Of a stretch of DNA of 64,000 bases, positions 1-64,000 are shown piece by piece. The stretch lies in contig OZ316896.1 in assembly GCA_973895155.1 (NCBI GenBank), positions 23,207,722 to 23,271,721 on the forward strand, written 5' to 3'. The position numbers and the translations under genes are program-made. Source of the DNA: Marsupella aquatica (lineage: Eukaryota; Plantae; Marchantiophyta). How positions within the stretch are numbered: position 1 is the stretch's first letter; each line of letters opens with the position of its first letter. Under the pieces are notes generated by a model. That model was not told the origin of the DNA, did no database searches, and saw only the letters and a list, made by a program, of their open reading frames with translations.

Positions 1-1626
1 GGCTCAAAAGCATCTCATTGCATGATAATCAATCAATCAATTCTTCACTCATTCATTTCTACGAACGCTCCGAAGCAGCTAGACGATGACATCGGAGCAC
101 CATGCTAGTTCAGAACAGCACCAAATTCCTGCGCGCAAAGCTCGTCCATGGTCGTGATGGCTGTCCTCTACTGAACAGGCGGAGGAGGGTTGGCGCTGCC
201 ACACTGCTGCTAATGCCAGAGGAGGAAGCCCCACCGTCTCGACCCGACGAAGACAGTCCACGAGCACCAGACTCCGAAGAAGGGACTCTGCAAGAGAAAT
301 CCCACGATGCGCGACGACGCACAGCAATTCCTCTGCTTCCGTGCTCCTGCTCGATTGCGTGTCTGGGGGCAAAGAGTGTTGCTGCTAATGGGCGCAGAGA
401 GGAGGGCATGGGCGTGGCCATGAGTGCGGCGGCCATACCCATTGTTGCTAAACCCCGCTACGACGCAATTCTCGGCCTCCTTTCCTCCCTTCCCCTTCCA
501 CCTCGATGGCTCCAAACGGATACACAGAAGAGGCTACACAATCAAAGGTGTACAACAGTGAGAGGCAAATTTGGAGACGAAAGAAATGGTGGGCTCTGGG
601 CCTTCCCCTCCCCGAAAGCCACGAAAAGGTGGAGACGAAGAAAATGAACATGAGCTACTGAGAAAAAAACTGTTTAGCTACAGAACACTCCGAATGGAAA
701 GGAGAGCATCTGGCGAGACGCACCTCGCTGCCCTAATGACTCAAGCAAACGACATTGCCTTCCGCTCTAGGACAGCTTTGGATAGCTGAAATGCGGAGAC
801 AGCACCCTCGATTGCTCGCTGATTGTAAAAGAGCGGCTGCTGCAATCGATCAGATTGCCTTCGAATTCGTTGCCACTCATCAGCGGAGTCGACTCAAAAA
901 AGTGGACGGAAACATTCTTCTCAGTGAACTGAAATTAGCAAACAACGAAATGCGCCTGACAATGAAGAGTGCAAGGAAATCATAGCATTTCCAAATGGGA
1001 TGGTAGTCAAGAGAAAATTGGTTTGCTGGACAGCTTACTCCACACCCTTTCTATCTAGCTAAATTGAGTCTTGAGACCACTGAGGGTTTATGGAGAAATC
1101 GAGCTCAAAAAATGATCATCCATAGTCACCAGTTACATTTAGATCATTTCACACTATTTTTTTCCTCCTCTAAACAACCAAATGAATTCCATTCAAATAA
1201 TAGCAACATACAAAACAGGGGACCAAAAGAGGGACACCATCCCACAAGACCAAAGGTCCACGTGCTAAGAAGGGAAACCGGCACCAGGGAAGAGACTGAG
1301 CCTCAGAAGGACGCAACTAAACAAGCAGTTTCATTTCATTTTTAATCTTTAGCAGGAAACATGTTGTCCCATAAAATGTTAGGCTTTGGACAAGTTCTGT
1401 CCCGGTTGTGGAAGTCCATCCAAGCATATCAGCACACCTTCAAAACCTGTCAGACAACGGTTTAGTCAAAAGAAGAAAAATGGAAGTGACGAAAAATGAT
1501 GATTAACTTCCATTAGTGAAACATTCAAGGGACCTTGCACTTCCTTAGCTTTGAGCAGCAGGTAGTGAAGAGTTGGAGGAGTTGGGGGTGAGACTTCCCA
1601 CTTGGCAAGGCAAGAGGAGTGCTTCT

Positions 1627-2335
1627 TGTTAGGGTTAACTCTTAGTCTTTGGTTAATCACAGTTAATATAACCATAGTTAGGACCTTAACCTTGGTTAGA
1701 CTTGCCTAGTATATAGAGGAGCTAGAGACAGCTCCTTGGTAAGACTCTTGTTGTAGGAGAGTAAGCTAGGAGCTAGAAGAAGGATAGGAGCTTGTACTTG
1801 GAGGCTTGTGTTGTGTAAAACCGGCAAGACCACAAACATGAGAGAAACCAGCAAGCACATATGCCGACATGAGAGATACGCAGTTCACCTTAGTTGGCCA
1901 AGGTTGCATCCACTAAATGCAAGACCCTTGCTAAGCTTTGGTCACCATGGCCACCCCAAGCCTCCTTGTACAAGCTCTCAAAATGATAAGTGTCACTCCT
2001 AGCTTGCGCCTCCAAGAATGAGCATGACTCTCAATGAGTAGCACCTCCTTGCTCCCGTAGTTGCAGCTAATCACCATTAAGTCCTTAATACCGATTAGCC
2101 TAAGAGATGTTAACCAATTCTTAAGAGTTAACCCTGACAGCAGGGTGTGGCTATGTAGACCAAAGCTAAGTAAAACTCTGTATTCCTGTGGATGTAGTCT
2201 TGACAAAGGTGAACCACATATTTCTGGTTACTGATTTCGCCAATTGCCTGGGGAGGGCGGAGTTGATGTAACGTGGGCTTGCTGGTGTCTTGTGTGATCA
2301 TGCTGTTGGTTTTCTCAACATTCAAGTGGTATCAG
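1627..2335 (+). mobile_element. Degenerate Copia-type LTR (1627-2320) followed by a tRNA-Met-like PBS
   Basis: Starts TGTTAGGG and ends TTCTCAACA (2320), then TGGTATCAG at 2327-2335. Contains CCTGTGGATGTAG...GGTGAACCAC, a motif shared with the solo LTR at 14017-14363. No gag/pol recognisable downstream. Confidence 0.6.
1809..2139 (-). mobile_element. Related solo LTR nested in inverted orientation inside the previous LTR
   Basis: Reverse complement begins TGTCAGGGTTAACTCTTA (host LTR begins TGTTAGGGTTAACTCTTA) and ends GTTTTACACAACA (host ends GTTTTCTCAACA). Flanks GCTTG/GCAGG match only 3/5. Confidence 0.55.
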
Positions 2336-2621
2336 GACAATCTTGGGAGGTGACAATATGGTGAGAGTATGTTCCAGCAAGGAGTTAATCAATGGGACTG
2401 AGTCTCTCGGAGGTTTCACTGCATGAAAATACAAGTGTGAATGCTTAGACAATTAAGCAAATCAATAAGGTCAAGATGGCTTCTCTAAAACTTCAACAGG
2501 AGGTCTAAAGGCTAACTAAGTAATCAAAGGTTCCCTGAGCCCTCCCCAATCAATGTAGCTCCAAACAGTATCTCCAAGCTCCTCTCCAAAGTGAATAACA
2601 AAGAATTGAGCCAAAATTAGA

Positions 2622-8013
<5,392 letters not shown>

Positions 8014-8633
8014 TTTGAAGCACCCTTTCTAAGCTGCCATATGGCGAACACCTTCTACCCTATCTTGTTTTATTAGAAGAATTAGTTCTGAATTTTCCTT
8101 CAAATCTGGCCTAGTCTATCATTTCACTTTGTATTGGTTTTAATTTAGCAATTTTTCTAATCCCTTTAATTATTTCAATTTCATGATTTTCATGTGATAT
8201 GTTAGGTTTTACTATGATAGCTCATCATGTAACTATTTGATGAGATTTTCATTGTGTCATTCCTTCTCTATTGCATGAAAAGGTTAGCCTCACCAGGATG
8301 CACCAGTATAGAAACCAACTTTGTCGTGTAGGTTATATCTCCATTGGTGAAAAATTTTCCAACCCTTATGGTTTAATTATCCTTATGGTTTAGAGGTTAA
8401 CAGGTGTCACCTAAATAGTGAATCTCTCAATAGCCAGGGCCTAAAAGTAGAGTACAAAGCTAGAGTACAAGGCTAGCGTACTTCTCTGTCAACCACAAAT
8501 ACTATTGTCACGGATTGACATGGGTCTTAACACCAAAAATGTCACTATTGGGTATCAAAATCATCTGATGTTGTGAAGGTTGATAAACACCAGTTTAATA
8601 TGCCCTTAACGTCAAACTATCATAGCAAGATTC

Positions 8634-10210
8634 TGTCACACATCACCCAAGCTCAATCCCAAGGAACCAAGGTTGGGAATCAGATCATGCGCTCGTGATA
8701 GTTCTGGTGAGAAGGGGTCTTCGTATCGGGTCCGTACACACAGGGCCTAACACTATGGTGCGCAAATGTCTATACGTATGTTTATTGCTATATGTATGTT
8801 TCTATTCCTCAGCCAGAAGTGCACTTCCAGCCACAGATGGGGGCACAGACATACTGTCTCACACCTCCATTTCACAATGTCAAGTTACACATACACAGTT
8901 CGCTTAACTTCAAAGCTAGTAGTAGGCCTAGCTAACAACGATCTATCCCTGATTGCAATGAGGCTCGGTTTCACGCTTACACTGCAAGCTCAACTCTGAC
9001 CATAAATCCCTTAGTCCTCTTTACCAAACAAAGGCTAGGACTCCCCATGGATCACTTTGCCTCGCCATTGCCCCTCAATCATTGTCTCATCCTCCCTAAG
9101 GTGCTCATTGCAAATCAAATTGAAATCTTCCCCAGAGTTTACAATCACCAACACATCACCTATCACCAAGGCTTTGTATCAGGGAAAATGTACCCAGTTG
9201 TGGTGCCTACTAGAAAGAGCCATAATCCAGTTCGCAAACCTGGTCAACTATTGTTGTAAAGCTTGGCTGATTATTCCTTGAGTAATAACACAACCAAGCT
9301 CTCCCCAACACATAGCTTCCAAGTCCAACCTTGTTTGCACAGAGCTTCGATCTCCCTACTGCTTAGTCTACGTGAGATCACACAACTGAAGTCCCCTTGC
9401 TTCTAGCAAGGGTTGCTCTATATACTCTCACACTCCTGCTCACACTAAGCCCAAATGGGTGGATGCTATGTTGTTGGAGCCCTATCCCAACTCTAACACA
9501 GCCGCCACTATCTAACTAATGAACCCTAACTCACATCTTTATTTCTATCTCAAATTGGCTATGTACTTTGGATTTGGCCTTCCTCCACAGTTTTTGCAAG
9601 CTTGCGCCTCCTCTCCCAATTTCTCTATTCAACCATTTTCTGCGTGGATAGTAGCATTGGAAGTGGCTTGAGCTCCTCTTTCCAACGAGGTCAATTATAG
9701 CCAATTTGGTCAAATACAAAGAAAGCTATGTCCCCACAATCAAGAGGGGGTACAAACTACTGCGCTAACCCAAGTTTGGCTAACCTAACTATTCTACCTA
9801 ACCCAAGTAAAGCTAACCCTAAACCACATAGCTTCCTATTCAGTTGTGGAGACTCACTTCCCTGAATTACCATGCCTGCCTCTGTACCAACATCTTGAAG
9901 AGCCTCCATGCTCCATCTTGCTTGTCAACAAGATGGTATGGTTGAAGAGGTGAATCCTCTCTTCCCCAGTTGCTCTTTTGTGGCCTTGACAGTGACTATA
10001 TATCCCAACTGTGTTTGCCTTGGTTGTGCAATCTTCAAGCTGAAATACCTCTATCCCTAGTACTCCTAACACCATGATTGCCCTTATTCTTGTCCTCTTG
10101 CTAATTGTTATATATGCAATATCAATAGTTACTCCTTGCATACAGCATCCTAGTTAATCAAATTATAAAATAAGGGCCATGTCATTGGCGTCACATATCC
10201 CCCTACTTAA
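8634..10210 (-). mobile_element. Possible degenerate Gypsy-type 3' LTR with polypurine tract (PPT)
   Basis: Minus strand reads GGGGACGCTTCACAGTTAAGTAGGGGGATA then TGTGACGCC (LTR start at 10195), resembling a Gypsy pol end/PPT/LTR junction. The far end is uncertain (TGTCAC at 8634 or 8506). Confidence 0.35.
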
Positions 10211-12195
10211 CTGTGAAGCGTCCCCGCTTCACACAACTTCCTGGACTAGAGGGAAATCTCTAATTTCAAAGATTTGAGACGTACTAATATCGTTAGAGAA
10301 TTAATGATTTTGCATTCCAAGCAAAGGATTGGTGATGCTTGGAATGCAAACTTGTTAGCTCTCTAACAAGAATAGCTTGAACCAAATTTCAGTTTCGAGA
10401 ACATGGCATGTATTAATTACCTGAAGTACACCCTTATTAATATGAACTAGTGTACTTGCATTGAAGATAGAAAACAAATTGAGAATCTAATCCCAAAATC
10501 ACAGCTTACATCAAAGCAGCATTTATTGATATTTTGGGTTTGGGTTTGACAGGGCTCAACATCAACAACTCTTTCATTCTATGCACGATTGTGATTGCAA
10601 ATCAAACTTAAAATGCATTGTGCATAAAAATGCAAAAAGAAATGGATTATCTGAGAGGTGACCACTTTCATCGATTTGACTCTTCTACAATTGCAAACCC
10701 ATCACAATTTCTCTTTGACACTTTTGAACCCATCACGTATTCTCTTTGACAATTGGGAACTCATCACACTTTCTCTTCAACGATTGCAAGACCATTTACT
10801 GTTTCTCTTCGGCAACTGCAAATCCATCACGATATCTCTTTGACAATCATATCACAGGTCGACAGGGGTTCAGAGTTTAGATGTAATGCAGGAGGAGCAA
10901 GTAGAGATTTGATACATCACATTGCACTCCGCAATGCCAAGCTGCTGCTTCCTTGCACTGATGAGCTTGTCATTAGTTCAAGGTTATTCTTCTGAAGAGG
11001 AGATAGAGCAAGAAGGGCTTCCGCTTAGTGATGATGATGATTGGGGCAAAGGCAAAGATGGTCAGAGAGAACTGCGACCTGCCCCATCAAATAGTGTGCA
11101 CGATGTCAATGGCACTTGCATCCACTCATCACGAGTTCCGGAGATCAAGTCCCCTAGGGCCGGCTCATCCCTTCTTCCATCTCCTGACAACCATTTTATT
11201 TGTCTCTAAAACTTGCTATAACATCCAATGTAGAAGCAACTCAATTCAATGGTTAAAGTTTATCTGATGAGAACTCACCATGATTTGCTGCAAAATCCTT
11301 GTACATACTAGAAGTAAACGGTGGGGCCGTCAACAGGGCATGATTTTAGAGTTTACCCAAGGTGGACCGAGCTTTCATTAATTATGACGATGATATGGTC
11401 ATATGGGTGCTCAAACAACTCCATGCCAGCATCATGACTAGTAGATCTTTTGTGGAGCCTTTTATGTCAGATTGAACATGGTTCAGAGAAAAAGCCGACA
11501 ATGAATCTTTAGAAAGATCGACCAGCCCAGCCAAGAGACATACAAATGAGAGACCAAGCACAGAGTTCAGATCCACAAAGATCCATTTCGTCCACTACAA
11601 AACAAACAAAGCACAGAATTTTCAGATCATTGTTGATGGTGAAGGATCTTTTGCAAATTCCCATTGCAAAAGAAAGAAATGAATTCAAATGTCATGTGAC
11701 TTATTTGAGAGAAAGGTAGTCGAGCAAATGGGGCAGTTTCTATGTGGCGGATCTATAATCGAACAGAAATCAAGTTTATGTGGGGGCTGCAACACTACAG
11801 GAGTCCAGGCAAAGCACGCAGCTTGAGAACACTTAAAGGACGTTTCCCAAGAAATTGAAAGCCCCAACATATTGGACGGAAACAAGTTATTCTCAGTGTC
11901 ACTCTCCTTGTCTGAGTTAACTTTTTCTGCCATAATCTCTCGGATGGGTACTACATTCAAGTGGGGCAGGCAGGAGAAGCTCTTTCCGCTAGTGGGCAGT
12001 AACACCGAATTGACACTAAATTATTTCAATACATTTCACCGCAAGTTTGATTTTGGAATGAGGAAGCAAAGCTAAGCCGAAAGGTCTGGTAGGAACACTC
12101 TATATATAGTTAACTTTTGCTAACTTAATATTGCATAGGTAATGATCGTTAACGTCATGTCCCTCTATTTAATTATTCCTAATGTTTGGTGGGAG

Positions 12196-12482
12196 CTCAG
12201 GGGGTTAACTAAGTGTATATTTTAGGGTACCACGTGCGATCCTAGCCTAATATAAATAGACCTATTTTATAAAGAAAATATTCCAAGAATATTCTCTATT
12301 TTTAATATTAATGACCTATTTTACTTTATAAACTGTATATATTAACGAATATTCTATAAACATGAGTTTATAATACCTTCTTTTGCCTCCTACGCTTTTT
12401 AAAAATTTTGTTAAGTTCTATCCAAAATACCTATTTTGGATCGCACGTGGTTCCTAAGATTTTTTATAGTCAACCCCCCGAG
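12196..12482. mobile_element. 287-bp MITE with 8-bp TSD (hAT-like)
   Basis: TSD GGTGGGAG at 12188-12195 and 12483-12490. TIRs CTCAGGGGGTTAACTA / TAGTCAACCCCCCGAG, with subterminal inverted ACCACGTGCGATCC. The empty site is present in unit A (~3249). Confidence 0.85.
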
Positions 12483-12759
12483 GGTGGGAGTCTACTCTAA
12501 GTCAGAAAACAGAAAAGAGTACAATATTAAGAGAGAGATCTTATAATATGTGATCAATGTAGAGAAAAGTTGGAGGTGAAGTCTCCTAAGTATATTCTAC
12601 CTATTATCAAGGTAAAAAAGACTTGGAGTTCTTATAGCCTTTGATCACTAGACTTGGATGTGAAGTCTTCTATGAATATTGTACGTATTGAAGAAGTTTT
12701 GAGTTTTTTAAGATTTGCCAAGGGGAAACTCTATAATAATAGATGTTGCAGCGATTTGA

Positions 12760-14997
12760 ATATGTGCATTGATTCCCATTGCTGATTTGATTGCTTTTCC
12801 CGGGTACACGTTTCTGTCCATTTCTGATGATACCCATCTATCTTGTGACGCGGACATCAGTTTTAGGGGATGCTTATATTCATTTTGTGGACCAGTTGTC
12901 CCTACTTGGCCTTTCTGTTCAGGCTCGCAAGTGTGGGGTCTGGTCTCCACATCCCCTCCCGGTCTCTTTCTCCCCACCCCTCGATATTCCCATTCAGACT
13001 CAATCAGGGCATCTGGGATCTCGGTGTATGTTTTGGGGAGGAGGCCTTTATACGTGAGTTTTTGCAGGCTACATTATCTCACGATGTCGTTCCCATTGAT
13101 CAGTTGGGGGCCCTTGGTGACATCCAAATTGCTTTCATGATTTTGGTCTAGTGCTTTGTCTGACGCCCTTCGTACCTTCTTCGGACTTTGCCCCCCACCC
13201 CCATGTTTCTGTCTCGGCTCTCTTCTTTTGACACCGCCGTGATGGAGGCTTTTGGTCCCCTTATTGGCCTTGGGGCCTTTGACGGAGAGGACGGTTCTTT
13301 TGCTATTTGGAAGGCCTCTTTGCCCCCGTCCGGTGGGGGCATGGGGTTTCCTCTGTTGTGGCCATGGCTCATGTGCCTTCCTTGGATGTTGGGCACAGGT
13401 GGGCCCTGTTCTGGCCTCCCGTTTCATGGTGGATCTTTGGCCCATCCTTTTTGACCATGTCATGGGGATGGAGGATGGCAGTCTTCCTTTCCAAAGTTCA
13501 GCCCCACCACGCTTGGTCATTACTACCTGCGCAAAGGTAGTGCAGGCAGGCTGTTGTTCTCGCTCTTGTGGAGATAGTTTTTGACAGTCCGGATCGTGTT
13601 CAGCAGGTGATTTCTGACTGCATGCACCGTCACTCCAATCCCTTTCTAGCATGCTCTCTCATGCAGCTTCGAACTCAGTTTGGGCCTGCCACTTATCTTG
13701 CTCGGGTTCTGGTTCAGGAGCCTGGCTTTCTGCAACCTCTATGGGCCCCCTTCTGCATGTGCTCCTTCCTCTTCACCACGTCTATGCGCCTCTGTCTGGG
13801 TCTCCCTCACTCTTGCCTCCTTGGCCAAACCTCTTGTATATGTGGGGCATCTCTGGACCCATCTGGTGTTCATATTCTTAGGTGCGGTCATGGGAGCGAG
13901 AAGACGGCGAGACACAATGACGTTTGGGATGTGGTTGCTACCATTGCCCGGGACTCTACATACTATGTTGCTATGAAGCAAGAACATGCCTTTCCCCCAG
14001 GAATGACGTTTCTGACTGTTGAGAATAGACGGCAATCGCAACGGTAAGCACATGACACATCCAACGCGCAAGTAGTCAACACAAGAGATACGTGGTTCAC
14101 CTCCTCGAGGCTACGTCCACGGGAATACACAAGAGAGCTTTAATTACTGAACTCTAAGCCCGTCGGCCATACCAAGTCTCCAAAGTGTAAGCTCTCCTCA
14201 TCTCTCAAGTGGCCCTGTAACAATGAGCCTAAGTTCCACTTATCCAAGTAAACACCGTTTGGCATATAGTGTGCATCCTAGTTAACCTAACCACGTCTTT
14301 GACTATGGTTAGTCTAACTATGGTTACATGTCGTAAGCCTAGACCTTGAGTAAATACCTAACACTGACCTGTGTTGGGCTGACCTGGTTTTTTCTTAGGC
14401 TAGAGTTTGTTCCCTTGGTGATGTAGTCCGTGGTTGCTGATCCTACGGGTGGGAGTACCGTTGTTGTGGCAGCCCAGCTCAAACAAAAGGCTTATGCGGT
14501 TTGTTACTCGGGGGATCCTTTCTACCCTTTTGCCCTTGAGGTCTTTGGTGCTCTCCATCGTTGTTTTAACCACTTCCTTGTGGCTTGTGCTATGTTTTGT
14601 ATTGAGCGACCTTTTCCCCCTCTTTCTGTCCTCATTGCTTTCTTTTGGCAGAGGGTGTCGGTGGCCCTTTTAGACAGGTTCCCCTCCGTGACTCTCCTAT
14701 GCATTTTACTCAAGCTCACTCAAGCTCTACCAGGGTTTTCAATTTAGTGCCCAGGAGGGTTTTTAGTTTCTTGTGTGCTTCTTAGATTTTTTCTTTATGT
14801 GCGACATTAGACTTGTTGGGTCTCTTTGGTGTTCTTTGTTGGGTCTCTTTGGTCTTCTTGGGGTCTTTAGTTTCCCCCCTTTATTGGGTTCGTTTGCCTT
14901 TCGTATCATGTCTCCCTTTTCGGATGTCTCCCTTTTTGGCTGTCTCCCTTTTTGGCTGGCGATCCCATCTTTTTGGCAGTGCGATATGTATATATTT
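12760..14997 (+). mobile_element. 5'-truncated, degenerate CRE-clade (RLE-type) non-LTR retrotransposon
   Basis: Fragments in order: RT active-site-like FLSISDDTHL, thumb-like ASLPPSGGGMG, zinc knuckle CICGASLDPSGVHILRC..RHN, endonuclease-like VVADPT..KQKAY..PFALEVFG..QRVSVAL. Candidate TSD GATTTGA (12753-12759 and 14998-15004). Absent from unit A. Confidence 0.75.
14017..14363 (-). mobile_element. 347-bp Copia-type solo LTR nested in the CRE element
   Basis: TG...CA termini with exact 5-bp TSD CTGAC (14012-14016 and 14364-14368). Minus strand has CCCGTGGACGTAG...GGTGAACCACGTA and ends TTCTCAACA, like the LTR at 1627-2320. Confidence 0.88.
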
Positions 14998-15273
14998 GAT
15001 TTGATGTTCCTTTACCACAGACACATTCCCATAAACGATGTGAAGTTTTGTACCGAGATCCCATACCGAACTTTACAACCCACCCGCACAGCAAAGCATG
15101 CAGTGCAAGGACAAGAAACATTGAAATTTGCTTTACTTCTCAGCGGAGCATGCAGTGCAAGGACAGGACAGGACAGGACCCATTGAAATCTGCTTGGATC
15201 TCATTACATGAGCTGACGATAGTGGAGCACAATCCCTCCCCTCCATCCGAAGCACGGGTGTTGACGTGAAGCA

Positions 15274-19089
<3,816 letters not shown>

Positions 19090-20391
19090 ATATCTCTTAG
19101 CGAGTTCGAGGAAACATGAATATGTTGCTGCTTACCCTTGGGGTGAAGGTCTTGAAGTCCCAGATCATAGACAACTGAAAATGAAGATGTTGGATGCATT
19201 AGAACGACTTTTCTGCGCATGACAATGTTAGCTTACCCTTGGGATGAAGATCTTGGAGTGGCAACTTATAGACAACTTAGATATCTGGAATGAAGACGTT
19301 GGATGCATCAGTCTTTTCCGCGCATGACAGCGTTCTGCGTCAGCTCCCAGAATTTTCGTGAGCACTATGGTATGACAATATTTCTCAATGCGTCACAGTG
19401 AGGGAAGACGAAGCTGAAGAGAAGGCCGTAGCAGCGAGGTAGACTCCTCTACGCATCTGTGAACTTTGGCCGTGTTGTCTGGCATTTACCCAACGTCCAT
19501 TAAATATGTTATAATTTTAACCTCTATTGGTATGTGATGAGAGTTAGTATTTCATCCACATCCAAATGTACTTGTTTATGCTGAAGGGCTCATATGTGTA
19601 CTGCGGGGACAACATGGGTGCAAGAGTGGAGAATGTTCAAGAAAAAATGTCTCGATTATCTTGGACATACTGTAAATCTTGTCGTCCAAAACGAACCGTG
19701 AACTCCAATCACATCCTCACTATTGGCTCTCTTGTGAAGTTAATGAATGTAGCATTTTACCGGCCTGAGCTGCCTCTGCACTGCGTTTGCAAAGCAAGAG
19801 AGCCTGCAAGAGAGGAGGGGAGAGAGGGATTGAGTGTGTGTGCCAGGATTGAGTGTGCTTGCCAAACAGCCTTTCACTATGAAACTCGCATTACCATAGC
19901 ATACTCTTTAACATGGCGCCTACAGGGGACAACGTCACCATTGCTCAAGTGGGAAACGTGCTTGTGAGCTTCGGCTGCATGAACTCAATTGCCGTCCGCA
20001 AGATTTTGAAGAACTACAAGGTAATACAATTTCACTATTCTTTTGAATATTTTTAAACCACCACTAGCCATGACAAAACCTTAGCCATGACAAAACCTGG
20101 ATCCTGAAATTGTAGGAAGATGTACAACAAGGTAATTCAATTTCACTGTTCTTTAATTTGAATACTTTTAAACCACCACTAACCGTGACAAAACCTGGAT
20201 CCAGAAATTGTGGAGCAAATGGTGCTGTAGAGGAGAGGAATGAGTCGAATGGGACAAAAAGGAGAAGTCTTGGATTCTTCCCCCTTCTATATGGCTAGTA
20301 GCGGTTTAAATGAAAATCACCCTCAGCGAAGTCAAGTGATGGATTCTCTTGGATGCACTGCAACTGCTGTCGCTGCCAGGATCTATTTTTC

Positions 20392-20506
20392 TACTAGCCT
20401 GGATAGTAGGGATTGAAAGTTCATTGTCTGCTAAGCCTGGACACTAGAGAGTTGAAAGTTCATTGTCCACTAAGCTTGGACAGCAGGGAGTTGAAAGTTC
20501 ATTGTA
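20392..20506. repeat. ~39-bp tandem repeat, about 3 copies
   Basis: CTAAGCCTGGACAC/G..AGAGAGTTGAAAGTTCATTGT repeated; translates as KVHC.LSLD.REL. Confidence 0.75.
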
Positions 20507-22134
20507 GGAGTGTAATCGGAGAATTTAAACACCAGTATGTGCAATCTTGCTTTTCCTTTGTCATAGTCTGTTTTACATTAAGTTATTTTGGCTAGTAGTC
20601 TCCTTGACTGTTTGATTATGGTGACATCACCATGAGATGAGCGTAAAGGTGCTGGTGTACACCTTCTCTGTGTCCAACCTGGCGCTCTACCCTATAATGG
20701 TACACTCCTTGAATTCCAGTTGCTAGATCAACTCAACTCCAACCAAGATCGGACTGCCTAACAATCTCATTTATTCTTGACATCGCTTTAGTTCAACATT
20801 ACTTACTATCAATAACAATTCGGCGATGTATGGACTTTATCATAGTTCAATTTAAGACATCAAATGACAGTAAATAAATATTGTGTTTGGAAATTTTCTG
20901 TTTGTTCATTTAGTCATTCAACATTTGCATTAATAAGATGGTGTAATGGGAACCAGGTGTAAGTCCATTTTGCCAAGATTGGACATGCCTTCTTAGGATG
21001 AGGTTCACTTCTGTAGCTCCCTTCAAGGGTGGACGTGACTTCCGTGGTTTAGGTTCATTACTGTAGCTCCCTTTAACATCTTATGCGCATAGATCTAGTT
21101 TCCTAGCTTGACTGCTCACTGTAGCAGTAGCGTGTTGCCTGTCATCGTCTCTAGGTCGGGAGACAGTAGGCTCAACCTGTGTATTTCACTTTGGTCAATT
21201 CTCTCAACTCAACAATCTATGTTTAAGTGAATGGATTACCCTATTTTCCAATATACTAAAATATCCTGAATTGTACATCTGACCAGATGTGTTCTAATTG
21301 TTCTGAAAATGTGACCTATATCATTATGTGATGATATTTTACTGTTATGGGCATGTGATAACGTACGTCACGACATTTCTTTATTTGAGTGGACATCGAT
21401 TTCACTATAAAGCCATGTGATGGTATCTTCCATTTCAGCTTCAAATCCATAGTCCTCCAGAACCAAATTGATTGTGAGCCACCAATCATTTCAAACTTAA
21501 CTTCCTTCTCTTCAAATGCGGATCAGCCAGGTAACTTTCGGTGAGGAACATCAGTGTCACAATCACGGTTTAAAAAACCATTTTTCAGAAAAATGCATCC
21601 ACCACAAGGAAAAGGACAGGTGACTGGAACGATGGCCAGTTGCTCATTTGAAATAATTGATAGATAATAAGAATGGTGAAGCCCCCTAGCTGACGTAAAC
21701 TTAGGCCAGAGCTTCAGGCCTCCAAAGAAATTTTGATGAATGATAAGAATGATTATCTGTTCATAGAAACCGGACGATCCAATGCTCCTTGTTCATAGAC
21801 ATGTGAATATACTTTCTTCCGCAGCCAATCAGCGATTTCACCAAAAGCCGGTAATACTTGGAGCGATCACAAATCCTTCTCTGGCAATTCTGTCTTACAA
21901 ATAAACACCCTCACAAGGGAGAATGGAGTTTACAGAAACTGACCCGTTTGCAAATCTCACCAACGTTGTCGCCAAACAAAGGGACCTCGTAGATTATCGT
22001 GGATATTTACAAACGAGACCGTCAGAGGAGTACCCAACGGCAGACCGGTGGTGTAAGGGTAGAACCAGCTTGCTTCAAAGCCAGATCCAAAATTGCTTGA
22101 GAGATTCTCTCGCTCATCTCGGGCGGATCATACT

Positions 22135-25100
22135 TCACACTTTTGGAAAATGTAAACCTTGCTTCGTGCCAAACTCCAAAGTTTTTTGAAAATAAGGATT
22201 GAAGCTCAACTTCAGCAATGATGCCTTTTCAAGTAAATCCAAACACGCATCTCCAACCTTGATTACCTGCATTCACAAATACTAGATCTGCCGTCAAGAT
22301 CGCCCTGGAGATAGGGACTCATATCAATGCAGTGACAAAGAGTGCCAAAATACAATAACCTAAAGACCCAGATTTGAAGGAAACTTACATCAAAGACTTG
22401 CAAAAGGGTATTGCAAGCATCAAGCGCTTTGATTCCTTGCTGGGCCTTGAAAGACGGAAAAGGAAATTAATTGTCTGAACATAAAATATCTCCTCCAGAT
22501 CAAACTAAAACCACATGGCAACCATGTTATACCCCAAACCAGATCTTTCCTTTTCATAAACCCAGAGCTTGATATCAGAAATTCAACTTTTCCTCTTGAT
22601 GCTACTTACCGGGTCAGGACCCTCATTGACGGAAGCAATAACCTTCTCGAGTACAGAATCCATAAGGCTTTCAAGCTCTTGTTTATACTGGGAATCTCCA
22701 TAGTAAAGGAGATCATTGCTATCCAACTTGCAAACCACAACAGATTTACGCCAAGTGAGCGAGTCATCACATCTGTCGGACAAAACTACGAACTGCTTTG
22801 ACATAGATGTTGAAATCAGGTTGTGGAAAACTTGCGACATTGACGGGAGAATGAAGAATGTTGAGGGAAATTACATGCATATTTTGAAGGTGATATGGAA
22901 GATGATCTTGACTCAAAGCCCGTAACATGGATAACATGCTGCAGAGAACTTGTACTCGTCTACGTCTTTGGGTCAACCTGTGAAATAACAATTTACAGGT
23001 AAAAATGATGAAAGAGAACTCGAGCCAGAGTGGAGGGTTTAGGGTGAAGTCTGTCAATATCACCAAAGACTTTACTATTCTTGTATTATTATTTGGCGAA
23101 TGGAAATGAAAAAACTCTCAAGGACTTCCAGTTGACCAACTACCTGCATAGTTACATCGAGATCTCCAAGAAACTAATCGAGTTCAAAGGTTCATTCTGC
23201 TAAGAAGTAGCATAGTTCACTGTATTGGGGTGGGCGTCCATAAAAATAGAGCAAAAAAGCCTGAAAAGAAGCGGACAGTGTAGAAAGAATACCAAGGGTG
23301 AGAATCAAGTAAGTTGAGGAGCCCCTTCACAATGTAAAAAGCTCCGAGCTCAGGATGTCCTGGAAAACGAATTGAGGACGATTTCATCCAATAATGCAAT
23401 TACCGAAGTCAACTGCTACTGACACTTGCAAAGCCATGACACAACTATTTTACAAACAGCCTTAGGTCCCTTCTTACCGATTCAAGGGACCAAATTGACT
23501 TACTGGGACATATAATGGATTAGAGTAGACTCTTACCCGGAACAACAATAAGAAATGCTGATAGCTTCTGCAAAAACGAAGAGACATCCACTTCATTTTC
23601 TCCACCCTTCAAATCTGTCCAGTGAATTGCACTGAATTAGAACAGAATTACGGATGATAGTAAACAGCATGCAGATTAAAATTTCTTTCTCATCCATGTT
23701 CAGCAGTTCTTGACAATTGCCTGTTCAGTGAAAGGAAGGCCAAAAGAATCCAACCTTGGAACCTAGGAACAATGCAATTGCAACTTTTTAGTGCGATTCC
23801 CAGGACATCTCACCGTCTTTACTGGTTATATCTTGCAAGCAGGTCAGAGCACTTTTCACCAAGCCCTCAGCATGTGACGGTAAGGCATTGATCAAAGCCA
23901 CCTGCCATTCATGACCTTCGAATCAGTGTTTCACATCAATTGTCAGGATACTACATAGATACTCAACCAAAGTGACAAATGTCTAACCTCAGGAAAGTTT
24001 CATCATTCGAAACTTACATGCCAAGAGGTACGTAATTAGCATTTAAACAAATGCCGTCGTACAGATTCTGAGGAGCACAAAAACCTATCTGATGTAGGGG
24101 AATACTGAACAATTTGGCCTTTATCAGGTTTTACTAACCAGAACACAGTATTCCCTCACCTCTGCAGTTTCCAGGAACAGATTACTGCGAGCCAAAGCAC
24201 TGTTGATGGACGGAATCGTGATCTCATTGAATGTAAGGCATGCCTTCACAAACTCTATGGTTCGTTTTGCATGTGAGCCTCTCACCATCCTCAGGGTTGT
24301 CATGGAGAGGCGATTACTAGCATGAACAACTGTCACCTGTTAAGATATTTTGAAAGGACTAGAATAGCATTAGAAAACCCAGGTCCCAGAAACCAGGTGA
24401 TCATTCACGGAGGAACACACATTTATGCCGATATGTGTAAATACAATGCCCAGTCAATTCCCAAGACAATTGCAAGCGAAACTCAGGACAGAGAAACCTA
24501 CTCTGAGAGGGTCCATATCAGCGAAAGTTCCTCGACAATCCACTAAGAAAGCCAGATTCTGCTCTAGATCACGTCCAAAGTCCACCTGCCAGCCCAGGGA
24601 AGCCGATAATGAATTAAATCAACGCCTTAACACACATATGTTCAATAGCCATGAAACTTCCTGGGGAAGTACACCATGTGTTACATAGTGCTCGTTTGCG
24701 GGAATGATATCTTTAAGTTCATTGTCTGGCAGAGTATGCCAAGGCCTATCTCTTCATATCTTGACAAGAACAATATTCTTCCACATTACTAGAAAGTCTG
24801 CACAAGCTACATTGCGCCACGCACGATCACAGGTATGGCATGCAGCACTACATACCAACATTATGTCTTTCATCGTAAATGTATCGTAAATGTATAACTA
24901 GAGGGAAATCAGACGTATGAATGGATTCTAGAATTACATTTGCTGTCAGTCACACGGGCAAGAATTAGCACAACATCCATTAACTCTGTGAATGCAGCGG
25001 AACATATGTCTCACGGTGAGACCTAAGTTCGATCAGCTCACCAGCTGCACAAAGCGTATGATCAAATTTGTTATCTGCCGACGATCATCGTCACTACTCA

Positions 25101-28100
25101 AGCTGTCCAGAGAATCATGTAAAACCTTTGCAGCTTCAAAGCCAAAATGTCTGGTCACTGGGTCTTGCACCTGCTGCTGGCGCCTGAGAAGAGAGAGTAC
25201 GTCATAAGGAACGAGTAATTCTATAAAAATTGTTTACATAGTAGTTGCGCATGATAATCCTAATAAACAGCTCTTATGGCTTTCGAAAGCAAGCACTGTT
25301 CAACATCCCAAAGCAAACAACCGTCAGACCCCTTGGACAGACCCAGAGGAGGCTTTTCATATCTGTACGCAATAAAAGAACTATCTGAGCAAAGTACTCA
25401 ACCTGACTGGTAAGAAGATCACCTTGAGACACCCGATAACATCCTTTTGTAAACAGAAATACGAGTATCTCCATATAATAAGTCCAAAATATCCATAAAG
25501 TGGGCCTGTCAAAATGACTGTCAAACCATGTGGTCTGTTGCGATGAATATATTCAATTCCATAATTGAGCACAACTAAGGACTACAATTCGAACCACCAG
25601 ATTAACAGCAAGCGCAAATGCAAGACCTTGATACAAGGAATCTGCAAACATATCAAACACCCAAAAATGATCCCCCATCATCGTATAGACAGCATAAAGA
25701 ATTGTCTCCAGGGACAAGGAAAGTTTGGGATTCGTACAAGGGTCAACACATGACTGAGGTCAGTGTAATGGGTGACCAGTTTGAAGACAATAGACTCCAA
25801 CGAGACCAGGACTCCTTCACTGACATCAGCTTTCCGCACATGCTTTATGATGTCCCGAAAGATCACACCCAGTTCCACTTCCTGAAAGAAAGTTTAGTGA
25901 GTATAACCTATGTCCAGTAATATAGGGTCCATTACGCTAAAATGCTCGAGAGATATCCAAAAATGATCCAGTTCAGGTATCCTTGATGGGTGAAAACACT
26001 TACTGAGCAGTTTTGTAGAATGTACTCAACAAATACATCTGCTACAGGTAGATACTCATTCAGTTCTGCGTACCTCAATACCACCTGTATAGAAGACGAG
26101 TACGACATTTGAAATGAAAAATGGAAAAAGTAGGGGACTTGTTCATCGCCAGAGTATGACATTTGACAAAATTCGGAGCATGGAAGATCACATGACGTGT
26201 TTATAAGACATTCGTTTATTTTGGAGATTCAAGTGGCATATAGCTTTTGGTAGTCGTATGCTTACTCTCCAGATGTCATTTAGAACCGTCAAACGGAATT
26301 CTCGTGGAGGGCTGCATTCGCAAAGCTTCAAGCCAAGCAGCCTGTAATTCATATACTGAAGAAGGAATTTCGTATCAGGATCCACCTTGGACAAACAGAT
26401 TGAGAAACAAAATAGCAGATGTCTTATGAGGGTAAACGACTCAGGTTACTTCAAGACATCCTCTTGTTAACATAAGAGCAGCAAGACCCAAATTGTTGCA
26501 TACACCAGAAGATCATATGCGCATCCAGTAGTGACAGGTCTACATCGCGGAATAGTTCTCTCCTACAATGAGAACCATAGGAATCGATTGCTATCGTGAC
26601 CCTAAAAACGCAACTACAGGTCTATGACTACTACAAGATATCAACAAAGCCTTTCAGGAACCGTTACCCCTACAATGAAAGAACCGTACATGCAGTGGAA
26701 TAGTAATGAACACGACTCCGACTAGTTCATTGCTACATTTCTTTGAAACTAGAATTCAGATAGTGTCCAGCAGCCCGTAACGGAGATATCTCTCCGAGAG
26801 CACCACACACAAATGCCACAGTAACAAACATCAAACTGACCTCTACCTTTACAGCTAATATTTACACTGCCACCTTGATACTGGGAGTGTGTCTAACCTG
26901 GGGCATTGAAAGGTCTGTTGAGCTTCTGACCATCTTAGATATATTCAGGGAATCATTTCCAACAAACGTTGCAGGTAAGTTCTTCAGAAGATAATGAACA
27001 ACCACAGACACTAAGTGCGAGCTTCCCCCGGATACAATTTCGGCATCTGATGACCGATCATTATTGTGAGATTCTCCAAATGCAGCAAAAATACTGAACA
27101 TATCCTCCTGCCAACCAGAAATGAAGGTATCAGAGTGTCAATCACAGAGAGCTACAACTGTAGTGATTTACAGCACTTCGTCCTCGTTTACAATCCTGCA
27201 ACATCTACTATTACCAAATTTCACCCAAGCTTTCATAGATATCGAACTTTGGAGCCTATTAGAGGTTGATAACCGTATTTGAATGTTCATGAGTAGGGAC
27301 AGTTTCACCCAACAATATCACTTCAGATTAGATAGAAAAAATAAACAGAGACATAGATGCAATGCTGACCTGATTGGCATGCTTGAAGATACACTGCATA
27401 ACCCACTCAATAACTGGTTCCACAAGCATAACATATAGGCGGAGCTCCACGCCTGCCTTGATATATTTGGACTCAAACTCCCCAGCCAGGACCCTTCGGA
27501 AAAGAACTAGATAGTCCTTCATCCCCTCAATAAGGCACACTGCGCAGAACAGTATCTTATCAAGGCCGCAATCAAATTAAGTTTTCATTAACACACGCAC
27601 TTCGGAAAAGAACTAGATAGTCCTTCATCCCCTCGGTAAGGCACACTGCGCAGAACGGTATCTTATCAAGGCCACGATCAAATTGAGTTTTCATTAACAT
27701 ATGCAGCACAGGTATGGTGGTCAACCAGAAAACCAGGTTTCCTTAAAATGTTGGCGAGCAAATATTGTGATTGGCACCAAGAGAATTCCATCCCACCCAT
27801 CTATGCTGAAGGCATCCGCACGCGCTATGCTCCAGTGTGCATGTGAGACTTGAACGCAAGCTAGTTCTCATTTCGAAAGCTCACTTGCTTTCATTATCAA
27901 TATTTCAACGAAGAAAGGGAAATGAAAAATCGTCGTAGAGTTGGAAGGCACCTCGAGGACTCTGGGGGATCGAGGAAGGCACTGGAAGCTCTAGCGAATG
28001 TAGAAGAGCAGAATACCTCTTCAATGAATCAGACGAACCTGGAACATCTGAAAGTTAAGATACAAAAAATATCGATAGGGGTGTACCTTCGCCACACACA

Positions 28101-31100
28101 CGATGTGAAGACATTAACCAAAATATACTACAGCGTGACAGAATGATGAATGCCGTAGCCAAAGAAACGGGTGTGAGCAAGTGTTGCAATACAGCTAAAC
28201 CGTTCTGATTCCAGAAAATAAATTAGACGAATATTCAGAAGCTGCCAAACAGGTGGGACCAGACAGAGTAAAAGTAATAAATATCTAGTCAACACAATAC
28301 GAGACAACATCACGCTGAACAATACCACAAGTAACAAACATCCAGATGCAGGTGAGGGAGAAGAGAAGGATTCAAGATTTACAGAAATTAACCTATGTCG
28401 GCAGCAAGTATCGCTTGTAACCTCCGAGCAAGGTAGAGACGAATATAAGCAGAAGCCAAAGGGTCTGTCACGCCCCTAATCATCATTGTCAAACGTTGAA
28501 AAGTTGCGACAGGAGGATCTTTCTCCAGGAAATGCATACAACGCAAAATTGCGAGTTCAAGATATCTGTTACAAAGAACACAGGCGCAAGATAAATCAGT
28601 TTATCGGCCACAAACAACGTACCCCTAAGGAAGTCTCCATTTGAATTAGTTCTGTCCTGTGCTTCAGATGATTACCAAGCCGTCCTTTCCTTTCACTTTC
28701 CAGATTAGTCCCTTTACTAGGCAGCTTGAGAAACTGGAGAAAGAAAAACCAAGAAATACAGTTGTTTGCCAACGAAAGACGTTTACCTACTGAGTTGAGG
28801 GATTCAACTATACTGCAACAGCTTCCTGGCTATGGCCTCTCTAAGCTCTTTCATAAGAATGGGTTCATAAGAATATCATAAGCCATGCATGGGTTGATTT
28901 AGCTGTCAAAAATTCATGTTCTAACCCTAATGTATATAAAAAGCGATATACATACTCGTGCAACACAAAAAACAGGTCACTTACATTCGTGGAAGTAATT
29001 CTTTAACTGATCCAATCCTGTAGAACCAATTTTGACAGGTATCTTTTGCTTCTTGGCGAATGTCATCAGCGGTGAAGTTCACTGAAACAGGTAGGGAGCT
29101 GCGTCATGAGAAAATCTAGAAACTCAGAAAATGGAAAACTGCACTTCCAAATTGGACTCAAATCATTTCTTCCCAGGTAAAGATGGCCAAGATATACCTG
29201 GCAGAACAGCCACAGCATTTCCATCATCATCACACTCTGCTTTCTTCTTGATGCGGTTCCATACAAGATTTCCAACAGTGTCCAGGACATCAGTCACCAA
29301 CACAAAGAGTGTCGGATAGAACTGAGGAACGGACGAATCTGACAACAGCCTGGCCACCTGCCACAGATTAGTGACAGGGAATTGAAAATCACGAAAAATC
29401 CAGAAGAGGATTTATAAGTTACAATGTGTACAGGCGTATAGCTCAACAATTATACCTTAACCTTACATAATAGAATGCAATCAAAAATTTGACGCGAGTC
29501 CGTCAAAAGCATTCTCCAAGAAAACGCAATTTGTTCGACCAGACGAGAAGTTGAGGGGACGGGGTCGTCATCTGCAGACTAGTGTAGCCAGAGAACTAAA
29601 TAACATATCTGTCTAACAAATTTCTATCACCCTTATCTTGCTTTTCAAAAACAGTTTACCTTGATCGATAGCCGTAGAGCAGATACACGCTCATTGTTGA
29701 GCCACGCTTGAGATATTTCTTCATTTAGCGCTTTCAATCTTGTCACATACTCTTGCTGAGAGATTATTGTTACTTCCTCCCGTGCTTCCTTTTCTGGGTC
29801 TTCTAGCTCTTGCAAATGTGCCGCAGTAACAGACTTTCCCCGCCCTGCGTCCAGTCATAATCATAATTATGGATAGCAGAAAATGTGGCTCTCAAACCTC
29901 TTCTTAAATTGCTTAGAGAGCTCTGAAATGGTTGCAAGCAGACAGGCTCTAAAAGCTTCGGAAGGAAAACTGATCTATCCTCTAAGCTCAGGCTGAAAGA
30001 GAAAACCTAGCCGCATAAAAGCTTGACGATGTGAGACAATCAAATCTGAGCAAATCCAGCATGTTCGAAAACGTGCATACAATGTCCGGTATAAAGTTAC
30101 AAGGCCAGGATGACTCGGCTTTGAGTTCCAACTATGAAGGCAGATAAGCCTTCAGATTTGACGTGCAAAACGATTTGAAAGCCATCTGGTAAATCGGGTC
30201 TTATTTCATTTCTGAGAATTCGATAACTTACCTTTTGGCTCTTTGGATATTATGTCGAAATTCTGCAGAGGGTTGCGAAGACGCAATTAGATGGGTGTAA
30301 CTAGAGGACTGACTGGAACCGTTTATACCAGCAATTAAATTACCAAACAGCTTCAGAATGCTTCAGTGCTGCCAACATTCTTGAATGAAAGAGAAAATCC
30401 TCATCGTGGATGAGTGATCAGAGTCAATTTGTAGTCTCGCGAAAGAGAAGGATTTGGATGCAACAGGAGCACGAGGGTTCAATACTGGGCCAATCAACAC
30501 TCACAGTCGATACTGTAATAGTTCCTGATGAGGTGAATCTTTGCATAATTGACGCTTTGTACCCATCCCACTCCGCTGCCGCTGATTCTGCACGCTCATC
30601 TGATGCACTCTTTGCTGTACGCCGAGATGACCTTGGCATGAATGCCAATGTGTCCTCACTTGAAAGTGGGATTGAAAGCGGATCGTGCGAGGATGACTTA
30701 CGTAGAAGGGGATCGTCAAAAGCTTTGTCGTTGTCGTCGTCCTGGAGAATTCGAGAAACACACGAGATGGAAATCAGTGATGTAGTCTGCTGCTCTACTG
30801 AACAAATCAATTAGCCAGGTCTGTGATTTCAAGAAACTGACAATCAGTTCGTCTCTGGTAAAGTCCTAAGGAAGCACGGGAGTCCCCGTCTAAAACTAAA
30901 TCGCCATATTTTCTTGCGCATAATTCAGAGCAGTGGATTTGGAATCTCGCAAAATTTTATCACTGGGGTGGAAAAAACCGTGGTGAGATGTGAATCAGGC
31001 AATAAACAAAGATCGTTTGCTGAGTTGGAAGACGAGGTCAGGAATTCAGCTCTAGCTCAAGAGCAATTCTGCCATTCTCACTCGAGAGAGACTAGATAAC

Positions 31101-31523
31101 CAACAAGCTAGGTCGCTGGTTGAAAAACAATAGTCCAAAATGTGGTAGCTTCAGGATATCCTTGATAACTTTCTTTATATGTCACCATGCTACCTTACCT
31201 GATTCTAAGTTCAATGCATGCTATGCAACGGATGAGAAAGTCGAAAGTCAATTATTGAAATATAGTCCAGGGACAATCCAGTGCCATACCTCTGACAGGC
31301 CGAAATTCCGCGTCGAGGATGGCTGTTGCCGCAAAGGAGCAGAGGGCGAGAGGCTGCTGCCGTAGATGTCTCCATTAATTCGAGATAGAGAAGAGGTTTT
31401 ACTGTTCTCATGACTAATTACGCCAACGGTGCCGCTCAGCAGCAGCGGATGTTTATTCGGTGAGGGCTCCCTTCGCATTTCCGCCTCCCGCAGCTGCATT
31501 CTCCTACTGCGCTCTTCTTCCAT
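22135..31523 (-). CDS. VPS35L: VPS35 endosomal protein sorting factor-like (Retriever subunit, C16orf62 homologue), multi-exon
   Basis: Exons encode family-typical segments in order: KHPLL; [18 protein letters not shown]; [41 protein letters not shown]; [36 protein letters not shown]; [14 protein letters not shown]; [11 protein letters not shown]; LLYYGD; KALDACN. The last exon ends ...LHFPKV-TGA at 22135. The start ATG (31523) and not all exon borders were verified. Confidence 0.9.
27495..27706. repeat. 106-bp tandem duplication spanning a VPS35L intron-exon junction
   Basis: 27495-27600 and 27601-27706 both read TTCGGAAAAGAACTAGATAGTCCTTCATCCCCTC..AAGGCACACTGCGCAGAAC..TTTTCATTAACA. Confidence 0.9.
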
Positions 31524-31808
31524 ATTTCCCACCCTCCTTTCTCCTTCTCCCCTCAGCTCTGTCTCTTCAAATGTGATAACCACTACATCGTCCCCAGTCG
31601 TCAACTCAAGAGACCGACACTTAGTTTGCAATTTCTGTGGAGCAATTCCTCTGCTTCGGATCGAGGTCTGAGGACTGAAGCACTGATAACTAAATGTCTT
31701 CCGAAAGGAAGGAGATCAACTGTGGCTTTTGCTATACCATGGTCGTTAGGTCTCTCTGGTTTGGATCATTTGCCTCTCTACAGTTGTCGGTTCTCGGTAT
31801 AGTAATAA

Positions 31809-32330
31809 CAGCTTTTTATTATACTACCCCCAAAACTGGTAGTTATTAGGATACCGCCCCCAAATCTAATATATTTAGTATACTGCCCCCCAAACCGTAT
31901 CCCATCACTTTTAACCCGAGTACTTGACCACTGCTGTGTTCCGATTGGCCAAAAAGTAACCATAGTCAATGACCAACCTTACCACAGTATCATCTTCGCC
32001 CGGGCTCAAGGTGCAACCGTGTTTGATCAGTGTGTATGGGGTCGAAAGTGCCGCGCTTGCATTGGGGATTGCAGCCTGAAGTGGTTCTGACCCCATACAC
32101 AGTGATCGAACACAGTTGCACCTTGGGCCCGGGCGAAGAAGATATTGCAATAAGGTTGACCTTAGGTCAGCGACTATGGTTACTTTTTGGCCAATCGGAA
32201 CACAGCAGTGGTCAAGTACTTGGGTTAAAAGTGATGGGATACGGTTTGGGGGGCAGTATACTAAATATTTTAGTTTTGGGGGCAGTATCTTAATAACTAC
32301 CAGTTTGGGGGGTAGTTTAGTAAAAAGCTG
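31809..32330. mobile_element. 522-bp foldback MITE with 10-bp TSD (Mutator-like)
   Basis: TSD ATAGTAATAA at 31799-31808 and 32331-32340. Arms CAGCTTTTTA.../...TAAAAAGCTG are complementary over roughly 235 bp, with a short loop near 32048-32084. Confidence 0.9.
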
Positions 32331-35300
32331 ATAGTAATAATAGGCTTCGCCCCTGTTGTGCCTAGTGTCACTTAAATGTATAGGGGTAATGGGCTTGAGA
32401 TGGGTAGTACCGCGCATAAGGGCCATAGGGTACCCAAATTATCGACCCTGTAAGTGATCAGGTGGCACATCCTTACTCTTCAAACCTTTCCTGCCTCACC
32501 CTCCTCATGTGCCAGTCCTCGCGGGAGCAATTCAGTTTTTTCAAGGGCAAGGGCCAGAAACTTTCCGGCCCTTCGTCGTCCTGACCTTTCAAATTCATAA
32601 ACATAAAAAATACAGTGCTAACGACAAAGGGATTGAAAGGACAAAGGAGGAAACTATACTGAGTGGGAGCATTGCACGTATCGCCTTGGACAATTTGTGC
32701 TTTGATTTGGTCATACACTTTTTCCTGTTTTTTGTGGGCAAGTAAGGGCCGCTTTTTGAAGCACTCTTGCACATGCAAGACAGCCCTAAAGGTCGACCCT
32801 CTGTTGCCCCGCATAAGGTCGATCCGAGTCTGCGGGGAGGCATATAGGAGACTGTACGTGTAATGGCCCACCACAAGTCCATTGGCCAAATGAATGTTAA
32901 GGTTGTCAGACCATGTCAACCCATTATCCTGCATGCAATCCGTTGCCACTTTCTAATATGCAAAATCCATTGGTAGGTACTGTTGCACACCCATATATAT
33001 ATGGCTCAATCTTAATGAGATGTAGTCATCAGGAAATAGCTTAAGTGTCAGCTTCTGAGTGAACCAAAAAATGAATGTCACCCCTGACAACCCTAATGAG
33101 ATAAGAAATACAGTGTGTAACAATCTCTAGAGTTCCTTGTTATTTCCCTAATCCTACTAAAGTCATTACCAGTTCCTCAAACCGAAATAGAGATGAGGAG
33201 GCAGAAAAAACCTTGCAGAACAAAGGTTTCCTCCTTATTTACTCTTCATCTTTGCCCCAATCCCTTTGCAGCCTTGCTTTCAGTTCTGCCCTCATTTAGA
33301 GTTACAAGCAAATAGGTTCAACTCTAGACGTGGGCCTAGGAAATAATTTTTTATTGCCCTTTATTAGTCAGATTGCCCAGAAACTAGTGATATGGTACTT
33401 TTTTTCATAGTGCATTTACATGATATTTTTCAGATGCCACATATATGTCATATAAAAACAATCTAGTTTGAACCATGCTCCCAGATAGCTCAGAAAAGCT
33501 TCTCAGCTACTGCCAATTAGCTATTCTTCACTTTAATTCTGGTCACAGGGTTACATCCTAGTAGGCCCCTGCCCAAACCGTCATTATCTTATACACGCAT
33601 TCTGCTTTGGAAGCAGGGGACACCTTGCTCCTTCGTAAGGGTGGGCACCAGAGTTGCCATTTGTGTTGTAAACGGGTGGAAGTTTATGTCGGTCTGACTA
33701 GCCTTGACTTAGCCAAAAACTCGTACGGATACATTATGACCATTAGATCTGCGTGCAGCCAGATTTGGGCAGTTAATTTTGATGAATAATCACTAAAACT
33801 TTTTTAACACCTCTTTGTTCATTACCAAGGTAGCAAATGTGTGAGTTTCACACAGAAAGGAAACACTATATAGATCCTTCACTATAGTTGGCTTCACAAG
33901 ACCTATGGGGCAGTTGTGACTTTTCTTTTCACTAAAGCAAATTGGCGCGACTTCTTCTTTCTCTTTGTAATTGTCACTGAATATATGGAATGGCATGCAC
34001 AGTCAACATTTGGATGGGCTCATTGTGAACTTATCCTCTACTTTCACTAAAATATTAATTAAAAATATCAATCTCTTAGCCATGTAAGTGTGTAAATGTC
34101 CTAATACTGGAGCATGGGCAACAAAAGCCCCTCAAAACTGCAGTAGAGATAGAGCCCTTGTCAGGGCATTATGGCCCACAATGTCTGTAACCAGAACCTT
34201 AGTATATCCATGGAGTCCAAACCAAAGGTCTTTTGAAATGAACTTCAATGAAAGTGGACATGTTTGGGTCACCCCCATGCTTCCCAAAAACAAGCACATC
34301 AGCATTTACTTGAGCCCATTGCTTGCCATGTAAGATTGGAAGACACCATACCTGAATGGGTCTCTGAGTTCTTGTTGGGGTTCTTGTAAATCAGACTGCA
34401 GTCACCCCTATGTCTTGTAAAGCCACCTTAAGTTACAGTAGCTTCTATGATGCGGGCTATGATGCAGTCAGTCAAACATACCACAGGGGAAAAGGGAAAA
34501 AAACACAAGGACCATATGTTCGAGCACAAAATAAATGCTTACATTTTTAAGGATAAATAATGAAATTTAGAGGAATTCTTTTGGCATTGCACTATGACCT
34601 GAAAGCAAAAAAAGCTAACTCCCAGTGCAGGCCTTGGACTAACCTGATTGTCTTAAAGCGCTACTGTCCATGACAAAACTTGGATCCACCAGGTTTCACC
34701 ATTTTTAGTATTTTTTTTCCTGAAATTGTTGAGCAAAGTCCTACCCTAGAGGAGAGGAATGTGGAATTAGTTTGAGGACCCCTTGGTTATGTAAGTTTGA
34801 TATTATTCGACAACTAAGTTAGAACACATGAAGAGTTGCATATTGAATAGGTTTGAATATGGAGATGAGAGTAAAAAATGAGTAAATTATTCATGGAAGA
34901 AGTGCATGCACAACATTCCCTTGGTACTACTATATCCATATAGTCCATGCAAAGTGTTATAGAAGCCAAAGGGTTTCTTAATTACATTCTATTGGTATTC
35001 CTTTATCCATAGTAGGCAAAGGGTTTCTTAGGTTCCCTTGGTGTTCCTTTTTCCATAGTCACTGAATGGTTTCTTATGTTACCTTGGTAAATGTTACAGT
35101 AGTTGAAGAATTTCTTTCTACCCTGGTTATTCCAAAAATTGCTAATTAAAAAGAAAACTCATACAATTTACTGGAAAACACTGATATATCAATCACAGCC
35201 CATCCAAAGGTTATTTTCTTTTACCCCCTTTTCACCCCTTTCTTTGTTTATTTGAAATGTTATTTTTCAGTTTTCAATTGTTTTTACAATTACAAGGTCT

Positions 35301-37564
35301 AACTGTTTTCCTTTGACTTGTTTCAAACACACATAGTCTTGTTTGGTGCTTTTTGTATAACGAACCTTTCTTGTTTGTGACCAATACTACTGATGTGGCT
35401 GCACGTGCTTCCAGGGATTTGGAAGGAACTTCCCATGGAGGTCGGTAAAAAGAGAGAAGTTTTGGACACTTCTCCATTTATATGGCTAGTGGTGATTTTC
35501 TCGTGTTAGTAAACAAGGTGTATCATGGTGCTGGGCTCCTCAACTGTGGCAAAACCCTCTTCAAGTAACGCCTGCACTAACTGAGCATGTATTTCTATTG
35601 TGACTGATGTTCACCAAGTGGTATCCATTTGGAATGCGACAATACTGCTATTATAGAACATCAAAGGTGTGTCCTTGCCTGGGGCTCAATGGTAGACAAA
35701 TACAAATCTTTCATATTTTGACAATTACCCTAGCCAAGTATCCTTCGCCTGCCAAGTACACCCCAAGGGACAGACGTGTTGCTAGGGCCTTCAAGGGTTA
35801 CATTCTCAAGCCAGCTGATGAAAGTTGGGGTAAGAGACAAGTGTCACTCAACATTTTGGTGATACCAGAACATTCCAGAACTAGCATCACTAGCCCAAAT
35901 ACATGTGCATCTCAGGAAGGGATCCCATGCCCCTCTCGGAGGAGGATAAAAAAGAGAGTTACCAGATCATTAATTATGGCCTATAGCTGCACTGTGGAAA
36001 GTAGGATCAAAAATATAAGTTACAAGATAATTAATTATGGCCTTCAGCTTCACGCCTTCACTCTACAGAGTGCGTACGGTGCGAGTAGCATCAAAAATTC
36101 AAGTCAGCACATAAATGACGGCCTTCAGCTTCACTCTAGAAAGTAGGTCAAGACAGTAAACTTTGATCGATAATTATAATATGAGTTTTCCTGGAATTGC
36201 GGAGGAGAACAGCATTTTAGAGGAAGACATTGAGTGGAATGCGAAAAAGAGGAATTTCTTTACCCTGTTCCCCTAAGGAATGCCGTTGATGGTTTCACCG
36301 TCATTTGCCAAACTTGACTTCTGCTTAAGTGGACAACACTCAGCAGCGTTGATGCAGAAACAGCCCACAACATTTGCCCTGTTCAATAAGGGGACTACTT
36401 CAAAAGTCAATTCCGATCAATTTTCCATTGACGGTTTCAGTCACTCACTGCCGTGAGCTTTGATATCATCTCATTCTAACAGTGTTCTCCAGTCCATCGA
36501 AACTCGCTGGCAACACTGAATTCAACCAAGCTAGGAAATCACCTCAATTCCGTTCCTCCTTTCCGCCATAAGGCTCATGCCCGGGAGCTGTACTACCTGT
36601 CAGGAAAAAACCTATTCGAGAGCCAAAAGCAAAGAACTATTCTAGAAACCAAGCGCGAAAGCACACAGGTGACTCCTGAAATTGACCGTGGTCTTTTTAG
36701 AAGAAGTTCAAAACTCAAGTAAACCGCCACTAAACAAGTATCCATGGGATTGTACAGAACTATGGACTTTCAACAGGTTAACAAACATTTAAATTCACCG
36801 ACTCAACCCATATCTGCCAGTCGAAAAATGAACCGGAGTTCGCATCTAAAGTGGATTGCCGTCACATGTTGACAACAAAAAACCATTCCATGCCTCATTC
36901 TCAAACCTAATATGAACTCCTGGCAACATCCTGATTTAAGGCCATGGACCGGAGTTGAAATTCAACCAGAATTGTAGGGTCGATGACGAAAACTTAGTCC
37001 AGAAAACAAGCTTTGGGAGATGATTACTTTATCAGATTTTCCTCCGACATCAGATTGGAAAGCAAGTAGGTGAGGCGGACATATTTCGTAAATCAAGCCC
37101 AACAAGAGATTTATTCAAGTGACTCAGGATATACACCATCTCATTCTTGCACTCTTCAGCTTCCATTCTTTGGGGTGGCACCGCACCGGCCCTCCAACAG
37201 AGAAATTATGAAAGTAATTGAATTGATAATTCGAGAGAGATGTCAAAATCTTCAGAGTGGAACAATCCTCCAGAAAACTCTCGACGCGCCTCCGAAATTT
37301 ATTTTCAAAGACATATGGTACACCGCACAGACCACTGACGACACAGGGGGCTTGGAAAAGAAACTAGACTAAGCAGAAACCAGAAGAAAATACTTGCTCA
37401 TGAATGAAATTTCGACAAATGGATTTCGTGATACAGATCCACTGAAATAATGCGAACAGATTATTTCACAAAGTTTTCATGCTCCGTAAAAAGATGTCTC
37501 CTTGTTCACAGTAGACATTGTGACGTTACGTAAAATACAACGAATGTTGTGCTTGATCAATAAT

Positions 37565-38269
37565 CTAAGCCCACCATGGATCCTCGCCTGTCCTGAAGTC
37601 GGTCTCTACCCAGGGGCTGAAGACGACCTTATCTTCGGCGACATCAACGTGCGCTAACGCCAGAGACAAAGGTGCCGGTCCTCGTACCACGCGCCCTTGG
37701 TTGTTATACTGCGAACCATGGCAAGGACAGATAAACTTGTTCTCCGGGCCATTGAATGGCACCACGCATCCGAGGTGAGTGCACACGGCATTGACTCCAA
37801 AAGTCGCCAGAGTACCGTCAGTCTCCACTACCAGATAGGTCGGATCTCCCCTCAAGCCCTGGGCGAGAGTTCTGTCACCTGGGGGGTGCGTCTTCAACCA
37901 ACCTGTCATGGTAACATCGTTTCCCAGAGCGTCCTTCGCACTCACGCCAGCTCCGCCTCCGCCAGAGCTAGGAGGGACGAGGAAGTACAGATATGGGCCC
38001 AGGAGCCCGGCACTGGGGAGGGAAAGGGCTCCCACGAGAAGCCAATTCATGAGGCTCCTCTTGCCCATGTCTGGGGCTTCGCCGGACGCCGCTGCAGCCA
38101 TGCAGACTGTCTTCACCCCTACGCTGTTCTTCTTCATGGGGACCATCCTCAGCGGTGCGAATTTCAGCTCAGCTGACGACGACGACGCCATAACGCCATT
38201 GCGAGATGCTCCCAATCGCGAAATCGAAGACGCAGCGGCCATAGCCTGCAGGCTACAAACTACCGCCAT
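37565..38269 (-). CDS. petC: Cytochrome b6f Rieske iron-sulfur subunit, plastid-targeted, intronless
   Basis: 234-aa ORF with Ser/Ala-rich transit peptide, PDMGKR..MNWLLVG TM helix, Rieske boxes CTHLGC and CPCHGS, and C-terminus [13 protein letters not shown]. Confidence 0.97.
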
Positions 38270-39824
38270 CGCTGCGACAACACTCGATGGTGTTTCCTTT
38301 CCGAATCTCTCTTACTGTGTGCTCTGACCACACTGTGCAGCAAATTCCCAGTTCAATTCACCACTTCTGCCTGCAATGTGCGCTAGTGGGAAAGCAAGAG
38401 AAGGAAGCCGAAGTGGAGTGGAGCGATGGCAGAGGAGCCCAATCGAGTGGAAGGGGAGAGCGGAGACAGATGATGGGTGTGGAGAGGAACGGGAGGGAGT
38501 GTGCGATCCACTCGACGCTTTTTGGCAATGGACAGCACGGGATAGCGGAGGCCTATCCACTCGTTTAAATGGTTCCGTCACCCAGAGTTCCAACTTCGGC
38601 AACTTTTTTACTCCCACTTTGAGAAGCGAAAGATAGTCCACTAATTAAAATCTGCGCGAAAAGTTGACACCCCCCATGAGTCTCGTTGAGGTTTACTTAC
38701 ACCTGTCAGGTCCCTCAGTTGAGCGCAGCCATTTCCTATTACTTCAAGGGGAGGCTAAGTGACCACTGTCTACCTTGCATGGGAGCTCCTTTGCAACTAC
38801 TGACTTTATCTCTACAGTCCGATCTTCCCGATGATATAAATTGCAGTTAAGATGTTGAATGGTCATGGATTTGTGTTTGCAAATGGTCCCGATCTTTCAC
38901 ATTTATATGATTTGCATTCTAGGTAAGATTTTGGCAAATTTGCCCCAAATAAAATGGTTGACTGGAGGTGTTCTCTAAGTGAAATACATGTCCCATGGAT
39001 ATTGAGTCTAAGGGTGACTTTTTGTTTTGTCTGAGGGCGACTTTACAAGACATCAAGCAGCCAGTGTTTAGATTGCCTGAAGCCATGGTGAAGCGGTCCA
39101 GCTTAGAGCAATCACCAATCCCCAAGTTCATGTCCCTCAATCAGGTTGGGAACCCTTTGCAGGAATGAGAGAACTCAAAGTTGTGCATTGCAAAATTTCT
39201 CTACAACAAAATGCATTACGCACTTTGGGAGATTCTCATGTTTTGGGGAATACCATTGATATGCAATCTAAACCTAATTAATCTGTGGACCCCCATGTTC
39301 ATCCAAGGAATGTGTGTGTGATTAAGTGAAATCAATTTTCATCAAGGCGGTAACCAACGGTTTTGAGTCTCCCGATGGTGTTGGTGTGTGCTCGTACAAA
39401 AACAAATGCTCAAAAGATAGAGATTTATTGTTTGTGAGTTACATTGAGTATTACTGGCACAAGACAGATTAGAGCACAACACTCAACTGTTGGCAAAAGA
39501 TCACTTGTCAATTCGGTGGGAAGAATACACAAAACGAACGAGCCATCACTTCAAACAAAGATTTGTAGTTATTTTTATTTAAGAAAGTTATGGTGTGAGG
39601 GGAAGACCAACAATTGTTTCTTTGACATAGAGGCTGCATTTGGTGTCAACCTGTGCTCAGAGTGAGCTTTAGTTAAGTTGAAGACTATCTAAGAGATGCG
39701 AACAATTCAAGTCGGGAAGCAAGCATTGTGGACAAGCGATGGTGACGTAATCAAGGAAATCAATTTGTAGCCGCTAAGTTTGTGACGGTGACGAGATTGT
39801 GATATCTCTTAATCAAAAAAGGGT

Positions 39825-40305
39825 TTCCAATGAGCCTCAAATTGACAAATTTTGTCAAGTTCCATATGAGTTTTTGAATTTCTTTGCCCTTCCAATGAGT
39901 GTGAGTATAAGAAATTTTGATCATGAGTTCATGAATTCTTTTAGCTTTCTAACATTGAGTCTGACATTGACAAATTTCATGTCAGATTTTGTCATGGTAC
40001 TCAAGAGATCAGGAGATTTTCAATCTCTTTAGCTTTCTAATGTGTGACATTGAGATTATTTGTCAAGAAATAGAGAGATCATGAGTATCTAAATTTCTCT
40101 AGCTTGCCAATGAACCTAACATTGATAGATTTTGTCAAGTACTAAGGAGATGATGAGTTGTTAATTTTACTCTAGTTTTCCAATGAGTGACATTGAGAGA
40201 TTTTATCAATACATTACTAAAGAGATCACGAGTTTCTAAATCTTGATCTTGAATTTTCCAATGAATCAAACATTGGCAGATTTTATCAAGTACTAAGGAG
40301 ATTTA
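39825..40305. repeat. Degenerate ~70-bp tandem repeat, about 7 copies
   Basis: Recurrent TTCCAATGA..ACATTGA..GATTTTGTCAAG..GAGATCATGAGT. Confidence 0.65.
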
Positions 40306-40724
40306 TTATTTAGTTTTACAAAGACAGTGAAGCCAAAGGGGTTTTAACTATGTACATTTCTATCGATTGATTTTTTCAAACTTGCAAACAATTAAAAAAT
40401 ATAAGTATTTTGATATAAAACACTCATATATCTTTGATAAACATCAAAATGGTAACTTTGTTTTACTAAATGACATCTCTTCCTTTGTATTTTGGTTTTT
40501 TTACGTTTAATATTTACGGCATGGCGCCCCAAAAATTACGTTGCATTTGCCACAAACAGAAATGTGCACGTTTGTTATTGTTAAAAGTAGGATCATTCCT
40601 GTTTGTGGCTAGTTGTGGTGATGTGGCGCAACCTCATGGCAGAGAATTTGCAAGAGACCCCTAATGGGGGTCCGTAATGAAAACCTCTGATTATATAAAA
40701 CAAGTTCAATCCCCATGCCTTGCA

Positions 40725-41815
40725 CAGAAGATGTCATTAAGTGAAAAGACGTCATTGCCCAAAACATGTAGTTAAGTCAAAAATATCATTGAACAAAAGA
40801 TGTCGTTAGTAACAGATGTCTTTACGTAAAAGATTTCAATTACAGAAAAGATGTTGTGCAAAAGATGACAATGCGCAAAAGATGTATTTGTGTAGAAGAT
40901 GTTGTTACACAAAAAATGATGTTATGTAAAAGGTGTTGTCAGGCGTGGTGGTCCCCTCATCCCTAAACCCTTCCACCCCAACCCACAATAGTTTGGCCCC
41001 TAGCCCGTTGCTATTTCATTCAAAATACATATTCAATTTTGCCAAGTATGTCCGTACTCATGGAATGCACTCATTTCATGGGAGTACCAAGGGGAGGGGT
41101 GAGCACACGCTCCTTGCATTGCATGGGACATGCAAGGGAAGGGGAAACATTGTCATTTTTTAAAATCATTGTTTGAAAACTATATTCATTTTTTGGGGAG
41201 GGGCCAGGCACACACTAGTTCAGGGCATGCATATTTAGATGCAGTAAAATTGAGTAAAAACCAAAACCAAAACAAGAAACATGTTCCTTTTCGTACCCAT
41301 TCTAAACTTCTCACCATTTCCAACATTTTCATTTGAGTAATTATGGTTGAACTTTGTTACGGACATGGGCATTTGTCTGCAATACTGTCTCGGATGACAT
41401 GTAACACATGTTTCAATTTGAGAACAATTTGTATACAACTAGCCCAACGCCTGAAGTCAAGGTGGTAAAAAGATGCAGAGGAGTGAAAAAGATGTCGAGG
41501 AGATAAAAAGATGTCTGAGGGGAGGAAGAGAACTTCAGATGAAAAAAGATGAAAAAAAGGAAAGATGGCAAGATGAGAAAAGTAGGGATAGGTCAGATTA
41601 CAATGTTCAGGTGAGGAAAAGGTGTTGAGATGAGAAAATATATGAAGGAGAGAAAGGACGTACCCAAATCGATGTCAAGGGTGAAAAAAAGATGTTGCGG
41701 TGAGATAAATATGTCAAGACCAGAAAAAGATGAGGTGATGAGAAAAATATGTGAAGGCAAGGAAAAGATGTTGAGAAGAGAAAAGTATATCAAGATAAGA
41801 AAATTATGTCAAGGC
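40725..41815. repeat. Two degenerate minisatellite arrays with core AAAAGATGT (~40725-40935 and ~41465-41815)
   Basis: Core recurs about every 18-20 bp in both arrays, on the same strand. Confidence 0.55.
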
Positions 41816-42683
41816 CAGACACTCCTCTAGTATATAGTCTTTGGGGGACCCACTCGATGGAATGCCCAGGCTTTCTGGTCTTTTTGTGGGCTTTCTACCA
41901 GTAGTGCTCTAAAAAGACCAGTTGGCCACGAAAATAATACAAAAGGAATCAATCCTAGTGTTTCTGTTGACGTGAAATCACTTGGAGCCCAGATAGTGCA
42001 GTGTCTTCAATCTCAAACTGTGCTGGCATCAATCTGGACACCATTCACCCCACTAGTATCAATTTCTTGACTCCCAAGTTAACCCATCTCCTGTTCTTGA
42101 CAAGAACAAGATGACAACAATTGGAGGATTGAGATGTCACTTGCAAGAGTTTTCTTTAATTAGACTTAGTTTCCTTCCTATCAAGTGATTGGTACACTTT
42201 GGCTTTTTCCTGGAGTTGTTGAGAGGTCACTTGTAGTGGAGTCCTCCCAATCCTACATGGACTGGAGTGGGTCCCACAAAATGATTACATGGAGAGTGTA
42301 AGTTTGCTAAAGTTTGAAAGGATCTCTCAGTCTCTTCTCATGCTGTCATACAGTATCAAATGCATTACTCTACCATTTTTTTGGTCAGGAGACAGTCTGA
42401 GTAAATGGACCTCTGCATCAGCTCCCAAGCAGGGGTAGTGAAACCTCAACCTCCAACCCTCAACCCCAACCTAAGCTCTCAACACTCCTCTGTCTCCTAA
42501 ACTCTAAACCAAACCCTCAAAACTCAACCCCAACCTAAACTCTCAACAATCCTTTGTCTCATTAGTTCAAACCCTTAAATTCCAATCCCAACCTCGGGGG
42601 TCTCAGTATAGGAGCCCCCTCCGTCAACTGCTGCCACTCACATTCTTTCGGCATTAATGGCAGGGTAGGAATAGACACTAGCC

Positions 42684-43051
42684 AAAAGGGCCAGCTCTCT
42701 TCTTATGTATCCCCTCTTGAATCTGCCCACAATCTTCTCAAATTTTACTAAGTCCTTGTGCTTATAATTATTCTTTACTTGACTTAAAGTGTGAATTTAG
42801 TCCGAGAGATAAATTTTGCTTGGCCAATTGGTCCATTGAAGCACCAGGCATCAGTCTTTAGGGAGTAACCACAAGGCAAAGGGGCCAACTCTCTCATTTA
42901 TCCCCTCTCCCTTCTGAACTTCACAAACTTTGCAAAATTGACAGTATAATGTTCTTAGAGCTGTTCTTTATTTGACTTCTATATAGTGTGAATTTGCGTT
43001 AGAGGGATAAATTCGGTTTGGCCAATCTGAGTCTATTGAAGCACCAGGCAT
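42684..43051. repeat. Diverged ~195-bp tandem duplication just 3' of the PPR gene
   Basis: Two copies of AAAGGG(G)CCA(G/A)CTCTC...GTGTGAATTT...GATAAATT...TGGCCAAT...TTGAAGCACCAGGCAT. Confidence 0.7.
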
Positions 43052-43138
43052 TACTCACTACTTGGGCAATACAGATTGGAACAGATAGACAAATGGGGAT
43101 TGCTCCCGAGTCACCTTCGAACACAACCTTCAATCTGG

Positions 43139-45060
43139 TCACCAGTAATCGCCACAAGAGCATCTGCCACCTTTGAAATGATGAAAACGATTGGCATCCC
43201 TGGCTATAATCTCACGTCCAGTCACCTTCGAGATAAACTTGGTTGCGGTATGACACACCCGAAGGTTCTTCCATACACGAATTGGTTTTCCCCGAGGTAT
43301 GTGCAAAAGTCCGTAAGCAATAGCCAACTTCTCACTATGAGAACAAAGAGCTAGTTCTTTATCCTCCTCATTGATATCATGCAACACAAGTCGGGTATCC
43401 GGAATGTAGCCTTCAGCCTTCAGTGTTTCAGTCAATTTATTGAGCTCAGTATATATCGCCCTCGCTTCTGGGTGAGATTTATCCCCTACAGCAAATTTAT
43501 GGATCTTCTTATCAACTTCGATAAAGCTACGCCCTGGCTCCTTCCGAAGGCCTCTGTCTTGCATCATGGTGCGCACCAATGACTTCTTCTGTCGCTTACC
43601 AGCTGCAGCGTAGATATTAGACAGGAGCACGTATGCAGAGGCATTATTGGGGTCCAACTTGAAAAGCTCCTGAGCGGCAAGTTCGCCCAACTCCACATTA
43701 CTGTGAGTTCTACAAGCCCCAAGCAAGGCTGTCCAAGTGACTGTATTTGGTTCCATTGGCATGTCAGTCATGAAGAGCTCTGCTTCCTCGAAGTGTCCAG
43801 CCCTCCCAAGCAGATCCACCATGCAGTTATAATGCTCAATCTCAGGCTCGATGCCATAATCCTGCGTCATAGCTGAGAAGACTCTACGGCCATCATCAAC
43901 AAGGCCTCCGTGAACACAGGCTGACAAAACTGCCACGAATGAATACACGTTGCGGTTCACACCGTCTGCGGTCATTTTTCTGAAGAGGTTCAGGGCTTCA
44001 TTCCCACACCCATGTTGTGCAAGTCCACCGATCATTACAGTCCATGTGACTACATCGCGTTTCTCCATTCTGGCAAAAACAAGTCGGGCGTCATCTATAC
44101 TGCCACTCTCTGCATACATGTGAACGAGTGCACTGCCCACACGCAAAGCCGACTCCAGTCCGGCTTTTCTAGCGTGACCATGAACCTCCTTCACCCACTC
44201 CAAAGCCCCCGCACTTGCAGATGCATTCAGGATGCTCACATAAGTGATTGCATCTGGTTTGAAGCCTTCCCGTCTCATTTGGAGGAATAGTCGATATGCT
44301 TCCACACCATCACCCGTTCTGCACATGCTCCAAACATAACATTCCATGTAATGACATTTCGATTGGTCAACTTTTCAAAAGCATTGCTTGCCTCGGTAAT
44401 GCACCCACATTTAGCGTACATCATTACGAGAGCAGTCCCTACACGCACGTCCGATTCAAAGCCGACCCGTCGAAGATGCTCATGAATTTCTTTTCCGCAT
44501 CTTAGAGCTAATGGGCAGGCACATCCTTTCAGGATGCTCAGATACGTGATCTCATTCGGCTGCACGCCTTCTTGGCGCATTAGATTCAACATTTCGAGTG
44601 CAGATTCAACATGATCACTTCTAGCGTATCCTGCAATCATGCTGGTCCAAGTAATAACACTCTTCTTCTGAATTTGATCAAAAACTCTACGTGCATCCGA
44701 TAATCCTCCGCATTTGATATACACATTCAACAGCGTGATTACCACATATGGATTCTTATCAACTCCACTCTCGATGATGCAATCATGAATTTGCTTGACT
44801 ACTGACAGATCTTTCGGATGCAATAGCATTTGCAGAACTTTAACATATGTGTACGAGTCTGTAGGAATGCCTCGCTGTAGACGATCTATCAAAACAGCAA
44901 TTGTTTCATGCCTGCCAGTCCCTTTTGTCGTGACTTGAGACCGATCTCTCGTGCCATAACTAACATGAGATTGAAATCTGCAGTGAGTAATCACATTCGC
45001 CCTTGGCTTAACCCATGCAGGAGTTGACCATCCATCCACCCAAAGTACTTTCCTTGTCAT
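43139..45060 (-). pseudogene. PLS-class PPR-E-DYW protein gene, frameshifted and lacking the DYW CxxC motif (pseudogene, or an intact gene with an assembly error)
   Basis: ORFs 44275-45060 and 43139-44347 join into one PPR array if 1 nt is restored near 44313 (..FGACAE[R]GDGVEAYRLF). PG box KEPGRSFIEV, HSEKLAIAYG and terminal CSCGDYW are present. Reads KNLRVC-HTATK instead of KNLRVCxDCHTATK. Confidence 0.85.
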
Positions 45061-47441
45061 CTTATGATTGAACTCAAGTGCTCTGGGCTTCGTCTGTCAG
45101 CACCACAACCCACGATCAGATCTGGTACCAGGATCAAATCCACGACATTCCACGCAGTGCAATGAATTTGAAGTTATTTCTTGAGGACTATGTTTCCCAA
45201 CGATCTTTCTACAATGAATGTTCAGATATAGATAGCAGACCGGTAAGTCTAGGGAGTTCTAGGGTGCATTCCTACCTCTGTCCATATATGTATTTTCTTG
45301 TCTCCCTTGCTCCGCTGTGATATTTGGTAAAGATAACTTGCAAAAGTTGTGTGACTCCTTTTCAGCTGAGAGTAACGGCTATCTGTCAAGAATGCAATGA
45401 CCTTAGAATACTGAAATAATTGTGAAAGGCAGATCTAGGTAGCTCAAGTATCAATTAGCTTGTTCATACTCTTGTTATTCACTGTAACCACAGAAAGGAC
45501 AGAGTCAACAGAATATCGAAGTGGCATTAAAAACCTTCAGGCAGGAGTCGCATGTTATCGTTGAGGTTTGCATAGGATAGACTCTTATGACACATTGACA
45601 GGCGTTCAGTTCTACGTTTCCTCCACTGTCCTTTCTATTCTATACACAACCAGAATCTCAGGTTTTTGAAAAGCGACTACAATTCACAAAAAACCCTAGC
45701 CAGCATCTGTAGATTGGCTCTAGAGAATCCTTAATTAGGCGCACATGACATGAATGGGAAAGCGCTACCCGTCCTTCTCCTACAATTCAGAACTAAAGCA
45801 TATGCAGCATTCTTTAAATTGGCTCTTATACAATCCATCGAGAGACACATATGACATGAAAGTGACAGCGCCTCCCGCCCCCTCGCCCAAGAATCAAACT
45901 TCAAGTTCAATTAAAGTCTTCATCACACAAGCCCCATAGCAGGAAGTTCACGCAATTATAAATGTCACCGTGGTGCTGGAACAAGAGTTTCTGTTTAAAA
46001 GTAGGTACGCATAACGTTGAAATCGCTCTTCAGTCTCATTACCTGAAGGCCTTGTACAAGAACAATGGCTGATATCCATACCAATCAAACCGGAAGATGA
46101 AGGATGAACTCTGCAAATCAGACCACTGCCTATAGAAACTCATCAAGGCGAACGTCCTGGTACAGTTTTTAAAGTTCCATCTTGAGATGGGTAAGCTGCG
46201 AAAGGGAAAACAGTGAGCTAATATTGAAGTTGTCAAGCTTATTCTATGCTCCACATGTAAGCATACTTTAATATACTTCTCTGCACTTACAGTAGCAACG
46301 AGGTCCAAAGACATTCAGTAGTTTGGGATGATGAAGTAAATTCTCCGTTGATTATTGTCGAATAGAGTGATTTTTAAGTCTAAAATCCGCCACTTGGGAA
46401 CGGAAAGGACAGAGTACAAGATGCCAAATAATGACCCAATCAAGAATGAGGACACACGGGACCGAAGAAGGGCACAGGAGAGTTTAAAATATCAATCGGT
46501 TAAGCGTAGCTTTATTCTCTCTTTGGTATGGGTTTGAGCTATATCACACGCCGGCCCAATCGTCAACGAACAGGAGATTCTCCCTTTGCATCGGAAACTG
46601 AGTGGGAAGTTAGCAGAATAAGCTACAACTACTAGAGTTTCCCCCAAATAGGAACTACTGCATACCTACATCGTTTGCCAATTAGATACTTTTTTTCATT
46701 GTGAGATCCTTTTGAACTATCTTTGACATATCTGCCGCGCTCACTCTGCAAGTCGTGAGATCATGTACGAAATCTGACAATTTAAACCCAATAATGGTCT
46801 TCAAAGAGATTGATCTGAGAGGCATGGTTGCGTGTGCCTTCACTTCTTCCTTTCCAAAACCTGACAGCAATCTACTATGAAATAATCAGACCGAGCTGTC
46901 AAAACAAATACGGAACTACACTAAATGAAATTCTTCTGTACATTCTGCCCTTTAAAACGTAGTTCATATGACGCAAAAACGAAGCCCCCTCTCATTCAAG
47001 TGCCAAACTTTCAAACGATGGATAGTATTCGGCAACCAACGCAAATCTCAGGACGGTCCTTTGTCATTAACACCAGGGCCGGACTGATAAATTTTGAGAC
47101 TCACAAGTCCTGAAATTCAGATATGCCATAAAGAAAAACTTCGTCTATGAGTTGCCTTAAATCACCAGGTAAAGTCTTCGATATCTCTCTTTAGTTTACT
47201 CCCGGTCTTCCTTTCAGAAACCTGCGGAAGTCTACAATTGGGTTTTGTTATTGCATCTGTCTGTCAATGAAGATTTGGAGAAGAAAAAACATAGGGCAGT
47301 CTCCTCTTTGCCAAGGTGAGACAGTTGATGCCAATCAACAGCAATCGAGTTGACAGAACTCAACAAATATGGAAGAACACGAATTTCAGGGAAAGCAGAT
47401 CACCTTCCAATGAGTTACTGCTACGAGTATCAGAATCCTGT

Positions 47442-50400
47442 CTACAGCTTTGTGCCAAACACGCGACATCGTTCGCAACGTTTCTTGCAGATATCCTCAA
47501 GCATCTTCGCTGCTGCTGTACGTTCCTGCTGCATTTGTTTTGCCCGGGATCTCATCAATTGACGTTCTTCCTTACCGCCCATAGAAAAGTCATCGAGCCA
47601 TTCAGCTATAAGTTTCCCGAGTTGGTACATGTCCGATCCCTTGGTGTATCTTTTCCTTTTGTCATTGTCTTCTTCCAACGTTTCCGCATCCCAACCCGTT
47701 AAGTCCTCACCAACCCATACTTCATTGTCGTCTCCAGCAGCTTCCAAGTCTATGATCACCCATTTCCATTCACCCATATCATTTACTTTGATAACGTTGG
47801 GCCACCTTATGTCCCTGTGGGTGTAGCCTTTCATGTGCAAGTCCGCAAGGCCGCATAACATGTCATGCGTGGCATTTACTAAATCCTTGCAATCCTTAGG
47901 CTTTGCAGATGGGTCACCAACAGGTTGTAGTCGCAATACTGTTTTAGCCCTGGATGGTCGGGCGGATATAAGTTGGATCAGGTACCTGGAACCCTCGATT
48001 TTTGCATACAGGCATTTTATCGCGGTCACCTTATCTTTCATCAATCGTGGGATTTCCTTCGTCACGAAGTCAGGATAGATCGTCACTGCTCCACCATCAT
48101 CTCTTGCTATTGGCTTATATAATGACAAGAGGTTTTCACTACCCAGTTCTTTCTGTAGTTTCTGTAGGAGACAGTGCATCCGAATGGTGCTATGTAGGAA
48201 CTTGGCTACGTCGGTCAATACATTCAAGTCATAGAGTTGTGAGATACTTTCACAAACAATTTCCTTGCCTCGCGGATAGAGCTTCAGCCATTCAAACTGC
48301 CTTCCACCGCAGCCACCACCAATCACATAAGGGAGCTTACCATAGAACAAAGGGCTCCATGCCTTTAATTTTGAGGTGTTCTCAAGTACAGCCTCGTTCC
48401 GAAGTGCCGCGTCTATCGTATTCTCCCATCTGAGAATGAGACAACCCCTCACAAACAGCTGAAAATCTGGTCTTAATAGCGGTTTTAGTGGTCCCGATGC
48501 TACAGTACTAGTCGGGGGATTGGGTGAATCCAGTAACCAGACCAAACCTTTTAATTTTCCGTTTGCTGGAGCCTCCTCATTTAATAATGAGATGAACTCT
48601 CCAGTGAGATTAGCCAATTCATGTGAGCTGGTGGCCTCATTGCTTGGACAACGACGCATCATCTGTCCGAACACAGTATCGCAGAAGGATGCCAAGTTTT
48701 CCGCCGCTGCGGGAGTTTCAAGCTCCACCAGCTCAGAAGTGCGTATTTTCTGGAAAATTCCAAGATTTCTAGTTGGGAGCGGTACTGGTGTCTGGGACAA
48801 AAACTCCGAGAGTTCATGGGTACTTCGTGGGAGCGTCGGAGGTGGTTCCAACAGTTTCCCAAAATAGCGCTCTCCAGCATCAGCAGCAGCTCTTGCGAAG
48901 GACAGGACCTCTGGTGACGGTTTTGCCTTTTTTGCAAGTCGAGCTCCCTCTGCGTACACACCAATCACGAAGTGTTGAAGAGGAAGAGAAAACAGGAAAG
49001 TCATCCAATAATCACTCGAGCAAGGAGTCTACAAATTTGGCACGATTCCGGCATAAATGCTTTATCGGTTAGCAAAGCAGGAAGACACAGGACACCTGTA
49101 ATTGCAAAAGTGCTTTCCAAACAAATGCCAGAGCAAGGGCGACAGCTGCTGTCCATGATACCCTTGATCACTTTTCAGCAAAGAAAACAAAGCAGCAACA
49201 GAAGGGTGCTCAAAGGAAAAAACTCAACGAAAAGACACGGATTTCATTATCGATGTTTTCCTGTAGTTTCTGTAGGAGACAGTGCATCCGAACGGTGCTA
49301 TGTAGGAACTTGGCTACACCGGCCGGCAAATTCAAGTCAAATTCGTCTGAGATTAAATCATGAACAATTTCCTTGCCTTTCGGAGAGAGGTTCAACCATT
49401 GAAACCGCCTTCCAGCGCAGCCACCACCAATCACATAAGGGAGCTTACCATAGAACAGAGGGCTCCATGCCTTTAATTTGGACCTGTTCTCATCTACAGC
49501 CTCTGCCAGAAGTGTGTCGTTTATCTTATTCTCCCATCGGAGAATGAGACAATATTTCACAAACAGCTGAAAATCTGGTCTTAATAGCGGTTCCAGTGGT
49601 TGCGATGCTGCACTAGCAGTCGTGCGATTGGCTGAATCCTGTCTAAATTGCAAACTTAGTAATTGTTTGCTTTCTGGAGCTATGTCATTTAACAATCTGA
49701 GGAAGTATCCAGTGAGAATACACAATTCAGTTGAGCTGGTGGCCTCGTTGTCTGGAAGGGAATGTTTCATCAATTGGAACACAGTTTCGCAAAAAGTTGC
49801 CAATTGACTCGCCCCTTCGGAAGTATCAAGTACCACCAGATTAGGCTGGCCCAAGTTCTCGTTAGTTAGCTCATAGAGTACTGGGAGCTTTACTGGTGTC
49901 AGGGACAAAAACTCCTTCAGTTGATTGACACTTACGGGGAGCTCAGCAGGGGGTTCCAACAGTTTCCCAAAATAGCTACTTCTAGCAGAAATTCTTTCTT
50001 CCGAGGACAGAAATTTTGCTTTCTTTGAAGGTCGAGCTCCCTCTGCATACACATCGGTCTCTAAGTGTTGAAGAGGATGAGAAAAACAGGAAAGTCATCC
50101 AATAATCACTCGAGCAATGAGCCCTACAAATTTGGCACGATTCCGGCACAAATGCTTTATCGGTTCGGCAAAGCAGGAAGACACAGGACACCTGTTATTG
50201 CAACAGTACTTTCCAAACAAATGCCAGAGCAAGAGCGACAGCTGCTGTCGATGATGCCCTATATCTTGATCACTTTTCGGCAAAGAAAACAAATTAGGTG
50301 CAGCCAATTAGGCGAGTTCTGAGGAATAAACTCAACGAAAAAACAAACCAGAACCAGAAGACACTGAGACGAAATATATTGCTGTGAAATTCTGTTGGAA

Positions 50401-50645
50401 TTACCATGCGTAGAGCTTTCCTTTCGAAGCAGAACTGCCGCCTCGACTCCACATTTTGCTCCCTCAGATGCGTCTGGACACAGTTTAACAATAAGGCGTT
50501 CGAGTCTGTCCTCTGAAAACATCAGCAACGCAGGTACTGAGACCTTGTGGAAGTCTAGTTGCGCAGCAATGTATCGTAGATCTGCTTGGTCAAGAATGGT
50601 AGGTCGAAGCAGGTCCAGAATACTGTCTTCTTGAGAACCCGCCAT
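47442..50645 (-). CDS. Crinkler/CR-effector-like gene: SAM-like header exon + restriction-endonuclease-like (REase) domain + protein kinase
   Basis: Exon 50645-50405 (ATG, donor G|GTAATT) splices in phase 1 to acceptor CAG|AG at 48949. The exon contains RPDF..ILRWEN..KLKAWSPLFYGKLPYVIG (CRN-type PD-(D/E)xK-like region) and kinase motifs HRDIRWPNV, IIDLE and SDMYQLG. Apparent 5'UTR intron at ~50868-50660. Confidence 0.7.
49210..50042 (-). CDS. Duplicated nuclease-only exon of the Crinkler-like gene (alternative terminal exon or truncated copy)
   Basis: Paralogous to 48949-~48150, with a near-identical upstream intron and the same CAG|AG acceptor in the same phase. Open through RPDF..RWENK..LQKLQ, then runs into the duplicated intron and stops at 49210. 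Confidence 0.55.
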
Positions 50646-51459
50646 TGAATCTTGCAGGCTGAACAATAAGACAATTCGCTTCCTTAAGTTCTATGCTATC
50701 AAAACAAGCATAGACAGCCACAAACGCAAGTCATAACAAAGAAAGCACAAAGTCCAATCACAAGCAGAAACGACACCTTCGGTTGACACAAATCGTAGCA
50801 ACAGAGGAAGCGACAGAGGAAAGAGCACCACAAGGGTGAAAACTACGGTACAAGGCCGTGAAACTCACCATCCACCACACCCTAGATTACCAAAATGCAA
50901 TCCCAAATCCCGCAACCGCGGTGTAAGGCCTCCTGATCCGCAGTCGATCAATTAAACATGCCGCGATTCACCACCTTAAAATTCCTGGCCAGTCTGCTCG
51001 CAAAATTCTCCATACTACAGTCTATGCCAAACAGACCAGTTGTATACCAAAGGTTCGTATTCTTATGCAGACGGGCTCCTCGGTCATCACCAAAGGAGTT
51101 GGCAAAGATGCGCGTAACCGAGGTAGATTCAAACATCGAAAGGTAGCAAATAATTTGCTTCCTTAGATGATTTCATTTACGGAGTAATTGTATCGTAAAC
51201 CCCTCGTGAATTTTTGTCTTTGTGTTTTTACAAGGGGTTATGAGGCATTACCCCGCGGGTGGGGCCACGGAACCCCTGAGCCAGCCTGGCCTGGGGATTC
51301 CCAATTTTGAAAGTACATTTTAACTTTTTTACATTGTAAGCCGCGGACCCTGGCAGCGCACCATGGCAACGGACGCTGCCAACCACAAGTAAACATTCTG
51401 GCGCCCAGGATAAATGTGAGAATATTTTTCAAAATTTCACTCTGGGGCTTGCGCTCGGT

Positions 51460-51552
51460 AACTCATCCCCACTTTGGGGTAATTGGCTCTAACCCCCTCG
51501 GACTCAATGCCCTCGGGGATTACAGCCCATTACCCCCTCTTGGGGATGGGTT
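51460..51552. repeat. ~93-bp hairpin (small MITE-like)
   Basis: AACTCATCCCCA..GGGGTAATTGGCTCTAACCCC pairs with GGGGATTACAGCCCATTACCCC..TGGGGATGGGTT. Confidence 0.6.
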
Positions 51553-52154
51553 AGGGTAGGGAGTATGGTCACTCCCTCTGACATCCCCTGGGGCCCAAAT
51601 ACATCGTATGCCAAGGTGTACACAATATTTTAAATGTATGAATTTTGACTTGGGAGCCAATGAGAATGCCCTATACTGTTTTTATACAGGGGTAGGGGGT
51701 ACCCCTTAAGTTTAACAGGGAGTGTGAGGGAAAATCATACTCCTTGATATAGTACTTGTACACCCCTCAGTCCCTGGAAAAGCTACAATCTTATTGGCTT
51801 AAAAATTCTGACAGCATCCGTACCCCTTAGAGCTAGGTTCCATGGGGTTGGGAGTAAGGGGTACGGATGCTGTCAGAATTTTTAAGCCAATAAGATTGTA
51901 GCTTTTCCAGGGACTGAGGGGTGTACAAATACTGTATCAAGGAGTATGATTTTCCCTCACACTCCCTCTTAAACTTCAGGGGTACCCCCTGCCCCCTGTA
52001 TAAGAATAGTACAAGGCATTCTCATAATTGGCTCCTGAGTCAGAATTCATACATTTAAAATACTGTATACACCTTGGCATACGGTGTATTTGGGCCCTAG
52101 GGATGTCAGAGGGAGTGACCGTACTCCCTACCCCTGGCCCATGGAACCTGGCCC
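51550..52154. mobile_element. PIF/Harbinger-like MITE (51830-52154) abutting an inverted sister copy (51550-51829), forming a ~280-bp-arm hairpin
   Basis: TTA TSD at 51827-51829 and 52155-52157. TIRs GAGCTAGGTTCCATGGG / CCCATGGAACCTGGCCC (15/17). 51550-51829 is the reverse complement of ~51855-52135. Confidence 0.75.
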
Positions 52155-52600
52155 TTACCCTACACATATTCGCACTTCTAACTCCTGTGGAATACCACTT
52201 TTGCAGAAATACAATCAAGCTCTTATTGTACCAGGAAAGATGTGCAGAATTTCAAATTATTTTGGTGTTAGGCCCATCCAAGCCAGGCGAGGAGGGGGAT
52301 GTCGGCACTAACAAAGCCGATGCCGGGACTACCAATGCCGATGCCGGGACTACCAATGCCGATGCCGCAGTAACGGTCCCACCACGGCTGGCCGGGGCGG
52401 CAGCCAAAGCCAAAGACGAGGCCGAAGTCGGGGTTGGACCAGATAACGCCGAGGACAGGTTGACCCGATCAAGAGCACGTAATCTGTCAGAGGATGAACT
52501 TACGGCATTGGCCGCAGAAGGAGGATTAGGGGCGTCCATTGGGGATGAGCCACCACTGGCATGACGGTGGTGGAGGGCCGTCCCTTTTAGGGAGGGCAGA

Positions 52601-55600
52601 TGTGACACGGGTAACATGTCACTTGACCGAACCCAGGTCGTAGATTAGGACTTATACGATCATTAGGACCGTAGCCATAGCGTAGAATAGCACGTATAGC
52701 CGTCAAGTTGCCATTATGATTAGATTAGGAGTAGGTTAAGATAACCGAATAATTACGAGTTCAGGAAAGGGATTATTACGCACGACCGAGGTACGGTGGC
52801 GGCAGCGGAGTAAAAATCAGTTAGAAGAATCACGCTTGGACCGAGACGCCGACTTCAGCTCGTTATCAATGACCAAACGGCCTGACCTTCTCACGCTCGG
52901 GCTCGTCCGGGCACCCCCATAAGAGAGGAGCCGATGGCACTGCGGGCCATTCGCTCGCATTTACCTTTTTGGAATTCACGGACGCTGCCATCCGCTCGCC
53001 TTTTTGATTGAATCCAGTCGACCTTTACGAGGAAATTATCGAGGGAGAAGAGCGGAATGTGGCGAGATTTAGTCAGGACGAGCGAGGCCTCCACGAAAAA
53101 GGACCAGCCAGGTGGGAACGTGGACGCAACGAACCGGACTACGAGGTTAGTATGACCCTCACAGCCTTGGGATTTTGGACCTTGTTTGGCGAGGTAGGTG
53201 CTAAGTTCTCCGAGACTTACTGGTACTCTTGCCCCAAGAAAGCCGCTTACGAACGAAGGTACGCGAAGCTGGTAACCAAGGTAGCACTGGTTAATTGCGA
53301 AAGGACAGCCATCACCAGGGATTCTAGCTATAACGAGCTACGAGACTACATCACCGAACTATATCTCAGCGAGGAAGGGCTTAGATCGGTAGCAGAGGCG
53401 ATTCTTGAGGTTCCAGCTAAGTTCTTTAAGCTGAAGGGCAACCAGCGGCTTACTCAAGCGGAGTTCGACAAGATTCCGGGGTACCTAGACCAGCAGATCG
53501 CAGCCGAAAAGCGCCAAGAAGACATCAGCAGACAACGGGAAGCGGCGCGTAATCTCACGTTCCTCGGGGAAAGCTCCAACGCCTTCAACTGGGATATGGC
53601 TACCCCAGCGCCTCAACCGATGACCACCGGAGTACCGCCGAACCAGTCCCAAGTCCGTCCAGTAATCAACGCGGAGTGTTCTTCGGGTTCCGAGCGAGCT
53701 AGTCCGCAACTCAAACAACGTCCTCGTAAGCGGTCAAGGACTACGACGGCCCCCGAATCAACACGGACCGACGCCACGCCTGCACCTGCCCCGGCAAACC
53801 CCCCGACCAACCAGACCCGACGGCCTTTGGATAACCCGAAGTCCAACTTATTACAGGTAATCCGCGTCCCCGAGGTAGTCTGGATCGCGATCAAGAAACT
53901 CGAACATGCGGACTATCTCAAGGAGCATCAGTTGGAGCGGTTCGCCCACTTACTATGGAGGCCGTGCGCCGCCGGGCCGAAGGAGATTTGTGAGTTCATC
54001 TCCATTTCGACATTGATGCGTCAACCACCAAGGTTTCGGGGCAGACCTTATCACTCACGGAGCATCGGTTAACGCAAATTTTCGGCCTACCAACCGGGCC
54101 GGTGCCGGTGGAAATCCGAATTCGGGATAAGGAGTATACGCCGCGGCACTTCAAACCCGAGGGTAAGACGGACAACGAATACAAGCAGGGGGCGTGCACC
54201 AACTTAACCTGTATGGAGCGGCTTAACTTCATACGGACTACCCTACACATGATTGAGCCACGATCCGAGATTTCCCTCTGCACGATAGTGCAGGTGGAAC
54301 AGTACAAACGACGAAACTGGGCCCAATTCTTCTACCGAAGATTCTCGGGGGAGCTGAAGCGGGCTCAGGGAGGTATGGCTATTGGAGGGAAGACTTACTT
54401 GGGGAGTCATATCGCCATTATCCTCGCCTGGTACAAGGCACGGCGGGAGGCCAGAGGAAAGAATACGGCCACCTCAGCCCCGGGTAATGTCACCCCCGCC
54501 CCAGAGGAGGCAACCCCGACTACGCGGACTACTGTCCCTCGGACAAACCCTGAGCCGGAAGCCCCGACTAATACTCCGCAATCGCCCCCTGAGGAAATTC
54601 CACCGCCTCCTTCCGTTGAGCCTCCGCTACCTGCAGTACAACCACCCCCAATCCCTCCACCACCTGAAGAAACCTTCCCCTCCCCAGCGCTGACTACGGA
54701 GGAGCTCATTGCCCCTGCCGAGGAATCACCGGTACCCGAGAGGATGGAGGACTACCAAGTAGCCCCGGGGACCATGGCCTACGACCTGGTCCAGAAGTTT
54801 AGCCAGACTATGTCTGGGGAGTTGGCGACATACATCGGACAACAAGTCTCGGCGTACTTTCAGCCAGCCTTCTTCATGTTAGAGCACCAACCACGGATCG
54901 TCAGCCGCTTGGAAGAAGAACTCATGGCGAAGGGGAATGAGATCGGGCGTCTCCAGATGCTGGTAGAGCACCTCGAGGAGGAGGCAACGACCCGCCGTGA
55001 GGATTTAGTCCGCACTGTCGAACAGAGGGACGGACTAACCCAGGAGTTAAGCGGAGCGCAGGCCGAACTCAAGAAGCTGGACGACACCGTGCTTCAATTA
55101 CGCTCAGAATCTTCGGCTCGGGTTACCAGCCTGACCGACCTCAACAAACAATTCCTGCAGGCAGCACAGCAGGTGGCTAGTCTCTCCGCCGAACGAGATA
55201 AATTGCTAGCGCAGGACCAGGTCCATCGCGATGCCATCGACCAGCTCAACTTGGAGGTGGCACGGCTCCAGACTGAAGCCGACGAAGCTGCAAACGAGGC
55301 GGAGGAAGCATTACGGGACAACAAGGCTTTGCAGGACCGCGTCACCCTGCTCGTCCTCCAGCGGGGAAAACCTGGGCCCACCTCTGATCAAGGCGGCTCG
55401 AGGTCTCGCCCCGACAAGGGGACCAGCCCTGGTCCAACCACTGCACACACGTAAGGGGTAGTTAGCGAAGGGTAGAAGCAGGCGCCACGCGAGGCGGTTA
55501 AGTCAGCGGCATCTTTTAGTTAGGCGTAACGGCAGAATGACTATCATTAGGCGCCGATTAGCGGCAGTAGGAAGAATTAGGGCCGGTCAGTTAGGATCAG

Positions 55601-56437
55601 CCAACGTAGGATTGAGTCCATCAACGGACTAGAGTTTGTCAGTAGGCTTGGCCGCTGCCATTCCGGTTGGCACACTCGTAGTCGACGGTCAACCGGTCAG
55701 TGCAGCGCGACCGGTAGTCAGCAGTTAGTTAGTCAGTAGGTAGTACCCCGGAAGGTAGTATCCTCCGGTTCTCTTCCGCTACGGTAGTATTTAGGCTTCC
55801 CCTTCCGCGATGGGAAGGGGGAGAAGGCTTAGTTATCTCAGCAGAAGAAAGGCGAGGCACGGGGAGTCCCGGCCTGAGTAGGGTCAGAGCGTACCAAGGA
55901 GTGAGAGCCAGAGTCGAGCTTGCTGGGCAAGTGCGAGGCAGGGCCTCGTAGAGATTGGGCATCGACTGCCGTTGGGCCTGCTGACCCCCTTTGAAGTTGA
56001 GTCAACCATGTAAACTGATGCTTCGCTGAGTAAATGTAGTCTTTTCCCCTTAATGTTTCTGAGAGTAACTGGTGTTGTGTGTATGCTTTGTCCGGGCAAA
56101 GGCGCCATTTTAAGGGACGTACCGGGTGCGGACTAATGGTAGGGATTGCCACTCATTGCATGTCACAAGGTCTTGTCACGTCGATGGCTTGAAAAGCCCC
56201 AAGTCGGGAGTTAGACCGCGTCACTAACTGAGGGAAAATTCCAGCGGTGGAAAATAAATATACCTATGACAAGTATGAATTATGCGAGTGTTATACCAGT
56301 AAGTATAGCGGCTTAGCCCGACTTAGGGCTATTGAAAGTCACTACACACCTCCTTGCCCGAACCCTCACCCCTACTGGTGGTCGAGGTCGCACCACGACA
56401 CTAACCCGGATTTAAGGCCCAGGGTAGGGGTGCGACA
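52601..56437 (+). mobile_element. 3,837-bp ORF-bearing solo LTR
   Basis: Termini TGTGACAC...GTGCGACA with exact 5-bp TSD GCAGA (52596-52600 and 56438-56442). Empty site seen in the paralogous LTR (GCGGA, 62957-62961). No internal direct repeats and no gag/pol seen. Confidence 0.8.
53008..55454 (+). pseudogene. LTR-encoded accessory protein (~815 aa) broken by one frameshift
   Basis: The 354-aa and 450-aa ORFs join across a 1-nt loss near 54005, giving EFISxFDIDASTTKVSGQTLSLTEHRLTQIFGLPTG. This aligns with EFVGSWEPETNCTRIYGKDFYLTPKVIAEVFGLPMG of the 1220-aa ORF. A Pro-rich linker and coiled coil follow. Confidence 0.75.
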
Positions 56438-58643
56438 GCAGACGTGGGGGAGGGAGGCGTGAGTGGGCAAGGCAAGGGCGAACCTCTAGAATTAAGATTA
56501 GGATCAGGACCAAGAGGCGGCCCTGACACTTAGATTAGTGGGATTGCGGATCCGTTGGTAAGAGCAACACTTGTGCTCTTGCCCCGTTGTACATAGGCAG
56601 ATTACAATTAGAATATGTTGCAATGAATTGGTAGGTGAGTTGCCAGGATAAATACCTATGCAACGGGGAGTTCAGGCCTTTTTTCTTAAACAAGTTTTTA
56701 GTGCACCAGCAAGACTTAGTAAAAGAAGCTCTCGGTTAGTTATACAGTGAATTTTGTGTATATTCATGTTTCCTCATACCCATGAGCTGAATAGAGTTGG
56801 CCTTCCGGCTTAGTTCGCAGATCTTGTGTATGAGAAGTATTGTTTGTATGAGAGTTTCACCAAGTATAACTTAGTCAGTAAAAGTCATTTTTCTATTTGT
56901 GTGTCGCATCAACTTGTATGAAGATTGCCCACACCAACTACAGGAGAGAAGGGGAGTAAGAAAAGTCATAAGAAGCAGTGAGAGTTGGATGTGTCGAGCT
57001 GAGAGAGGTCTTAGCGGGTACCCAAGCCAATTGGGCATCATTCTGGGGGCGGAATCCAAACATACCTGAAGGAAGACCGAAAGGAGAGGATAAGGAGAGG
57101 CATAGAGTAAGTTGGCAACATACCTCATGACCCGATGAAGGATCTGTCCAGTATATGTGGGTAAGGAATTAGCAGCGTCTCATGCCGATGAGCCACAAAA
57201 CCGAACTTGGCAAGACCAAAACCGGTAGGAATTGGCTTGTTCTGGGAGGTTCTTGGGTCCAAAGGGCCATGGGACGCACCACAAGAGTCCTGGCCCTAGT
57301 CCGTGCCAACAACACAGATTCAAATCCCTTGGCCAGGCTGGCTAGGGGGCGATGGCGTATTACCTTTTCATGCAAATCCATATAATAAAGCATGACCAGA
57401 AGCTAGGATAAAGACCTTTGCTTGAGAGTGAAGCCTCTAGACCGGGGCACAACTACAGTTGGGGTGAAATAGGAAACAATGGGCATCACAACACTCATCT
57501 ATTTATGAGCAAACCTTGGGCATTCATACTACCCAAAAATGTTTTTTACAAGTATCTCAGCGTGGGCATACCGCGTACAATATGTTGCCACGGGTTTTTC
57601 TGTGTTTTTCCCCCCTGTTGCTTGTTTTTTTCAGCCACCCGTACAATATCCGTACTGAAATCCTCATTTCAATGCACGACGCTCATAAAGCAAAGTTTTT
57701 CATACGCGAGCCCTCTGCAAAAAACAAATCGCACTGACGTGTGTAGTGAAAAAACAATGTTACTTCGTAATCGAAGACAAGGAAAAAACACCGTTTCAAA
57801 GGCACCAGAGAATTTCTAAAGGCACCAGAGAATTTCTACTCCACAGATATTGTAAAATTTTATCTCAAATGAATTTATAGGATTTAATTCCAAGCACACA
57901 CGAGAAATGTTTTTCTTCGCTCTGCACATATATTTGTCGTAGCATGGGTTTTTTTGTGTCTATTGGGTGTGTGTGTTTTTCGGTGTGGGCTGCTTGTTTT
58001 TCATTACAAATATGTCGGTGTGTGAAATTTCCTCCCAATATGTTTAGTGTGTGTAATTTTTTCCCCCAAAATAATGTTGTTGCGTTTAGTTTTAAACCCC
58101 CCATGTTTCTGTGTTTGTTTTTACATGCGGTGTTGGTAATTTTTTTTCTTTAATGCATTCTGTGCTGCCCGTTTTTTTACGTGGTTTGTTTTTAGTGTTT
58201 TTTATGGGTTTATTTTCCCATGTGCTCCTTGTGTACCATATTTTGTGTAGGGGACCGTGTTTTTTTCCCTCTCATTGCTAGTTTATTTTGTATTTATGGT
58301 GGATGCGTTGTTTTATATTTTTTTGGAAATTGTCCAAAAAATTTCCAAACATATCCGTACATTCAACAATTCAATGCACAGTCCAATGCGAATGCCTTAC
58401 ATGGACAGGCGGCCAGTTGAAGTGGCCGGTGTAACGTCATGGGTGGTTTACATTCATGCTATAAGGTCCTTTGCCAAAAGTGTATACATTTATAGCCGGT
58501 GTAAACTGTCGTAAGGCTATATAATTAGATATGTCGGTAGATATGTAAGTATATACGCAAGTAGATAAAGACATTACTTTTGGTTATTATTCCTTACTTG
58601 GTCAATGGATTACCCCATCTCCTTCGACGTTTCATTATTGCAT

Positions 58644-59090
58644 TACCCTGTCTCTTGCGTGCTTTCATTTCTGGAAAGCCCCCTGTTCCTTGCTGGGGTT
58701 CATTATGGGGGTTACCCTGTGTCCGTGTCTCCTCTCCAGTTTCATCACTTGATTACCCTATGTCTTTCTTCGAGGTTTTTTATTTATTTATTATTCTATG
58801 TCTTGCCCCGATATGAATTTTGTTCTGGAATACCCTGTGTCTTGCTGGGTTTGTTTTATGGAATACCCCTGTCCCTTGCTGGTGTTCATTATGGGGCTAC
58901 CCGGTGTGTGTGTCTCCTCTCCAGTTTCATCACTAGATTACCCTATGTCTTTCTTTGAGGTTTTTTATTATTATTCTATGTCTTGCCCCGGTATGAATTT
59001 TGTCCTGGAATACCCTATGTCTTGTTGGGTTTGTTTTATGGAATACCCCCTATCCCTTGCGGGGTTTCATTATTAGGTTACCCTGTCTCC
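58644..59090. repeat. ~180-187-bp tandem repeat, about 2.4 copies, built from shorter GGAATACCC/TTACCC subunits
   Basis: Units start near 58644, 58831 and 59011 (TACCCT(G/A)T..TCTTG...). Confidence 0.8.
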
Positions 59091-59186
59091 TTGGAGAGGA
59101 GCAATTTCATCAGTTATCAGTGACTGATATCAGTCACCGACATTTTTTTGGACAATCTCGGAGACCTCTCTAATCAATCTGGGAGG

Positions 59187-62100
59187 TGTGATGCCTAGAC
59201 AGGAATCACTCGGCCGGTTAAGTGGGTAAAGCAGGAAGGCACCCTAGGAACACCTTAGTATAGTGACAAAACAAGGAAAATATAAACAATTAGGGGCAAC
59301 CATGGAACCCGGGCAGAGGCCGGAGGTAAGGCTGAGGGTGAAAACCCGATTAGGGTTAGGGCGCGTTAAGCGTCGGCGGCTAGGAAGGATCAACGGGAAG
59401 AAGGACCGGCAGAGGAGAGGGGTAAGGAGCGCTTGCAGGAGATGGTGGCTCATTTGCGAGCACGAACTAGGCAGACGACTACGGGAGGCCAACTACTGTC
59501 AGTTGCTTAGGCAAGCACTCGGGGAGAGAGTAGATACCGACGATCAACCTAAGGAGGGTATGAGCAACGTCAATCAAGCGGCACATTTCTGGGGATGCCT
59601 GTTCGAACGGGCAACTGAGTACATCAAGACTTACGAGGACGAGGAGTCAGAAAGGGCAGCTCGAGAACGGCAGGAGCTCGCTCGATTGTGGGAGCTGCAG
59701 AAGACGGCTTTCTTAGGAGGCGAACTCATCAAGGACGAGTTCCTGTGGACGCCTACTTCCAATCAACTCGACGATCTTCTATTTTGCAAAGACAGCGTCG
59801 TCGGCATCCGAGAGGCCATCAAGAACTGCAACGACATACACTGGGAATTAAAGGGTAGCACGGAAAGGTGGACCCAGGCAACGGTGCTAGGAGAAACCTC
59901 CACGGCAGCAGAGATGAAGAGGAAGGGAGCCGTCAACGATGAAGCCACCCCGGCAAAAAGAACGAGGTCGGCGGCACCAAAGAAGCCAGCCGAGCAGCAG
60001 AGTAGGAGGCAGGGAGAAGCCAAAGAGGAGGAGGTTGATCCCATCAAGGCCATTCCAACCAGGGATGACACCTGGAAGGGCTGGGCGGCAACCCTACCGG
60101 TGGAGGTGCAACTACATTTTGCACGGGAGGAGGATGCATGCTTTACGGCCATGCAGACCAAGAAGTACCAAGGCTTCATGGCCGGATCCGGCTTGGAGGC
60201 CTTTGTAAGATTACCATGGCTGAAGCCGGAGGTACCGGAGTCGGACCTATTAGAATTCGTGGGGTCATGGGAACCCGAGACCAATTGCACGAGGATATAT
60301 GGGAAGGATTTCTATCTTACTCCCAAGGTGATTGCCGAAGTGTTTGGCTTGCCGATGGGCAATAAGACCAAAGTTGATACCAGGAAGACCTTGCCTGACA
60401 AGGAGTTCCGGTCGTTCCCCGGGCCATCAACGAAGAATGGCTTCTTCCGGAACACCTGCACCAACCCGCACATAGGAGAGATGATCGACTTCTTGCGGGT
60501 GACCATGCATTGTAACTTGCCGAGGGCAGAGATCGGCAAGGCACAGGTCTATCTGGCAGAAAGGCCAGACCCAAGCCGGGACTACAACGGGTACCTCCTC
60601 AACCAATTGAAGAAGATCTTAAAGGAGGAGCAGCAGGTAATCGGCATGGGGAGCGTGTCGCGGCTTGGCTATCACATGCCGCTGTTGTGCCGGTATGCCA
60701 GAGGTCAGACTTTTGCCCCGGTACTTCCCCTGCAGGTAAGGGCACCCGAGGAAGCTCCAACGCCGAGGCCGTTGGCTGAGAAGCCTCAACCACCTGTTAG
60801 TCCTACGATCGAGCAGGTGTTTAGGCCCAGGAAGGAAGACTTGCCGATGCAGCAACCAGGCATGCAGAGTCTGCTGAAACTACTGGAGAAAGAAAAGAAA
60901 TCGGCATCGGCAACAACAACGGCAACGGCAACAATGCAGGACACTACTACAGAGGTAGGCCTACACCGGCTCACAAGAGAAAACCCCTTTGCTGGAGACA
61001 AGGAGAGAATCAGGCCGGAATCCAAGCCAGGTGTTCGAATGTACGTGGGAACCTCAAGCTCCGAATCTGAGGCAGAATTGCCTGAAGCTCCTACCGAGGA
61101 AGAGGAGAGGGAGAAGCCGGAAATCCAAGAGGTAGAGGAGGCAGTGGAGGACTGCAGCCATGATAATTCCGGCTATGGGTCGGACCATCACGTTCCAGGA
61201 GTAAGGACCTGTGGCCGGTTTGTCCCCACACTTCCAAGGGTAGTGCGAGGGGACCCCAACCAGCAGAGTAGCCCTGAGTCTCCCCCACCAGATGTTGCTC
61301 CCCCGAGCTTCGACGGCATAAAACAGACGGTGCAGGAATTTCAGGAGCGAATCAAGCAGGAGGAAGAGGCCACCCTGGCTAAGGAAAAGGATTTACCAGG
61401 AGGAGATTGGCCGGAGGACATCAGGCGGCTAGCCGAAAAAGGAAGCAAACCTCTAGCCACGATTGAAGAGATCCGCAGGACGGCTTGGGAGCAGAGGCCA
61501 CGATGGGCGATGCCGATCACTTCTACTTACTCCACCTACGCTAAGAATAGAGCCATGGAGTATGGTGAGATGTGTGGGGAACTTGCGCTCGACATCTTTG
61601 GAGAGGAGTTGGAGGTAGGACCCTTTTTCCATAGGGAGCAGTTGGAGAAGCACCAATTAGAAGAAGCGGTGGCTTTAGAGAGAAGCAAGAAGGACGAGGT
61701 CATTCGGCGGCTTAGGAGGATGGGAGCCGAGATTGAAGATCTAAGGGCGGCCAAGAAAGCCCAAGATGAACTGCGGATTAAACGACATGAGCTGAACATC
61801 ATGCAGGGGCAGTTGGACGCCGCGCAGGCTGATACTCAGAATATCAAGGATAAACTGACTCAGACGCAGGAAGAGTTGGCCGACACGATCAAAGAAAGGG
61901 AAAAGTGGAAGCAAGAGCTGAAGAATACAGAGGAGGCCCACATAACAGCCAACAGCCGGGCCATGGCGGAGACCCAAAGAAAGGAATGGGCGTTGAAAGG
62001 GGAGCTCGAGAAAATCCGCGGAGCCCTTGAGCAGAAGGAGGTCGAGTTAGGGAAATCCTATCAAGGGATTATGGCGCTGCAGCAGGAGCTTGCGTCCCTG

Positions 62101-63836
62101 ACGGCCAGCTTCAAGGCCGACCTAAGGGAGAAGGACGAGATGCTCGAACAGACTTACGCCAAGATGAACCAGATGGAGTCTGTCATCATTGCAGAGCTCG
62201 ACAAGGAGCTAAGAGCAACCCAGGAGGAGAAGGCTACCTTGAAGAAGGAATTGGAGGAAGCCCACAGGGAGCAGGAGGAGGCCAAAAACGAGCTGGAGGG
62301 GGCACGTAAGGACCTGGATGAAACCCAAGAGGAGTTGGAGGAAATCACGAGGAAGATGGAGAACCTACAGCGGCGGGCCGACAACCAAACAGAGCGGCTG
62401 AAGAAACAAGCCGCAGTATTTAAATGCTTAGCTGCAGCAGGTCCATCTCCTGTTGGGACAAACCAGTTACCAGGGGTGGTAATTGCCGAAGGACAAGCCG
62501 CGCCACCTGCACCAGTGCCGGAGGTAAGTGGGAAGGGGAAGGGACCAGCTGCCGAGCCACCAACGAAGAAGAAGCGGAAACCTTTAGGGTCAAGGAGTAA
62601 TACGACTTCACAGGCCGTGGTGATCAAGGAGGTAGACCCAACACCGACCCCAGACAGGGTCACGGCTAGGGATCCAACTACCCTAGGGGAAGGGGAAGCC
62701 GAAGCCGTGAGAGTGGCTGAAGCCGAAGCCGTGAGAGTGGCTGAGGCCAAAGCCGTGGGTATTGCCGAGGCCGGTGTCGAGGCTGAAGCCGAAGGTGGAC
62801 CCAGTCAGGTCGAGGGAGAGTTGACTCGGTCAAGGGCAGGTAATCTGTCAGTAGGCGGGCCAACGGCAGTGGCTGAGGAGGAAGTGTTGGGGGCGTCCAT
62901 TGAGGATCCACCACCGGTGTCGTGACGGTGCAAGGGCGCCGTTCCTTTTAGGGAGGGCGGACGTGGAGGGAGGAGGCGTGAGTGGGCAGGGCGGGCACGG
63001 ATCTCCACGTTTAGGATTAGGATCAGAACCAGGAGCGGCCCTGACACTTAGCTTAGTGGGATTGCGGTCCCACTGGTAGGAGCAACACTTGTGCTCCTGC
63101 CTTGCTGTACATAGGTAGATTCGGGCAAGTAGATTACTGTTAAGTAGATTAGGCTTACGATGCAAAGAATGGCGGATCCACTACCAGGATAAGTACCTGG
63201 GCAGCGGGGAGCTCAGGGCCTCTTCTTTAGCAAGTTTTTAGTTTGCACCAGCCGGGCTGGGATCAAGTAGTACGAGAAGCTCTCGGTTAGTCATACAGTG
63301 ACCCTTGTGTATATTCATGTTTCCTCATGCCTAAGAGCTGAATAGAGTTGGCCTCACGGCTTAGTTCGCAGAACTTGTGTATGAGATGTACTGTTTGTAT
63401 GGCAAGTGCATGGTATGACTCAGTCAGAATGAGTCATTTTGCTATTTGTGTGTCGCATTAACTTGTGTGAAGAGTGCCCACATCAACAGAAGGAAGGAAA
63501 GTAAGCAGGGGAGTGAGAGTTGGATGTGTCGAGCTGAGAGAGGTCTTAGCGGCTTAACCAAGCCTATTGGGGATCATTCCGGCGGCGGAATCCAAACATA
63601 CCTAACAAGACGGAGGGGAAGACAGGGGAAGGCCTATATTAGGCCGGCTACGTATCTCATGACCCGATGAAGGATCTGTCCAGTATATGTGTGTAAAATG
63701 TTAATAGTAGTAGTAGAAGGTTAGCAGCGTCCCATGCCGCTAAGCCGCGGAAACGGCCTCGCCAAGCGTGAAACCCGCGGGAATCGGCTTGAGCTGGGGG
63801 GTTTCTTGGGTTTAGGGAGCCATGGGACGCACCACA
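59187..63836 (+). mobile_element. 4,650-bp 5' LTR of a Gypsy (probably Tat/Athila-group) retrotransposon containing a long ORF
   Basis: Termini TGTGATGC...GCACCACA (7/8 inverted match). The 3' end is fixed by loss of homology with 57283 and by the PBS 4 nt downstream. The 5' end resembles 52601 (TGTGA..TCACT(C/T)G(G/A)CCG). Confidence 0.72.
59263..62925 (+). CDS. LTR-encoded accessory protein, up to 1220 aa: globular plant-transposon-type domain, acidic/Pro-rich linker, long coiled coil, basic NLS-like motifs
   Basis: Uninterrupted ORF (first ATG 59302; the real start may be further downstream). No gag, PR, RT, RH or IN motifs. The central domain is homologous to 53008-55454. Contains KRKG..PAKRTR and PTKKKRK. 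Confidence 0.75.
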   Translation: MTKQGKYKQLGATMEPGQRPEVRLRVKTRLGLGRVKRRRLGRINGKKDRQRRGVRSACRRWWLICEHELGRRLREANYCQLLRQALGERVDTDDQPKEGMSNVNQAAHFWGCLFERATEYIKTYEDEESERAARERQELARLWELQKTAFLGGELIKDEFLWTPTSNQLDDLLFCKDSVVGIREAIKNCNDIHWELKGSTERWTQATVLGETSTAAEMKRKGAVNDEATPAKRTRSAAPKKPAEQQSRRQGEAKEEEVDPIKAIPTRDDTWKGWAATLPVEVQLHFAREEDACFTAMQTKKYQGFMAGSGLEAFVRLPWLKPEVPESDLLEFVGSWEPETNCTRIYGKDFYLTPKVIAEVFGLPMGNKTKVDTRKTLPDKEFRSFPGPSTKNGFFRNTCTNPHIGEMIDFLRVTMHCNLPRAEIGKAQVYLAERPDPSRDYNGYLLNQLKKILKEEQQVIGMGSVSRLGYHMPLLCRYARGQTFAPVLPLQVRAPEEAPTPRPLAEKPQPPVSPTIEQVFRPRKEDLPMQQPGMQSLLKLLEKEKKSASATTTATATMQDTTTEVGLHRLTRENPFAGDKERIRPESKPGVRMYVGTSSSESEAELPEAPTEEEEREKPEIQEVEEAVEDCSHDNSGYGSDHHVPGVRTCGRFVPTLPRVVRGDPNQQSSPESPPPDVAPPSFDGIKQTVQEFQERIKQEEEATLAKEKDLPGGDWPEDIRRLAEKGSKPLATIEEIRRTAWEQRPRWAMPITSTYSTYAKNRAMEYGEMCGELALDIFGEELEVGPFFHREQLEKHQLEEAVALERSKKDEVIRRLRRMGAEIEDLRAAKKAQDELRIKRHELNIMQGQLDAAQADTQNIKDKLTQTQEELADTIKEREKWKQELKNTEEAHITANSRAMAETQRKEWALKGELEKIRGALEQKEVELGKSYQGIMALQQELASLTASFKADLREKDEMLEQTYAKMNQMESVIIAELDKELRATQEEKATLKKELEEAHREQEEAKNELEGARKDLDETQEELEEITRKMENLQRRADNQTERLKKQAAVFKCLAAAGPSPVGTNQLPGVVIAEGQAAPPAPVPEVSGKGKGPAAEPPTKKKRKPLGSRSNTTSQAVVIKEVDPTPTPDRVTARDPTTLGEGEAEAVRVAEAEAVRVAEAKAVGIAEAGVEAEAEGGPSQVEGELTRSRAGNLSVGGPTAVAEEEVLGASIEDPPPVS

Positions 63837-63840
63837 TTTT

Positions 63841-63858
63841 TGGCGCTAGATGGAGGGG
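63841..63858 (+). promoter_or_regulatory. Primer-binding site, tRNA-Asn-like
   Basis: TGGCGCTAGATGGAGGGG is complementary, with one mismatch, to the recalled plant tRNA-Asn(GTT) 3' end CCCTCCTTCTAGCG-CCA. It lies 4 nt after the LTR-terminal CA. Confidence 0.75.
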
Positions 63859-63905
63859 GCATTTCTTAAGCCGTGAGATATGAAGTTAGAACGGAAGCGT
63901 AGGTA

Positions 63906-64000
63906 ATGACTGACCTTACGCCGAGGGAAGAAAGAGTGATTCAACGGGAGAGAGCTCGACTGCAGCAGCTCGTCGGGTGGCATGATACACAGCGACTGAG
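63906..64000 (+). CDS. Possible start of the retrotransposon internal ORF (gag), truncated by the window
   Basis: ATG shortly after the PBS; frame open to the window end (MTDLTPREERVIQRERARLQQLVGWHDTQRL). Positional evidence only. Confidence 0.35.
   Translation, partial: MTDLTPREERVIQRERARLQQLVGWHDTQRL

Follow-up and report, generated by a model that had tools for sequence, protein, structure and literature searches.

It is usual to treat LTRs of plants as non-coding and to see the formation of solo LTRs as the host's way of disarming an element. The TG...CA unit at 52601-56437 (+ strand) of the window (the whole 64-kb stretch of DNA analysed here) carries a gene between its ends. The question is what kind of unit this is, and what its gene might do for it.

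The unit is 3,837 bp long. It starts with TGTGACAC and ends with GTGCGACA; six of eight terminal positions are complementary, giving short imperfect inverted ends. GCAGA stands on either side, at 52596-52600 and 56438-56442 (+), and the duplication is exactly 5 bp, with base six differing between the sides. A 5-bp match has a chance of 1/1024 at one given end, and the empty site fixes the ends independently. The host is a decayed paralogue of the TG...CA unit next to it (59187-63836, +; 4,650 bp), and the insertion point lies 36 bp past the host's stop codon. The neighbouring unit represents the first family and has an intact ORF of 1,121 codons (59560-62925). The left part of the host sequence (52403-52600, +) consists of the end of the decayed paralogue of the neighbour gene (stop codon 52562-52564) and the 36-bp tail. 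The right part (56438-57283, +) equals the neighbour tail at 690 of 818 aligned bases and terminates in ...GCACCACA, as in the neighbour; no primer-site-like sequence follows its end at 57283. The empty site in the neighbour is a single GCGGA (62957-62961), the flanks of which match 52403/52417-52600 (~71-72%) and 56438-57283 (75%). Contigs of runs X2 and X3 connect 52593-52604 directly with 56441-56454. The original prediction had described a TG...CA element with an exact GCAGA duplication and an empty site in a paralogous LTR, and both are borne out. The purine run before the TG at 52300, which might have been taken for the purine tract belonging to a short LTR in the host, was discounted since the decayed host ORF has codons there.

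The unit is discrete and multi-copy, with a sharp family-wide 3' boundary. Contigs of four public sequencing runs part from it exactly at 56437, and it is therefore a multi-copy mobile unit. Loose ends lie behind 56437 in 4/4 runs (agreement 0.49-0.60). Contigs ending exactly at 56437 have depths of 725 (X1) and 2353 (X2); the contig spanning the junction of the insertion at 52601-56437 has depths of 16.6 and 92.2, respectively. The flank consensus at 56437, which is a mixture of copies and a weak test, shows neither a TGG start nor a readable primer site. Pattern scans with the 3'-end DNA of the unit gave 18 + 4 loci, all of them chance matches to just the 17-20-base pattern; scans of viral and metagenome sequence for related loci gave no usable locus.

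It is quite likely that a second family left the unit as a solo LTR; the grounds are the terminal sequences, the duplication and the relationship to the neighbour, and the repeat-free interior and the contigs also point this way. In a self-BLAST of the unit the best non-self matches are 11-20 bp (E >= 0.5), and there is no internal direct repeat pair. This agrees with the earlier claim that an internal LTR pair is lacking; the self-comparison proposed with that claim, as a means of excluding short terminal repeats, was run in this form and found none. Searches inside 52601-56437 for a primer site (two motifs), a purine tract or gag-pol found none. The TRIM/LARD type, which has terminal direct repeats with an internal primer site and purine tract, was rejected: the unit has no direct repeat >17 bp. 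Where the original prediction spoke of a solo LTR flanked by a target-site duplication, the discrete multi-copy TG...CA unit and the 5-bp duplication are confirmed; LTR status is what we infer, because no primer site, purine tract or pair flanking gag-pol was seen for the 3.8-kb family. Neither the window nor the loci retrieved include an internal region of this family.

The neighbour provides a point of reference. A primer-binding-site-like TGG... sequence stands 4 bp beyond its end (63841-63858, +) and putatively marks it as a 5' LTR, as read from this site in a window ending at 64000. This sequence is presumably a match to plant tRNA-Asn. The 64-kb window contains no tRNA gene. No match for the tRNA of this primer site was found in papers, nor in 5 small supplementary files of PMC6317226, which probably do not include the large tables. 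Plant non-chromoviruses typically make 5-bp duplications and have LTRs of up to ~5 kb, as described in PMC6317226.

The DNA outside the gene bears on the same question. A leader of 551 bp (52601-53151, +) precedes the probable start codon, with frequent stops in all frames to ~53005; it would need to include a promoter if a solo copy expresses the gene. The tail of 983 bp (55455-56437, +) is non-coding and would make up the remainder of U3 together with R and U5. AATAAA occurs in it at 56253 and nowhere else in the unit, so that the predicted ~1 kb of non-coding sequence with AATAAA near this position is found as described. The AATAAA is part of a 42-bp block (56232-56273, +) resembling 63570-63609 near the 3' end of the neighbour. 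DNA likeness between the two units is limited to this single block, which is marginal (alignment score 41 vs 40 for the best of 300 shuffles) and is not the top alignment against the host tail. The 5' leaders are not alike; 242/300 shuffles score equally high. Such slight likeness, together with the lack of any observed paired copies or primer site of the 3.8-kb family, would fit a unit that is not an LTR, being either non-autonomous or a remnant of an extra ORF plus LTR, with integrase-type ends and moved whole by the enzymes of another element. However, a retro-mobilised non-autonomous element needs terminal direct repeats, a primer site and a purine tract, none of which was found inside the unit. 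Moreover, the ends are both of the integrase type and the duplication around them is exact; a remnant would not show this on its 5' side. The homologous neighbour has a primer-site-like sequence after its end. A non-LTR unit is thus unlikely.

The gene of the probable solo LTR is contained in two open frames (53008-54072 and 53994-55454). These form one gene of ~767 codons, whose probable start is placed at ATG 53152 when it is aligned with the neighbour and three homologues; it accounts for ~60% of the unit. The 5' part in frame A (53152-54003, +), delimited by homologue alignments, encodes a conserved N-terminal 'FW' domain (~53152-53510), then a Pro/Thr-rich linker, and the first third of the core domain (~53842-54003). 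The 3' part in frame B (54006-55454, +; stop codon 55452-55454) encodes the rest of the core (54006 to ~54452), a Pro-rich spacer (~54474-54743) and a coiled-coil-like region (~54891-55358). The two frames are one gene because homologue P0074 (906 aa) matches both in order, with E 5e-15 and 0.003 for frame A, 40% over 146 aa (E 3e-34) for frame B, and E 1e-8 for the coil. Homologues P0029 and P0051 span the break between the frames. An upstream ATG at 52934 (other copies have a small indel near 52957) was dropped as the start because the homologues start only a short way ahead of the 'FW' motif. GC content by codon position (0.58/0.46/0.63 and 0.63/0.47/0.65 in the two frames) and the synonymous differences (13 of the 24 listed, a subset of all differences in the frames, including all 12 at third positions) constitute a coding signature. 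The protein has no hydrophobic segment, the best 19-residue mean being 1.2.

The frameshift lies within the core domain (54000-54006, +) and is a small indel relative to other copies, with the break near 54004. Five contigs of X2 break off in a loose end at 54004; record 19 of X5 and record 28 of X6 cross the 54000-54006 region with one gap each. The comparison used contigs from all runs rather than reads, and both a genuine lesion and an assembly slip fit. The single frameshift claimed earlier is present in the sequence; the predicted length of ~815 aa is the stop-to-stop distance and exceeds that of the gene.

The protein is related to that of the neighbour. The cores are 31% identical over 192 aa (E 5e-16), the coiled coils match with E 4e-4 and the N-terminal parts are 25% identical over 115 aa (E 0.001); a homologue sharing the central domain and coiled-coil layout at low identity had been predicted. 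The genes are colinear (N-terminal domain, core, Pro-rich spacer, coiled coil), and the two units are alike in layout and orientation. Word-index protein searches with frame B and the neighbour core gave no relatives; a profile search did. The relatives include Calypogeia fissa proteins, among them CAM6082530.1, CAM6086213.1 and CAM6090539.1, which are recorded as 'unnamed protein product' and fall on several branches. In a tree of 41 core sequences the unit stands beside P0074 and four others, not firmly supported (85/76), and the neighbour groups with P0001. Placing unit, neighbour and P0001 together was not rejected (p-AU 0.30, on 29 rows after removal of 12 near-duplicates or close paralogues). 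The deep protein alignment is too diverse for pattern extraction. The second family had been said to support the gene-in-LTR architecture independently. This is too strong: because the genes are homologous, the two families share ancestry, as descendants of one arrangement, and do not represent two origins. The further suggestion that the arrangement is old and lineage-wide can be upheld for the protein, given ~30% identity between families and relatives on several branches in Calypogeia fissa.

Pfam searches of both window proteins found no family except weak coiled-coil matches. PF10536 matched neither protein nor any of the 59 aligned members, and Transposase_32 matched 1/59 (E 0.006). The leads in the Atlas are clusters of DUF1985 and of PMD, the neighbour's lead to a PMD cluster being weak (score 0.87). 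Core models of the neighbour and the unit fragment reach pLDDT 91 and 94. Among 48,161 solved chains, the best match of the neighbour core is VANC21 (Z 8.6, 203 aligned, rmsd 4.3; next Z 2.3), and so is that of the unit core fragment (Z 5.1, 143/149 aligned, rmsd 4.1; next 3.8), in the same register. A Z of 5.1 is within the range of unrelated folds, and 8.6 is barely above it. Neither model had a Foldseek match at E <= 0.001; VANC21 ranked third for the neighbour (E 2.0, TMq 0.48) and was not among the matches listed for the unit. A sequence search of solved structures gave one match, unrelated (E 0.84), and identity between VANC21 and the window cores is 8-11%, without a sequence match. The match of both cores to VANC21 is moderate, and a VANC21/PMD-like fold is predicted for them.

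VANC21 (PDB 9LNK/9LNJ; PMC5735166, PMC10398659, PMC13547354) also has a coiled coil, which is predicted to self-associate. The VANC carrier is a Mutator-like DNA transposon (VANDAL), whereas the unit is a probable retroelement. With a VANDAL protein as the top fold match, the unit might be imagined as a VANDAL derivative that kept only a VANC-like gene. This is highly improbable: Mutator-like elements make target duplications of ~9 bp, whereas the unit has a 5-bp duplication and TG...CA ends. Neither long terminal inverted repeats in 52601-56437 nor a transposase frame, sought among the open frames and with Pfam, was found. In addition, VANC is described as dicot-specific (PMC13547354).

Among retroelements, the closest comparison is with the extra ORFs of OTA non-chromoviruses (Tat/Ogre PMD-coiled-coil, Athila ORF1 PF03078, Transposase_32 PF20167; PMC6317226, PMC4408406, PMC7264820), which are likewise accessory genes with a globular core and C-terminal coiled coil. 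OTA elements also share with the unit the 5-bp duplication and the LTR length, and one homologue is the weak Transposase_32 match. However, as far as these sources describe, OTA extra ORFs occupy the internal region, either ahead of gag or in the stretch from pol to the 3' LTR, whereas the unit's gene is wholly between the TG and CA ends; their Pfam domains have no Pfam-level match in its protein. Moss Tat-like elements are described without an extra ORF, the earliest being in gymnosperms (PMC4408406), whereas the unit is from a likely liverwort. A protein-coding frame inside a long terminal repeat is also known from the betaretrovirus MMTV (sag; PMC2191060, PMC2191119). The sag product is an unrelated membrane protein of an animal retrovirus, whereas the unit's protein is predicted to be soluble, of ~770 residues, and from a plant retrotransposon.

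The VANC comparison suggests a target. Each VANC family is reported to have its own word (PMC5735166), and a family-specific short word is similarly enriched in the unit. CGGACTA, a candidate self-binding word, occurs nine times between 53135 and 56135 (53135+, 53700-, 53909+, 54234+, 54525+, 55006-, 55031+, 55625+, 56129+), vs ~0.5-1.4 expected, in all three frame offsets; it is absent from the neighbour and occurs 3 times in the remaining 60 kb of the window. The word was chosen after inspection of the unit; its p of 2.7e-7 outdoes the best 7-mer of 13/13 control tiles (1.2e-5 at best). Under a protein-keeping null, some 7-mer was equally extreme in 8/400 shuffles and some 6-mer in 52/400; under an order-3 null, a word was equally extreme in 16/300. 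VANC targets are described as repeats arranged in tandem within non-coding DNA, whereas the copies of CGGACTA are dispersed (0/9 in a tandem array) and mostly coding (7/9). For the neighbour, AAGCCG and TGCCGA beat a synonymous shuffle (0/2000 each) and not the control tiles; best-of-any counts were 2/400 shuffles for 6-mers and 64/400 for 7-mers. They were therefore not counted; AAGCCG is within the control-tile range. CGGACTA may be a binding site of the unit's protein, as predicted from sequence.

These observations can be arranged into a proposed course of events. The unit sits as one inserted piece in the repeat of an older relative; a full element would have arrived, and recombination between its two LTRs would have left a single LTR flanked by the duplicated bases. 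Most of the unit is taken up by one gene, which is homologous to the neighbour's, runs colinear with it and is broken in its core here. If the gene is in U3, reverse transcription would place a copy at each end, and it would therefore be retained in every solo LTR. Taken jointly, LTR recombination and a gene in U3 command good confidence. The core, of predicted VANC21/PMD-like fold, would act in a protein oligomerised by its coiled coil; this protein may bind the dispersed CGGACTA in copies of its own family and lower their methylation. Given the anatomy, this mechanism or a close form of it stands at or slightly under an even chance. The whole reading, in which a second Ty3/gypsy family left a solo LTR with an entire accessory gene inside, encoding a VANC-type, sequence-specific anti-silencing factor for its own family, is held tentatively, at somewhat under even. 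Its extension, that liverwort Ty3/gypsy families carry a VANC-fold anti-silencing gene wholly in the LTR, each with its own word (CGGACTA here) written through the LTR including coding DNA, is possible and rather doubtful.

With the anatomy kept, the protein could instead be an accessory factor of PMD/Athila type that does something else; it might tether the element or its integration complex to chromatin, for instance, or dampen the expression of its own family, and CGGACTA would be a chance or host-factor site. The fold does not tell the direction of the effect, because MAIN, which is reported to share the VANC fold, silences transposons (PMC13547354, PMC5418596). MAIN/MAIL1 are cellular PMD proteins (PMC5418596, PMC8616336), probably of the same superfamily as VANC-fold proteins because of this reported fold; they are host genes, described as angiosperm-only in these sources, whereas the unit's gene is on a mobile unit. 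PMD plus coiled coil is also the layout of Tat/Ogre extra ORFs, given as of unknown function (PMC4408406), and the DUF1985 and PMD leads agree with it; family-wise support for CGGACTA is modest, and its layout is unlike VANC arrays. Against this, CGGACTA stands out from every control tile and is absent from the neighbour. The unit also lacks CpG depletion (observed/expected 0.95, compared with 0.68 for the neighbour and 0.51 for the host tail), which fits protection and also youth. Another job for the protein is a real possibility, well short of an even chance.

What extra ORFs of the PMD/Athila type do has long been asked. Here, diverged cores in two families, with a clear candidate word in one that is lacking in the other, open this function to a direct test. 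If the LTRs of two or more families with proteins only ~30% alike hold whole accessory genes, the gene is retained in solo LTRs, and annotation pipelines would miss such elements or label their ORFs as host genes. If the reading is true, gene and target would travel as one unit, and each solo LTR would be a self-contained cassette protecting its family in trans. The PMD/VANC fold, known from angiosperms and, as retrotransposon extra ORFs, from gymnosperms, would be extended to a likely liverwort. This would be a retrotransposon counterpart of VANDAL/VANC which predates it, and would place the PMD/VANC fold on mobile elements beyond seed plants.

The 3.8-kb element at 52601-56437 is 3,837 bp long, starts TGTGACAC and ends GTGCGACA. 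It was predicted to be a TG...CA element flanked by a target site duplication, and GCAGA is present on each side. The flanks belong to a decayed paralogue (the host) of the neighbour, a 4.65-kb TG...CA unit of another family (59187-63836) with a homologous intact ORF; likeness to the neighbour is ~71-72% on the left and 75% on the right. The host's own ORF is decayed, and the insertion point is 36 bp past its stop codon. At the matching place the neighbour contains a single GCGGA, which is the predicted empty site, and joints in public contigs of sequencing runs X2 and X3 skip the unit. The duplication, the empty site and these joints therefore establish the reported insertion as real. A 580-bp fold-back with arms ~90% complementary is located directly upstream of the host remnant (51554-52133); beyond it, the 5' part of the host is lost.

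Parts of the region are present in seven public runs (X1-X7), and contigs of four runs were aligned on 52300-56800. These contigs range from 99% to less than 90% alike. Two of the four cover the whole unit, with summed depths in the tens of thousands, which are not copy numbers. At the 3' end alone, all four runs have loose ends behind exactly 56437 (6, 7, 3 and 3 contigs per run); agreement behind this position is low (0.49-0.60), the pattern expected from many different flanks. Contigs stopping exactly at 56437 have depths of 725 (X1) and 2353 (X2), and the contig across the right junction of the insertion has depths of 16.6 and 92.2, respectively; the ratio suggests tens of near-identical 3' ends. 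The unit is thus a multi-copy mobile unit. Contigs from X2, X5 and X7 share only its last 36 bp and diverge before 56402 (56372-56402), which suggests that another subfamily shares this end.

The 3.8-kb unit is probably a solo LTR. This reading is based on its integrase-type ends, the exact 5-bp duplication, the lack of an internal LTR pair, a neighbour-like gene layout and a shared 3' block. Self-comparison found no internal repeats longer than 20 bp, all matches having E >= 0.5. Plant non-chromoviruses are described with 4-5-bp duplications and LTRs of up to ~5 kb (PMC6317226). The gene is homologous and in the same orientation in both units, with a short leader (551 bp in the unit, 373 bp in the neighbour) and, as predicted, ~1 kb of non-coding sequence after it (983 and 911 bp, respectively). 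The 3' ends have one 42-bp block in common, which is marginal (it scores 41, and the highest score among 300 shuffles is 40); the best alignment of the unit with the host tail is elsewhere and is not significant (30/300 shuffles). The neighbour ends ...GCACCACA, and 4 bp after that end a TGG... sequence begins that is putatively complementary to plant tRNA-Asn. Because of this primer-site-like sequence, the neighbour is most likely a 5' LTR. No primer site was found in the mixed flank consensus past 56437, a weak test as branch-point contigs share ~30 bases and may go unaligned. Scans of sequence collections for loci related to the 3.8-kb unit gave chance matches only. A 180-bp tandem repeat is found just upstream of the neighbour (58605-59093).

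Two open frames, A (53008-54072) and B (53994-55454), are the 5' and 3' parts of one gene. The prediction of a coding region with one break holds, but not its length of ~815 aa: homologues start just before a conserved FW motif, which sits a few residues after their start, so the unit's start is placed at ATG 53152, giving ~767 codons. The expected low-identity homology to the neighbour's protein is found in frame B (31% over 192 aa, E 5e-16); frame A gives a weak match in the N-terminal part (E 0.001). A 906-aa homologue from the profile search, P0074, is colinear with the gene, matching first the N-terminal domain, then the end of frame A and the beginning of frame B, and finally the coil. 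The frameshift falls within the core, the central domain. Other copies have a small indel at the break: X2 has a loose end at 54004 (5 contigs), and one record each from X5 (19) and X6 (28) runs through the region with a single gap. As other copies differ there in this way, the break probably reflects either a lesion in this copy or an assembly error rather than a programmed shift. With its core broken, this copy is likely to give no working protein. Synonymy was scored for 27 of 40 listed differences (688 in all), those up to 55343. The two frames contain 24 of the 27; 13 of these 24 are synonymous, among them every one of the 12 third-position differences. This argues weakly for selection on the gene, as the scored rows are a subset picked by the tool.

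A profile search built on both cores retrieved 58 relatives (E <= 0.001) from 1.84 billion representatives. Of 30 representatives checked, 11 carry an organism name, in every case that of the leafy liverwort Calypogeia fissa, and the remaining 19 are either unnamed or labelled 'hypothetical'. The source organism of the window is therefore likely a liverwort. Calypogeia fissa relatives are spread over several branches of a 41-row tree, so the protein family is old, as had been proposed for the ORF-in-LTR architecture. Many unnamed homologues (P0001-P0003, P0012, P0021, P0054, P0074) are on Logan contigs of 3.6-4.8 kb, about the size of the two units; this may reflect LTR-length contigs, transcripts, or only assembly limits.

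Pfam searches of the two proteins gave coiled-coil matches only. Transposase_32 matched 1 of 59 aligned members (E 0.006), and Atlas leads were DUF1985 and PMD clusters. AlphaFold models were obtained for the neighbour's core (222 aa, pLDDT 91) and the frame-B part of the unit's core (149 aa, pLDDT 94). Among 48,161 chains, VANC21 (9LNK) is the best match of both, in the same register; the models are not independent, as most alignment rows are common to both. The neighbour's core aligns with Z 8.6 (203 aligned, rmsd 4.3; next chain Z 2.3) and the unit's fragment with Z 5.1 (143 aligned, rmsd 4.1; next chain 3.8). Foldseek gave no significant match for either model. The predicted match to VANC21 is of moderate strength, and with the same moderate confidence the models place the unit's protein in the PMD/VANC group. 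The VANC fold is reported as common to MAIN, a PMD protein silencing transposons (PMC13547354, PMC5418596). A fold common to VANC and a silencer does not give the direction of effect.

Nine copies of the word CGGACTA lie in the unit; they occupy both strands and all three frame offsets, and two are in the non-coding tail. The word is absent from the neighbour and occurs three times in the other 60 kb. The unit would be expected to contain 0.5 copies under order-1 and order-2 Markov models, 1.3 under an order-3 model and 1.35 under a shuffle that keeps the protein. Best-word counts correct for its having been chosen as the best word: some 7-mer reached nine copies in 1/300, 1/300 and 16/300 Markov sequences (orders 1, 2 and 3) and in 2/300 codon shuffles. 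An equally extreme word arose in protein-keeping shuffles in 8/400 cases for 7-mers and 52/400 for 6-mers. The p value of CGGACTA is 2.7e-7, versus 1.2e-5 at best for the top 7-mers of all 13 equal window tiles. The neighbour's candidate words, AAGCCG and TGCCGA, pass the shuffles but fail against the tiles. VANC21 and VANC6 differ in the short word that they bind, and each word is enriched in the family of its own protein (PMC5735166). VANC words sit in non-coding tandem arrays (PMC10398659), a layout unlike that of the CGGACTA copies. CpG depletion is absent from the unit (observed/expected 0.95, versus 0.68 in the neighbour and 0.51 in the host tail), which fits protection or youth. On sequence grounds, CGGACTA is a candidate recognition word of the unit's family, a lead of modest strength.

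Several other features are found in the window, three on the minus strand. Two tandem paralogous ORFs (47442-50094), the second seemingly truncated, presumably resemble Crinkler-type fungal kinases; the longer matches Pkinase_fungal PF17667 (E 2e-6), and gene transfer is possible. A complete cytochrome b6f Rieske subunit gene (petC) with transit peptide is a single uninterrupted frame (37565-38311); as petC usually has introns in land plants, it may be a retrocopy or reflect intron loss. A PPR gene of the RNA-editing factor type has E, E+ and DYW domains over two frames (43139-45096). There is also a large direct duplication (~2600-8000 and 11500-20200; 88-97% identity, spacing ~9-12 kb) without long ORFs, and a 540-bp inverted-repeat element (31800-32339).

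The unit inserted as one piece, belongs to a multi-copy family and carries one accessory gene homologous to that of the neighbour. A solo LTR would have been left by recombination. The gene would lie in U3, be copied to both ends in each cycle and be retained in solo LTRs. A promoter in the 551-bp leader may drive its expression; alternatively, it may be expressed from the 3' LTR, on a transcript that is either spliced or internal. The predicted PMD/VANC-like DNA-binding core would be oligomerised by the coil, and binding to the family's own word could lower methylation of the family's copies. In plant Ty3/gypsy elements, extra ORFs have been reported from the internal region (PMC6317226, PMC7264820, PMC4408406), whereas the unit's gene is within a probable LTR; for moss Tat-like elements, PMC4408406 reports no extra ORF. 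A known example of an LTR that contains a coding frame is MMTV sag. No plant case was found in the literature searched, which omits most subscription papers. This locus contributes a clean insertion together with its empty site, a second family (~30% protein identity) and that family's own candidate recognition word.
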